In this document: positions 1 through 59,383 of the stretch, piece after piece
How positions within the stretch are numbered: position 1 is the first letter of the stretch
Layout of the letters: each line of letters begins with the position of its first letter
Source: an uncultured Mycoplasmatota bacterium
GTDB lineage: Bacteria; Bacillota_I; Bacilli_A; RF39; UBA660
Length of the DNA: 59,383 nucleotides
Direction of reading: 5' to 3'
Assembly (NCBI GenBank): GCA_900553835.1
Contig: USFF01000004.1
Coordinates: 1-59,383, forward strand
Made by a program: the position numbers and the translations under genes
The notes under the pieces: generated by a model
Seen by the model: the letters and a program-made list of their open reading frames with translations, nothing else
Database searches by the model: none
What the model was told of the DNA's origin: nothing

Positions 1-55
1 CAATCCTCTAATTAGAAACTATTAATAAACTGTCCAACTTTTGGGGTTCAGTTCA
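1..55. mobile_element. Terminal inverted repeat of an IS3-family insertion sequence; the element body lies left of the window
   Basis: The reverse complement of 30-55 reads TGAACTGAACCCCAAAAGTTGGACAG. The TG...CA termini and the CCCC..GTTGGACA core are typical of IS3-family IRs. No transposase ORF lies inside the window. Confidence 0.4.
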
Positions 56-148
56 CCGGTTCATCATTTTATCAGTTTTTTATTTACTCATTTAATGCCT
101 TAAATTAATTAAGCTTTAACGATTTGACAAGATAAAACAATAAAAAGC

Positions 149-1186
149 TTAATTATTAGTCATTTTATTTTCTATAATAAGTGTTTTTAATATTTTAGTT
201 AAGTATCTTTTTACCTCTTCATTAACGTTATTCATATTTTTAAGTATATTCAGAATATCATTAACATTAAAATTAAAATGTTCATCATATTTCATATTTA
301 TAGATTTAATTAAAGTTTCAAAAACTTCTTCAACTTTATCTTTTTCAAGACTTTCTAGATTAGTAGTAGTACTCTCATGTAGTTTCACACTCATACTTGA
401 TAATTTACCAGGAATAAAATAGTTTCCAAATACTTCCCAAGATGTTGGATAATGTTCATACACAAAAGTATTATTACTCTCTACAGTACTATAATTGTCC
501 ATATTTAAAAGAACTCCTACAACTGAAGAAGAAGGTACAATTGTTACTAATTTATCTTTAATTTTTTTAAATTTAAAGGAATTAAATTCTTCTTTCAATA
601 ATCCGGGTCCATCAAAATTATAAATCTTTTTAATTTTTTTAAAAATATTGTTATTTGCCTCCATTGAACTAACTAAAGCTAAGTTACCACCTTTACTATG
701 TCCACATATATAAATATTTTTATCTTTAAATTTTACATTTTCATTTAAATAATCAATAGCCATTAATTGTGTATTAGTTGGATAAGAGTAGCCTAATCTA
801 AAGTTTTCAAACCATCCAATAACTGAACCATCTGTTCCTTTATATGAAATTATACTATTAGTTCCAAAATAAAATATACATGCTCCGAACTGAACACTTT
901 CGTTTTTAATATTAATAAAATTTTTAACCCTTAAACTCTTATATCTTTTACTCCCTTTAATAGAGTTCAAAATTTCATAAGCTATTTTCCCCATTTTACT
1001 ATAATCATTTTTATTAACAGTTTTATTTACATAATTGATAAACCCTGTCAAATCTAGTTCATTACTAAAACTTTTAATAGGTAAATACGAAAGTACAGAA
1101 AAAAGTAAAATATCAATTTCATTAATATTCACCTCTTCTAAACTAGTATTTTTATAATAATATAGATAATCTTTTAATGTATACAT
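149..1186 (-). CDS. Mbeg1-like (DUF2974) alpha/beta-fold hydrolase
   Basis: 345 aa ORF with the nucleophile elbow YICGHSKGGNLA and the upstream block ISYKGTDGSVIGWFENF, as expected for a lipase-like fold. An RBS AGGAGGAA lies upstream. Confidence 0.6.
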   Translation of the reverse strand: MYTLKDYLYYYKNTSLEEVNINEIDILLFSVLSYLPIKSFSNELDLTGFINYVNKTVNKNDYSKMGKIAYEILNSIKGSKRYKSLRVKNFINIKNESVQFGACIFYFGTNSIISYKGTDGSVIGWFENFRLGYSYPTNTQLMAIDYLNENVKFKDKNIYICGHSKGGNLALVSSMEANNNIFKKIKKIYNFDGPGLLKEEFNSFKFKKIKDKLVTIVPSSSVVGVLLNMDNYSTVESNNTFVYEHYPTSWEVFGNYFIPGKLSSMSVKLHESTTTNLESLEKDKVEEVFETLIKSINMKYDEHFNFNVNDILNILKNMNNVNEEVKRYLTKILKTLIIENKMTNN

Positions 1187-1218
1187 AGTTCCTCCTAATT
1201 AAAAAACTTCCGAAGAAG

Positions 1219-1704
1219 TTAATTAAATTTTACAGTTTTAGCCCATTCTTTAAACTTAGGCAAATATTTGTCCTTATCTTTAGCTTCGCATGAGAAATTG
1301 AATGACCAAAAGGCATCATCAGACTTATAATAACTAACAAAATGAAAATAAGTCTTATTATTTTCTTTTTCTTCGTACTTATAAAAACTTAAATTATCTT
1401 GAAGAATTAATTCATAATCTGTTCCTAAACTATTTAATATAGTACCTGCATAATCAATAACAGTATTATCTTTAGTAAGTTTTACTTCACTATCTTTATA
1501 TGACTCAAAAGAATTTTTAATAGTATTCATTTTAACATTTATATTTTCATAATTAAAAGAATTTTCTTCGTTAGTCATATCTTCTTCCATTGTTATACTA
1601 AATTCACTATTGGTATATAATTTATCTTTAGGCTCATACTCACAACCTGCTAAAAAGAAACATATAACTAAAGCCGCAAGTCCTAATAATATTCTACCTT
1701 TCAC
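1219..1704 (-). CDS. Putative lipoprotein, function unknown
   Basis: Signal peptide ending in the lipobox FLAGC (MKGRILLGLAALVICFFLAGCEYE); 161 aa. Confidence 0.6.
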   Translation of the reverse strand: MKGRILLGLAALVICFFLAGCEYEPKDKLYTNSEFSITMEEDMTNEENSFNYENINVKMNTIKNSFESYKDSEVKLTKDNTVIDYAGTILNSLGTDYELILQDNLSFYKYEEKENNKTYFHFVSYYKSDDAFWSFNFSCEAKDKDKYLPKFKEWAKTVKFN

Positions 1705-1763
1705 TTTACTTCACCTATTTTAGTTTAACATATTTTTCAAAAAATATCTACTCTTTTGTTTAA

Positions 1764-2438
1764 TTAATATATGTCCTTGTCATTTGTTATATTACCATCA
1801 CCACTTACAGGAAAAGTTTCTTTTACACTGTTTTTTGATTTAATAAATGATTTAATAAAGTCTTTATTTCTAGCAAGAACTTCTCTTAACTCTCTTTTTA
1901 TGAAACCTCTATATCTTATATCCTCTGCAGGAACTGCATAAACTTCTAAACCAAGTTTTTTTCCTATGTAAAGAGCCCTGTAAAGATGGTATTTTTGAGA
2001 AACTATAACAACTTTTTTGACTTTAAAAACTTCTTTAGCACGGTATAAACTATCAAACGTTGAAATACCTTTATGATCCATAAAAATGTCACTAGAATTT
2101 ATGCCTTTATTAACAGCATAAGTTTTCATAACATTTACTTCATCGTGGTTAGTTCTGGTATGGTCACCACTCATAATAATTTTTAAACTTACACCATTAT
2201 CATATAAACTAATGCTTTTAATTAATCTATCTTCTAACATAGGACTAGGTTTATTATTCCAAATACCAGCTCCAAGTACTAAAATAGCATCAACATTATT
2301 GAGTTTCTTTGCTTCATCTATAGTAAGTATTTTATTTTTAGTAGATAAAATTACATAAAAGTTAATAAATAATATTGCAAACAAAAATAAAGATATTACT
2401 ATAGTAAATAATTTAACTATCTTCTTCATATAAATCAC
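1764..2438 (-). CDS. SanA/YdcF (DUF218) family envelope protein
   Basis: N-terminal TM segment, then AILVLGAGIWNNKPSPMLEDRL and VIVSQKYHLYRALY, the usual DUF218/SanA blocks. The start codon (GTG at 2438 or ATG at 2429) is uncertain. Confidence 0.7.
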   Translation of the reverse strand: MIYMKKIVKLFTIVISLFLFAILFINFYVILSTKNKILTIDEAKKLNNVDAILVLGAGIWNNKPSPMLEDRLIKSISLYDNGVSLKIIMSGDHTRTNHDEVNVMKTYAVNKGINSSDIFMDHKGISTFDSLYRAKEVFKVKKVVIVSQKYHLYRALYIGKKLGLEVYAVPAEDIRYRGFIKRELREVLARNKDFIKSFIKSKNSVKETFPVSGDGNITNDKDIY

Positions 2439-2470
2439 AATATTATTATAACAAAAAATAACAAATAAAG

Positions 2471-4813
2471 TTACTTTTTAACCTTATTTGTCACTTTATT
2501 TATTATATATTCAGTAAAATTATCTAATCTAGTAAATATTTGTATACTAGCAGTGCCAAATACAATATAAAGTAAAATTGTACTAAAAGTTATACTCGTT
2601 AAATCAAAGAAGTCGTACCAAAATAATAAAGCATATACAAATATACCAATTAAAATAGTGATCATTGACGCTCTTAAAACATTAAATGGCTTACATAATT
2701 TAAATAGAAATATAAAGCCAGTAGTCGCAGTCATAATAACTATTAAAGTTGTAGCTAGACTAGGATCAATGTTAAATTCTTTTTTAAAAAGAGTTATTAA
2801 TACAACATTGAACACAACCGTTAAAGCTGGCGGAATACTTTTCTTAATTACATTTAACATAAAGTTTCCCTTTACCTTTTCATTGTTGGGCTCTAAAGCT
2901 AGAATAAACGATGGAATACTTATTGTACAAGCAGTGATTAAACTAAGGTGAATTGGTAAGTAAAAATATTCACTTTTCATGAAAAGACAAATAATTACTA
3001 ATATGGAAGTAAAAATCGTTTTAATTAAAAGTAAACTAGCACTTCTTTCAACGTTATTAATAGTTCTTCTTCCTTCATTAACAACTTTGGGCATATTACT
3101 AAAATTAGAATCAAGTAAAATTATTTGACTTACACTTTTAGCTGCATCACTAGCATTTCCAAAGGTTACAGCACAGTCAGATTGCTTAAGTGCTAAACAG
3201 TCGTTCACTCCATCTCCCACCATTGCAACAGTGTGTCCTTTATTTTGAAGTGCCTTTATAATCATTTTCTTTTGATGCGGTTTTACTCTTCCAAAAACAT
3301 CATAATCTGTATATTCTTCTATATTATTTTCATTAATTAATGTGGCATCTATTCCTTTAATATTTTCAAGTCCTGCTCTTTTAGCTACAGCAACAACTGT
3401 TTTATAAGAGTCTCCACTGATAATTTTAACATCAACTTTCTGTTTTTTAAAATATTCTAAAGTACTAGGGGCTTCTTTTCTAATTATATCTTCAATCAGA
3501 ATTAATGCCATTAATTTAGCATTACATGGCTTAATGGAAACTTCCTCATTAGTTTTAACTAAAGCAAGTACTCTATAGTCACTCACTTTATTAAGTTCTT
3601 CTTCATAAGATTTAATATCATCAAGTAAATATTCAGGAGCACCCAAATAATAAGTACCCTTTTCAAAGAAAGTTACACCAGAAAATTTCCTTTCAGAAGA
3701 AAACTCTTCTTTTTTACTAACGATATAGTCTCCTTTGACTTGATATTTTTCTTTAATAGCTTCTAAAGAAGAATTAGAAGTACTAAAAGAATAAGCATAA
3801 TTCATAAGTACAGAGTCAATATCATTATCACTAAAACCATTAAAAGGAATAATCTTATTAACTTTCATTTTCCCTTCAGTAATAGTTCCAGTTTTATCTA
3901 AACAAATAGTATCAACTCTAGCAAGAGTCTCAATTGAATAAAGTTCATTAACAAGAGTATTAACTTTTCCAAGTCTAATAATGCTAACTGCCATTACACT
4001 ACTTGTTAAAAGTAAGAGCCCATCAGGTATCATACCTATTAATGCACCAACTGAATGAAATACAGCATCCGTAAAATTCCCTGTTATTAAATATTGATTA
4101 TACATAAGTATAATTCCAACTGGGACAATTACTACACTTAGTACTTTTAATATTTTTACGAATGTTTCCATAATAACAGAATTAACTTTTTTACTATATT
4201 TAGCTTCTGCACTTATTTTAGAAATATAGTTATTTTCTCCTACATTAATTACTTTAGCATAACAAATACCACTTACAATAAAACTCCCACTTAATAAGGT
4301 GTCATTTTCTTTTTTACTTAGTGAATCACTTTCACCACTTATAAAAGCCTCATTTACTTCTACCGATCCATTTAATATTATTGAATCACATACAATTTGA
4401 TCTCCAATTTCTAGTTTCATGATATCATCAAGCACAATATCATTTATATCTACCAATTTTTCTTCTTTATTTCTAATAACCTTAACCTTAGTACTTGCTA
4501 AAACTGATAATTTATCTACAATTCTTTTAGATACAATTTCCTGGACTGTACTTATAATAGTATTTATAATAAGTACTCCCATGAATGTAGAATTCTTAAG
4601 TGCTTCAAATACTCTTAAACCAAGTATACCAGCTAAAATCATTAATGCACATAAAATACTATTTACTATATTAAAATAAGTAAATATATTATCTCTTAAT
4701 ATTTCTTTAATACTTTTAGTTGTTGGTTCATTATTAAAATTAACTAAGTTTTTTTGTTTTCTTATATTTACTTCTTCATCACTTAAACCAATTTTATAAA
4801 TAGGATCATTCAT
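2471..4813 (-). CDS. Cation-translocating P-type ATPase (HAD-IC family, specificity unknown)
   Basis: Phosphorylation motif CLDKTGTITEG, hinge MVGDGVNDCLALK, TM4 motif IPDGL, and multiple TM segments at both ends; 780 aa. Confidence 0.85.
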   Translation of the reverse strand: MNDPIYKIGLSDEEVNIRKQKNLVNFNNEPTTKSIKEILRDNIFTYFNIVNSILCALMILAGILGLRVFEALKNSTFMGVLIINTIISTVQEIVSKRIVDKLSVLASTKVKVIRNKEEKLVDINDIVLDDIMKLEIGDQIVCDSIILNGSVEVNEAFISGESDSLSKKENDTLLSGSFIVSGICYAKVINVGENNYISKISAEAKYSKKVNSVIMETFVKILKVLSVVIVPVGIILMYNQYLITGNFTDAVFHSVGALIGMIPDGLLLLTSSVMAVSIIRLGKVNTLVNELYSIETLARVDTICLDKTGTITEGKMKVNKIIPFNGFSDNDIDSVLMNYAYSFSTSNSSLEAIKEKYQVKGDYIVSKKEEFSSERKFSGVTFFEKGTYYLGAPEYLLDDIKSYEEELNKVSDYRVLALVKTNEEVSIKPCNAKLMALILIEDIIRKEAPSTLEYFKKQKVDVKIISGDSYKTVVAVAKRAGLENIKGIDATLINENNIEEYTDYDVFGRVKPHQKKMIIKALQNKGHTVAMVGDGVNDCLALKQSDCAVTFGNASDAAKSVSQIILLDSNFSNMPKVVNEGRRTINNVERSASLLLIKTIFTSILVIICLFMKSEYFYLPIHLSLITACTISIPSFILALEPNNEKVKGNFMLNVIKKSIPPALTVVFNVVLITLFKKEFNIDPSLATTLIVIMTATTGFIFLFKLCKPFNVLRASMITILIGIFVYALLFWYDFFDLTSITFSTILLYIVFGTASIQIFTRLDNFTEYIINKVTNKVKK

Positions 4814-4910
4814 CTTACTTCACCTTTTTATCCTACTAATATTTTATCAAATTTAAAGTTAAAAGTCATTAAAAGATTATAAAGTATTTAATAAAAGTTA
4901 AGACAAACAA

Positions 4911-4945
4911 AATAAAAAAGTAAATCATATTATAATAATTTACTT
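4911..4945 (-). terminator. Intrinsic terminator closing the glycopolymer locus
   Basis: An 8 bp stem aagtaaat/atttactt (4918-4925 and 4938-4945) overlaps the stop codon. It is followed on the minus strand by a U-run encoded by the A-run at 4914-4919. Confidence 0.5.
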
Positions 4946-6492
4946 TAATTACATTTGTTAATAATACATTCACTATAAAATGGTGAATATTTTCTAAGTT
5001 CAAGATAAACATTATCTAATCCATACTTTTCAGTTATAGTATTTTCCTTGGAAAATAAATTAGTTCCAACTCCTAGTCTTTCTCCATCTATTTTAACATT
5101 CAAAGCAGCTAAAGTAGTTGGAAACATATCAAGTGTAGTAAATGTCCTATTGGAGCTAGTAACAGGTTTAATAGGTGAATTAAGAAATGCATTGTAAATA
5201 GTTCTTGTATAGCCATTAGAATTAACTTCATCAAAAGAATAATTGTTCATACTTAAGTGGTCACCTGTAATAACAACTGTTGTATTTTTATAAAATGTTT
5301 GTTTTTGCAACCAATCAATAAAGTTTGCAACATTTTTATCCGAACAATAAACAGAATTTAAATATAAATTATCAGAAATCACTGGGCAATCATTATCCAT
5401 ATAACCATCTTGTGCATGCGTATCAACAGTTAAAAGAGTAAAATTAAAGGGTTCATCATTTTTAGAAATTTTATTTAATTCTTGTTTAGCATATTCAAAT
5501 AATATTTTATCTTCAAAACCCCAAAATACAAAATAATCATTTGAGATTATTCCATCTTTTCTAGCTGTGTAAAGATCATAAATCTTATAATTACCATGAG
5601 TAGTAAAATATAAATCTCTACTACCAAATGATGCATCAGATCCTACCATCAAATAGTTCTTATAACCGTTATCACTTAAAATATCTCCTAAACTAACCGC
5701 GCCAGGTACTATTTCTTTATAGTACTTTCCAAGTGAATTTCCATCAAATGGTGTCTTAAGTGGAATACCTGAAGTATGCGCAATCATAGCTGCCATAGTC
5801 CACGTAGTACCATCAACCTTATAAGCACCACCTATTTTATCATTGTTAGAGAAGTTTAAATTTTTTAATGCAATTTCACTTAAATTTGGTATATAATTAG
5901 TTTCAAAGAAACCACCATTAGTTTTAGATGAAAATGTATTTTCCATTGATTCTAAATATATGTAAATCAAATTTCTTTTTTCTTCTGGGAATGTTAAATC
6001 CACATTTTTAGGATTAACATAATTTTCTTCAATAAAAGAAGAATATATTTTTTGAGAATTTATATACTCGAAAAAATATAAATCATTTCCAACTTTCCTA
6101 TAACTAACTATTGCGAGTACAAACGAAAATAATACAAAAATAATTTTGAATACAGAATTAATAAATTTACTAAATAAATTAAAACTAAAATTTGATTTAA
6201 ATAGTTTCACCGAAATAAATAAATCATACTTCTTTTGATAAACAAAAATACATATAATAAATATAAGCAAAATAGTGGGCAAAAGTAAATTATATTTTAT
6301 AAAATCCAAAACAATACCATTTCCAGCATTTAAAACTGGAGAAGAAATTGTAAATAAAATCTCCTCAAAATTACTAAAAGAAAATTTACTTACTACCCAG
6401 TTACACGATAAATAAACTACTAAAGATAAATAAAATAATAATGAAGATAAAATAATAAGAATTTTATTTAAAACAGAAACTACCTTTTTCAT
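4945..6492 (-). CDS. Sulfatase-family membrane phospho-alcohol transferase (LtaS/OpgB/GacH-like)
   Basis: 515 aa with N-terminal polytopic TM region, then RNLIYIYLESMENTF, GTTWTMAAMIAHTSGIP and VVITGDHLSM. This is the alkaline-phosphatase-superfamily layout of LTA-synthase-family enzymes. It is a paralogue of 24921..26363. Confidence 0.75.
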   Translation of the reverse strand: MKKVVSVLNKILIILSSLLFYLSLVVYLSCNWVVSKFSFSNFEEILFTISSPVLNAGNGIVLDFIKYNLLLPTILLIFIICIFVYQKKYDLFISVKLFKSNFSFNLFSKFINSVFKIIFVLFSFVLAIVSYRKVGNDLYFFEYINSQKIYSSFIEENYVNPKNVDLTFPEEKRNLIYIYLESMENTFSSKTNGGFFETNYIPNLSEIALKNLNFSNNDKIGGAYKVDGTTWTMAAMIAHTSGIPLKTPFDGNSLGKYYKEIVPGAVSLGDILSDNGYKNYLMVGSDASFGSRDLYFTTHGNYKIYDLYTARKDGIISNDYFVFWGFEDKILFEYAKQELNKISKNDEPFNFTLLTVDTHAQDGYMDNDCPVISDNLYLNSVYCSDKNVANFIDWLQKQTFYKNTTVVITGDHLSMNNYSFDEVNSNGYTRTIYNAFLNSPIKPVTSSNRTFTTLDMFPTTLAALNVKIDGERLGVGTNLFSKENTITEKYGLDNVYLELRKYSPFYSECIINKCN

Positions 6493-6810
6493 TTATTTCT
6501 TCTTCCTAACATCAATTTTAATATTCACATTGTTATATATAAATTTATATACAAAAGGAATAAAAGTACTAATAGCAACTGATAGTAGTAAAAATTTTGC
6601 ACTAAAACCAAAAGTGAAAGTTTGTTCAGTAAACGTATCATATAAATGTTCTGTAAACATGGAACATATAATAACCACACACATATTTATAATCACATTA
6701 TAAATTGAATAAACTGAAATATATTGAACTATATTTTCACATTTAAAATATCTTAGATGTATTTTAAATGCTATAAATGCTGGCAAAAATAAACAAATAA
6801 ATAACCACAT
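6493..6810 (-). CDS. Small integral membrane protein, function unknown
   Basis: 105 aa with three hydrophobic segments. Its stop directly abuts the start of the LtaS-like gene, which suggests translational coupling. Confidence 0.4.
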   Translation of the reverse strand: MWLFICLFLPAFIAFKIHLRYFKCENIVQYISVYSIYNVIINMCVVIICSMFTEHLYDTFTEQTFTFGFSAKFLLLSVAISTFIPFVYKFIYNNVNIKIDVRKKK

Positions 6811-6998
6811 AATAACTAACCTCCATACTATTTGTTCTCATTTCTCTCATAAAGATATTTTTAAATTTTATTAAAATATTTGCCCTCTTATTTATATTTT
6901 ATCATAAAGAGTTAAATTTTAATAGAGTTACATTAACTTTTAAGTGCTCTTACCCTAAATAAAAACTGAAAATTATTAAGGAACTTTCAGTTTAAATT

Positions 6999-7478
6999 TT
7001 AATTATTATCAATATAATTTTCAATTAATTCAATCATGTTATCAGTGTTACTTTTATACATTTTAGGCTTAAATGTTTTAGCTCTTTCTAATGCTTTATC
7101 TAGTTCATCTGGTTTTAGTAATGGAATGATATATCCCATTTTTCCAAAATTTTCAATAATTTGAAGTTGATGATCATTTACATGTTCTCCATATTTTTGA
7201 AGTCTTGGACAGGCAATAACAATTTTATTATTTCTAAGCCCATCAGTGATTGTTCCAACACCTCCATGGCAAATAATAATTCTAGCTTCACTAATAATTC
7301 TTTTAAACTCATCCATCGGAAGAAATGAAACTGTTTTAAAATTAGTTGACTTAAATATACTAGAACCTGACTGTACTATGACTTCTTCATTAATATTACC
7401 AATCTCAATTTGTTTATCAACACTTTTTAATAATCTATCAAATTGAATATTTTGTGTACCAACAGAAACAAATATCAA
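6999..7478 (-). CDS. Glycosyltransferase catalytic subunit, PssE/Cps14G (Alg13-like, GT28 C-terminal domain)
   Basis: Begins IFVSVGTQNIQFDRL and contains IICHGGVGT. I place the start at the TTG at 7478, which overlaps the TGA stop of the upstream gene (TTGA) and lies 5 nt after GGGGGGTGG. The track ORF extends to 7532. Confidence 0.75.
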   Translation of the reverse strand: MIFVSVGTQNIQFDRLLKSVDKQIEIGNINEEVIVQSGSSIFKSTNFKTVSFLPMDEFKRIISEARIIICHGGVGTITDGLRNNKIVIACPRLQKYGEHVNDHQLQIIENFGKMGYIIPLLKPDELDKALERAKTFKPKMYKSNTDNMIELIENYIDNN

Positions 7479-7951
7479 TATATCCACCCCCCATAAACTG
7501 CTTTTGGGTAAAGTTTTAACATTTCTTCCCACTGAACTATAAATAAATCTGCAAACTTGTAAACTAAACTTCCTGTCTTTGTTTTACTTTGACTATTAGC
7601 AAAAGTTTCAATAAATATTATTTTACTACCAAGTAACTTTCCAATACATAACATAGGCCCGGATGTGTGAGCGCCGGTAGATATAATATATTTTGGTCTA
7701 AACAGAATATAATAATATAAACTAATAAAACAGTTAATAAGAAGTTTAAAAGCATAAAGTATTTTATTATTTTGCTTAGCATAAAGTAAATATTTAATTT
7801 TTTTACCATACTTGTTCTTTAAATCTTTATTAGTAAAGTCCTTTTCTGTTACTATTAAATAATCATACTTATTAAACATTTTTTTTAGCATTAAAAGTTC
7901 ATTTAAATGACCTCCAGTACTTGATATAAACATTACTCTTTTCTTTTTCAT
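7475..7951 (-). CDS. Glycosyltransferase membrane or accessory subunit, PssD/Cps14F (Alg14-like)
   Basis: 158 aa with FISSTGGHLNELL at the N-terminus and an internal hydrophobic segment. It is paired with the Alg13-like gene immediately downstream. Confidence 0.75.
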   Translation of the reverse strand: MKKKRVMFISSTGGHLNELLMLKKMFNKYDYLIVTEKDFTNKDLKNKYGKKIKYLLYAKQNNKILYAFKLLINCFISLYYYILFRPKYIISTGAHTSGPMLCIGKLLGSKIIFIETFANSQSKTKTGSLVYKFADLFIVQWEEMLKLYPKAVYGGWIY

Positions 7952-10416
7952 AAAGACTCCTTTAATATTCCTTCTATAATATTAATCCATTTAACTTTTA
8001 CATTTTCAAATTGATAAAAATTAGATTTAAGAATAGAATTATTTCCAAGTTCACTTTTTTTATTAGTATCTAATTTTAAATAGTTTATAACTTCTTTTGC
8101 CATTTTATGTTTGTCTCTATTACGTATAATGAAACCATTTTTAGAATCAACATTTTCTAAAACACCTTCTGCTGTATCAAATGTAATAATAGGTAGTCCA
8201 AAACTCATAGCCTCAATTACTACTAAACCTAAAGATTCTTCAAATGAAGTCATCATATATAAACAAGAATTTGTCAAATACTTATTAATAAATTCTTGAG
8301 GTTTAAATCCCCATAAACTTATATTATTATTTAAGTTTTCATTATTAATAGTATCTATTAATTTATTCTTTAAAGAACCATCTCCAAAAATATTTAAATT
8401 AACCTCACTATCAACTTTTATAATTTCTTTCATTATATAAATCAAATCTTCAAAACCTTTAACTTCTTCAAGCCTACCAATAGCAATTAGATTTTTATTT
8501 TTAAGATTACTAATTTCACTTTTTTTTGGTACTCTACTTATAGCAAGTGGCAAGTATACAACTTTTTTATTTAAATACTTCCTATATTTTTTTGTCATAT
8601 AATTACTTACTGGTAAAACATAGTCTATATCTAGTTTATTTAAATTATTCATATATTTGTTACTTATATCAAATACATGTTGTTGATGAAGTGTAATTAT
8701 ATCTTCTGTTCTATATTTACTTAATATCTTACTAAACTCATATCTTGTGGATAAGATAATCTTAGCATCAGAATTTAAAATTGCCTTAATTAAAAGATTG
8801 TTTTTATTTAAAAGAATTTTTACCGCCTTATAACCTTCTTTAAAAATGTTTATAACATCAAATTTATGAACACTTTCTAAAAATACATTTCTATTTGAAA
8901 TATTATTCATTAGATAAGTGATTTTCACATTTTTATTAACATTAAAAGGTATTTCAAACTTTTGTTTATAAAGTGAAATAATTTCAACTTCATACTTTGA
9001 AGAAAGCATATTCGCTTCATTAATAATAGCATTTTCTACTCCACCATAGCCTAAATGAAGTGCCAAAATTGAAATTTTATTATTATTAATTTTTCTTTTA
9101 TTAAATAAATTAAAATCATAAAACAAATAAGCAAAATATAAAGAAACGTAAATAGATACAGCTGGAGCTAAATAAACATGTCCTGCGGTTGAACTTATGC
9201 CAATTGTCATCAAAATCATTAATAAATAAAACCATCCTGCAAATGTTAATTTATAAACTTTTTTCTTTCTTAAATTTACATAAACATAAAGAATGTAAAG
9301 AAAAGGAAACATTAGTATTAATAATCCAAATATACCCATGTGAAAAAATATATCAAGTGCATCTATTTCAATTAATTTACTAACCATACGATCATTAATT
9401 CTGTCTGTATTACTATAACCCATACCATAAAATAAATAACTTTTTTCAAAATTCTTATCAAAAATAAGATAAGTATTAAGTGCATAAACATCACGATTAC
9501 TTAAGAGCTTAGAACCAAATTTTAGTGTTTTAACAAGAAAAGTATTTTCTTGAAGAGGTTCCATATTGTTATTTAAATTTTCTTCTATTTCCCTTATTTC
9601 TTCTTGTTCTTTTTCCTGTTCTTTTGTAATTAAATCCTGCATGTTGTTAGAAGATCTTCCATTATACATAACAAAGGTTGCCACTAAAAACATTATAAAT
9701 ATTAAAAACACATTCTTATTAATTTTTTTTATTTTACATAGAGCTACTACAAAAATCATAAAGGTAACAATAACTACTCCAAACAAAGTAACTTTTGTAC
9801 CTATTAAACTAATTGTATAAAGACCCGCACTAAATAATATGACTCCTAATATTTTCTTTTCAGTAATTAATGAATACACAAAAGGAAACATTAAAAGTAA
9901 AATAGTAGAAACTTCGTTAGCAGAATAAAATAAACCTATAGAACCTGAATAATTAGGGTTATCATAAGACTTGAAATTAATATTTAAAATAGTAGGAACA
10001 GTTATAAGCAAAATGTACAAAATAAAACTAAAAATTAAAACCTTAGTCATTAATTTTTTATCAAAACCATATTCATCAAAATAATTTAGTAAAGCAAATG
10101 TCATAACAGGCATATAAATAAGTTTTAACATATAATTCATTTCAGTAAATAAATAATTAAGACTTAAAAGTTCATTGTTAAATAGAAAATAACTAATTAT
10201 ATAAAACACTATAAATATATAAAAATACTTACTTACTTTTTTATATTTACTTTTTGATAAAATTAAAACATAAAGGTATGCAAAAACAATAAGTAGTCCT
10301 TTAAATAAAGCACCTATTGATATAGTACCTGGTGCTAGCCTACTATTTAAACTAGTTGTTAAATCAATAATAGGAAGTAACATTAATATAAAATACACAA
10401 TATTATTTCTTTTCAT
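7948..10416 (-). CDS. Fusion of a polytopic Wzy/WaaL-like (O-antigen polymerase/ligase-type) membrane domain with a C-terminal GT4 glycosyltransferase
   Basis: 822 aa. Residues 1-440 hold about 10-12 TM segments with a charged loop (QEKEQEEIREIEEN). Residues 450-822 read ISILALHLGYGGVENAI ... SFEESLGLVVIEAMSFGLPIITFD, the GT4 E-x7-E type block. Confidence 0.7.
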   Translation of the reverse strand: MKRNNIVYFILMLLPIIDLTTSLNSRLAPGTISIGALFKGLLIVFAYLYVLILSKSKYKKVSKYFYIFIVFYIISYFLFNNELLSLNYLFTEMNYMLKLIYMPVMTFALLNYFDEYGFDKKLMTKVLIFSFILYILLITVPTILNINFKSYDNPNYSGSIGLFYSANEVSTILLLMFPFVYSLITEKKILGVILFSAGLYTISLIGTKVTLFGVVIVTFMIFVVALCKIKKINKNVFLIFIMFLVATFVMYNGRSSNNMQDLITKEQEKEQEEIREIEENLNNNMEPLQENTFLVKTLKFGSKLLSNRDVYALNTYLIFDKNFEKSYLFYGMGYSNTDRINDRMVSKLIEIDALDIFFHMGIFGLLILMFPFLYILYVYVNLRKKKVYKLTFAGWFYLLMILMTIGISSTAGHVYLAPAVSIYVSLYFAYLFYDFNLFNKRKINNNKISILALHLGYGGVENAIINEANMLSSKYEVEIISLYKQKFEIPFNVNKNVKITYLMNNISNRNVFLESVHKFDVINIFKEGYKAVKILLNKNNLLIKAILNSDAKIILSTRYEFSKILSKYRTEDIITLHQQHVFDISNKYMNNLNKLDIDYVLPVSNYMTKKYRKYLNKKVVYLPLAISRVPKKSEISNLKNKNLIAIGRLEEVKGFEDLIYIMKEIIKVDSEVNLNIFGDGSLKNKLIDTINNENLNNNISLWGFKPQEFINKYLTNSCLYMMTSFEESLGLVVIEAMSFGLPIITFDTAEGVLENVDSKNGFIIRNRDKHKMAKEVINYLKLDTNKKSELGNNSILKSNFYQFENVKVKWINIIEGILKESL

Positions 10417-10460
10417 ACTTTCTCACATCACATTAATATTATACCTTATTTTTCCTAAAT

Positions 10461-10486
10461 TAAAAAGCACTAATAACAATTAGTGC
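10461..10486 (-). terminator. Internal intrinsic terminator between the GT2 gene and the Wzy-GT4 gene
   Basis: The stem gcactaa/ttagtgc (10467-10473 and 10480-10486) overlaps the stop codon. A U-run follows on the minus strand, encoded by aaaaa at 10462-10466. Confidence 0.45.
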
Positions 10487-11430
10487 ATCTTAACATATAA
10501 ATCACAATAAATTTTAGTTAAAAATTTATTACTTTTAGTTAATCTTTTTGAAAAATTATATTTTTTAAGACAAGGACTATTTCTCCAATTTTTATTTAGA
10601 TTTTTTAAATAAGTAAAAGCTTTGTTAATAAAATCATTTCTATCTTTTCTAACTTTAATATATCTTTGCTGAATAGTATAATCTGTAAGTATCATAACTG
10701 CTAAATCAGTAATGGAGTCAAGTGGATGATTTGCTTTTTTTAATTCTTTAACAATAATATCTGTTATTTTTAAAATATCAAATATTCTTTTATCTCTAAC
10801 AGTAGTTTCACTATTATCATGAATAACATAATATGTTAAGCACTCATTAACCTTACCAATTTTATTTGCAGATATAAGCATTTTGACTACAAAAGGTGCA
10901 TCTTCATACTTAAGTTTTTCTTCGAATCTATTATTAACATCATCAAATAAAGTTCTTTTATAAAGTTTATTACATGGACCAAGATTAATAGTATTGATTA
11001 AATAAGGGGCATCTTTTAAATTTGTACAATCAAAATTACCAAAAGAAGCTCTAAATAAATTACCACAATCTCTATAAAAGTCACAAATAACTAAATCACA
11101 TTTATCTTTAATAGCCTTATCATACATTTTTTCACAAAAATGTATATCTAAATAATCATCAGAGTCAACGAAAGCAATATACTCACCAGTAGCAAGTTCA
11201 ATACCTTCATTTCTTGACTTACCTACACCTTTATTTTCTCTTGAAATATATTTTATTCTTTTGTCGTTAAATTCTTTAATAATCTCTTCAGAAGTATCTT
11301 TTGAACCATCATTAATTAATATAATTTCAATATCTTTAAGAGTTTGATTAACTAAAGAATCAAGACACTTTCTCAAATATTTTTCACTATTATAAACAGG
11401 AACAATTAAACTTACTTTTTTCATAGCCAC
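10480..11430 (-). CDS. Family 2 glycosyltransferase
   Basis: LIVPVYNSEKYLRKCLDSL and the DxD motif FVDSDDYL; 316 aa. Confidence 0.85.
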   Translation of the reverse strand: MAMKKVSLIVPVYNSEKYLRKCLDSLVNQTLKDIEIILINDGSKDTSEEIIKEFNDKRIKYISRENKGVGKSRNEGIELATGEYIAFVDSDDYLDIHFCEKMYDKAIKDKCDLVICDFYRDCGNLFRASFGNFDCTNLKDAPYLINTINLGPCNKLYKRTLFDDVNNRFEEKLKYEDAPFVVKMLISANKIGKVNECLTYYVIHDNSETTVRDKRIFDILKITDIIVKELKKANHPLDSITDLAVMILTDYTIQQRYIKVRKDRNDFINKAFTYLKNLNKNWRNSPCLKKYNFSKRLTKSNKFLTKIYCDLYVKMH

Positions 11431-12353
11431 CTCAAAATATAATTATAAAATACATATGCATTTAATTTTATTAAATAATTTTTAATTTTAGTTTTTAATT
11501 TATTAGATTTTAAATGATTAAAACACTTATTTTCATTTAAAATTCTTTTATACTTTCTAAAATCCTTATACTTTAATGTCGTTGAGTAATATATTAAAGA
11601 ATTATTAATAAATGAAATAATCTCTTTGCTTTCAATAGATACTAATTTGTTTTTCATAAAATTAGCTTGCTTAAGCATATCATCCATCTTTTTAATTTTT
11701 TTTAAGTAATTATCATTGTTCATCAAACTATTATCTCTCTGAACATAATTGTAACCAATATATGATATTGACTTAACTTTATCAGCTTTAGCAATAATTA
11801 AAGGAGTTAACCCATAATCTTCTGCTATACAGCCTTCCATAAATTTAAAATTATATTTATCCCAAAAGTCTTTTTTATAGCAATACAACCAAGAATTTTC
11901 GATGAAATGATACCTGTTAATATATTTAAAAGCATTTACTCCATCACAAATATCAAAACCTACTTCAGCATAATTGATTACATTATCTTCAAATATTTCA
12001 CGTGTTTGAAATCTTAATATATCAGGACTTTCAGAAAGATTATTATTAAGAGTTTCAAGTAAATTATTTTCAAAATAATCATCTCCATCTAAAAATAATA
12101 TATATTCACCTCTTGCTTTAGCAAGGCCTAGATTCCTTGCTTTGGAAAGCCCTGTATTCTCTTCATAAATTTTAGTCCATTTGTATTTGTTAATAAATTT
12201 ATCTGCAATTATTTCACTATTATCAGAGGATTTATCACACACTACAATCACTTCATAATTGTTATATGTTTGTTTAACAATTGATTCTAAGCATCTTTTT
12301 AAATATTTTTCAACATTATAAACTGGCACTATTATACTAAATTTATTTTTCAT
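11421..12353 (-). CDS. Family 2 glycosyltransferase
   Basis: IIVPVYNVEKYLKRCLESI and FLDGDDYF; 310 aa. It overlaps both neighbouring genes by about 10 nt. Confidence 0.85.
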   Translation of the reverse strand: MKNKFSIIVPVYNVEKYLKRCLESIVKQTYNNYEVIVVCDKSSDNSEIIADKFINKYKWTKIYEENTGLSKARNLGLAKARGEYILFLDGDDYFENNLLETLNNNLSESPDILRFQTREIFEDNVINYAEVGFDICDGVNAFKYINRYHFIENSWLYCYKKDFWDKYNFKFMEGCIAEDYGLTPLIIAKADKVKSISYIGYNYVQRDNSLMNNDNYLKKIKKMDDMLKQANFMKNKLVSIESKEIISFINNSLIYYSTTLKYKDFRKYKRILNENKCFNHLKSNKLKTKIKNYLIKLNAYVFYNYILRWL

Positions 12354-15300
12354 CTATAAATTCCTTTATTAGGTCTGCAACTTGCATAAGTTTTGAAGAA
12401 AAATCATTTTTATAATTTGTACAATCAACATCCAGCAGTTCTTTTAAAGAATCATCTAACTTACTAACGTCTTTATCTAAAAATACAACATATTTATTAT
12501 CCTTTAACATATCTGTAAATTCTTTAAGCTTTTGATTATAAGAACTTATAACTATACAAGGTGTATTAGTCATTAAAGAGAAAATTAAACCATGTAACCT
12601 ATCAGTAACAACTACTTTAGATTTTGCAAATTCTTTTAGTTGATTTTGTAAAACATAATTTCTTAATATTTTACTTATATCTCCAGTATATAAATTATTA
12701 GTAAATTTATAATCCTTATCAAACTTTTTAATAGTTGTACGAATTAAATTGTATTTTTCGTCATCAAGACCACTTTCATCATCAAGGTCCCTTAAACAGC
12801 ACAAAATGCCTTCTCTATCATAGCCAAAGGAATAATTTAAATTTAAAGCCATATCAAAGTTACAATAACTAGGAACATTTTCAAATTTCTTTTTAGCATA
12901 TTCTAAAGACATTTCGCCTCTAGTAAATAAAACTAATTTCTTGTGAGAAGTATAGGCCTTTTGACTTAATTTTAATTCTTCGCCACCATCACTTTCGCTA
13001 AAGTAAATAGTTTGTGGTAATATAAAAATCTTATTATTAGGATAAGATAAAATTATTTCTCTGCGAAGTCTTTCTTCACTGAGCCATTTATCTCCTAAAT
13101 TACCTCCACCTTGCATGAAAATGATATCATCAGGATTTATAATCTTTTGTAAATATTTCATTTTATCATTTATTTCGAATGTAGAAATTTCTATAAGTAT
13201 ATATTCACTAAAATATTTTCTTATAAATTCAAAAGTCCCACATGTTATAGCAACATCGCCAATATTTGAGTGCTCACTAGTTCCAATTAAGAATAATTTC
13301 TTCTTAAAATATAAATTGTTATATTTATTTTCCAATAAAAAGTATTCATCATCTATATTTCTATTTTCATTATTTATGACTTCTTCTTCACTTTTATTAA
13401 GTATTTTTTCTTTTAAATCGTTATGTATTAATTCGTTTTTTTCATCAATTTTCTTAATATAAGAACTAAATTCTCTAAAACTATCTTTTAAATTTAGCAC
13501 TTCTCTTTCAACTTCCCATTTTTTAGAATCAGCCATTTCATTTAATCGAGTTAAAAATGGGTTAGAAATAACATGTAAAATTTTCTTAATTCCTCTTTTA
13601 AATATATTGCGTCTAGTTTTCTTTTTCTTGTTTCTTTTGCTAATTTCTTTATAAGATCTATATATTTCATAATCGCTAAATCTACTAACTATATTAAAAT
13701 CAATTTTACTTAATAATTTATTAATCATTGATACTACTAATTTATAGTTATCTTTTTTATCACTTACATAGAAAGAAAAATCATTAATAATAAAGTTAAT
13801 CAAAGTTTTATATTCGATAGCATAATGCTCATATAAATCGCTTTTCTTAAATATGTCTAATATTTCTTCAATTGAAGTAAGTGTATCCTTAATTCCTACA
13901 AAGGATAATTTTCTTTCTTTATTTACTTGACGATATAAATAGACATCCATATTTAATCCATAAAATTCTTTAGCTTCAGTCATAACTTTAACAAAGAAAA
14001 GTGGATCTTCATAATTTCTATAAGCAGGATATTTTATATTATTATCTTTTATAATTCTAGAATTAAATAAAAATCTAGTACTCCCCCAAGAAGGCCATAC
14101 ATTATATTCTGAGTAAGAATATTTTTTATTACTTTCAACATTAAAACCACTATACCATGCTCTGTTTTTATCAAAACAATAATATCTTTGAGAGTCATCA
14201 ACCACTTTAATATTACCACAAACAGCATTAACTTTTTCATTTATTGCAGTAGTGTATAGCGTTTCAAGTACATCATTACTAGCATACATATCATCAGGAT
14301 CCATAAAACATATGAACTCTCCTTTAGACTTTTCTATTCCATGATTTCTTGACAAACCTGCACCCATATTCTTTTCATTTGTATAAAGTGAGATTCTTCT
14401 ATCAAATTCCATATATTTCTTAATTGTATTAACAGACTCATCATTGCCTAAATCATCAACAAAAATAATTTCTATTTCCTTAAGTGATTGGTTAATAATT
14501 GATATAATACAATCATCTATATACTTTTCAACATTATAAACTGGTATAATAATACTAACTTTTGGATTTAAAACTTTTTCATGCTTAGTAATATTAAATT
14601 CTTCTGGTTTATCATAATTAATTCTCTTAAGTAAAGTTTCATAAAAATCTTGAGGCATATTTATCTTTACTAAATCTAAAAGTTCATCTCTATGTAAAGT
14701 CATCTTAAAGTAGCGCCACATAAATTCATTCATTGCATATTTATAAAAACTATCTAAAAGTTCGCTAGATACATTGTTTTGAGTTAACATAGTTTCTATT
14801 AATTTTAAAATATTAACTATATCTAAAATATTGCGATTATTAAATTTAGAAGCTTGTAATGAGTTGTCTCTATTTATACGATAATATAAAAGATGCTCAT
14901 TTAAAAGTGAAATAGCTTTTGCTTTTATCAAACATTCATAATAGAATGAATTATCTTCATATCTTAAATTCTCAGGAAATAAAATGTTATTCTTTTTAAG
15001 AAATTCTAAGTTATAAAGTTTACACCAAGCAGTAACCGGTGATTCCGAAGTGATAACATCAGTAGTTTTAATTTTTTTATAATTAAATGGTTCTTTAAAA
15101 AGACTCTTATCAAAAGATAAATTATATCCCCATAAATTCTTTTTAACTTTTTTAAGTGATTCATCATAAGAATAAAATGGGAAAATTACCATATCAGCCT
15201 TATCATTTTCAGCTTTCAAATAAAGTTTTGATATTGCATCAAGCGCAATATAATCGTCACTGTCTAAAAAGAAAATATATTTTCCATCCGCATATTTTAT

Positions 15301-15531
15301 ACCTTCATTTCTAGCACCACCTAGACCTCCATCATTTCTATAAATAATTTCAATTCTTGTATCATTTTCTTTCCATTTCTTTAAAATATTAAGAGATTTA
15401 TCTTTTGATTCAGTAAATACACAAAGAATTTGTAAATTCTTATATGTTTGATTGCAAACACTTTCTAAACATTCGTCAAGATATTTTTCAGTGTTAAAAA
15501 CAGGAATTATAACAGTTATTTTATCATTCAT
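12343..15531 (-). CDS. Three-domain enzyme: GT2 + GT2 + polysaccharide pyruvyl transferase (CsaB/PssM-type)
   Basis: 1062 aa. Domain 1: VIIPVFNTEKYLDECLESV ... FLDSDDYI. Domain 2: IIIPVYNVEKYIDDCIISI ... FMDPDDMY. A basic, coiled linker follows. Domain 3: IGTSEHSNIGDVAI ... MQGGGNLGDKW ... VVTDRLHGLIFS, the pyruvyl-transferase blocks. Confidence 0.8.
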   Translation of the reverse strand: MNDKITVIIPVFNTEKYLDECLESVCNQTYKNLQILCVFTESKDKSLNILKKWKENDTRIEIIYRNDGGLGGARNEGIKYADGKYIFFLDSDDYIALDAISKLYLKAENDKADMVIFPFYSYDESLKKVKKNLWGYNLSFDKSLFKEPFNYKKIKTTDVITSESPVTAWCKLYNLEFLKKNNILFPENLRYEDNSFYYECLIKAKAISLLNEHLLYYRINRDNSLQASKFNNRNILDIVNILKLIETMLTQNNVSSELLDSFYKYAMNEFMWRYFKMTLHRDELLDLVKINMPQDFYETLLKRINYDKPEEFNITKHEKVLNPKVSIIIPVYNVEKYIDDCIISIINQSLKEIEIIFVDDLGNDESVNTIKKYMEFDRRISLYTNEKNMGAGLSRNHGIEKSKGEFICFMDPDDMYASNDVLETLYTTAINEKVNAVCGNIKVVDDSQRYYCFDKNRAWYSGFNVESNKKYSYSEYNVWPSWGSTRFLFNSRIIKDNNIKYPAYRNYEDPLFFVKVMTEAKEFYGLNMDVYLYRQVNKERKLSFVGIKDTLTSIEEILDIFKKSDLYEHYAIEYKTLINFIINDFSFYVSDKKDNYKLVVSMINKLLSKIDFNIVSRFSDYEIYRSYKEISKRNKKKKTRRNIFKRGIKKILHVISNPFLTRLNEMADSKKWEVEREVLNLKDSFREFSSYIKKIDEKNELIHNDLKEKILNKSEEEVINNENRNIDDEYFLLENKYNNLYFKKKLFLIGTSEHSNIGDVAITCGTFEFIRKYFSEYILIEISTFEINDKMKYLQKIINPDDIIFMQGGGNLGDKWLSEERLRREIILSYPNNKIFILPQTIYFSESDGGEELKLSQKAYTSHKKLVLFTRGEMSLEYAKKKFENVPSYCNFDMALNLNYSFGYDREGILCCLRDLDDESGLDDEKYNLIRTTIKKFDKDYKFTNNLYTGDISKILRNYVLQNQLKEFAKSKVVVTDRLHGLIFSLMTNTPCIVISSYNQKLKEFTDMLKDNKYVVFLDKDVSKLDDSLKELLDVDCTNYKNDFSSKLMQVADLIKEFIDEK

Positions 15532-15547
15532 TTTTTATCCTCCATTT

Positions 15548-17113
15548 TTATTTAATTTTAACAAACATTAGCTCATCATCTTTTTTTGAATAGCAATCTT
15601 TCTTTATTATTTTACCATTAAATTCTATTTCGCATACTCCACGCCATTTATTTTTTTCAAAAACTAGAACAAGCTTATTAGAATATGGTACTAACATATC
15701 GACACTGTTACTAATAGGCTTTAATAAATCATAGTTTCTCCAACCAATAGAGTTATTTCTTGATAACCATTTTCCCCTAATTAGTTCATTAGCGTTATAC
15801 CAATTGTTATCTACTAAAGCACCAACTAACCATATTTCTTCACCTTGAGCTTTGGGATTTCTCATATTAAGTGCCTTTAGTTTTATGTTCATACCTTCAT
15901 TTAAAGGAACTTTATTAAATTCAGTATTAAATATCCAGTAATATTTTTTTGGTATTTTATTATAATAATTTTTTATTTCTTGCCTAGCTTCAACTATGTC
16001 AACAAAAGGCGCTTTATCATTTTTAAGTTTTTTAATTAACTTATAAGTATAATTTTTAAATTCTTTTCCAGTCTTTCCCCTTACCTTTTTATTAATTAAA
16101 TTTTTTCTAAAAGAAGAATACTCTTTATTATTATCTTTTAGTTTCTGGTGCATAATATTCTTCATACTAGGAGAAAGCCACTTCGCCACACTTCTATCTC
16201 TTAATTCATCAAAACTGCCTAAATCAACTTCAGGAATTACACCTAGTGCTAAAAAAGCATGACCAGCATAACAATATGGATACTTACAATTCTTCCCTAC
16301 ACATTCAAATTTTAATGGTTTATCATATTCAAATATATTCCCAAGGCATTTATCACCAAAACATTTAGTTATTTCACCAGTTTTTAAATTAACACAAAAA
16401 CTCCAATCCCCAGCATAACAAAATTCTATTCTTCTAACTTGCCAAATTTTCTTTCTAAAATCAAATAATTTTGAATCAAATTTTTCCCATTTATTTGTTA
16501 ACTCATCCATATCAAATTCAGAAAGTAAATCAAGACCAGCTTTTCTATCATCTCTTAATATCGTAATATGGGGCTTTGCACCAAATTTATTTTCACAAAG
16601 TTCTATAATTTCTTCTTGATAAGGTATATAATCATCAGAAGCAGCTAATTCAACAGTAAAAGAAATACCACTATCTTTCATTAATTCTACATTCTTAACA
16701 AAAGCATCTAATAAATTCATTTTTTTAAGTTCTAAATAATGAAAAGAAAACTTAATAAATAATCTATCTTTTAAGTCACTTGAAAAATTAGACATTTCTT
16801 CAAATCTCTTACTAATTGTACCATTTGTAACTATCATTAAATAATGTCCACACTCTAGTAAAGCACGTATAATATCAGTCATAACAGGAGATAAAAGTGT
16901 TTCACCTCCGGCACAAAAATTAATTAAACATACCCCTCCAAGTCTCTCTTTAGAAAAAGCTTTTTTTAAATCATCTATACTATGATCAAATTCAAATAAT
17001 TTACCATTAAATTTTCTATTTTGAGTAATATAACAATAACCACACCTTAAATTACATGTTTCAGTAGGTACAAATATATCAATAAATCTCTTTAACTTAT
17101 CCATTAAAACCAC
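15548..17113 (-). CDS. Radical SAM enzyme with a SPASM/twitch-like Cys-rich region and an extra C-terminal domain of about 150 aa
   Basis: CNLRCGYCY (CxxxCxxC), the GGE-type motif CAGGETLLSP, and a second Cys cluster CYAGDWSFCVNLKTGEITKCFGDKC ... CVGKNCKYPYCYAGHAF. The C-terminal tail has no motif I recognise. The start may be the ATG at 17104. Confidence 0.8.
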   Translation of the reverse strand: MVLMDKLKRFIDIFVPTETCNLRCGYCYITQNRKFNGKLFEFDHSIDDLKKAFSKERLGGVCLINFCAGGETLLSPVMTDIIRALLECGHYLMIVTNGTISKRFEEMSNFSSDLKDRLFIKFSFHYLELKKMNLLDAFVKNVELMKDSGISFTVELAASDDYIPYQEEIIELCENKFGAKPHITILRDDRKAGLDLLSEFDMDELTNKWEKFDSKLFDFRKKIWQVRRIEFCYAGDWSFCVNLKTGEITKCFGDKCLGNIFEYDKPLKFECVGKNCKYPYCYAGHAFLALGVIPEVDLGSFDELRDRSVAKWLSPSMKNIMHQKLKDNNKEYSSFRKNLINKKVRGKTGKEFKNYTYKLIKKLKNDKAPFVDIVEARQEIKNYYNKIPKKYYWIFNTEFNKVPLNEGMNIKLKALNMRNPKAQGEEIWLVGALVDNNWYNANELIRGKWLSRNNSIGWRNYDLLKPISNSVDMLVPYSNKLVLVFEKNKWRGVCEIEFNGKIIKKDCYSKKDDELMFVKIK

Positions 17114-18143
17114 TCCTCTTAACTACTTTTTTTCTTTTACTAAGAAATAAAGATAATACTAATGTTGATAAAAGTACATAAACAAACATTCTAAAACTTT
17201 TTTCTCTAATCCAACTTATTATGCTATTAGTACCATATATTTGACTATAAGAAATTCTATCAAGAAAATGAAATAAATATATAAATATATAGTGATAAAA
17301 GAATAAATACTTCGATAAATTTCTAAATCTAAGTGAGTTAATTTTCAATTTAACATTTAATCTGGATAATAATGAAAAAAGGAAAACAACCACAATAGGT
17401 GTAAAAATAAAGTAATCATACTCATTATAAAGTAAACTATAATTATAAAACAAACCGGTTTCAATTAATAATAATACTTGACTAGTTATTAAAATAAGCA
17501 AAAGTTTAAAATTGGTTAGTTTATTAAAAAAATTACACTTATACATAAAGTATCCAATAAATGGGTACATAATTGTAAAAAGAAAATATCTATTTGAAGT
17601 AAACAACTTATCGAGAAAATTAATAAATATTTCATAGTTTGTTCCAACAAAAACATATTTATATGTTGTAAATGATAAACCAACTAAATATCCTATGATA
17701 CTTATGTAAAAAATAATTTTCAATTTTCTATCATCCTTTATATAACAAATTAACAATGTAAAAACAAGAAGCACACCTAAATACCACATTATATTTGTGG
17801 AAGTTAAAGTGAATACGTGAATTATATCTTGAATTAAATTAGAATAATTAAAATCCCAAACCACAAATATATTATATATAAGAGTATAAAGCAAACACCA
17901 AAATATATACTTTTTAATTATTTTAATAAGTCTATTTCTATTATTTCCTTGACTGGTATCATTGTTTTTCGCAAGAAAGTATCCATTACAAATAAAGAAA
18001 AAGGGAACAGCAAGTCTATATATATTTGTATTAATATAATACCCAATTTTATATTCAGATAAAAATTGGGTATGTATACCAATAACGCATATAGCAAAAA
18101 ATAATTTTGCTAAATCAATTAATTGATAGTTATTTTTTTTCAT
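17097..18143 (-). CDS. Acyltransferase family 3 membrane O-acyltransferase
   Basis: 348 aa with about 10 TM segments. The N-terminal block LAKLFFAICVIGIHT and RLAVPFFFICNGYF are typical of acyltransferase_3 proteins. Confidence 0.7.
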   Translation of the reverse strand: MKKNNYQLIDLAKLFFAICVIGIHTQFLSEYKIGYYINTNIYRLAVPFFFICNGYFLAKNNDTSQGNNRNRLIKIIKKYIFWCLLYTLIYNIFVVWDFNYSNLIQDIIHVFTLTSTNIMWYLGVLLVFTLLICYIKDDRKLKIIFYISIIGYLVGLSFTTYKYVFVGTNYEIFINFLDKLFTSNRYFLFTIMYPFIGYFMYKCNFFNKLTNFKLLLILITSQVLLLIETGLFYNYSLLYNEYDYFIFTPIVVVFLFSLLSRLNVKLKINSLRFRNLSKYLFFYHYIFIYLFHFLDRISYSQIYGTNSIISWIREKSFRMFVYVLLSTLVLSLFLSKRKKVVKRSGFNG

Positions 18144-18148
18144 AGCAA

Positions 18149-18757
18149 TTAATGTTTATCGTTAATATTTTTACCAGTTATTTCATTTTTAGTTAAATAA
18201 TTGTAGAATATTTTCATCATCATATGATCAAAAGTCATATGTATGTCTTCATCTATTTGCATATCACATTCGTCTACATGCATCTTATAATCTGCTAATT
18301 CTTTTAATTTGCCACCTTTATAACCAGTAATTCCTACAACTTTAGCTCCACATTCTTTAGCATATACGGCTGCGTTTACTACATTTTTGGAATTACCACT
18401 TCCACTTATGCCAATAAATAAATCATTACTAGTGATTTTATTTAATAAAGGGAATCTAAATACCTCTTCATAACCAATATCATTTGCAACTGCCATCATT
18501 GTTGAAACATTGTCATTTAAGCAATAGAAGTTAAATTTCTTATCAGTATATTCACTTATTCCTTTATTAAAATCATTTTGCATATGACTTGCAGTAGAAG
18601 CACTTCCACCATTACCACATACGTAGATGGTTCCGCCATTTTCATATGTTTTTAATAAAGCGTTCATAGCTTCATTAATTTCATCTAAATTCAAATTTTT
18701 TATAACCTTAATTTCTCTCTCATAATATTCATTAATAGCATTTTTAAAATCTATCAT
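18149..18757 (-). CDS. gmhA: D-sedoheptulose-7-phosphate isomerase (SIS domain)
   Basis: VCGNGGSASTASHMQNDF and GISGSGNSKNV SIS motifs; 202 aa. Its start overlaps the upstream stop in an ATGA arrangement, and it sits among heptose-pathway genes. Confidence 0.8.
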   Translation of the reverse strand: MIDFKNAINEYYEREIKVIKNLNLDEINEAMNALLKTYENGGTIYVCGNGGSASTASHMQNDFNKGISEYTDKKFNFYCLNDNVSTMMAVANDIGYEEVFRFPLLNKITSNDLFIGISGSGNSKNVVNAAVYAKECGAKVVGITGYKGGKLKELADYKMHVDECDMQIDEDIHMTFDHMMMKIFYNYLTKNEITGKNINDKH

Positions 18758-20076
18758 AAACTTTTACCTCTTTCTTTAATTAATATTTTATTTATAGCAT
18801 CTAGTAAATCTTCTGCTATTATATCAGGATTTATTTCATACTTGCCATCTAATCCCTTTTGGCCTGTATTTACTAGAACACTTTTAATACCAGCATTCTC
18901 AGCCATTTTAATATCTAAAGTTGAATCTCCTATCATTATAGATTCATTTAAATCTATATTATAATCAATAGATGCTTTTTTTATCATACCTGTATTAGGT
19001 TTTCTACAATCGCACTTTATTTTAAGTTCAGGAACTTCTCCTTCAAAACCTTTATCCGGATGATGTGGACAATAATATAAACCATCTATATATGCTCCTT
19101 CATTACCTAAAAGTGTTTCCATATGTTTATGTATTTCACTCAAACTATCAAGTGTACATTCACCTCTAGCAATAATAGGCTGATTAGTAACAACAATACA
19201 TAAATATTCACTACTATTAATTTTTCTTATTGCTTCACTTACTCCAGGAATAAGTTTAAAGTTTTCTTTTTGAGATAAGAATGGTACATACTCATTTATA
19301 GTTCCATCTCTATCCAAAAAAATTGCTTTCTGCTTGTGAGATAAATTTCTATGCTCGCATAAACCATTTGAATAATCTTCATTAACAGCATTAAATCTTT
19401 CAGGTGTACCCATATCTTTTACATATTCGGTTGAATGATATGAATATACATTATCTCCACTTAAAATCATATTTGCTATTACATCTTTCTCTAATCCATA
19501 TTTCTTTGGCTCATTTACATAATCAAATATTTTAGTTGAAAAACAATATATTCCTGAGTTAACTAAATTATTATAATCATAATCTCTAGTATTATCTTTG
19601 GAATCAAAAGATAATACTTTACCCATTTCATTTACTACTACTAAATCACTGTCAAAAGGATGCGAATTAGGATGTGTAAGTAAAGTAGCATCAGATTTTT
19701 TTTCTTTATGATACTTAATCATGCGATTAAAATCTACACTTAAAAAAACATCTCCAAAAATTAGTATAAAGTCCTCATTAATTTTATCTTTTAGATAGTA
19801 TAAAGAACCAGCCGTTCCTAAAGGTTTATCCGGATTTTCTTCATAATATGAAATGTTAATTCCAATATTATCTCCATTTTCGAAATATTCTTTAATTTTA
19901 TTACCTAAATGTCCTGTAACGATGATTACTTCATTTACACCACTTTTCTTCAAACAATCAATTTGATGTTCAAGTATTGGTTTATTACCTACCGTTAACA
20001 TAGGTTTAGGTATCTCATCATTAGTTATAGAAGAAATTCTAGTTCCCTTACCTCCAGCCATTATAACTGCCTTCAA
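18754..20076 (-). CDS. Bifunctional D-glycero-alpha-D-manno-heptose-1-phosphate guanylyltransferase / D,D-heptose-1,7-bisphosphate phosphatase (HddC-GmhB fusion)
   Basis: The N-terminal nucleotidyltransferase shows IMAGGKGTRI ... KPMLTVGNKPILE. The C-terminal HAD-IIIA domain shows FLDRDGTIN, CPHHPD...CDCRKPNTGM (Zn site) and MIGDSTLD. Confidence 0.8.
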   Translation of the reverse strand: MKAVIMAGGKGTRISSITNDEIPKPMLTVGNKPILEHQIDCLKKSGVNEVIIVTGHLGNKIKEYFENGDNIGINISYYEENPDKPLGTAGSLYYLKDKINEDFILIFGDVFLSVDFNRMIKYHKEKKSDATLLTHPNSHPFDSDLVVVNEMGKVLSFDSKDNTRDYDYNNLVNSGIYCFSTKIFDYVNEPKKYGLEKDVIANMILSGDNVYSYHSTEYVKDMGTPERFNAVNEDYSNGLCEHRNLSHKQKAIFLDRDGTINEYVPFLSQKENFKLIPGVSEAIRKINSSEYLCIVVTNQPIIARGECTLDSLSEIHKHMETLLGNEGAYIDGLYYCPHHPDKGFEGEVPELKIKCDCRKPNTGMIKKASIDYNIDLNESIMIGDSTLDIKMAENAGIKSVLVNTGQKGLDGKYEINPDIIAEDLLDAINKILIKERGKSL

Positions 20077-20184
20077 TAACTACACCTCACTTTTCTACAT
20101 AATAATTTTAACAAATATTTACAGATAAGTAAACTAAATCAATAGAAAAAATTGCCTTTATAAGCAATTTTCTATAAAAAATGT

Positions 20185-21132
20185 CTAATTATGCTCTTTT
20201 ATATATCTAGCAGTATCTCTAACAGACTCATCAGAAGTATGTTTTGCACTCCAACCTTTATCATGTATTTTACTTAAATCATACTGAAATTTAGGAACAT
20301 CACCTTTCCAACCAATATTACCACCAGTATAATTATACTTAACATTACTATAACCAAGTTCTTCACAAACTATATTAGCAATTGTTGTAACACTGGTTGC
20401 AGTTTCAACACCTGCATTATAAACTTCTACACCCTTCTTAATATCCATATCTAATGTAAACATAGTTATTGCTTCCACTAAATCAGTTACATATAAGTAA
20501 GGTTTAGTTTGAGTTCCATCTCCTAATATTTCAAGTTCATTTGGATTATTTCTAAGTTTTTTTACGAAATCATAAATAACACCATGAGTTAAATTAGGTC
20601 CAATTACGTTTGGAAATCTAAATATAACTGTATTTAAATCATTCATAAATGTATATGATGAAATAAATCCTTCACTTGCATACTTTGCTCCCCCATAATA
20701 TGATATAGGTTTTAAGTCACCTAAATTTTCTGTTAATAACATTTGTTTATCACCATAGATAGCAGATGTTGATGAAAAGAACAAGTTTTTAATATTGTTT
20801 CTCCTCATTAATTCAAGAACACTATAAGTAGTCATAAAAGTATCATTAAAGTCAACACTAGGCATTCTTCCTCCCTTTTGAATATCCGAATTTGCTGCTA
20901 AATGATAAACTATATCAAACTTTTCATCTTTTAGTGTATCACAAAAATTTTCAGTATCTTCAATATTAATGTTATAGAATTTATAATTAGCGTTTTCACT
21001 AAAACAATCAACATTTTCTTTATGTCCTAGTGTAAAATTATCAACTACAACTACTTCTAAACCTCTTTCTAATAAATTTCTTACTAAATGAGTACCGATA
21101 AATCCGGCACCTCCTGTTACTAATGCTTTCAC
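20185..21132 (-). CDS. NAD-dependent sugar-nucleotide epimerase/dehydratase (extended SDR)
   Basis: VTGGAGFIGTHL Rossmann motif and the YGGAKYASE (YxxxK) catalytic motif; 315 aa. Confidence 0.85.
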   Translation of the reverse strand: MKALVTGGAGFIGTHLVRNLLERGLEVVVVDNFTLGHKENVDCFSENANYKFYNINIEDTENFCDTLKDEKFDIVYHLAANSDIQKGGRMPSVDFNDTFMTTYSVLELMRRNNIKNLFFSSTSAIYGDKQMLLTENLGDLKPISYYGGAKYASEGFISSYTFMNDLNTVIFRFPNVIGPNLTHGVIYDFVKKLRNNPNELEILGDGTQTKPYLYVTDLVEAITMFTLDMDIKKGVEVYNAGVETATSVTTIANIVCEELGYSNVKYNYTGGNIGWKGDVPKFQYDLSKIHDKGWSAKHTSDESVRDTARYIKEHN

Positions 21133-21143
21133 TATTACTCCTC

Positions 21144-22121
21144 CTAATTTACAAATATTACTGTAGTACCTTGATGATCAAATTTAAATTCCATTTCAGG
21201 TAATTCTTTCATTTCTTTTCTAAAGTTTTCTTGTTTTTCTTCTGGTACATAGAATAAGAAGAAACCACTTCCACCAGCACCTAAAAGTTTACCACCAGTA
21301 GCACCAGCTTTTATACCCATTTCATACCACTTGTCAAACTGTGGGTTACTAATTCCAGATGCTAAAGTTCTTTTAATTTTCCAGTTTTCATCAAGTATTT
21401 TTCCTACAGCATCTATATTGTTGTGTTCAAGTTCATATTTCAAATCATAAGTCATTTCCATTATTTTCTTTTGACCCTCTTCTTTATCTTGAGCACTAAC
21501 AATGTTTTTTGATTGTTCTTCTAGTATTTCTGATGCTTTATGTTCACCACCAACATAAAGCATAATTAAATTCTTTTCAAGTTGTTTAAATGCTTCCTGG
21601 TCCATTAAGACTGGCTCAACATCTACTGATCCATCCTTGTTAAATTTGTAAAAATTAAGCCCACCAAAAGCAGCAGCATACTGATCTTGTTTACCATTTG
21701 TGGTATGTACTATATTATTTTCCATATTACATGCTGATGCAGCCACATCCGCTTTTGAAATATATTCTCTTTTGTAGCATTTCAAGTTTTTAATTAATCC
21801 GACTGTGAATGAACTTGAAGAACCAAGCCCAGTACCTGATGGTACATCTGCAATAGAAGTAATTTCTAGTCCTTGTAAATTCTCTTGTTTTAAACATTCT
21901 CTAAAAATATTATGTTCAATATCATTAATATCATGGACAGTTTCAGTTTTAGAGTATTTAAGTACTGTTGTATCTTTATCAAATGATGGATGTGATGTTA
22001 TATACATATATTTATTAATAGTAGTGCTAAGTACACATCCTCCATGTTTCTCATAAAATGACTTAATATCACTTCCTCCACCACATAAACTAACTCTAAA
22101 AGGTGTTCTAGTTATAACCAT
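21144..22121 (-). CDS. hddA: GHMP-family sugar kinase, probable D-glycero-alpha-D-manno-heptose-7-phosphate kinase
   Basis: TPFRVSLCGGGSDI N-terminus and the GHMP motif PSGTGLGSSSSF; 325 aa. It lies in context with gmhA and hddC-gmhB. Confidence 0.75.
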   Translation of the reverse strand: MVITRTPFRVSLCGGGSDIKSFYEKHGGCVLSTTINKYMYITSHPSFDKDTTVLKYSKTETVHDINDIEHNIFRECLKQENLQGLEITSIADVPSGTGLGSSSSFTVGLIKNLKCYKREYISKADVAASACNMENNIVHTTNGKQDQYAAAFGGLNFYKFNKDGSVDVEPVLMDQEAFKQLEKNLIMLYVGGEHKASEILEEQSKNIVSAQDKEEGQKKIMEMTYDLKYELEHNNIDAVGKILDENWKIKRTLASGISNPQFDKWYEMGIKAGATGGKLLGAGGSGFFLFYVPEEKQENFRKEMKELPEMEFKFDHQGTTVIFVN

Positions 22122-22125
22122 AATT

Positions 22126-22887
22126 TCACTCCCTTCCTTTTTTGGTTATATTTTGTTTTTCATAATATGCCTTACATACATTTTTAGTATCGCCTATCAT
22201 AACAATCTCTCCATGGTCAAGCCATACAACCTTATTACATAATTCTTCTATAGATTCAAGTGAATGTGAAACGTATAAAACGGTTGTTCCGCCTTTAATC
22301 ATTGACATCATTTTATTTTTACTTTTTTCTTGAAACTTAATATCTCCAACTGATAAAATTTCATCAACAATTAAAATTTCTGGGTCCACAACAGTAGATA
22401 TAGAAAATGCAAGTTTAGCAACCATACCAGAAGAAAAATTCTTAACAGGTACATCTAAAAAATCTTTCAGTTCTGAAAAATCTACTATTTCATTAAATTT
22501 AGAATCTATAAATTCCTTACTATATCCTAAAATTGCTCCGTTTAGATAAATATTTTCTCTGGCTGTTAATTCTCCATCAAATCCAGCACCTAATTCAATC
22601 ATAGGTGATATTGCTCCGTTAACAGTTACAGTTCCTTCAGTAGGTTTCATAACGCCACTTACAACTTTAAGCAAGGTACTTTTACCAGCTCCATTAGAAC
22701 CAATTAAACCTACAACATCTCCTCTATCTACATGAAAACTTACATGTCTTAATGCCCAAAAATCACTTTTCTTTTTTCTTTTCGATTTATCAAATAAACT
22801 TATAAAAACCATTTTAAATGAATTATCTTTTTCGACTCCGAGGTTAAACCTCATTCCAACATTATTTAAATATATCATATTCTTCAC
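22126..22887 (-). CDS. Polysaccharide/teichoic-acid export ABC transporter ATP-binding protein (TagH/Wzt-like, no C-terminal carbohydrate-binding domain)
   Basis: Walker A GSNGAGKST, signature FSSGMVAKLAFS and Walker B ILIVDEILSVGD; 253 aa. Confidence 0.85.
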   Translation of the reverse strand: MKNMIYLNNVGMRFNLGVEKDNSFKMVFISLFDKSKRKKKSDFWALRHVSFHVDRGDVVGLIGSNGAGKSTLLKVVSGVMKPTEGTVTVNGAISPMIELGAGFDGELTARENIYLNGAILGYSKEFIDSKFNEIVDFSELKDFLDVPVKNFSSGMVAKLAFSISTVVDPEILIVDEILSVGDIKFQEKSKNKMMSMIKGGTTVLYVSHSLESIEELCNKVVWLDHGEIVMIGDTKNVCKAYYEKQNITKKGRE

Positions 22888-22889
22888 CC

Positions 22890-23705
22890 CTACATATAAT
22901 AAACAAATTTATCTTGTCTTTTTCTAAAAATATGTAATCCTATAAACAACATTAATGCTCCGCTTGCAAGACATGCTAATAAATATACTAAAGATGGTGG
23001 TGTTGAATATAATAATATTTCCCTTGAAGCATTAATATATAGATAAAGCGGATTTAATTTAAAGATTGTTTGAAGTTTTTCAGGTAATATAGTTAAACTA
23101 TAAAACAATGGTGTAAAATAGTTGAGTATAGTAAGCATTATACCCCACATATAAATCATATCTCTTAAAAATACCGAAACTGTTGCAAGTATATAACCAA
23201 CACCTACAGTAAACATAAATGCACATAAGTATATAAATGGTAATAATAAATAATAAATATTAATGTAGCATTTAGTCCCATCAGCAACACTTCCTGAAAA
23301 CCATGTTATTAAAAATAACGGAATTAAAGTAAACAAGAAATTAATTCCCGCAAACAAACATTTAGCTATAGGGAAAATATATTTTGGAATGTACACCTTA
23401 TTAATTAATGATGAATTACCTATAATCGCAGCCATTGCATTATTAGTAGCATCACTAAAATAATTAAACACAACAAGCCCGCTCATCAAATAAACTAAAT
23501 AATTAACACCTTCCATACTAAATTTAAACATATTTGAAAATACAATAGCCATTACCATCATCATTAGTAATGGATAAAGCACACTCCATAGTACTCCAAG
23601 TACACTTCTTTTATATTTAACTTTAAAATCTCTAATAACTAATTGAGATAATAAAAATTTATACTTTTTAACATTATACATTATATTTTTAAAAGTCTTT
23701 GTCAT
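22890..23705 (-). CDS. ABC-2 type polysaccharide export permease (TagG/Wzm-like)
   Basis: 271 aa with six TM segments. The N-terminal block LVIRDFKVKYKRSVLGVLWSVL is typical of ABC-2 permeases. It lies directly upstream of the ATPase. Confidence 0.85.
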   Translation of the reverse strand: MTKTFKNIMYNVKKYKFLLSQLVIRDFKVKYKRSVLGVLWSVLYPLLMMMVMAIVFSNMFKFSMEGVNYLVYLMSGLVVFNYFSDATNNAMAAIIGNSSLINKVYIPKYIFPIAKCLFAGINFLFTLIPLFLITWFSGSVADGTKCYINIYYLLLPFIYLCAFMFTVGVGYILATVSVFLRDMIYMWGIMLTILNYFTPLFYSLTILPEKLQTIFKLNPLYLYINASREILLYSTPPSLVYLLACLASGALMLFIGLHIFRKRQDKFVYYM

Positions 23706-23808
23706 TGCTCCTCCATATCACATATATAATTATAGCATGTAAAATACCAAAATGCTATACATTAAAGTTCTCTTTATACTTTTATATTCATAATAATTAA
23801 ACGCAAAA

Positions 23809-23843
23809 ATACTATTACAAGCCACTTTACTTTGTAATAGTAT
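23809..23843. promoter_or_regulatory. Perfect 12 bp inverted repeat in the leader of the export and heptose operon (operator or attenuator candidate)
   Basis: atactattacaa (23809-23820) and ttgtaatagtat (23832-23843), separated by 11 nt, lie about 100-140 nt upstream of the tagG-like start. On the minus strand the hairpin is followed by ttttgcgttt. Confidence 0.3.
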
Positions 23844-24257
23844 GCACTATAAATCATTTTTTATTAATTCTAAATATACTGATTTTCTTTTAATCTTATT
23901 ATAATAAGTCAGCCAAAATGTAAAATATCTTTTTCGTTTTATTATAGCCTGTAAATATTTAAAATGGATATTAGCAAATAATAGTTAAAAAAATTAAACT
24001 AAAATATCGTAGCGATTAGAATTTTACAAAAAGTTTTTGAAAATATAATAATCACAAAATACTAAAATGATGTTGCAAATTTATTTAATGGTATTAGGAG
24101 AAGATGTATCTTGATATGGCAGACTTATCAAGGCAATTATTTGTAATATTGAAACAAAACAGGAATAAACATATTACAATATCCAGGATAGGTAGAATTG
24201 CTGATGCACTTGAAATAAAAATGAAAGACCTATTCGAAAAGAATAAGTCTTTTTTAT

Positions 24258-24893
24258 TTAAAACATTTTTAGTAAAACTACAATTACAGATATTATTCCA
24301 AGTATAGCAAGAGCTGCTTTTTCTCTACTAGAAGGTTTTTTTAATTTAAAGGGACTAATAAATAAAATTCCTGTGATTAAAAGTGTAATAGGAAAAACAA
24401 TTTCTCGATATTCTTTACCTACTAAAAATGTTATAAAATAAACTAAAGGCACGATAATTGCACTTGCAGTTATAGGTAGTCCAATAAACTCTTTGCTACT
24501 ACCTTTTTTAGTAGTAGTTAGCATATTAAAATAGGCAAGTCTAATTATCCCAGCAATAGAAAAGAAAACACAGATAACATAAAGCCAAATACTATTAGGG
24601 CAAATATTTAGAGTTATCATCATTGGCAAGATTCCAAACGCAATTGCATCATTGAGAGAATCCAGTTCAATGCCGTAAACCTCATAGTCTTTTAAACTTT
24701 TAAATTTTCTGGCAACAACACCATCAAATGCATCACATATAGCCGAAAATATTAAACAAAATACTGCATACATTGTCTTACCGTTAACAGTAAGAATTAT
24801 CCCAGTTATAGCAGAAGCAGTCCCTGTCATAGTAACCCAGTCACATTTTCTATAAACACCAATAGGTTTTAATTTTTTCATAATACCACTCAT
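24258..24893 (-). CDS. CDP-alcohol phosphatidyltransferase, phosphatidylserine-synthase-like
   Basis: DAFDGVVARKFKSLKDYEVYGIELDSLNDAIAFG matches the D-x2-DG-x2-AR...G-x3-D-x3-D signature. The ELDSL form is the one seen in PssA-type enzymes. 211 aa, polytopic. Confidence 0.75.
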   Translation of the reverse strand: MSGIMKKLKPIGVYRKCDWVTMTGTASAITGIILTVNGKTMYAVFCLIFSAICDAFDGVVARKFKSLKDYEVYGIELDSLNDAIAFGILPMMITLNICPNSIWLYVICVFFSIAGIIRLAYFNMLTTTKKGSSKEFIGLPITASAIIVPLVYFITFLVGKEYREIVFPITLLITGILFISPFKLKKPSSREKAALAILGIISVIVVLLKMF

Positions 24894-24920
24894 TTCTATA
24901 AACCATTATATCAAAAAAAT

Positions 24921-26363
24921 CTATTTTAAAATAGACTTTTCATAATATTTAGAATTTTTTAATAATTCTCTTTCAAAAACATCTTTTCCAAGTTGTTCAG
25001 ACAAAGTGGCTTTATCACTAAATAGATTAGTTCCAAAACCAAGTTTATCATTTTCAATCTTTGCGCCAATACTAGCTAAAATAGTAGGATAAAAATCAAA
25101 GTTATTAAACTCACGATTTTTATTATTATTTGTATTTAGTTTGGAATTAATAAAAGCATTATAAATAGTTCTATCATAACTCTTATAATCTTTATAATAA
25201 GAATTTTGCATTGTTAAATGATCTCCTAATATAACTATAGTAGTATCTTGGTAGAAGTCTTGTGCCTTTAACCACTTTATAAATTCATTTGCCATTTTAG
25301 AAGCGCAAGAATAGACATTAGAAAGTTGATCATCGTATTTTATATCGCATGTTTCATCTAAATATCCGTTAGGAAAATGCGTGTCCATTGTAAACATTGT
25401 AACTGCAAAAGGTTTATCACTACTCGAAAGTTCTAATATTTCTTTTTTAGCAACATCATAAAGTTTCTTATCCTCTACTCCCCACCACTTAAGATAACCC
25501 TTTTCAATATAACCTTTCTCTGCCATCTTATTATAATCAACTATATCATAATTACCATGATATTTATAATATAAATCAGTTCCAGCAAACTCAATTTCTG
25601 TTCCTTGAATTATTTTAAGATTATAATTATTATCATAAAGAACATCTCCAAGTGTTTTAACATTTGGTAAAATCTTCCTCTTTTCACTATAACCCCTAAG
25701 TAAATTAATATCTATAGGAGTAGCGCTTGAAGAAGCAACTAAGGATGCCATAGTAAAACTAGATAATGTTGTATTTGAAGCACCACCCAGTTTATCAGTA
25801 TTAGAAAAATTAATATTTTCTAGTGCAATATTTTCAAGTTCTGGAATTCTAGACTTATCAAAAACACCGCCATTTTCTTTAGAAAAAAGCGAACTTTCCA
25901 TACTTTCAAGATATAATAATACTAAATTTCTTTTTTTCTTAGGAAAACTTACTTTAACCTTATTTGTATCAACATAGTATTTATCATATACATCTGTTTT
26001 TTTAGCTTTATTATAGATATAACTATCAGTTCTTGATACTCTAACTATTAAAAACAAACTAATAATAAACATAACGATAGCAAAAACAAACAAGAATTTA
26101 TCAAATATCATAGGTCTATACTTTTTAACAATTAAAAGAGTTAAAACAATAAAAATAACAATTAACAAAAATAGCCATAAGCAATTAAGAATAGCAGCGA
26201 AGATAACAGTACCATTGCCTGGACCCGATTTATCATTAGTAAAATAATAAACTAGTTCATAAAGATTTACTTCAATCAAAACTGCTTTAATATAGTAACA
26301 AGCACTGACAAGTAAACTAGAAATAAATAATAAAATATAAGACAAAATAGTCATAAACTTCAA
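24921..26363 (-). CDS. Sulfatase-family membrane phospho-alcohol transferase (LtaS/OpgB/GacH-like), paralogue of 4945..6492
   Basis: 480 aa with N-terminal TM bundle, then RNLVLLYLESMESSLF, SSFTMASLVASSSATP and IVILGDHLTM. It aligns along its length with the 515 aa paralogue. Confidence 0.75.
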   Translation of the reverse strand: MKFMTILSYILLFISSLLVSACYYIKAVLIEVNLYELVYYFTNDKSGPGNGTVIFAAILNCLWLFLLIVIFIVLTLLIVKKYRPMIFDKFLFVFAIVMFIISLFLIVRVSRTDSYIYNKAKKTDVYDKYYVDTNKVKVSFPKKKRNLVLLYLESMESSLFSKENGGVFDKSRIPELENIALENINFSNTDKLGGASNTTLSSFTMASLVASSSATPIDINLLRGYSEKRKILPNVKTLGDVLYDNNYNLKIIQGTEIEFAGTDLYYKYHGNYDIVDYNKMAEKGYIEKGYLKWWGVEDKKLYDVAKKEILELSSSDKPFAVTMFTMDTHFPNGYLDETCDIKYDDQLSNVYSCASKMANEFIKWLKAQDFYQDTTIVILGDHLTMQNSYYKDYKSYDRTIYNAFINSKLNTNNNKNREFNNFDFYPTILASIGAKIENDKLGFGTNLFSDKATLSEQLGKDVFERELLKNSKYYEKSILK

Positions 26364-26427
26364 CTTCCTTTGTTAATAATTATACTAAAGGAAGTTATAA
26401 TTGTCAAAAAAATAGAGAAACATTTCT

Positions 26428-27243
26428 CTATCCTAAACTAACATCAAGTATCATCATAATAACGAAACCAATTATAGTAAAAAAAGTTATTAAATTTTTA
26501 TTACTATTATTTTGACTCTCTGGTATTAATTCTCTTATGACAACAAATATCATAGCACCTGCGGCAAAGCATAGGAAAAACGGTAATATACTTTCAATTT
26601 TTATAACAAGTAATGCGCCTATTACGCCAGCAATCGGTTCTACGAATCCACTAAGCTGGCCTATAAAAAATGCTTTTTTCCTTGAATATCCTTCTCTTCT
26701 TAAAGGTAAACTAACAGCAGCACCTTCAGGGAAATTTTGAATACCAATACCAAGCGCAAACAAGAATGCACCCATTAAAAGAGGTTCAGTAAGGTTACCT
26801 TTAAGTCCTCCAAATGCAAGACCTACGGCTAATCCCTCTGGAATATTATGAACAGTAATACTGATTATTAACATTAATATCCTATTTAATTTACTTTTCC
26901 TTGCATTATCAAATTTTTTTGTAACTTTATTAACTATTTTATCGCTTAAAATAATTAATAAAGTACCACTAATAAACCCTAAAGAAGCTATAAGCCAAGG
27001 TATTTGACCCTTAAGAGCAGCTCTTTCAATACCTGGTTCTAATAAACTCCAAAAACTAGCAGCTATCATAACACCAGAAGCAACTCCTAACATAGAATCC
27101 ATCACGGTCTTATTAACTTTTTTAAAAAAAATAACTACAGCTGACCCTAGTAAAGTAAAAAGCCATGTCATTATAGTAGCATATAAAGCTAGTCTAACCG
27201 GGTCAATTGACATAAATTTATAAAGCATAAGTATCCACCTCAT
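26428..27243 (-). CDS. ZIP-family divalent metal (zinc) transporter, ZupT-like
   Basis: HNIPEGLAVGLAFGG and QNFPEGAAVSLPL motifs with 8 TM segments. The start codon is uncertain because there are several in-frame Met codons. Confidence 0.8.
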   Translation of the reverse strand: MRWILMLYKFMSIDPVRLALYATIMTWLFTLLGSAVVIFFKKVNKTVMDSMLGVASGVMIAASFWSLLEPGIERAALKGQIPWLIASLGFISGTLLIILSDKIVNKVTKKFDNARKSKLNRILMLIISITVHNIPEGLAVGLAFGGLKGNLTEPLLMGAFLFALGIGIQNFPEGAAVSLPLRREGYSRKKAFFIGQLSGFVEPIAGVIGALLVIKIESILPFFLCFAAGAMIFVVIRELIPESQNNSNKNLITFFTIIGFVIMMILDVSLG

Positions 27244-27284
27244 AGTATTCTATGATAAAATAAAACTAAAGCAATTGCTTTAGC

Positions 27285-28007
27285 CTATATTTCTTTTTTA
27301 AAAAATGTGTCAAAATAAAATTTAGTTTTAAGAAATTTAACAATTAAATCACAAACTTCAGTTTGTCTATCATTATTAAAAACGTCATGATTAATTCTTT
27401 TTACCTTGTAAAGATATTTATTCTTACTTTTAATATTATCATAAATATATGTAGAACTACTAAAGGGCACTAATTTATCTTTAGAGCCATGAATAATTAA
27501 TGTAGGAATATTAATATTCCTAACAACATCTTGGTTTTCTTTGACAATACTCATAAATTCCTTTAAAGAATTAAGTGGCATTTTTAAAAATCTCGAATAA
27601 ATTTCTTCTGCACTATAATCACTAACATTAGTTTTAATTAGACCCATTAACTCTCTAACATTTAGTTTGCTTTCATAACTATTTAAATACTGAAATGCTG
27701 CAGCAGCAAGAACAAGTTTTTTTACTTCTTTGTATTCACTTGCTACTATGGAAGCAATAACTCCTCCCATTGAATGTCCTATTACATAAATATCTTTATA
27801 TCCATGATTAATTAACATTTCAATATGACTTCTTGCACTATTTATCCAGTCTTCCCTTGTAGCCTTATCCTTTCTTGACTCATGACCTGGTAAAGTAAAA
27901 GAAAACACATCAAAGTTTTTAACAAACTCAAGAACATTAGCTAAGTTCTCCTCATCATATGTCCCACCTGCAAAACCATGAATAATTAAAATTGCTTTTC
28001 TCCTCAT
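27285..28007 (-). CDS. Alpha/beta hydrolase (carboxylesterase or monoacylglycerol-lipase-like)
   Basis: ILIIHGFAGG, the nucleophile elbow GHSMGG, and the late blocks IIHGSKDKLVP and NHDVF; 240 aa. Confidence 0.75.
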   Translation of the reverse strand: MRRKAILIIHGFAGGTYDEENLANVLEFVKNFDVFSFTLPGHESRKDKATREDWINSARSHIEMLINHGYKDIYVIGHSMGGVIASIVASEYKEVKKLVLAAAAFQYLNSYESKLNVRELMGLIKTNVSDYSAEEIYSRFLKMPLNSLKEFMSIVKENQDVVRNINIPTLIIHGSKDKLVPFSSSTYIYDNIKSKNKYLYKVKRINHDVFNNDRQTEVCDLIVKFLKTKFYFDTFFKKEI

Positions 28008-28117
28008 AAAAACCTCACTTAATTAAATTTTAACACATATTTACATATTTTGTTTAATAAATATGACTATTTTACATAAAATAATGATATAATAATAAAT
28101 ATAAGGAGAGTGAACAA

Positions 28118-28522
28118 ATGAAAAAAGAAACTGGAAAAATAGTTGCAGGCGCAGTAGCAGGTGCAGTTATAGGTGGAACACTAGGAGTATTATTTGCACC
28201 TAGAAAGGGAAGCGACACAAGAGCAAAAATAAAAGAAACTTTTAACAATCTAAAAGACAAAGTAGCAAACTTATCAAGTGAAGATATACAAAAGTATATA
28301 AACAAAAAACTAGATGAAATAGATAAAGAAATAAGTTTACTTGAAATAACAAATAATTATAAAGAAGCAAAAAGAAGAGGTAAAAAGTTAATTAAAAAAA
28401 TAAACAAATTAATTAACTACTGTGCTAAAAAAGGCAAAGATGAATTTGAAGAATTAATAGAAGACTTAAAAGAAAGAGTAGAAGAGATATCTGAAGAAAT
28501 TCTAACAAATTTAGATAACTAA
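28118..28522 (+). CDS. YtxH-domain protein (general-stress-like, N-terminal membrane helix plus coiled coil)
   Basis: GAVAGAVIGGTLGVLFAPRKGSDTRAKIKE is the YtxH signature. An RBS GGAGAG lies upstream. 134 aa. Confidence 0.7.
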   Translation: MKKETGKIVAGAVAGAVIGGTLGVLFAPRKGSDTRAKIKETFNNLKDKVANLSSEDIQKYINKKLDEIDKEISLLEITNNYKEAKRRGKKLIKKINKLINYCAKKGKDEFEELIEDLKERVEEISEEILTNLDN

Positions 28523-28525
28523 AAA

Positions 28526-28557
28526 ATACCAAGAGATCAATTTCTTGGTATTTTTTT
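28526..28557 (+). terminator. Intrinsic terminator after the ytxH-like gene
   Basis: A 9 bp stem ataccaaga/tcttggtat (28526-28534 and 28543-28551) is followed by a T7 run. Confidence 0.6.
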
Positions 28558-28635
28558 GCTTTTTATAACATTAAGGTGCTTTGTTCCTTCTTACTAGAAA
28601 ATAGATATACTCCATATTTTTAATAATTTCAACAT

Positions 28636-28692
28636 TTTTACACCAAACCGAGATTTTTTATAGCTGATTTTACACCAAACTGAGATTTTTTA
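28636..28692. repeat. Tandem direct repeat of 2 x 25 nt with a 32 nt period in a convergent intergenic region
   Basis: ttttacaccaaaccgagatttttta (28636-28660) and ttttacaccaaactgagatttttta (28668-28692) differ at one position. Confidence 0.6.
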
Positions 28693-28712
28693 AAAAAATG
28701 TAAAAATTTAAA

Positions 28713-28737
28713 CAAAAAAAGCTTTAACAGCTTTTTA
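28713..28737 (-). terminator. Intrinsic terminator of glyA
   Basis: On the minus strand AAAAAGCUGUUAAAGCUUUUUUUGUUU forms a stem agct/agct extended by A-U pairs. It overlaps the stop codon and is followed by a U-run. Confidence 0.5.
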
Positions 28738-29958
28738 ATAATTAAGTGGATGTTTCTTTGTTAACTCAAGAATTTTACTTTTATTTGAGTTAAGAACTTT
28801 CTCATTATCTTTATTTCTTAAAACTTCTACAATACTTTGAGTAATTAATCTAAAATCCTCTTCATTTAACCCTCTTGTAGTCATAGCAGCACTTCCTAGC
28901 CTTAATCCACTAGTTAAATTTGGCTTTAATTTATCAAATGGTATCATATTCTTATTAACAGTTACATTAATTCCATCTAAAATTGTTTCTGCTTCTTTAC
29001 CAGTAAGTCCGAAACTTTTGTTAACATCTATAAGCATTAAATGATTATCGGTTCCTCCAGAAACTACTTTAACACCAAGTCTTTTAAATTCCTCTGCCAT
29101 TGCTTTAGCATTCTTAAGAACATTAATAGCATACTCTTTAAAATCAGGCTCTAGTGCTTCACTAAAACACTGTGCTTTAGCGGCTATAACATGCATTAAA
29201 GGTCCACCCTGAATTCCAGGAAAAACAGTTTTATTTACTTTTTTAGAAATTTCTTCATTATTAGTTAAAATAATTCCACCTCTAGGTCCTCTTAAAGTTT
29301 TGTGAGTAGTAGAAGTAACAACATCAGCAAAAGGAACAGGGTTCATGTGAACTCCGGCCGCTACTAAACCAGCTATATGAGCCATATCTACCATCAAATA
29401 AGCGCCTACTTCATCTGCAATTCGCCTAAACTCTTCAAAATCGATTTTCTTACTATAAGCACTTGAACCAGCAATAATTAATTTTGGTTTAAAATACCTA
29501 ACAATAAGTTTTAGTTCTTCATAATCAATTTCTTCAGTTATTTCATTTACTCCATAACTAGCAAAATTATAATCTTTTCCGCTAAAGTTAACTTTACTTC
29601 CATGAGTCAAATGTCCACCATGATCTAGGTTCATTCCAAGCACGAAATCTCCTGGATTAAGAAGTGCTCTTAAAACTGCCATATTGGCAGAACTTCCACT
29701 ATGAGGCTGAACGTTAACATATTTTGCACCAAAAAGTTCGCGAGCCAAAGATATTGCTTTTTCTTCAAACAAATCAACTATTTCACAACCACCATAATAT
29801 CTCTTTTTAGGATACCCTTCGGCATATTTATTAGTAAGTATACTACCTTGCAAATCTAAAATAGCTTTAGAAGCATAATTTTCGCTTGCAATTAACTCTA
29901 CATTTTTCTCTTGTCTTTCTCTTTCAAGCATTAAAAATCTCTTTAAATCTTCATTCAT
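28735..29958 (-). CDS. glyA: Serine hydroxymethyltransferase
   Basis: PLP-lysine block [14 protein letters not shown], together with ELIASENY and [11 protein letters not shown] place the start at the ATG at 29958, preceded by GGGGGG 8 nt upstream. The track ORF starts at the TTG at 29976. Confidence 0.95.
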
Positions 29959-29979
29959 TTTATTTCCCCCCAACAATAA

Positions 29980-30582
29980 TTAAACGCTAGGACAAGTAGT
30001 CCCTGTATTACCTGTTGCATATAAATGTGCACTAAAACTTCCACCTAAAAGTGAACTTTGATCATTACTTTCATCATAACTAAGCCACATTTTTAATGTA
30101 TAACTATCTCCTGCAGTATTAGAACTAGCAAGTTGATTACCAGAACTTAATAATATATAGGCTTTTCCATCACTTCCATAAGTAACAGTACTGAAATTAC
30201 CTAAAGTACTACTAGATGATCCTTTGTTAAACTCATAACTTAAATATTTACTATTTTTAATATTTGTACTTATTGAATCAACAACTAAATATAGATTATA
30301 ACAAACAGCTAAATTAGAATCAGTAGTTCTTTTAACAGTAAAATTTTTAATACTAGCCTTGCTATCTTTAGTACTATCTAAAATAGGTGCCATTCCTGTT
30401 CCACTTATAGAATTACTATCAATCCTTAATTTAACATTACCAGTCGTTATTTTAAATGGATTAGTATTATTAACAATTCTTGCTTGGAAATAAGCATAAC
30501 TAGCTGCAAAAACAAGTACAACCAAACAAATTACACTAATACTCATTAATAACACATAATTTTTAGAGATTGGTTCATTCAT
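29980..30582 (-). CDS. Secreted protein with a SipW-type (TasA/camelysin-like) signal peptide
   Basis: The N-terminus VICLVVLVFAASYAYFQARIVNNTNPFKITTGNVKL resembles the GGTxAxFSD...NN.F..G.L.L start of TasA/CalY-family proteins. 200 aa, Ser/Thr/Asn-rich and beta-rich. It ends 22 nt before the glyA ATG that I place at 29958. Confidence 0.45.
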   Translation of the reverse strand: MNEPISKNYVLLMSISVICLVVLVFAASYAYFQARIVNNTNPFKITTGNVKLRIDSNSISGTGMAPILDSTKDSKASIKNFTVKRTTDSNLAVCYNLYLVVDSISTNIKNSKYLSYEFNKGSSSSTLGNFSTVTYGSDGKAYILLSSGNQLASSNTAGDSYTLKMWLSYDESNDQSSLLGGSFSAHLYATGNTGTTCPSV

Positions 30583-30610
30583 TTTACTCCCTACTTTCTA
30601 TAACAATTTT

Positions 30611-30646
30611 ATAACAAATTACATGTTTTTTCAAGTAATTTGTTAT
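30611..30646. promoter_or_regulatory. Perfect 12 bp inverted repeat in the divergent promoter region (operator candidate)
   Basis: ataacaaattac (30611-30622) and gtaatttgttat (30635-30646), separated by 12 nt, lie between the divergent 29980..30582 operon and the helicase gene. Confidence 0.3.
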
Positions 30647-30833
30647 TCTTTTTAAAAAAGTTGCTCAATTCAATATTATCATTTGCCAAAAATTTGTGTT
30701 TATCATTTGATATCACGTTATATAGTATAGTTTAAAATAAAAATATACGGTCATTTTAAGTGGAACATTATTGATTGAAAGTGACTTTTTTATATTTATT
30801 TGATACAATATATTTAGAATAAAGGGTGTAGTT

Positions 30834-33119
30834 ATGAAAGAAGTGTTTATTAATAAATTTAATAATAGAGAGTATATTTCTAAATATTTATATGAATCAG
30901 TTAGAGATGAGTTGAATTTATCTAATTTTGACATAGTAAAATATAATGATGCTATACTAGAAAGTGAATATAATATATATAAAGATTATTTTTTAAATAT
31001 GTACAAAGGAATAGATAATAATGTTGTATTAGATAAAGAACAAATTAAAGCAATCTTGGCTGATGAAAAATACTCTTTGATAATCGCAGGTGCTGGAACT
31101 GGTAAGACTACTACCATGGCTTCTAAAGTTAAATATTTAGTTGATATAAAACATATTAATCCTTCTAAGATACTTGTAATGAGTTACACTAAAAAGGCTA
31201 CTGAAGAATTAGAAAGCAGAATTTTAGGAGACTTTAATATACCAGCTAAAGTGACTACTTTTCATAGTTTAGGATATATGTATATTAGAAAAATATTTTA
31301 TGATAGAAAGTGTTATGTTGTTGATAATAATTTAAAAAATCAATTCTTTTTAGAGTATTTTAAAGAAAATATATTCCCTTATAAGGATAAAGTTAAAGAG
31401 ATAACTGAAATATTTGATAAGAATAAACTTAATAAAAATTTTGTGTTTAGCGAATATTTTGTTAACAATTATTTTAAGTTTGACACTTATGAAGAATTTT
31501 TTGATTCATATAAAGATCATAAATTAGCAGAAGCACGTGAAAAAGGCCTTAAACAGACGATAGATTCGCTTATTGAAAAGAGACTTAATGGCGAATATAT
31601 TAGGACCATTAAAGGCGAAATAGTTAAATCTATTGGAGAAGCTAAAATAGCTAATTACTTATTCACACATGATATTGATTATACCTACGAGAAAGTTTAT
31701 ACTGAACTTATGGATGAAAATAAAATATATAAACCTGATTTTACTATTAATATAGGTGGAGAAGATATTTATATAGAATATTTTGGCTTATCTAATTATA
31801 AAGAGAAAGAGTTAAATAAATATAATAAGATAAAAGAATTGAAAGTTAATTATCACAAGAAAAATCACACTAATTTTATAGCAATCGATTATATGCGTGA
31901 TGAAGATATTTTGAAAACTCTAGAAAATGGTCTAATGAAGTTTGGAGTTATTCCTAAAGAAATAACTTTAGAAAGAATTCTTTTTGGTATATACGATAGT
32001 AATCCACTTAGTTTAATATATCCTTTTAAAAGCTTTATGTATAAATGTATTAGTGATATTAAGGGAAGCAAAGATAGAAATAATTACATAAGTATTGTTA
32101 GAGATTATCTAAATGGTGTAAACAATGAAGAAAAGAAAGTCATGGTAAAACAGTTTTATTATATAAATGATTTTTACCATTATTATCAAAACAAGTTATT
32201 TGGTTCAAATGAATATGGATTTGAATATAGTGATTTAATTTATTATGCGAATAAGTATATAAGCGCTATTGATGATGACAGTAATTTAAAGTATGATTAT
32301 ATTATTATTGATGAGTATCAAGATATTTCTAAAGATAGATATGATATTGTTAATAACACTAGAGTAAGAAACGATTCTAATATAGTGGCTGTTGGTGATG
32401 ATTTTCAAAGCATTTATCAGTTTAGTGGTTCTAGAATAGATTTTACTTATAATTTTGAAAAGTATTTTAAAGGAGCTAAGTTACTCAAGATTAGTAAGAC
32501 TTATAGAAATAGTCAAGAACTTACTAATTATTCTGGAACTTTTGTTATGAGAAATGAAAATCAAATTAAAAAAGAATTAGTAAGTGATAAGCACGAAAAA
32601 TATCCAATTAGATTTGTTACATTTAAAAGAGTAGAAAATAACGATAATAGCGAATATTTAAAATTAAAAGAGTTGATCCTTAAGATCCATGAAATTAATC
32701 CAAGTGATAGAATACTTGTTCTTGGTAGAACTAATAGTGTAATTAACAGATGTTTTAATGAAGTTGACTTAAAGGATGAAATAGGAAATAAGATTGAATT
32801 TGTTGGTTATGAAGATATTCTTATAGATGGCATGACAATGCATAAGTCAAAGGGGCTTACATATGACCAAGTTATTATTATTGGACTTAACAAGAGTTTT
32901 CCCGCAAGTGAACATTCATTATTTTGGTTAGAGTCTTTATTTAAGAATGAACTAATTGATGAAGGTATACCTTTTGCTGAAGAAAGAAGACTTTTCTACG
33001 TTGCGCTTACTAGAACAAAAAATAAAGTGTTCTTACTTGTTAATGAGAATATAAATGATAGAAGTATATTTATAAATGAAATATATCAAATTATAAAAGA
33101 TAATAGCCCAAGCAATTAG
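30834..33119 (+). CDS. SF1 UvrD/helicase-IV-like DNA helicase with a PD-(D/E)xK-like insertion in the 1B region
   Basis: Motif I AGAGTGKTTT, Ia VMSYTKKATEEL, TFHSLG, II IIIDEYQDIS, III VGDDFQSIYQFSGS, IV KTYRNSQEL, V-VI MTMHKSKGLTYDQVII and FYVALTRTKNKV. About 345 aa lie between TFHSLG and DEYQD, including SIGEAKIANYLF...YKPDFTI...IYIEYFG. Confidence 0.8.
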   Translation: MKEVFINKFNNREYISKYLYESVRDELNLSNFDIVKYNDAILESEYNIYKDYFLNMYKGIDNNVVLDKEQIKAILADEKYSLIIAGAGTGKTTTMASKVKYLVDIKHINPSKILVMSYTKKATEELESRILGDFNIPAKVTTFHSLGYMYIRKIFYDRKCYVVDNNLKNQFFLEYFKENIFPYKDKVKEITEIFDKNKLNKNFVFSEYFVNNYFKFDTYEEFFDSYKDHKLAEAREKGLKQTIDSLIEKRLNGEYIRTIKGEIVKSIGEAKIANYLFTHDIDYTYEKVYTELMDENKIYKPDFTINIGGEDIYIEYFGLSNYKEKELNKYNKIKELKVNYHKKNHTNFIAIDYMRDEDILKTLENGLMKFGVIPKEITLERILFGIYDSNPLSLIYPFKSFMYKCISDIKGSKDRNNYISIVRDYLNGVNNEEKKVMVKQFYYINDFYHYYQNKLFGSNEYGFEYSDLIYYANKYISAIDDDSNLKYDYIIIDEYQDISKDRYDIVNNTRVRNDSNIVAVGDDFQSIYQFSGSRIDFTYNFEKYFKGAKLLKISKTYRNSQELTNYSGTFVMRNENQIKKELVSDKHEKYPIRFVTFKRVENNDNSEYLKLKELILKIHEINPSDRILVLGRTNSVINRCFNEVDLKDEIGNKIEFVGYEDILIDGMTMHKSKGLTYDQVIIIGLNKSFPASEHSLFWLESLFKNELIDEGIPFAEERRLFYVALTRTKNKVFLLVNENINDRSIFINEIYQIIKDNSPSN

Positions 33120-33136
33120 CTTGGGGTTGTTTTTTA
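33107..33136 (+). terminator. Intrinsic terminator of the helicase gene
   Basis: The stem cccaagc/gcttggg (33107-33113 and 33119-33125) encloses the stop codon and is followed by gttgtttttt. Confidence 0.6.
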
Positions 33137-33286
33137 TTCAAAAGAAATAAGATAACCTTAATGTTGTTTTGTTATACTTGATTTATTATATATCAATATT
33201 AGTTAAATTTGTTACTGACATTTTCATTAAATATTCACACTTTTTCATACATACATTTATGGTTGAAATAACGCATCTAAAGTGTT

Positions 33287-34390
33287 TTATATTTTCTTAT
33301 ATTTAGATAGTGTTTTCACTGTTTCTTTACTAAGATTTCCTGTTATTGGTTTATTAGCTAGTTCAATATCTTCGTATAAATTATTTAATTCTCTATAAAA
33401 TTTACCTGATATACCATCTATTTCACAAACTTCCATTTGTCCAATACATAACGGGTTTGCTTGTCTGATTTTAGGTTTTGATACAATTATTAATCCATCA
33501 ATATTATTAACCGCATATGATACTTTTTCTAATGATAAGATATCTTTTAAAACTGACCCGTACTTGCTACTAAGTATTTTAGTGATAATTTCTTGTTCGC
33601 TTAGTTCAAATAAGTCTTTCTCAGTTATAAGACCAATGTCTTCATAATATTTTAAAGCAAGTCCTAATACTTCCATTAAGTAACGGTCTTCTTTTGAAAG
33701 TAATATTTTACTGTATGTATTGATTGCTTTAAAAAAATCTTCATATTCTGCATTATGATGTTCGCTTAAGACAATTTCACCACCGAAATTTCTTAAACGA
33801 TCATTTGAAATATCAAAACACATGCCATTTAAATTTTCAAAATATGTAAGCATGTAATATAAATTTTTAATTTCATCAAACGAATGAGTCTTTGCCCAAA
33901 AGAGACAAGTAGTTAGTATACCATCTACTCTGTCTAAACAAAGTGATGGAATTTTTTTATCAATTAAAGGATATTTACTTGGATTAACTACTTCGTCTAT
34001 ATTAATACCATCTTCATGTAGGTATGTTAATAATTCTTCATCTTTTTGAATGATAGATTTTATGTCTAATTCATCACTTTCTTGAGTTAAAGAGTCTCCT
34101 TTTTTAAAAGAGTTAACATGTGCAAAGGATAAAGAGCCAACATCATGAAATGCTCCGGTTAAGGTGACCTTTAAATCTTCCGATAATTTCCAGGCAGTAT
34201 AAGCAACATTTTTAGAATGATCGTATCTTGAATAATATTCATTAGGTTTTATGCTGTTTATTCCAATATAGTCCATCCCACAAAATAAGCCTTTTCCTTT
34301 TAGCCTTTTTAAAGTCTTTGTTTTAAAGTATTTGTCTAATGCACCATTAGAATTTTCTTTATTTAAATTGTTATATTTTTCTACTAACAT
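33287..34390 (-). CDS. HD-domain phosphohydrolase of the SAMHD1/COG1078 type (possible dNTP triphosphohydrolase-like)
   Basis: LKRLKGKGLFCG...YSRYDHSKNVAYTAWKL ... LTGAFHDVGSLSFAH parallels the RL..I.QLG...R.EHSLGV ... LLHDIGHGPFSH layout of this family; 367 aa. Confidence 0.65.
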   Translation of the reverse strand: MLVEKYNNLNKENSNGALDKYFKTKTLKRLKGKGLFCGMDYIGINSIKPNEYYSRYDHSKNVAYTAWKLSEDLKVTLTGAFHDVGSLSFAHVNSFKKGDSLTQESDELDIKSIIQKDEELLTYLHEDGINIDEVVNPSKYPLIDKKIPSLCLDRVDGILTTCLFWAKTHSFDEIKNLYYMLTYFENLNGMCFDISNDRLRNFGGEIVLSEHHNAEYEDFFKAINTYSKILLSKEDRYLMEVLGLALKYYEDIGLITEKDLFELSEQEIITKILSSKYGSVLKDILSLEKVSYAVNNIDGLIIVSKPKIRQANPLCIGQMEVCEIDGISGKFYRELNNLYEDIELANKPITGNLSKETVKTLSKYKKI

Positions 34391-34526
34391 AAATCCTCCA
34401 GCAAATTATTAAAATTTTAATTTAATGTAAAATATATTCTATCATAAATTAATTAATATTAAAACCACTATAAAGTTTAAAGTTGTTACAGAATGTTAAA
34501 ATTTGTACCTAAAATCAAAATTACAA

Positions 34527-34550
34527 ATAAAAAACCCTTAAAATAAGGGC
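34527..34550 (-). terminator. Intrinsic terminator after tRNA-Cys
   Basis: On the minus strand the stem ccctta/taaggg with a 3 nt loop is followed by UUUUUU, encoded by the A-run at 34528-34534. Confidence 0.5.
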
Positions 34551-34563
34551 TTATATTCTTACT

Positions 34564-34638
34564 TGGAGGATCCGGCCGGAGTCGAACCGGCGATCGCGGA
34601 GTTGCAGTCCGATGCCTTAGCCTCTTGGCTACGGATCC
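34564..34638 (-). tRNA. tRNA-Cys (anticodon GCA), CCA encoded
   Basis: The reverse complement reads GGATCCGTAGCCAAGAGGCTAAGGCATCGGACTGCAACTCCGCGATCGCCGGTTCGACTCCGGCCGGATCCTCCA. It has a 7 bp acceptor stem GGATCCG/CGGATCC, anticodon loop CTGCAAC, T-arm GGTTCGACTCC and a 3' CCA. It is a GC-rich island in AT-rich DNA. Confidence 0.9.
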
Positions 34639-34689
34639 ATCTGAAGTAACAATATTATACCAAATAATATGTTACTTTAAAAGAGAAAA

Positions 34690-36291
34690 TTACAAATTTA
34701 TTAAATATTTTTCATTTCTTATGCAAATTTCTAGTTTTATACTAGTAGAATTTTTTACTTCAGAAGGCACTTCTATGAAAACATCTTTAAATTTTACATT
34801 ACCAAAATCTTTAATTACAGGCTTGTAAGTCTTTACAACTCCATCATAATTATAAGTTATTTTGCCAAAGTATTTTATGAAATCACTATTTGTTTTTATA
34901 AATTTATTTATGTATAAATCTTCATCTAAAACGTATTCCATATTAATTTTCATAATCGTTCTTGAACCTTTACCAATTACGTCTGGTTTTATAGTTTTTG
35001 TACCTGTGTATTTTTTTCCATTAACTACATAACTAAAGTTTTCAGTAAATGTGTCATTAATATATGAATTGTTAATAATAATTTCACTATTATTTAATGT
35101 TGAATTTTTTAAACTTACCCCTTCTTTGGTTTTATATTTATTAGATAAGTCAGTGTAAAATAATTCTTTAATATCTAATAAAACTTCTTTGTATCTTGAT
35201 TTGATTTCACCTTTTATTGTGTCTACTCCTTCATTTAACCTTAAAGTTGCTTTGTTAAAGACCAAATCATTTGCTACAGCAAATATAAATAAGTATTCAT
35301 TTTTCTCTCCTGCATATAGAATTTTATTTTCTGTGAAACCTTCTCCTAAATCTACAAAACTTTCATTTAACGAGTAGTTAGGATAATATCTTACTCCATC
35401 TACAACTAAAAATAATTTATCAGTTTCTAGGTATGATCTTACTGTATTAGTGTTTTCTATTTCTGTCTTTACAATTATGTATCTTTTGTTTTCAAATTGG
35501 TTACCATTATAATCAACATCAGTTATGTATGAAGATAGCACATTAAATGTTAAACCATTTATGTTAAATTTATCAGTTTCATGGTATGTTTTACTATATA
35601 CAGTTATGTTTAGATATATTAGGAACCCTATTACAAGAACTATAACTGAACATATTACAGCAAAGAAAAATTTGTTTTCTACTATATAGTATTTTAGTTC
35701 CCTTATTGTTTTTCTTAACCATCTTTTTACTTTATAACTATTGTCACCCAAAGTTACTTCAATTTCTTCTTGGTCTTCTTCAGCTATGTCTAGTTCTTCT
35801 AAGTCTTTTTTAAAATCAAATTTCTTTATATCAAAGCCTATTGCTCTTATTACACTTATTACTAAAAATATATATTGTGGTACATAAAGTAGCAAAATTA
35901 TGTCTCTGTATGCCCGAATAGTTCTAACGTTTAAAGTAGTATTTACTAAGTTATTGAAAGCATTAAAGTAAATTAAGTAACTAATGAATAATAAAAAGTA
36001 GAAAACTATAAAAGTTATATAAAATGTACGACTTTTCTTTTTCCATTTCATTAATAAATAGATAAAAAGAGCAGCTAAGATTATTAGTAATGAACAGATA
36101 AACATATAAAAGTTTATGTGTGAAGAGATTAAGTTTTCAGTGTAGTTATAAAATCCTTGATTAGCATAGTCATTAAAAAATTTAAATATGTTGTGTGTTT
36201 TAATTAGTAAGTATAATACTAAAGCAGATAAAATTAAATGTATACTTCTAAAGTGTTTTATTAGAAATGCATATGGTTTTTTTATAATCAC
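34690..36291 (-). CDS. Polytopic membrane protein with a large extracytoplasmic beta-rich C-terminal domain, function unknown
   Basis: 533 aa with about 5 N-terminal TM segments, an acidic linker (EELDIAEEDQEEIE), one more TM segment, then about 300 aa rich in N/Y/K. No catalytic motif recognised. Confidence 0.5.
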   Translation of the reverse strand: MIIKKPYAFLIKHFRSIHLILSALVLYLLIKTHNIFKFFNDYANQGFYNYTENLISSHINFYMFICSLLIILAALFIYLLMKWKKKSRTFYITFIVFYFLLFISYLIYFNAFNNLVNTTLNVRTIRAYRDIILLLYVPQYIFLVISVIRAIGFDIKKFDFKKDLEELDIAEEDQEEIEVTLGDNSYKVKRWLRKTIRELKYYIVENKFFFAVICSVIVLVIGFLIYLNITVYSKTYHETDKFNINGLTFNVLSSYITDVDYNGNQFENKRYIIVKTEIENTNTVRSYLETDKLFLVVDGVRYYPNYSLNESFVDLGEGFTENKILYAGEKNEYLFIFAVANDLVFNKATLRLNEGVDTIKGEIKSRYKEVLLDIKELFYTDLSNKYKTKEGVSLKNSTLNNSEIIINNSYINDTFTENFSYVVNGKKYTGTKTIKPDVIGKGSRTIMKINMEYVLDEDLYINKFIKTNSDFIKYFGKITYNYDGVVKTYKPVIKDFGNVKFKDVFIEVPSEVKNSTSIKLEICIRNEKYLINL

Positions 36292-36347
36292 TTTTATCCC
36301 CTCCTATTCTATTTATATTATAAACAAAAAAGGAGTAAAAAGCAAGA

Positions 36348-36680
36348 TTACTCCCTATAGAAAATCATTTGTCCTGGTAATAAATATATAGTTTTATTTT
36401 GCGCTGCTATTTCACTTTCTTTTGCTCCGAATATGTTTGAAACCATTTTTAATGTGTCATCTTCTTTAGTAATATAGTATTGGATTCCTTTTTTAGGAAT
36501 TATTAATGTTTGATTTGGATAAATGTATTCTTCTACTTTTAATCCATTTAATTCACTTACTAATTTTGGATTAACATTAAATTTTTTACTTATTGAATAT
36601 AAAGTGTCTCCCTTATTTACAGTATAATAAGTATAATATTCGGTATCCATAACCTTTCTAAATTCTTCCATAACATACAC
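36348..36680 (-). CDS. Small protein with two LysM peptidoglycan-binding domains
   Basis: YTVNKGDTLYSISKKFNVNPKLVSELNGL and YYITKEDDTLKMVSNIFGAKESEIAAQN each fit the LysM pattern; 110 aa. I could not identify a signal peptide. Confidence 0.8.
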   Translation of the reverse strand: MYVMEEFRKVMDTEYYTYYTVNKGDTLYSISKKFNVNPKLVSELNGLKVEEYIYPNQTLIIPKKGIQYYITKEDDTLKMVSNIFGAKESEIAAQNKTIYLLPGQMIFYRE

Positions 36681-36712
36681 CCATTATAATATATGTAAAA
36701 GTTTATATATGG

Positions 36713-37762
36713 TTATTCACTATATATGAAAACATTTTTTAAGCTATTAAAGTTGAACTCATAATAGTGACTTATAAAGTTAATTTTGCCTTTATAAAAT
36801 GAATAAACATTATCTTTGTACATAAAGTAAATTTTGTTATTTATTACACTTAATACTCTTATGTTTTCCTTGCTTTCATTTATGAATTTATATTTTACTT
36901 TATCGTTATACTTATAAGTTAATATGTTATCTTCAACATTAATTATGTTCTTTTCCTCATTATTATAAGTCACTTTATTATCTATATAATCATTTATAGT
37001 TGTTCTTACTTTTTTACCACTTACGTATTTAAAGTAACTTTCATTACCTGTAACTGCTTTTTTTACTTTACTATTTTTTAAATCAATTTCATAAAGTACT
37101 TCATTTTTATTATCAAATAAGTATAATTTATTTTTATTTGTTCCTGGGTAGTATGAGTCATAACTAATACTATATTTAGTATTAACCTCTTCATAATTAC
37201 CATTTTGAATATTAAGAATTATTAATGAATTAAATGTATATTCATCATCATATTTTGGAAATACTATGTAATTATTTGCTTTAATCATTAAGTCATTTGA
37301 ATATCTATCTTTTTTTAAAATGTTTATACTTTTGTATTCACTTCCATTCATGTAATAAAAGCCATCATATTTCCAAATTAACATATATTCATTATTATTT
37401 AGACCATTATTATAAGTAAAGTCTTTTGTTTCTTTTATGTATTTAAAATTGTCTTTATTTACTAAATAATCTCCACTCGAGCAAACTGTATATAAGTCAT
37501 TTGGAGTTAGGCATGTTTTTCCATTATCTTCTTCAATATTAATTTTTTTTATATTTTTTTTGAATAGTTTCCTACTTTTATTTATTAAATAACTATATAC
37601 TACTCCCTCATATGTAACTTCATAATACATAACATTATTATCACTTATTTCTCTTACATCATAGTCATTAACTTTATATGTTATGTTGTAATCGCTTACA
37701 AAGTATTTTACGGTTATTATAATTAGTAGCACTCCTATAAAACTTAACATTATTTTTTTCAT
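36713..37762 (-). CDS. Membrane-anchored extracytoplasmic protein, possibly beta-propeller-like, function unknown
   Basis: 349 aa with an N-terminal TM anchor MLSFIGVLLIIITV. The remainder has repeated Y/N/K-rich beta-strand segments (..KIYFMYKDNVYSF..). Confidence 0.45.
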   Translation of the reverse strand: MKKIMLSFIGVLLIIITVKYFVSDYNITYKVNDYDVREISDNNVMYYEVTYEGVVYSYLINKSRKLFKKNIKKINIEEDNGKTCLTPNDLYTVCSSGDYLVNKDNFKYIKETKDFTYNNGLNNNEYMLIWKYDGFYYMNGSEYKSINILKKDRYSNDLMIKANNYIVFPKYDDEYTFNSLIILNIQNGNYEEVNTKYSISYDSYYPGTNKNKLYLFDNKNEVLYEIDLKNSKVKKAVTGNESYFKYVSGKKVRTTINDYIDNKVTYNNEEKNIINVEDNILTYKYNDKVKYKFINESKENIRVLSVINNKIYFMYKDNVYSFYKGKINFISHYYEFNFNSLKNVFIYSE

Positions 37763-37797
37763 TTGTTACTCCTATAAAAAAGGCTAATGCGCATGCA

Positions 37798-38259
37798 TTA
37801 ATCCTTTTTAGTATTTTCAATTACACCATTATCTTTTAAGAATGTTATTAAATCAGCTTCAGGCATTTCACCTTGTTTGTAGTCATTAATAAATTCACCA
37901 TTTTTTGTTATGAATATGTATGGTGTACCAAAACTATCATATAAATCATAAGTATATTCTAGTGTGTTTCTTGATTTTACGCTTAATTTGTCTAATTCAA
38001 ACCAGTATAATTTAAAGCCATATTCTTTTTGTGCTTTTTCCATTACAGGTTTAAAATTAATACAATGCGAACAAGTTGTTTGCGCTAAAACAGTAACTAC
38101 TGTTCCACCTTCTTTTGTAGTTGTATACCATTCAGTTACTAATTTGTCTGCTTCTTCCATATCATTTTTATCCTTTATTAATACTGATAATGCAACGAAT
38201 AAAGCTATTAGAGAAACTACTAAAATTAATACTTTGTTTTTTTCTATAAATTTCTTCAT
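37798..38259 (-). CDS. Membrane-anchored thioredoxin-fold thiol-disulfide oxidoreductase
   Basis: N-terminal TM helix, then VVTVLAQTTCSHCINFKP (CxxC) and the later GTPY (cis-Pro region); 153 aa. Confidence 0.75.
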   Translation of the reverse strand: MKKFIEKNKVLILVVSLIALFVALSVLIKDKNDMEEADKLVTEWYTTTKEGGTVVTVLAQTTCSHCINFKPVMEKAQKEYGFKLYWFELDKLSVKSRNTLEYTYDLYDSFGTPYIFITKNGEFINDYKQGEMPEADLITFLKDNGVIENTKKD

Positions 38260-38339
38260 GTTTTTACCTCCACTAACATAATTTTATAATAAATATTTAT
38301 AAAGTTCAAGTATTTTTAGTGAATTTCATTTTTCTATAG

Positions 38340-38844
38340 TTATTTTATATCAATTTTTGCATCTATTAAAAGGATTGGTGTAAAATTTGTTTTATCAACA
38401 CATACACATACGTGGTTACCATCTAAATATTCTTTACTTTCCGGTTTATCATGAATATGTCCATATATATTAAATTTATCAGTTGTTATTGGTTTGTGTG
38501 ACAAAATATATTTATCTATTTCAAATGATTTTTTATAAACTTTAATAAAGCCAAGTTCTTCGTAATATTTTTTACCTACTCTAAAATCGTGATTACCCAT
38601 TATTAAGTATTTTTTGCCATTCAATCTATTAAAAATACTTTTTGAGTTCTTCTTTAGTATCGAAGCCAAAATCTCCTAAATGGAATATAGTGTCTTCTTT
38701 TTTAACTACTTTATTCCAATTTTTAATTAAACTTTCATTCATTTTATTGGCATTTTCATATGGTCTTTTGCAGTATTTAATTATATTTTCGTGGTTAAAA
38801 TGAGTATCTGAAGTCACATAAATTTTCACTCTCAACGCCTCCAT
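38340..38844 (-). pseudogene. Metallophosphoesterase (calcineurin-like) split by a +1 frameshift in a 5-nt homopolymer
   Basis: ORF 38629..38844 carries VTSDTHFNHENI and HLGDFGF. ORF 38340..38669 carries LIMGNHDF and YGHIHD. Deleting one A from the A5 run at 38631-38635 gives the continuous reading ...EELKKYFNRLNGKKYLIMGNHD... Confidence 0.7.
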
Positions 38845-38934
38845 GTATAGTATAAGTTATTTTTTAGCTTTTTGGTCCTTTTTTACAGGACATTTTAATA
38901 TAGAAAAGATAATTAAAAAAGCAGAGATTTTCTG

Positions 38935-39348
38935 CTATTTTTTGTATATCCCTGTTTTAAATCTCCTGTATTCTAGAAATGTAATTATACCTAGACCTAG
39001 ATATATTACTGGTTTAACTATTATCGAACAAAGTGATGTGTTGTTTATAAACATTCTTGAAGCATCTTCATAACCCATTACATGAGGTAATATAAGTGAT
39101 ATTATATAGCTTGAAAATAGCCCAACTGAAATAGCTATTATATTTTTACTTATTCTGTGTCTTACTGAAGCGCGGTCATAGTTATAAGAAACAGTTAGCA
39201 TTAAAAACATAACAAAGAAGCTTAAGAATAGATAGATTATTCCTACATAATTTGATTCCATACTCATATAAATGTATATTTCATATATAGTAGCTAATAC
39301 GTATAATATAGATGCTACCCAGTAAAATATTTTAGCTGTTTTTGTCAT
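38935..39348 (-). CDS. Small integral membrane protein (4 TM), function unknown
   Basis: 137 aa with four clear hydrophobic segments. No motif recognised. Confidence 0.45.
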   Translation of the reverse strand: MTKTAKIFYWVASILYVLATIYEIYIYMSMESNYVGIIYLFLSFFVMFLMLTVSYNYDRASVRHRISKNIIAISVGLFSSYIISLILPHVMGYEDASRMFINNTSLCSIIVKPVIYLGLGIITFLEYRRFKTGIYKK

Positions 39349-39445
39349 AATTAATCACTCTTTAATTATATATCTTTTTAATTTAATTGTCCAATTTTTT
39401 TGTATAAAGTTTTTAAAAATGTGCATAATGTTAATGGTGAAGGTT

Positions 39446-39883
39446 ATGAATGAGAATAAAGAACTATTAATTTTAATTTTAGACAATACAAAAATGGGAG
39501 TTACTAGTTGTAAAGAACTTTTAAAATTAATTAAAGATAAGGATAATAAGATTAAGAAAGTTTTAGAAAGTGAACTTAAGGAATACGAAGGTTTTTATAA
39601 GGAATGTAAAAATCTTATGAGAAAGAATAAGGTTAAGAGTGAACACTCTAGTGCTCTTAAGAATTTAACTAGTACTTTAGCTATGAAAATGGAAGTTAAG
39701 AAAGATAATAGTGACTCTAAAATAGCTAGCATTTTAATTAGAGGCTTTAATATGGGAAATATTAGTATAGAAGCTAAAATTAAGAGTTATAAAAAGGAAG
39801 TTGGTAAAGATATTCTTGATTTAGCTAAAAATATTTTATCTTTTGGAGAAGGAGAAATAAAAAAATTAAAGGACTTTTTATAG
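39446..39883 (+). CDS. All-helical cytoplasmic protein, function unknown
   Basis: The start is placed at the ATG (MNENKELL) after GGTGAAGG. The protein is K/E-rich and predicted helical. No motif recognised. Confidence 0.45.
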   Translation: MNENKELLILILDNTKMGVTSCKELLKLIKDKDNKIKKVLESELKEYEGFYKECKNLMRKNKVKSEHSSALKNLTSTLAMKMEVKKDNSDSKIASILIRGFNMGNISIEAKIKSYKKEVGKDILDLAKNILSFGEGEIKKLKDFL

Positions 39884-39896
39884 TTCCTTTAGTTTT

Positions 39897-42470
39897 TTAT
39901 ACTCCTATGTTTTTACCAAGTTTTTTTAGTATTGTTTTTCTTAAAAAGTCAAAAGGGATAACAGTAAGCGCTAAAAGTATGGTTAGGTTAAGTTCTATAA
40001 ATGATAAACCTGTTGTTCTAAATATACTACCTCCAAAGTAGATCATTAGTAGCTGAACTATAAGAACAAAGCTTATTATAGCTAGAAATACTTTATTTTT
40101 TCTTAAGTTAGCAAATATGTTTAGTCTATGACTTCTTGCATTAAAAGCATTAAATATTGTCATAAATATGAATAGTCCAAAGAATGCTGTCATAACATAT
40201 TTGTCATTTTCTCCCACCCTGTAAAGGCTGTGCAAGAAGTCACTTTTTAAAAATATCATGCAAAGTGAGCTCATATAAAGTCCTGTTACAAGTATTTCAT
40301 TTATCATGTATGAATTCATTATTTTTTCATCACGTTTTTTAGGATTTTCTTCCATATAACTTTCAAGAGGAGGTTCACATGCATATGCTACTCCTGCTAG
40401 TGTATCCATAACCATATTTATCCAAAGCATTTGCACTACTGTTACTGGTGCTATGATTCCAAAAAGCGGACCTATTACTGATAAACTTACTGCTGTTATG
40501 TTAACGGTTAACTGAAATATTATAAATTTTCTAATACTTTTGAAAAGAGTTCTTCCAAAAAGAATTGTTTTTACTATACCTAGAAAGTTATCATCTAATA
40601 TTATTATGTCACTTACTTCTTTTGCAACTTCTGTTCCACTTCCCATGGCAAAACCTACATCTGCACGTTTTAGTGCTGGAGCATCATTTACTCCGTCCCC
40701 AGTCATACCTGTTACTAAACCTAGTTCTTGACTTAGTAATACTAGTCTTTTTTTGTCTTCTGGCAAACTTCTTGCAACTACTCTTAATTTAGGCAATATA
40801 TTTTTAACTTCTATGTCATTCATTTTACTTAATTCTTCACTTGTTATTATTAAATCTTCTTCTGTTTCTACAAGTTTAATTTCTCTAGCTATGCTTTCTG
40901 CAGTTAGTTTGTTATCTCCAGTTATCATTACTGTTTGTATACCTGCTTTTTTTACATCGGCTATTGCTTTTGGTATTTCTGGTCTTACTTCATCTTTAAT
41001 AAGAATAAAACCAATAAATGTTAAACCATCAAAATCTTTACCACATGCACAGGCAAGAACTCTGTAACCATTTTTTGTGTATTTATTTCCTTCATCAATT
41101 AGAGATTTTTTATCTTTTAAAATTCCTTTGACTCCATTATCTTTATAGTAGAATTTACATTTGTTCGATATTAGTTCATAAGCACCTTTATAAAATGTTA
41201 GCTCTCCATTATAGTTTAAAGTAACTGTACTATATTTGAGTTTACTATTAAATTCAGTTTTTCTTATTATTTTATATTTGTCTCTTGATTCTTCGCCAAT
41301 AAATTTTAGTATTGCACGATCTGTAGTGTTACCACCTATGATATCTTTAGATGAGTAGCTAGAGTCATTGTTATAGTTTAGACTTAAGGATATAATTTCT
41401 TTTAAACTTATTGGTATGTCATTATATTTTTTATATTGTGTTCCACTATATGTAGTAAAGTTTACCATTTCTAGTTTTCCCTTAGTTAGTGTACCGGTTT
41501 TATCTGTAAATAATATATTTAAACTTCCTGAACTTTCTATACCTACTAATTTTCTTACTAGTACATTTTCTTTAACAAGTCTTTTCATGTTACTTGATAA
41601 TACAAGTGTAATCATCATTGGTAATCCTTCTGGAACAGCTACGACTATTATTGTTATACCAAGTGTTAAACTATAGAGTAGATGTGGGAGTATTATATCA
41701 AGATTTGTAACTGTACTTATTATTTTATCTAAGTTAAAGTTGTTTTTTATTACAATAGCACTAAATAAGTAAGATATTATTACTAAACCTGCACATATGT
41801 ATCCTATTTTACTTATTAGTCCTGCTAGTACTCTTAATCTGTTTTTTAATGGACTATCAGGCGTTTTTTCTTGAATGTCTTTAGCTATTTTACCATAGTA
41901 TGTATTGTTTCCAACGCTTTTTACAAGCATTATACCTCTTCCATGTAATACTATACTACCACGATAAACCTTTTTATTTATATCTTTATATTGTTCTTTT
42001 GTTTCTCCTGTTAACATACTTTCATCTATGTATACACTTTCTTTGTATATTATTCCATCTGCTGGGACTTTATCTCCGCTTTCTAAATAAATGTAATCTC
42101 CTACAACTATGTCATTTAAAGGTACTTCTATTAGTTTTTTATTTCTTATTACTTTTACTAGTAAGTTTGACGTAGTACTGCTTAGTTTTTGAAATGCTTT
42201 TTCACTTCCATATTCACTCATACTACTTATAACTGTTGCAAGGATAATGGCTACAATTATACCAATTGTTTCATAAATGTCACTGTCATTTAGAAAAAAT
42301 AATATTTTTACTGCTAGTGCTATTAATAGTATTTTTATTATTGGGTCATTAAGTGACTCCAAAATTAAACTAAATATTGTTCTTTTTTTTCCTTCAGTTA
42401 TTTCATTTGTGCCATTTTTATTTCTTGATAGTGTTACTTCATTATTATTAAGTCCAGTTATATTAAACAT
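39897..42470 (-). CDS. Calcium-translocating P-type ATPase (type II, PMCA/SERCA-like)
   Basis: FTDKTGTLTKG, TM4 VAVPEGLPMMITL, TGDNKLTAESIA, TGDGVNDAPALKRADVG and TM6 NMVMDTLAGVAYACEPP; 857 aa. Confidence 0.85.
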   Translation of the reverse strand: MFNITGLNNNEVTLSRNKNGTNEITEGKKRTIFSLILESLNDPIIKILLIALAVKILFFLNDSDIYETIGIIVAIILATVISSMSEYGSEKAFQKLSSTTSNLLVKVIRNKKLIEVPLNDIVVGDYIYLESGDKVPADGIIYKESVYIDESMLTGETKEQYKDINKKVYRGSIVLHGRGIMLVKSVGNNTYYGKIAKDIQEKTPDSPLKNRLRVLAGLISKIGYICAGLVIISYLFSAIVIKNNFNLDKIISTVTNLDIILPHLLYSLTLGITIIVVAVPEGLPMMITLVLSSNMKRLVKENVLVRKLVGIESSGSLNILFTDKTGTLTKGKLEMVNFTTYSGTQYKKYNDIPISLKEIISLSLNYNNDSSYSSKDIIGGNTTDRAILKFIGEESRDKYKIIRKTEFNSKLKYSTVTLNYNGELTFYKGAYELISNKCKFYYKDNGVKGILKDKKSLIDEGNKYTKNGYRVLACACGKDFDGLTFIGFILIKDEVRPEIPKAIADVKKAGIQTVMITGDNKLTAESIAREIKLVETEEDLIITSEELSKMNDIEVKNILPKLRVVARSLPEDKKRLVLLSQELGLVTGMTGDGVNDAPALKRADVGFAMGSGTEVAKEVSDIIILDDNFLGIVKTILFGRTLFKSIRKFIIFQLTVNITAVSLSVIGPLFGIIAPVTVVQMLWINMVMDTLAGVAYACEPPLESYMEENPKKRDEKIMNSYMINEILVTGLYMSSLCMIFLKSDFLHSLYRVGENDKYVMTAFFGLFIFMTIFNAFNARSHRLNIFANLRKNKVFLAIISFVLIVQLLMIYFGGSIFRTTGLSFIELNLTILLALTVIPFDFLRKTILKKLGKNIGV

Positions 42471-42548
42471 TTATTTTCACCAGTTAATTATATTAACCTT
42501 TAGTTTTATTTAGAACTTTTGCAATTATTAAATAAACAGAAGCAATTA

Positions 42549-43139
42549 TTAATTTTGCTTCTGTTTGTTTTCTTTTTTATTGTTTATTATAGTTACTACT
42601 ATTACTATAGTAAGACCTATTACTAGTGCAAAGACTATAGATAGTATTAATGTATAATTTCTATAATATTTTGTTAATACTTCTTTAACTGTATCAACTT
42701 TGTTTCCACCTAGATAGGCTTCCGTAAATGATTTTACTATGTTATCGTTTACAGTGTCATTATATGTTACAAAGTAAGTTGAGCCTATGAGTATAAAAGG
42801 TGCTCCGTTATGTTCTCCTCCTAGATAGTCAAAAGTGTTTTCTAGTAATTTCATATTGTCTTCATTTTGACTTACTTCATATATTCTTACTTTGAAAAAC
42901 ATACCATATCTATCATATATACTATTTAAGTAATTTAAGAAATTTCTACTTTTTGTTTCTCCTTGAATTCTAAAGAAATATATTGTTACTTGTTCTTTAC
43001 TTTCTTTGTAATTTATTTTTGTTTCAATGTTTTCTTTTTCAAGTGCTTCTATTAATGTTTCACTTTTTATTTCAGCATTCATTTTTACTGGAATTAAAAG
43101 TAGTAAACTTATTAAAATACTACATACTAATTTCTTCAT
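42549..43139 (-). CDS. Secreted protein with a C-terminal membrane anchor, possibly a thioredoxin-like fold without CxxC, function unknown
   Basis: 196 aa with a signal peptide, the core VTIYFFRIQGETKSRNF...GAPFILIGSTYF, then a C-terminal TM segment and a KKENKQKQN tail. Confidence 0.4.
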   Translation of the reverse strand: MKKLVCSILISLLLLIPVKMNAEIKSETLIEALEKENIETKINYKESKEQVTIYFFRIQGETKSRNFLNYLNSIYDRYGMFFKVRIYEVSQNEDNMKLLENTFDYLGGEHNGAPFILIGSTYFVTYNDTVNDNIVKSFTEAYLGGNKVDTVKEVLTKYYRNYTLILSIVFALVIGLTIVIVVTIINNKKENKQKQN

Positions 43140-44271
43140 TTGTAAAACCTCCCATTATTAGCATTATTTGGTTTATAAGTTCTTCCATGCCTTCTGCATT
43201 TCCTATTTTTTCTATGAAATAGTTTATGTCTTCTTCATTTATTTCACTTAGTTTTTTAGCAGAACTTGTATCTATTTTAACCTCTTCGTATTTGTTTTCT
43301 ATTTCTTCAATTGTTATGTTTAGTAAAATGCCGTTTTCATCATCTTGCACGATTAATTTGTTTTTGCCCTTTTCTTTTTCAAGTGCAAGTTTAACTATGC
43401 ATTTTTCACTATTAAATATGTCTATGTATAGATTTTCATCATCTATAGTTATATCAACGTTTTTTTCTCCATCTATAATAGTAATTTTATTTAGTTCATA
43501 TTTAAGTTTATTTAATTTATATTTAACTATAATTTTTTCTGGTTTAAAATTCTCTTCATTTATTATATCTTCATATTTTAAGTTGTTTTTTTCAAGGTAT
43601 TCTTTAAATCCTATTTTTTCTAATTCTTTTTCTAGCTTTTCATAAAAGTTTTTATCTAAATTAATCGTTAATGATAATCCTTCTTTATTTATTTTTCTTT
43701 TAAGATTATCATTATCTATAGTATTTTTAATTGTTTCTATTACTTTATCAAGCCACTTTGCATCTTCACTATTTGAGTCTAGATAAGGAAGTAAATCTTT
43801 GATGTTATTTTTGTACTCTGTAAGTCCTTTATTATTTTCATTTTCATCAGTTTTGTCTATTAGTAATAGTTTATCAAATATTTTAATATATATTTCATCG
43901 TTATAGTAGTAACTATTTAAACTCATTATGTCCTTTTGGTTATATTTTAAATATACACTTTCTTCTAAGTTATCTTTTAAGTTGCTATTGGTTACAAATG
44001 TGTAATCAAATTTGTTTATTATGTTAAAAAAAGGCTGGATGCTTTTGTCATCTGAATATAAATTAAATGATAGATTAAATTTGAATGTGTATTTATCTCT
44101 AATTTTACTAGTTTTGTATTCTAAACTTTTTATTGTTTCACTTAATATTACTTTAGGTGTTAGACTGTAGTAAACCATTCCTATTATAGCTAATACAAAA
44201 AATAGCAATACTCCTATTACAATATATTTTACTTTGCTTTCTTTATCATTAAAAAACTTTTCTTCTTCCAT
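43120..44271 (-). CDS. Membrane-anchored extracytoplasmic protein, function unknown
   Basis: 383 aa with an N-terminal TM segment (IVIGVLLFFVLAIIGMVYY). The remainder is K/E/N-rich. Its 3' end overlaps the next gene by 20 nt. Confidence 0.4.
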   Translation of the reverse strand: MEEEKFFNDKESKVKYIVIGVLLFFVLAIIGMVYYSLTPKVILSETIKSLEYKTSKIRDKYTFKFNLSFNLYSDDKSIQPFFNIINKFDYTFVTNSNLKDNLEESVYLKYNQKDIMSLNSYYYNDEIYIKIFDKLLLIDKTDENENNKGLTEYKNNIKDLLPYLDSNSEDAKWLDKVIETIKNTIDNDNLKRKINKEGLSLTINLDKNFYEKLEKELEKIGFKEYLEKNNLKYEDIINEENFKPEKIIVKYKLNKLKYELNKITIIDGEKNVDITIDDENLYIDIFNSEKCIVKLALEKEKGKNKLIVQDDENGILLNITIEEIENKYEEVKIDTSSAKKLSEINEEDINYFIEKIGNAEGMEELINQIMLIMGGFTNEEISM

Positions 44272-44341
44272 AACTTTCTACTCCTAAATATATTTTAACA
44301 GATTTAAATAAAAATGTACATATAAAAATGTTGATAAGTTT

Positions 44342-46138
44342 TTAGTTATCAACATTTGTTTTTCTAGCTACTGTTATAGTTATGTTTTTGTCTGCTCCTT
44401 CTAGAAGGGCTCCTTCTTTTAAGTTTTGATTAATTATTTGGCCATCATTATATGCTTCATTTTCTGTTAAGCTTTCTTTAACTGTAAGAGTAAAGCCATT
44501 AGCTGAAGCCCATGATTTTGCTTCTTCTAAAGTGTAAGAACTTAAGTTAGGCATTAGTTTTACTCTGGGTTCATCTCTATAATATGTTTTACCTATTATT
44601 TTCTTTTCATATGGATTATTAAAATCAAAGCTGAATGTTTTTATTTCTTCTTTTTCTAATAGTCCTAAATTTATTTTCATTGCTTTTACTATTTCAGCAA
44701 GACTTTGTTTGTAGTACTGGAATGTATATGATTTTGAGTTTCCAACTGTTATGTACTGGTCATATCCAGTTAGGAATGTTTTTGTTATGTTTAAGTTTAC
44801 ATCTCCATTTTTTAGAAGCATGTTTTTACCTATGTTATAGAATGATAGCATTTCTTCAGTTGTCATATTTGTGTCCATGTTTTTACCAATTGTATCTAGT
44901 ATTTTATAGAAGTCTTCAACTTTTCTTACATTTTTTAAACTTCCTATCATTCCTTCTACTACTAGTTGTTGGTTTTGACCTCTTTGGAAATCTCCAAGTG
45001 GAAGTGTTTTTCTGTGTCTTGCTAGTGCAAGTGCCTCTTCTCCATCTAATTTTTGCACACCTGTGTCTAAACAGATTGTTTTGTCTCCCCATTCTCTGTC
45101 TGAATTTTGTTCACAGAATTTAACTGGTACATCTACTGTTATTCCACCAAGTATGTTTACAAGATCAACTACACCTTTAAAATTAATTTTAGCATAGTAA
45201 TCAATATTAATTCCTGTTAGTTTTTCTACAGTTTTTACCATGCAACTAGTTCCTCCCCATGATGCATGATTTATTTTTGTTATTCTACCACCACATGCCA
45301 TTGTAACATATGTATCTCTTGGTATACTAAACATTGTTGCGTTTAGTGTTTCTGGGTCAAAAGTAATCATCATTATAGTGTCTCCATTAAATGAACTACT
45401 TTTTCTTATGTCATCTTTTTCACTATCTATACCGAGTAATAGCATTGTGAATGGTTTAGTTATTTTTTTACCACTTACATTTCCTAAAGTGTTATCTTTC
45501 TTTTTGTAACTTTTTTTAAGAGATGTTATTTCGTATATAACAGTGTTATTTTCATAACCAGATACACTTCTTAACATTTGATCATAATTATCACTTATAA
45601 ATATTAAATCTACTTCATTATTGATGAGAGCTGTCATTAATGTAATATTATCTTGATATGATATTATTTCATTATCTTTATCTAAATTTTCTTTTTCTAT
45701 TATTTCTTTTGGAAGTATGTATCCTGTTATATCTTCTTCTATACTTAGAAGTCCTATTTTTTTATTTTTTATATCATTAAGTTTTAGATCGCTCATTGAA
45801 ATTAGTTTTGTAGTATAAGTTATTTCATCTTTATTTAAGTTACCTAATCCTAGGTAAACTCTATAGACATAATAAGATGCTACTACTAATATTATGGAAA
45901 GTATTATACTTAGAATAGTACTTATTATAAATTTTTTCTTTTTTAATTTTTTTATACTTTCTATAACTGAGTATACAAGTGTTATGCTAAAAAGTAAAAG
46001 CAATATTGAAAGCATTATTCTATAAAAAGTTTCTATATTAGCTAGTAAATATAAGTTATAGATCATAAAACCTGATGATATTATAAGTAACGATACAATT
46101 ATACAGCCCAAAATTTTATATATTAGTTCTTTCTTCAT
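44342..46138 (-). CDS. LytR-CpsA-Psr (LCP) family glycopolymer ligase with a C-terminal PASTA domain
   Basis: N-terminal TM segments, then the LCP core FTMLLLGIDS...GDTIMMITFDPETLNATMFSIPRDTYV...ALALARHRK. The C-terminus VKLMPNLSSYTLEEAKSWASANGFTLTVKE...GQIINQNLKEGALLEGADKNITITVARK fits the PASTA pattern. Confidence 0.8.
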   Translation of the reverse strand: MKKELIYKILGCIIVSLLIISSGFMIYNLYLLANIETFYRIMLSILLLLFSITLVYSVIESIKKLKKKKFIISTILSIILSIILVVASYYVYRVYLGLGNLNKDEITYTTKLISMSDLKLNDIKNKKIGLLSIEEDITGYILPKEIIEKENLDKDNEIISYQDNITLMTALINNEVDLIFISDNYDQMLRSVSGYENNTVIYEITSLKKSYKKKDNTLGNVSGKKITKPFTMLLLGIDSEKDDIRKSSSFNGDTIMMITFDPETLNATMFSIPRDTYVTMACGGRITKINHASWGGTSCMVKTVEKLTGINIDYYAKINFKGVVDLVNILGGITVDVPVKFCEQNSDREWGDKTICLDTGVQKLDGEEALALARHRKTLPLGDFQRGQNQQLVVEGMIGSLKNVRKVEDFYKILDTIGKNMDTNMTTEEMLSFYNIGKNMLLKNGDVNLNITKTFLTGYDQYITVGNSKSYTFQYYKQSLAEIVKAMKINLGLLEKEEIKTFSFDFNNPYEKKIIGKTYYRDEPRVKLMPNLSSYTLEEAKSWASANGFTLTVKESLTENEAYNDGQIINQNLKEGALLEGADKNITITVARKTNVDN

Positions 46139-46176
46139 AATTATTCTCCCTTTGAGTCTAATAAATTATAACTCAT

Positions 46177-59383: not shown

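Follow-up and report, generated by a model that had tools for sequence, protein, structure and literature searches.

Pyruvylation is a common, charge-conferring change of bacterial surface glycans, generally taken to require a single PEP-dependent transferase. Canonical pyruvate ketals require no redox partner. The modification is immunologically important, as seen for Klebsiella pneumoniae O1b, Bacteroides fragilis PSA and S-layer anchoring. Pvg1p, CsaB and the K. pneumoniae O1b enzyme WbbZ are characterised transferases of the PF04230 (PS_pyruv_trans) family, and we know of no characterised member with a radical SAM partner. WbbZ illustrates that a glycan made by an ABC-transporter-dependent pathway can carry pyruvate as its terminal modification (PMC10629545).

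Among radical SAM enzymes of the twitch/SPASM type, the cytosylglucuronate decarboxylase BlsE (PDB 7VOB), BtrN and DesII act on carbohydrates. Common to them are a partial TIM-barrel core with CX3CX2C close to its N-terminal end, the GGE motif and a beta-hairpin extension at the C-terminus.

To our knowledge, the only characterised pairing in which a PEP-derived group is first placed on a sugar and then reworked by a radical SAM enzyme is that of NikO/PolA with NikJ/PolH. In octosyl acid biosynthesis, the enolpyruvyl transferase NikO/PolA is followed by the radical SAM C–C cyclase NikJ/PolH (PMC5365060). PolH acts on 3'-enolpyruvyl-UMP, a precedent for a radical SAM enzyme working on the enolpyruvyl ether of a sugar (PMC5365060).

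The radical SAM protein described here resembles the BlsE-type enzymes in its core, its two motifs and its hairpin, and they include its best fold matches; its substrate, too, is probably a carbohydrate. It differs from them in its own cysteine pattern (CX13GX4C...CX4C, plus C59 and C64), in an identity of about 15% and in scores below the curated cutoffs. Its partners are a pyruvyltransferase and GT2 glycosyltransferases, its likely substrate would be a lipid-linked polymer rather than a nucleotide or aminocyclitol, and its long form carries an additional beta-sandwich.

A radical SAM gene in a polysaccharide operon

The gene lies in a 59,383-nucleotide stretch of DNA from an uncultured Mycoplasmatota bacterium, here called the window. 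The operon comprises the following features:

7948–12353, minus strand: two GT2 genes and an O-antigen-ligase-like::GT4 fusion, the remainder of the operon (Pfam)
12343–15531, minus strand: GT2-GT2-PS_pyruv_trans fusion protein, 1062 aa (Pfam)
15548–17104, minus strand: radical SAM gene, long form, 518 aa plus stop (ORF and translation)
17097–18143, minus strand: Acyl_transf_3 (AT3) membrane acyltransferase, 348 aa, devoid of the domain X described below (Pfam, sequence)
17113–17117, minus strand: Shine-Dalgarno sequence AGGAG, 8 nt upstream of the ATG at 17104 (sequence read)
18149–22121, minus strand: GDP-D-glycero-D-manno-heptose supply genes, namely GmhA, an HddC-GmhB fusion, an SDR epimerase and HddA (Pfam, NCBIfam)
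22126–23705, minus strand: the polysaccharide ABC exporter Wzt (253 aa, devoid of a Wzt_C domain) and Wzm (Pfam ABC_tran, ABC2_membrane)

The reading frame initially delimited as 15548–17113 exists on the minus strand, the plus-strand reading being stop-ridden, but its listed GTG start (17111–17113) falls inside or beside the AGGAG sequence. Translation almost certainly begins at the ATG of position 17104, since the homologues all begin with MDK or MEK and the Shine-Dalgarno sequence is suitably placed upstream of this codon. The overlap with the stop of the acyltransferase gene is thus 8 nt (sequence ATGGATAA) and not 17 as first annotated, whereas the 16-nt spacing to the GT2-GT2-pyruvyltransferase gene was correctly given. 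The gene is indeed embedded in a tightly packed polysaccharide operon, with flanking gaps of at most 16 nt. No compositional trace of recent transfer was detected, GC content staying flat at about 25%, though the gene is absent from the genomes of all 40 relatives. The pyruvyltransferase co-varies with it, being missing from 39 of these 40; the remaining one has it without the radical SAM gene. Beyond these relatives, a single one of 400 other genomes from the phylum has a member of the radical SAM family.

All the motifs quoted in the initial annotation are found in the translation. The Pfam Radical_SAM model (PF04055) scores 36.8 bits against a gathering cutoff of 29.5, and a homology search returned 1,418 homologues (best E=0), far more than chance would give. 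Judged by its sequence, the protein is a genuine radical SAM enzyme of a large family. A search of contigs with the single protein gave only an unrelated 26% match. Human gut metagenome assemblies are the source of many of the related contigs. Most members are about 365 aa long (short form), with a core of about 340 aa. The long form seen here is a single clade in the tree, about 50% identical to the short form, and every conserved residue is common to both. The elements of the long-form protein are:

17033–17056, minus strand: CX3CX2C (C17, C21, C24), predicted radical SAM [4Fe-4S] ligands, at least 99% conserved in 164 sequences (PF04055)
16895–16915, minus strand: C64-AGGETL, GGE SAM-binding motif and preceding conserved cysteine (conservation in 164 sequences)
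16271–16420, minus strand: twitch-like auxiliary-cluster region, C229-X13-G243-X4-C248 ... C273-X4-C278 (cysteine conservation, Foldseek neighbours)
15929–16114, minus strand: basic helical linker, aa 331–392, with no TM-like segment (AF2 secondary structure)
15551–15928, minus strand: beta-sandwich domain X, aa ~393–518, a putative glycan-binding module (AF2, pLDDT 90.9)

Counted from the ATG, CNLRCGYCY corresponds to aa 17–25 and CAGGETL to aa 64–70. In the 164 distinct homologues aligned, C64 and G67 are 99% conserved, E68 100% and C59, near the GGE motif, 95%; R184, R302 and K118 are invariant. The second cysteine-rich stretch, FCYAGDWSFCVNLKTGEITKCFGDKC...ECVGKNCKYPYCY (aa 228–279), had been taken as suggestive of auxiliary Fe-S clusters. 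Four of its seven cysteines (C229, C248, C273, C278) are each at least 99% conserved, but C237, C253 and C268 are kept in fewer than 10% of the homologues, and the spacing fits a single cluster. The motif cysteines are thus retained in orthologues, nine in all, at 95% to at least 99%, and the window protein has all nine together with an adjacent PF04230 gene, the combination (adjacent or fused) that marks the family.

The assignment as radical SAM stands, but the qualifier “SPASM-like” was too generous. No Pfam match to the SPASM model is obtained, and the NCBIfam SPASM maturase models all score far under their cutoffs. The full SPASM pattern, CX9-15GX4C–gap–CX2CX5CX3C–gap–C, has seven cysteines for two auxiliary clusters; only its CX9-15GX4C element is found, the second element being CX4C (C273, C278) and not CX2CX5CX3C. 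The cysteine spacing fits a one-cluster twitch domain instead, as in BtrN, MoaA and SkfB, where a CX9-15GX4C beta-hairpin and further cysteines provide three to four ligands: C229, C248, C273 and C278 show this arrangement, and the AF2 model has strands at 235–239, 244–246 and 253–256 close by. We infer that these four cysteines bind an auxiliary cluster.

The AF2 model (pLDDT about 90) displays the partial TIM-barrel fold. When it was compared with the PDB by Foldseek, 56 matches were obtained at E<=1e-3, the best 50 of which are all radical SAM enzymes. The nearest characterised enzymes, which the initial annotation had suggested looking for, are SPASM/twitch enzymes such as BlsE, SuiB, SkfB, MoaA, anSME and BtrN. 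BlsE, a sugar-acid decarboxylase, comes first (E 3.4e-8, TM 0.59 on target), and the top neighbours have TM-scores of 0.4–0.6 at about 15% identity. In NCBIfam all curated radical SAM families score far under their cutoffs, for instance BlsE (TIGR04466, 21.6 vs 400 bits), viperin (NF038283, 43.9 vs 180) and the STM4011 radical SAM family (NF038073, 32.8 vs 200), and sequence searches of the PDB with the single protein and with the family profile gave no significant match. The protein has no close curated family or solved structure, BlsE being the nearest fold.

The pyruvyltransferase partner and the proposed reaction

Gene neighbourhoods were compared across 40 non-redundant loci for which each flank spans 3 kb or more. 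A PF04230 gene is present in all 40, of which 39 were checked directly and one was inferred from a sister locus. It lies on the same strand as the radical SAM gene within 100 bp in 29 loci and within 5 kb in 36. In the remaining four, the adjacent PF04230 gene was missed by the HMM; Pfam reveals it in L048, L101 and L111, and the gene arrangement of L063 matches that of L048. A GT2 gene is found within 5 kb in 39 of the 40 loci. Gene fusions point in the same direction: radical SAM::pyruvyltransferase fusions are single ORFs of 780–813 aa with at least three independent origins on the tree, one protein (P0038) is a radical SAM::GT2 fusion, and GT2::pyruvyltransferase fusions occur in the window and in L007, L009, L026, L032 and L048. 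The window pyruvyltransferase domain (12346–13311) scores 99.4 bits against a PS_pyruv_trans cutoff of 25.3 and matches Pvg1p (5AX7) with E 1.5e-11, the GGGNxGD and TDRLH stretches being aligned. It thus belongs to the same family as Pvg1p, CsaB and WbbZ, but differs from the characterised members by its invariable and at times fused radical SAM partner. This presence in all loci, together with the fusions, indicates that the conserved functional partner of the radical SAM protein is the pyruvyltransferase and not the heptose pathway. Because it always stands beside a sugar-pyruvylating enzyme, the radical SAM protein probably makes an undescribed pyruvate-derived decoration. Literature searches on radical SAM enzymes with a pyruvyltransferase or Wzt, and on the glycan chemistry of Lachnospira eligens or Butyrivibrio, returned no relevant paper.

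We consider it about an even bet (probability roughly 0.5) that a twitch-type radical SAM unit works with the GT2-GT2-pyruvyltransferase to modify a PEP-derived substituent on a lipid-linked surface glycan. The cytoplasmic radical SAM enzyme would hold one SAM cluster and one auxiliary [4Fe-4S] cluster bound by four cysteines. The GT2 domain or domains would add the acceptor sugar, to which the PF04230 domain would attach the three carbons derived from PEP, forming either an enolpyruvyl ether or a pyruvate ketal. The 5'-deoxyadenosyl radical would then abstract a hydrogen on or beside the pyruvyl substituent, leading to a non-canonical carboxylated decoration. Radical tailoring of this substituent, or of its carrier sugar, is the most likely activity. 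We would favour a chemistry in which the radical attacks the double bond of the enolpyruvyl group, resulting either in C–C ring closure of the PolH/NikJ kind or, by net reduction, in a lactyl ether, decarboxylation being the next option. A C–C-bridged bicyclic carboxy-sugar and a lactyl (1-carboxyethyl) ether are thus the candidate decorations. The auxiliary cluster would take up the surplus electron, and a hydrogen atom may come from C64 or C59.

The logic proposed here, in which a sugar hydroxyl first receives an enolpyruvyl ether from PEP and a radical SAM enzyme then acts on it, is that of NikO/PolA and NikJ/PolH. PolH may nevertheless serve as a mechanistic analogy only, the architecture being different: NikO/PolA is MurA-like and not a PF04230 protein, and PolH has its cluster motif at residues 225–232, a single cluster and UMP, not a glycan, as the substrate backbone. 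The lack of any need for a redox partner in canonical ketal formation, and the relative that has a pyruvyltransferase but no radical SAM gene, also weigh against the proposal.

A strictly chain-terminating role of the radical SAM, pyruvyltransferase and GT2 triad, as a cap in ABC-dependent pathways, was also considered and rejected for the family: only 11 of the 40 loci have a Wzt NBD within 7 kb, and L101 and the L. eligens locus are of the Wzx type. In short-form loci, a Wzt with Wzt_C often lies directly beside the radical SAM gene. At the locus of this window the triad may still act as such a cap.

Other orders and other substrates

Synteny is silent on step order and chemistry, and the association of the three genes is equally compatible with the radical SAM enzyme acting before the pyruvyltransferase. 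It would then be a NeoN/BtrN-like radical epimerase or dehydrogenase, remodelling the acceptor sugar of the lipid-linked glycan to allow the ketal to be built. BtrN, a twitch dehydrogenase acting on sugars, is among the Foldseek matches, and C59 and C64, which are conserved outside the clusters, could be hydrogen-atom donors as in radical epimerases. This order is nonetheless unlikely: epimers and keto-sugars are normally made at the nucleotide-sugar level, the loci already carry SDR epimerases, and repeated fusion with the pyruvyltransferase suggests a direct hand-over of its product or of an intermediate, even if fusion leaves the direction unproven.

The position of BlsE as best fold match, and its appearance in sequence searches, raise the question of a radical decarboxylase that would strip the carboxylate from the pyruvate ketal or from a uronic acid of the glycan; the invariant R184, R302 and K118 could bind such a carboxylate. 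Considering the low score of the NCBIfam BlsE model, an identity of about 16% and the almost equally good scores of SPASM/twitch enzymes of other chemistries, we regard this activity as quite improbable.

GDP-heptose had been put forward as a substrate in the initial annotation, and the enzyme could in principle act on heptose or GDP-heptose by C-methylation, deoxygenation or epimerisation. The GmhA/HddA/HddC-GmhB heptose genes indeed adjoin all six long-form clusters, which come from a single clade. Yet heptose genes are lacking from all 34 short-form clusters, despite their close relationship and full set of conserved residues, which makes heptose unlikely as the family-wide substrate; the universal partner is the pyruvyltransferase, and no cobalamin or methyltransferase domain is found in the radical SAM protein. 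A heptose-directed reaction is accordingly very unlikely.

A RiPP maturase, cofactor enzyme or glycyl-radical activase placed by chance in a glycan operon, to which weak NCBIfam matches (sactipeptide/SPASM maturases, NrdG2) and the label “organic radical activating enzyme” given to a homologue by one source might point, has a negligible probability, since these matches are far below cutoffs, no precursor-sized ORF is present near the gene (its flanks being an 8-nt overlap and 16 nt), and glycan-gene synteny is found in every locus examined, with the pyruvyltransferase invariably present and fusions to it or to GT2 in some.

The C-terminal module and what the family may bring

The tail of about 150 residues starting at ...KNYTYKLIKK, as first delineated, is real and consists in the AF2 model of a helical linker and a beta domain. 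It had been left unassigned; we now describe it as an un-curated beta-sandwich module that is mobile and carried mainly by AT3 acyltransferases. This domain X, the last ~125 residues, gives no Pfam match at E<=1 and no fold match in the PDB by Foldseek (best E 0.034). Its homologues amount to 119 domains, mainly in AT3, PMT_2 and radical SAM proteins; among 76 multi-domain carriers, 38 are AT3 and 7 PMT_2 proteins. In 69 membrane-protein carriers, domain X is bracketed by TM segments with K/R-rich far sides, which predicts a location on the outer face of the membrane in the AT3 and GT-C-like carriers. The radical SAM protein has no TM segment and acquired the domain once, in a heptose-locus clade.

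Its outer-face location in AT3 and GT-C-like proteins suggests that domain X is probably a glycan-binding module, for which the exported glycan, present on both membrane faces, is the obvious ligand. No likeness to known carbohydrate-binding modules is detectable, and C2/PLAT-like sandwiches that bind membranes are among the weak Foldseek matches (E above 0.03), so that the domain could bind membrane rather than glycan. In the radical SAM protein it would hold the heptose-containing polymer or its lipid-linked end, giving the soluble enzyme access to it before Wzm/Wzt export. Long-form loci have a short Wzt and short-form loci a Wzt with Wzt_C, hence the idea that domain X replaces Wzt_C (PF14524); this was rejected (hhalign probability 0.2%, no fold match). 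Wzt_C and the AT3 accessory domains, such as the SGNH domain of OafA/OatA, are likewise beta-rich accessory modules on glycan export or tailoring enzymes; however, domain X is not homologous to Wzt_C and lies N-terminal to AT3, whereas SGNH is C-terminal. The combined proposal, that the triad makes a pyruvate-derived decoration either not seen before or without an assigned biosynthetic route, and that domain X represents a new carbohydrate-binding module family reading the same polymer on both membrane faces (the cytoplasmic one in the radical SAM protein, the extracytoplasmic one in AT3 and GT-C enzymes), is offered as tentative and less likely than not. Domain X is in any case a separate lead, as an un-curated domain family carried by many O-acyltransferases.

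The constant presence of the radical SAM gene beside one transferase clade, with repeated fusion, implies a chemistry beyond the simple ketal, in a family of more than 1,400 members that is unstudied. If the proposal is true, a radical SAM enzyme would for the first time be shown to work on a polysaccharide or a lipid-linked glycan, and not on a nucleotide sugar or a small molecule; such a chemistry, once found, would be a new reaction type for both radical SAM enzymology and glycan biosynthesis. The question is directly testable, since the family is present in a cultured type strain, L. eligens ATCC 27750 (gene EUBELI_RS11775), and the answer could explain unassigned acidic substituents in the polysaccharides of commensals.

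Association with polysaccharide pyruvyltransferases

The radical SAM protein of the window (rSAM) belongs to a family encoded beside polysaccharide pyruvyltransferases (PvT; PS_pyruv_trans, PF04230). Loci were taken from assemblies, reference genomes and metagenome contigs and annotated with HMMs built for this analysis; the 95 loci formed 67 clusters at 80% identity, in 40 of which each flank spans 3 kb or more. A same-strand PvT gene lies within 100 bp of rSAM in 29 of these 40 and within 5 kb in 36, and the other four carry a directly adjacent divergent PF04230 gene, identified by Pfam in L048, L101 and L111 and inferred for L063 from its identical layout to L048. In all, PvT is present in 40/40 loci (39 checked directly) and GT2 lies within 5 kb in 39/40. 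Single-ORF rSAM::PvT fusions of 780-813 aa (L064-L072, L081, L088, L091-L093, L097 and L102) need at least three origins on the maximum-likelihood tree of the core, GT2::PvT fusions are common, one of them lying in the window, and one rSAM homologue is fused to GT2. Taken together, the synteny and the rSAM::PvT and GT2::PvT fusions suggest that rSAM, PvT and GT2 behave as one functional unit. No paper connecting radical SAM enzymes with polysaccharide pyruvyltransferases was found in the literature. In locus L028 (G467:C3, 5332-14341), the rSAM-PvT pair is surrounded by genes for two sulfotransferases, a nitroreductase-family protein and a Wzz-like protein, and the product may be a sulfated, pyruvate-modified glycan.

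Genes of the window operon, in order (minus strand)
Genes 1-2: Wzm and Wzt (Wzt 253 aa, without a Wzt_C domain; Pfam/NCBIfam)
After Wzm/Wzt: HddA, an SDR epimerase, HddC::GmhB (18754-20076; nucleotidyltransferase::heptose-bisphosphate phosphatase fusion, 440 aa), GmhA
After GmhA: acyltransferase Acyl_transf_3 (AT3), then rSAM (15548-17104; listed as 15548..17113), then GT2-GT2-PvT
End: two GT2 genes, then an O-antigen-ligase-like::GT4 fusion (7948-10416; 822 aa)

Since all rSAM homologues begin with MDK or MEK and an AGGAG lies 8 nt upstream of the ATG at 17104, with the listed GTG inside that Shine-Dalgarno sequence, this ATG is taken as the real start, which gives a protein of 518 aa. The overlap with the stop of the upstream AT3 gene is then 8 nt instead of the 17 nt initially annotated; the 16-nt gap to the GT2-GT2-PvT gene stands.

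The host genome is a MAG of ~0.94 Mb (68% complete, 25% GC), and human gut metagenomes contain near-identical contigs. Among 8,000 candidates scored, 1,418 rSAM homologues were retained at E<=1e-3, most of them short forms of ~365 aa (~50% identity over residues 1-340) and a few long forms of ~520 aa. The family occurs sporadically: carriers make up ~2% of 400 sampled Clostridia species and, in the phylum to which the window belongs, 1/400 other genomes. Across 40 relatives, rSAM was found in none and PvT was missing from 39; L116 (G016:C2:79560-80378), from a same-family relative that lacks rSAM, is a PvT encoded on its own, with 38% identity to the PvT domain of the window, and this PvT lineage can therefore exist without rSAM. 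Other unassigned extensions occur in family members of L048 (6977-9130), L063, L095 (6992-8923) and L100, C-terminal in proteins of 717-723 and 643 aa and N-terminal in one of 465 aa; in L048, genes for a TylF-like methyltransferase and for a Wzt-like protein of 956 aa lie downstream.

Radical SAM core and conserved cysteines

Every motif initially quoted for the ORF is present in its product. Radical_SAM is the sole Pfam match (36.8 bits), and the best NCBIfam matches, namely viperin (43.9 bits, cutoff 180), STM4011-type (32.8, cutoff 200), BlsE (21.6, cutoff 400) and NrdG2, are all far under cutoff. Neither sequence nor profile searches gave a significant PDB match, and no curated model was found for the family. 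The AF2 model, built with 80 homologues, is confident (pLDDT 90, pTM 0.85), and the Foldseek comparison suggested initially places it among SPASM/twitch enzymes, with BlsE first (E 3.4e-8), followed by SuiB, SkfB, MoaA, viperin, anSME, DesII, EpeE and BtrN, at ~15% identity and TM 0.4-0.6.

Cysteine conservation across 164 distinct rSAM homologues
C17, C21, C24, C64, C229, C248, C273, C278: >=99%
C59: 95%
C237, C253, C268: <10%

C229-X13-G243-X4-C248 matches the CX9-15GX4C hairpin of SPASM/twitch domains and the second element is only CX4C, so the region is read as a twitch-type site, predicted to bind one four-cysteine auxiliary cluster. In the second Cys-rich stretch noted initially, four cysteines are conserved, and it is not read as a SPASM domain. 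The allele P0003 (469 aa, 95% identity with the window rSAM; on 4 contigs, the longest of 192 kb) lacks 49 residues in frame, among them C229, C248 and C273 of the auxiliary-cluster hairpin, and represents either a natural loss of function or an artefact of assembly.

The C-terminal beta-sandwich

The unassigned C-terminal residues noticed initially are real, and consist of a basic helical linker (331-392) and a beta-sandwich, domain X (~393-518; pLDDT 90.9 modelled alone). Domain X has no Pfam match at E<=1, no convincing PDB fold match (best E 0.034, TM <=0.33), no curated model found, and no relationship to Wzt_C by hhalign (probability 0.2%). Scanned in full with HMMER, 1.84 billion representative proteins yielded 119 carriers. 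Among the 76 multi-domain ones, 38 are Acyl_transf_3 proteins with domain X at residues ~45-170, N-terminal to AT3, seven are PMT_2/GT-C-like and five are rSAM, the remainder being mostly without Pfam domain. Tandem arrays of 2-6 copies, each bracketed by TM helices, occur in P0122, P0129, P0204 and P0214 (some AT3, and unannotated membrane proteins).

In 69 membrane-protein carriers, hydrophobic segments flank domain X on both sides and their far sides are K/R-rich (means 3.0 and 3.3 K+R per 15 aa), which by the positive-inside rule predicts domain X outside the cell; the window rSAM has no TM-like segment. As glycan-tailoring enzymes on both membrane faces use it, domain X is most simply a putative glycan-binding module, a membrane-surface binder being the alternative. 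L009 also encodes a domain-X::AT3 protein in its rSAM operon. P0133 (834 aa) joins a long-form rSAM and domain X to a ~310-residue region with weak, below-cutoff Methyltransf_31/23 Pfam matches, and would be a three-module tailoring enzyme.

Proposed chemistry and biological setting

The window PvT domain retains the Pvg1p-like GGGNxGD and TDRLH stretches and is therefore probably a working PEP-dependent transferase. GT2 would add the acceptor sugar and PvT a PEP-derived unit, after which rSAM would convert this adduct, or the sugar carrying it, by radical chemistry; domain X of the long form may hold the polymer. To our knowledge, PolH/NikJ is the only characterised radical SAM precedent with an enolpyruvyl sugar ether as substrate (PMC5365060). 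The parallel is mechanistically attractive, but these enzymes are not homologous to the window rSAM.

Alternatively, rSAM could be a decarboxylase like BlsE, its first structural neighbour, or an epimerase/dehydrogenase working before PvT. The heptose-type substrate initially suggested is unlikely family-wide: GDP-heptose genes adjoin rSAM in 6/6 clusters of the long forms, a single clade (SH-aLRT 96), and in 0/34 short-form clusters.

A Wzt NBD is encoded within 7 kb of rSAM in only 11/40 loci and Wzx-type loci also occur; the rSAM-PvT-GT2 unit is not tied to a single export route. By analogy with WbbZ, for which terminal pyruvylation is documented in an ABC-dependent O-antigen pathway (PMC10629545), a terminal role is possible for the window locus in particular. 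[Eubacterium]/Lachnospira eligens ATCC 27750, a type strain in culture, carries EUBELI_RS11780 (PvT) and EUBELI_RS11775 (rSAM, 41.6% identical) in a Wzx/Wzy-type capsule-like locus of its 627-kb megaplasmid (L114, NC_012780.1 260568-262804), and offers a ready experimental system for the pair.
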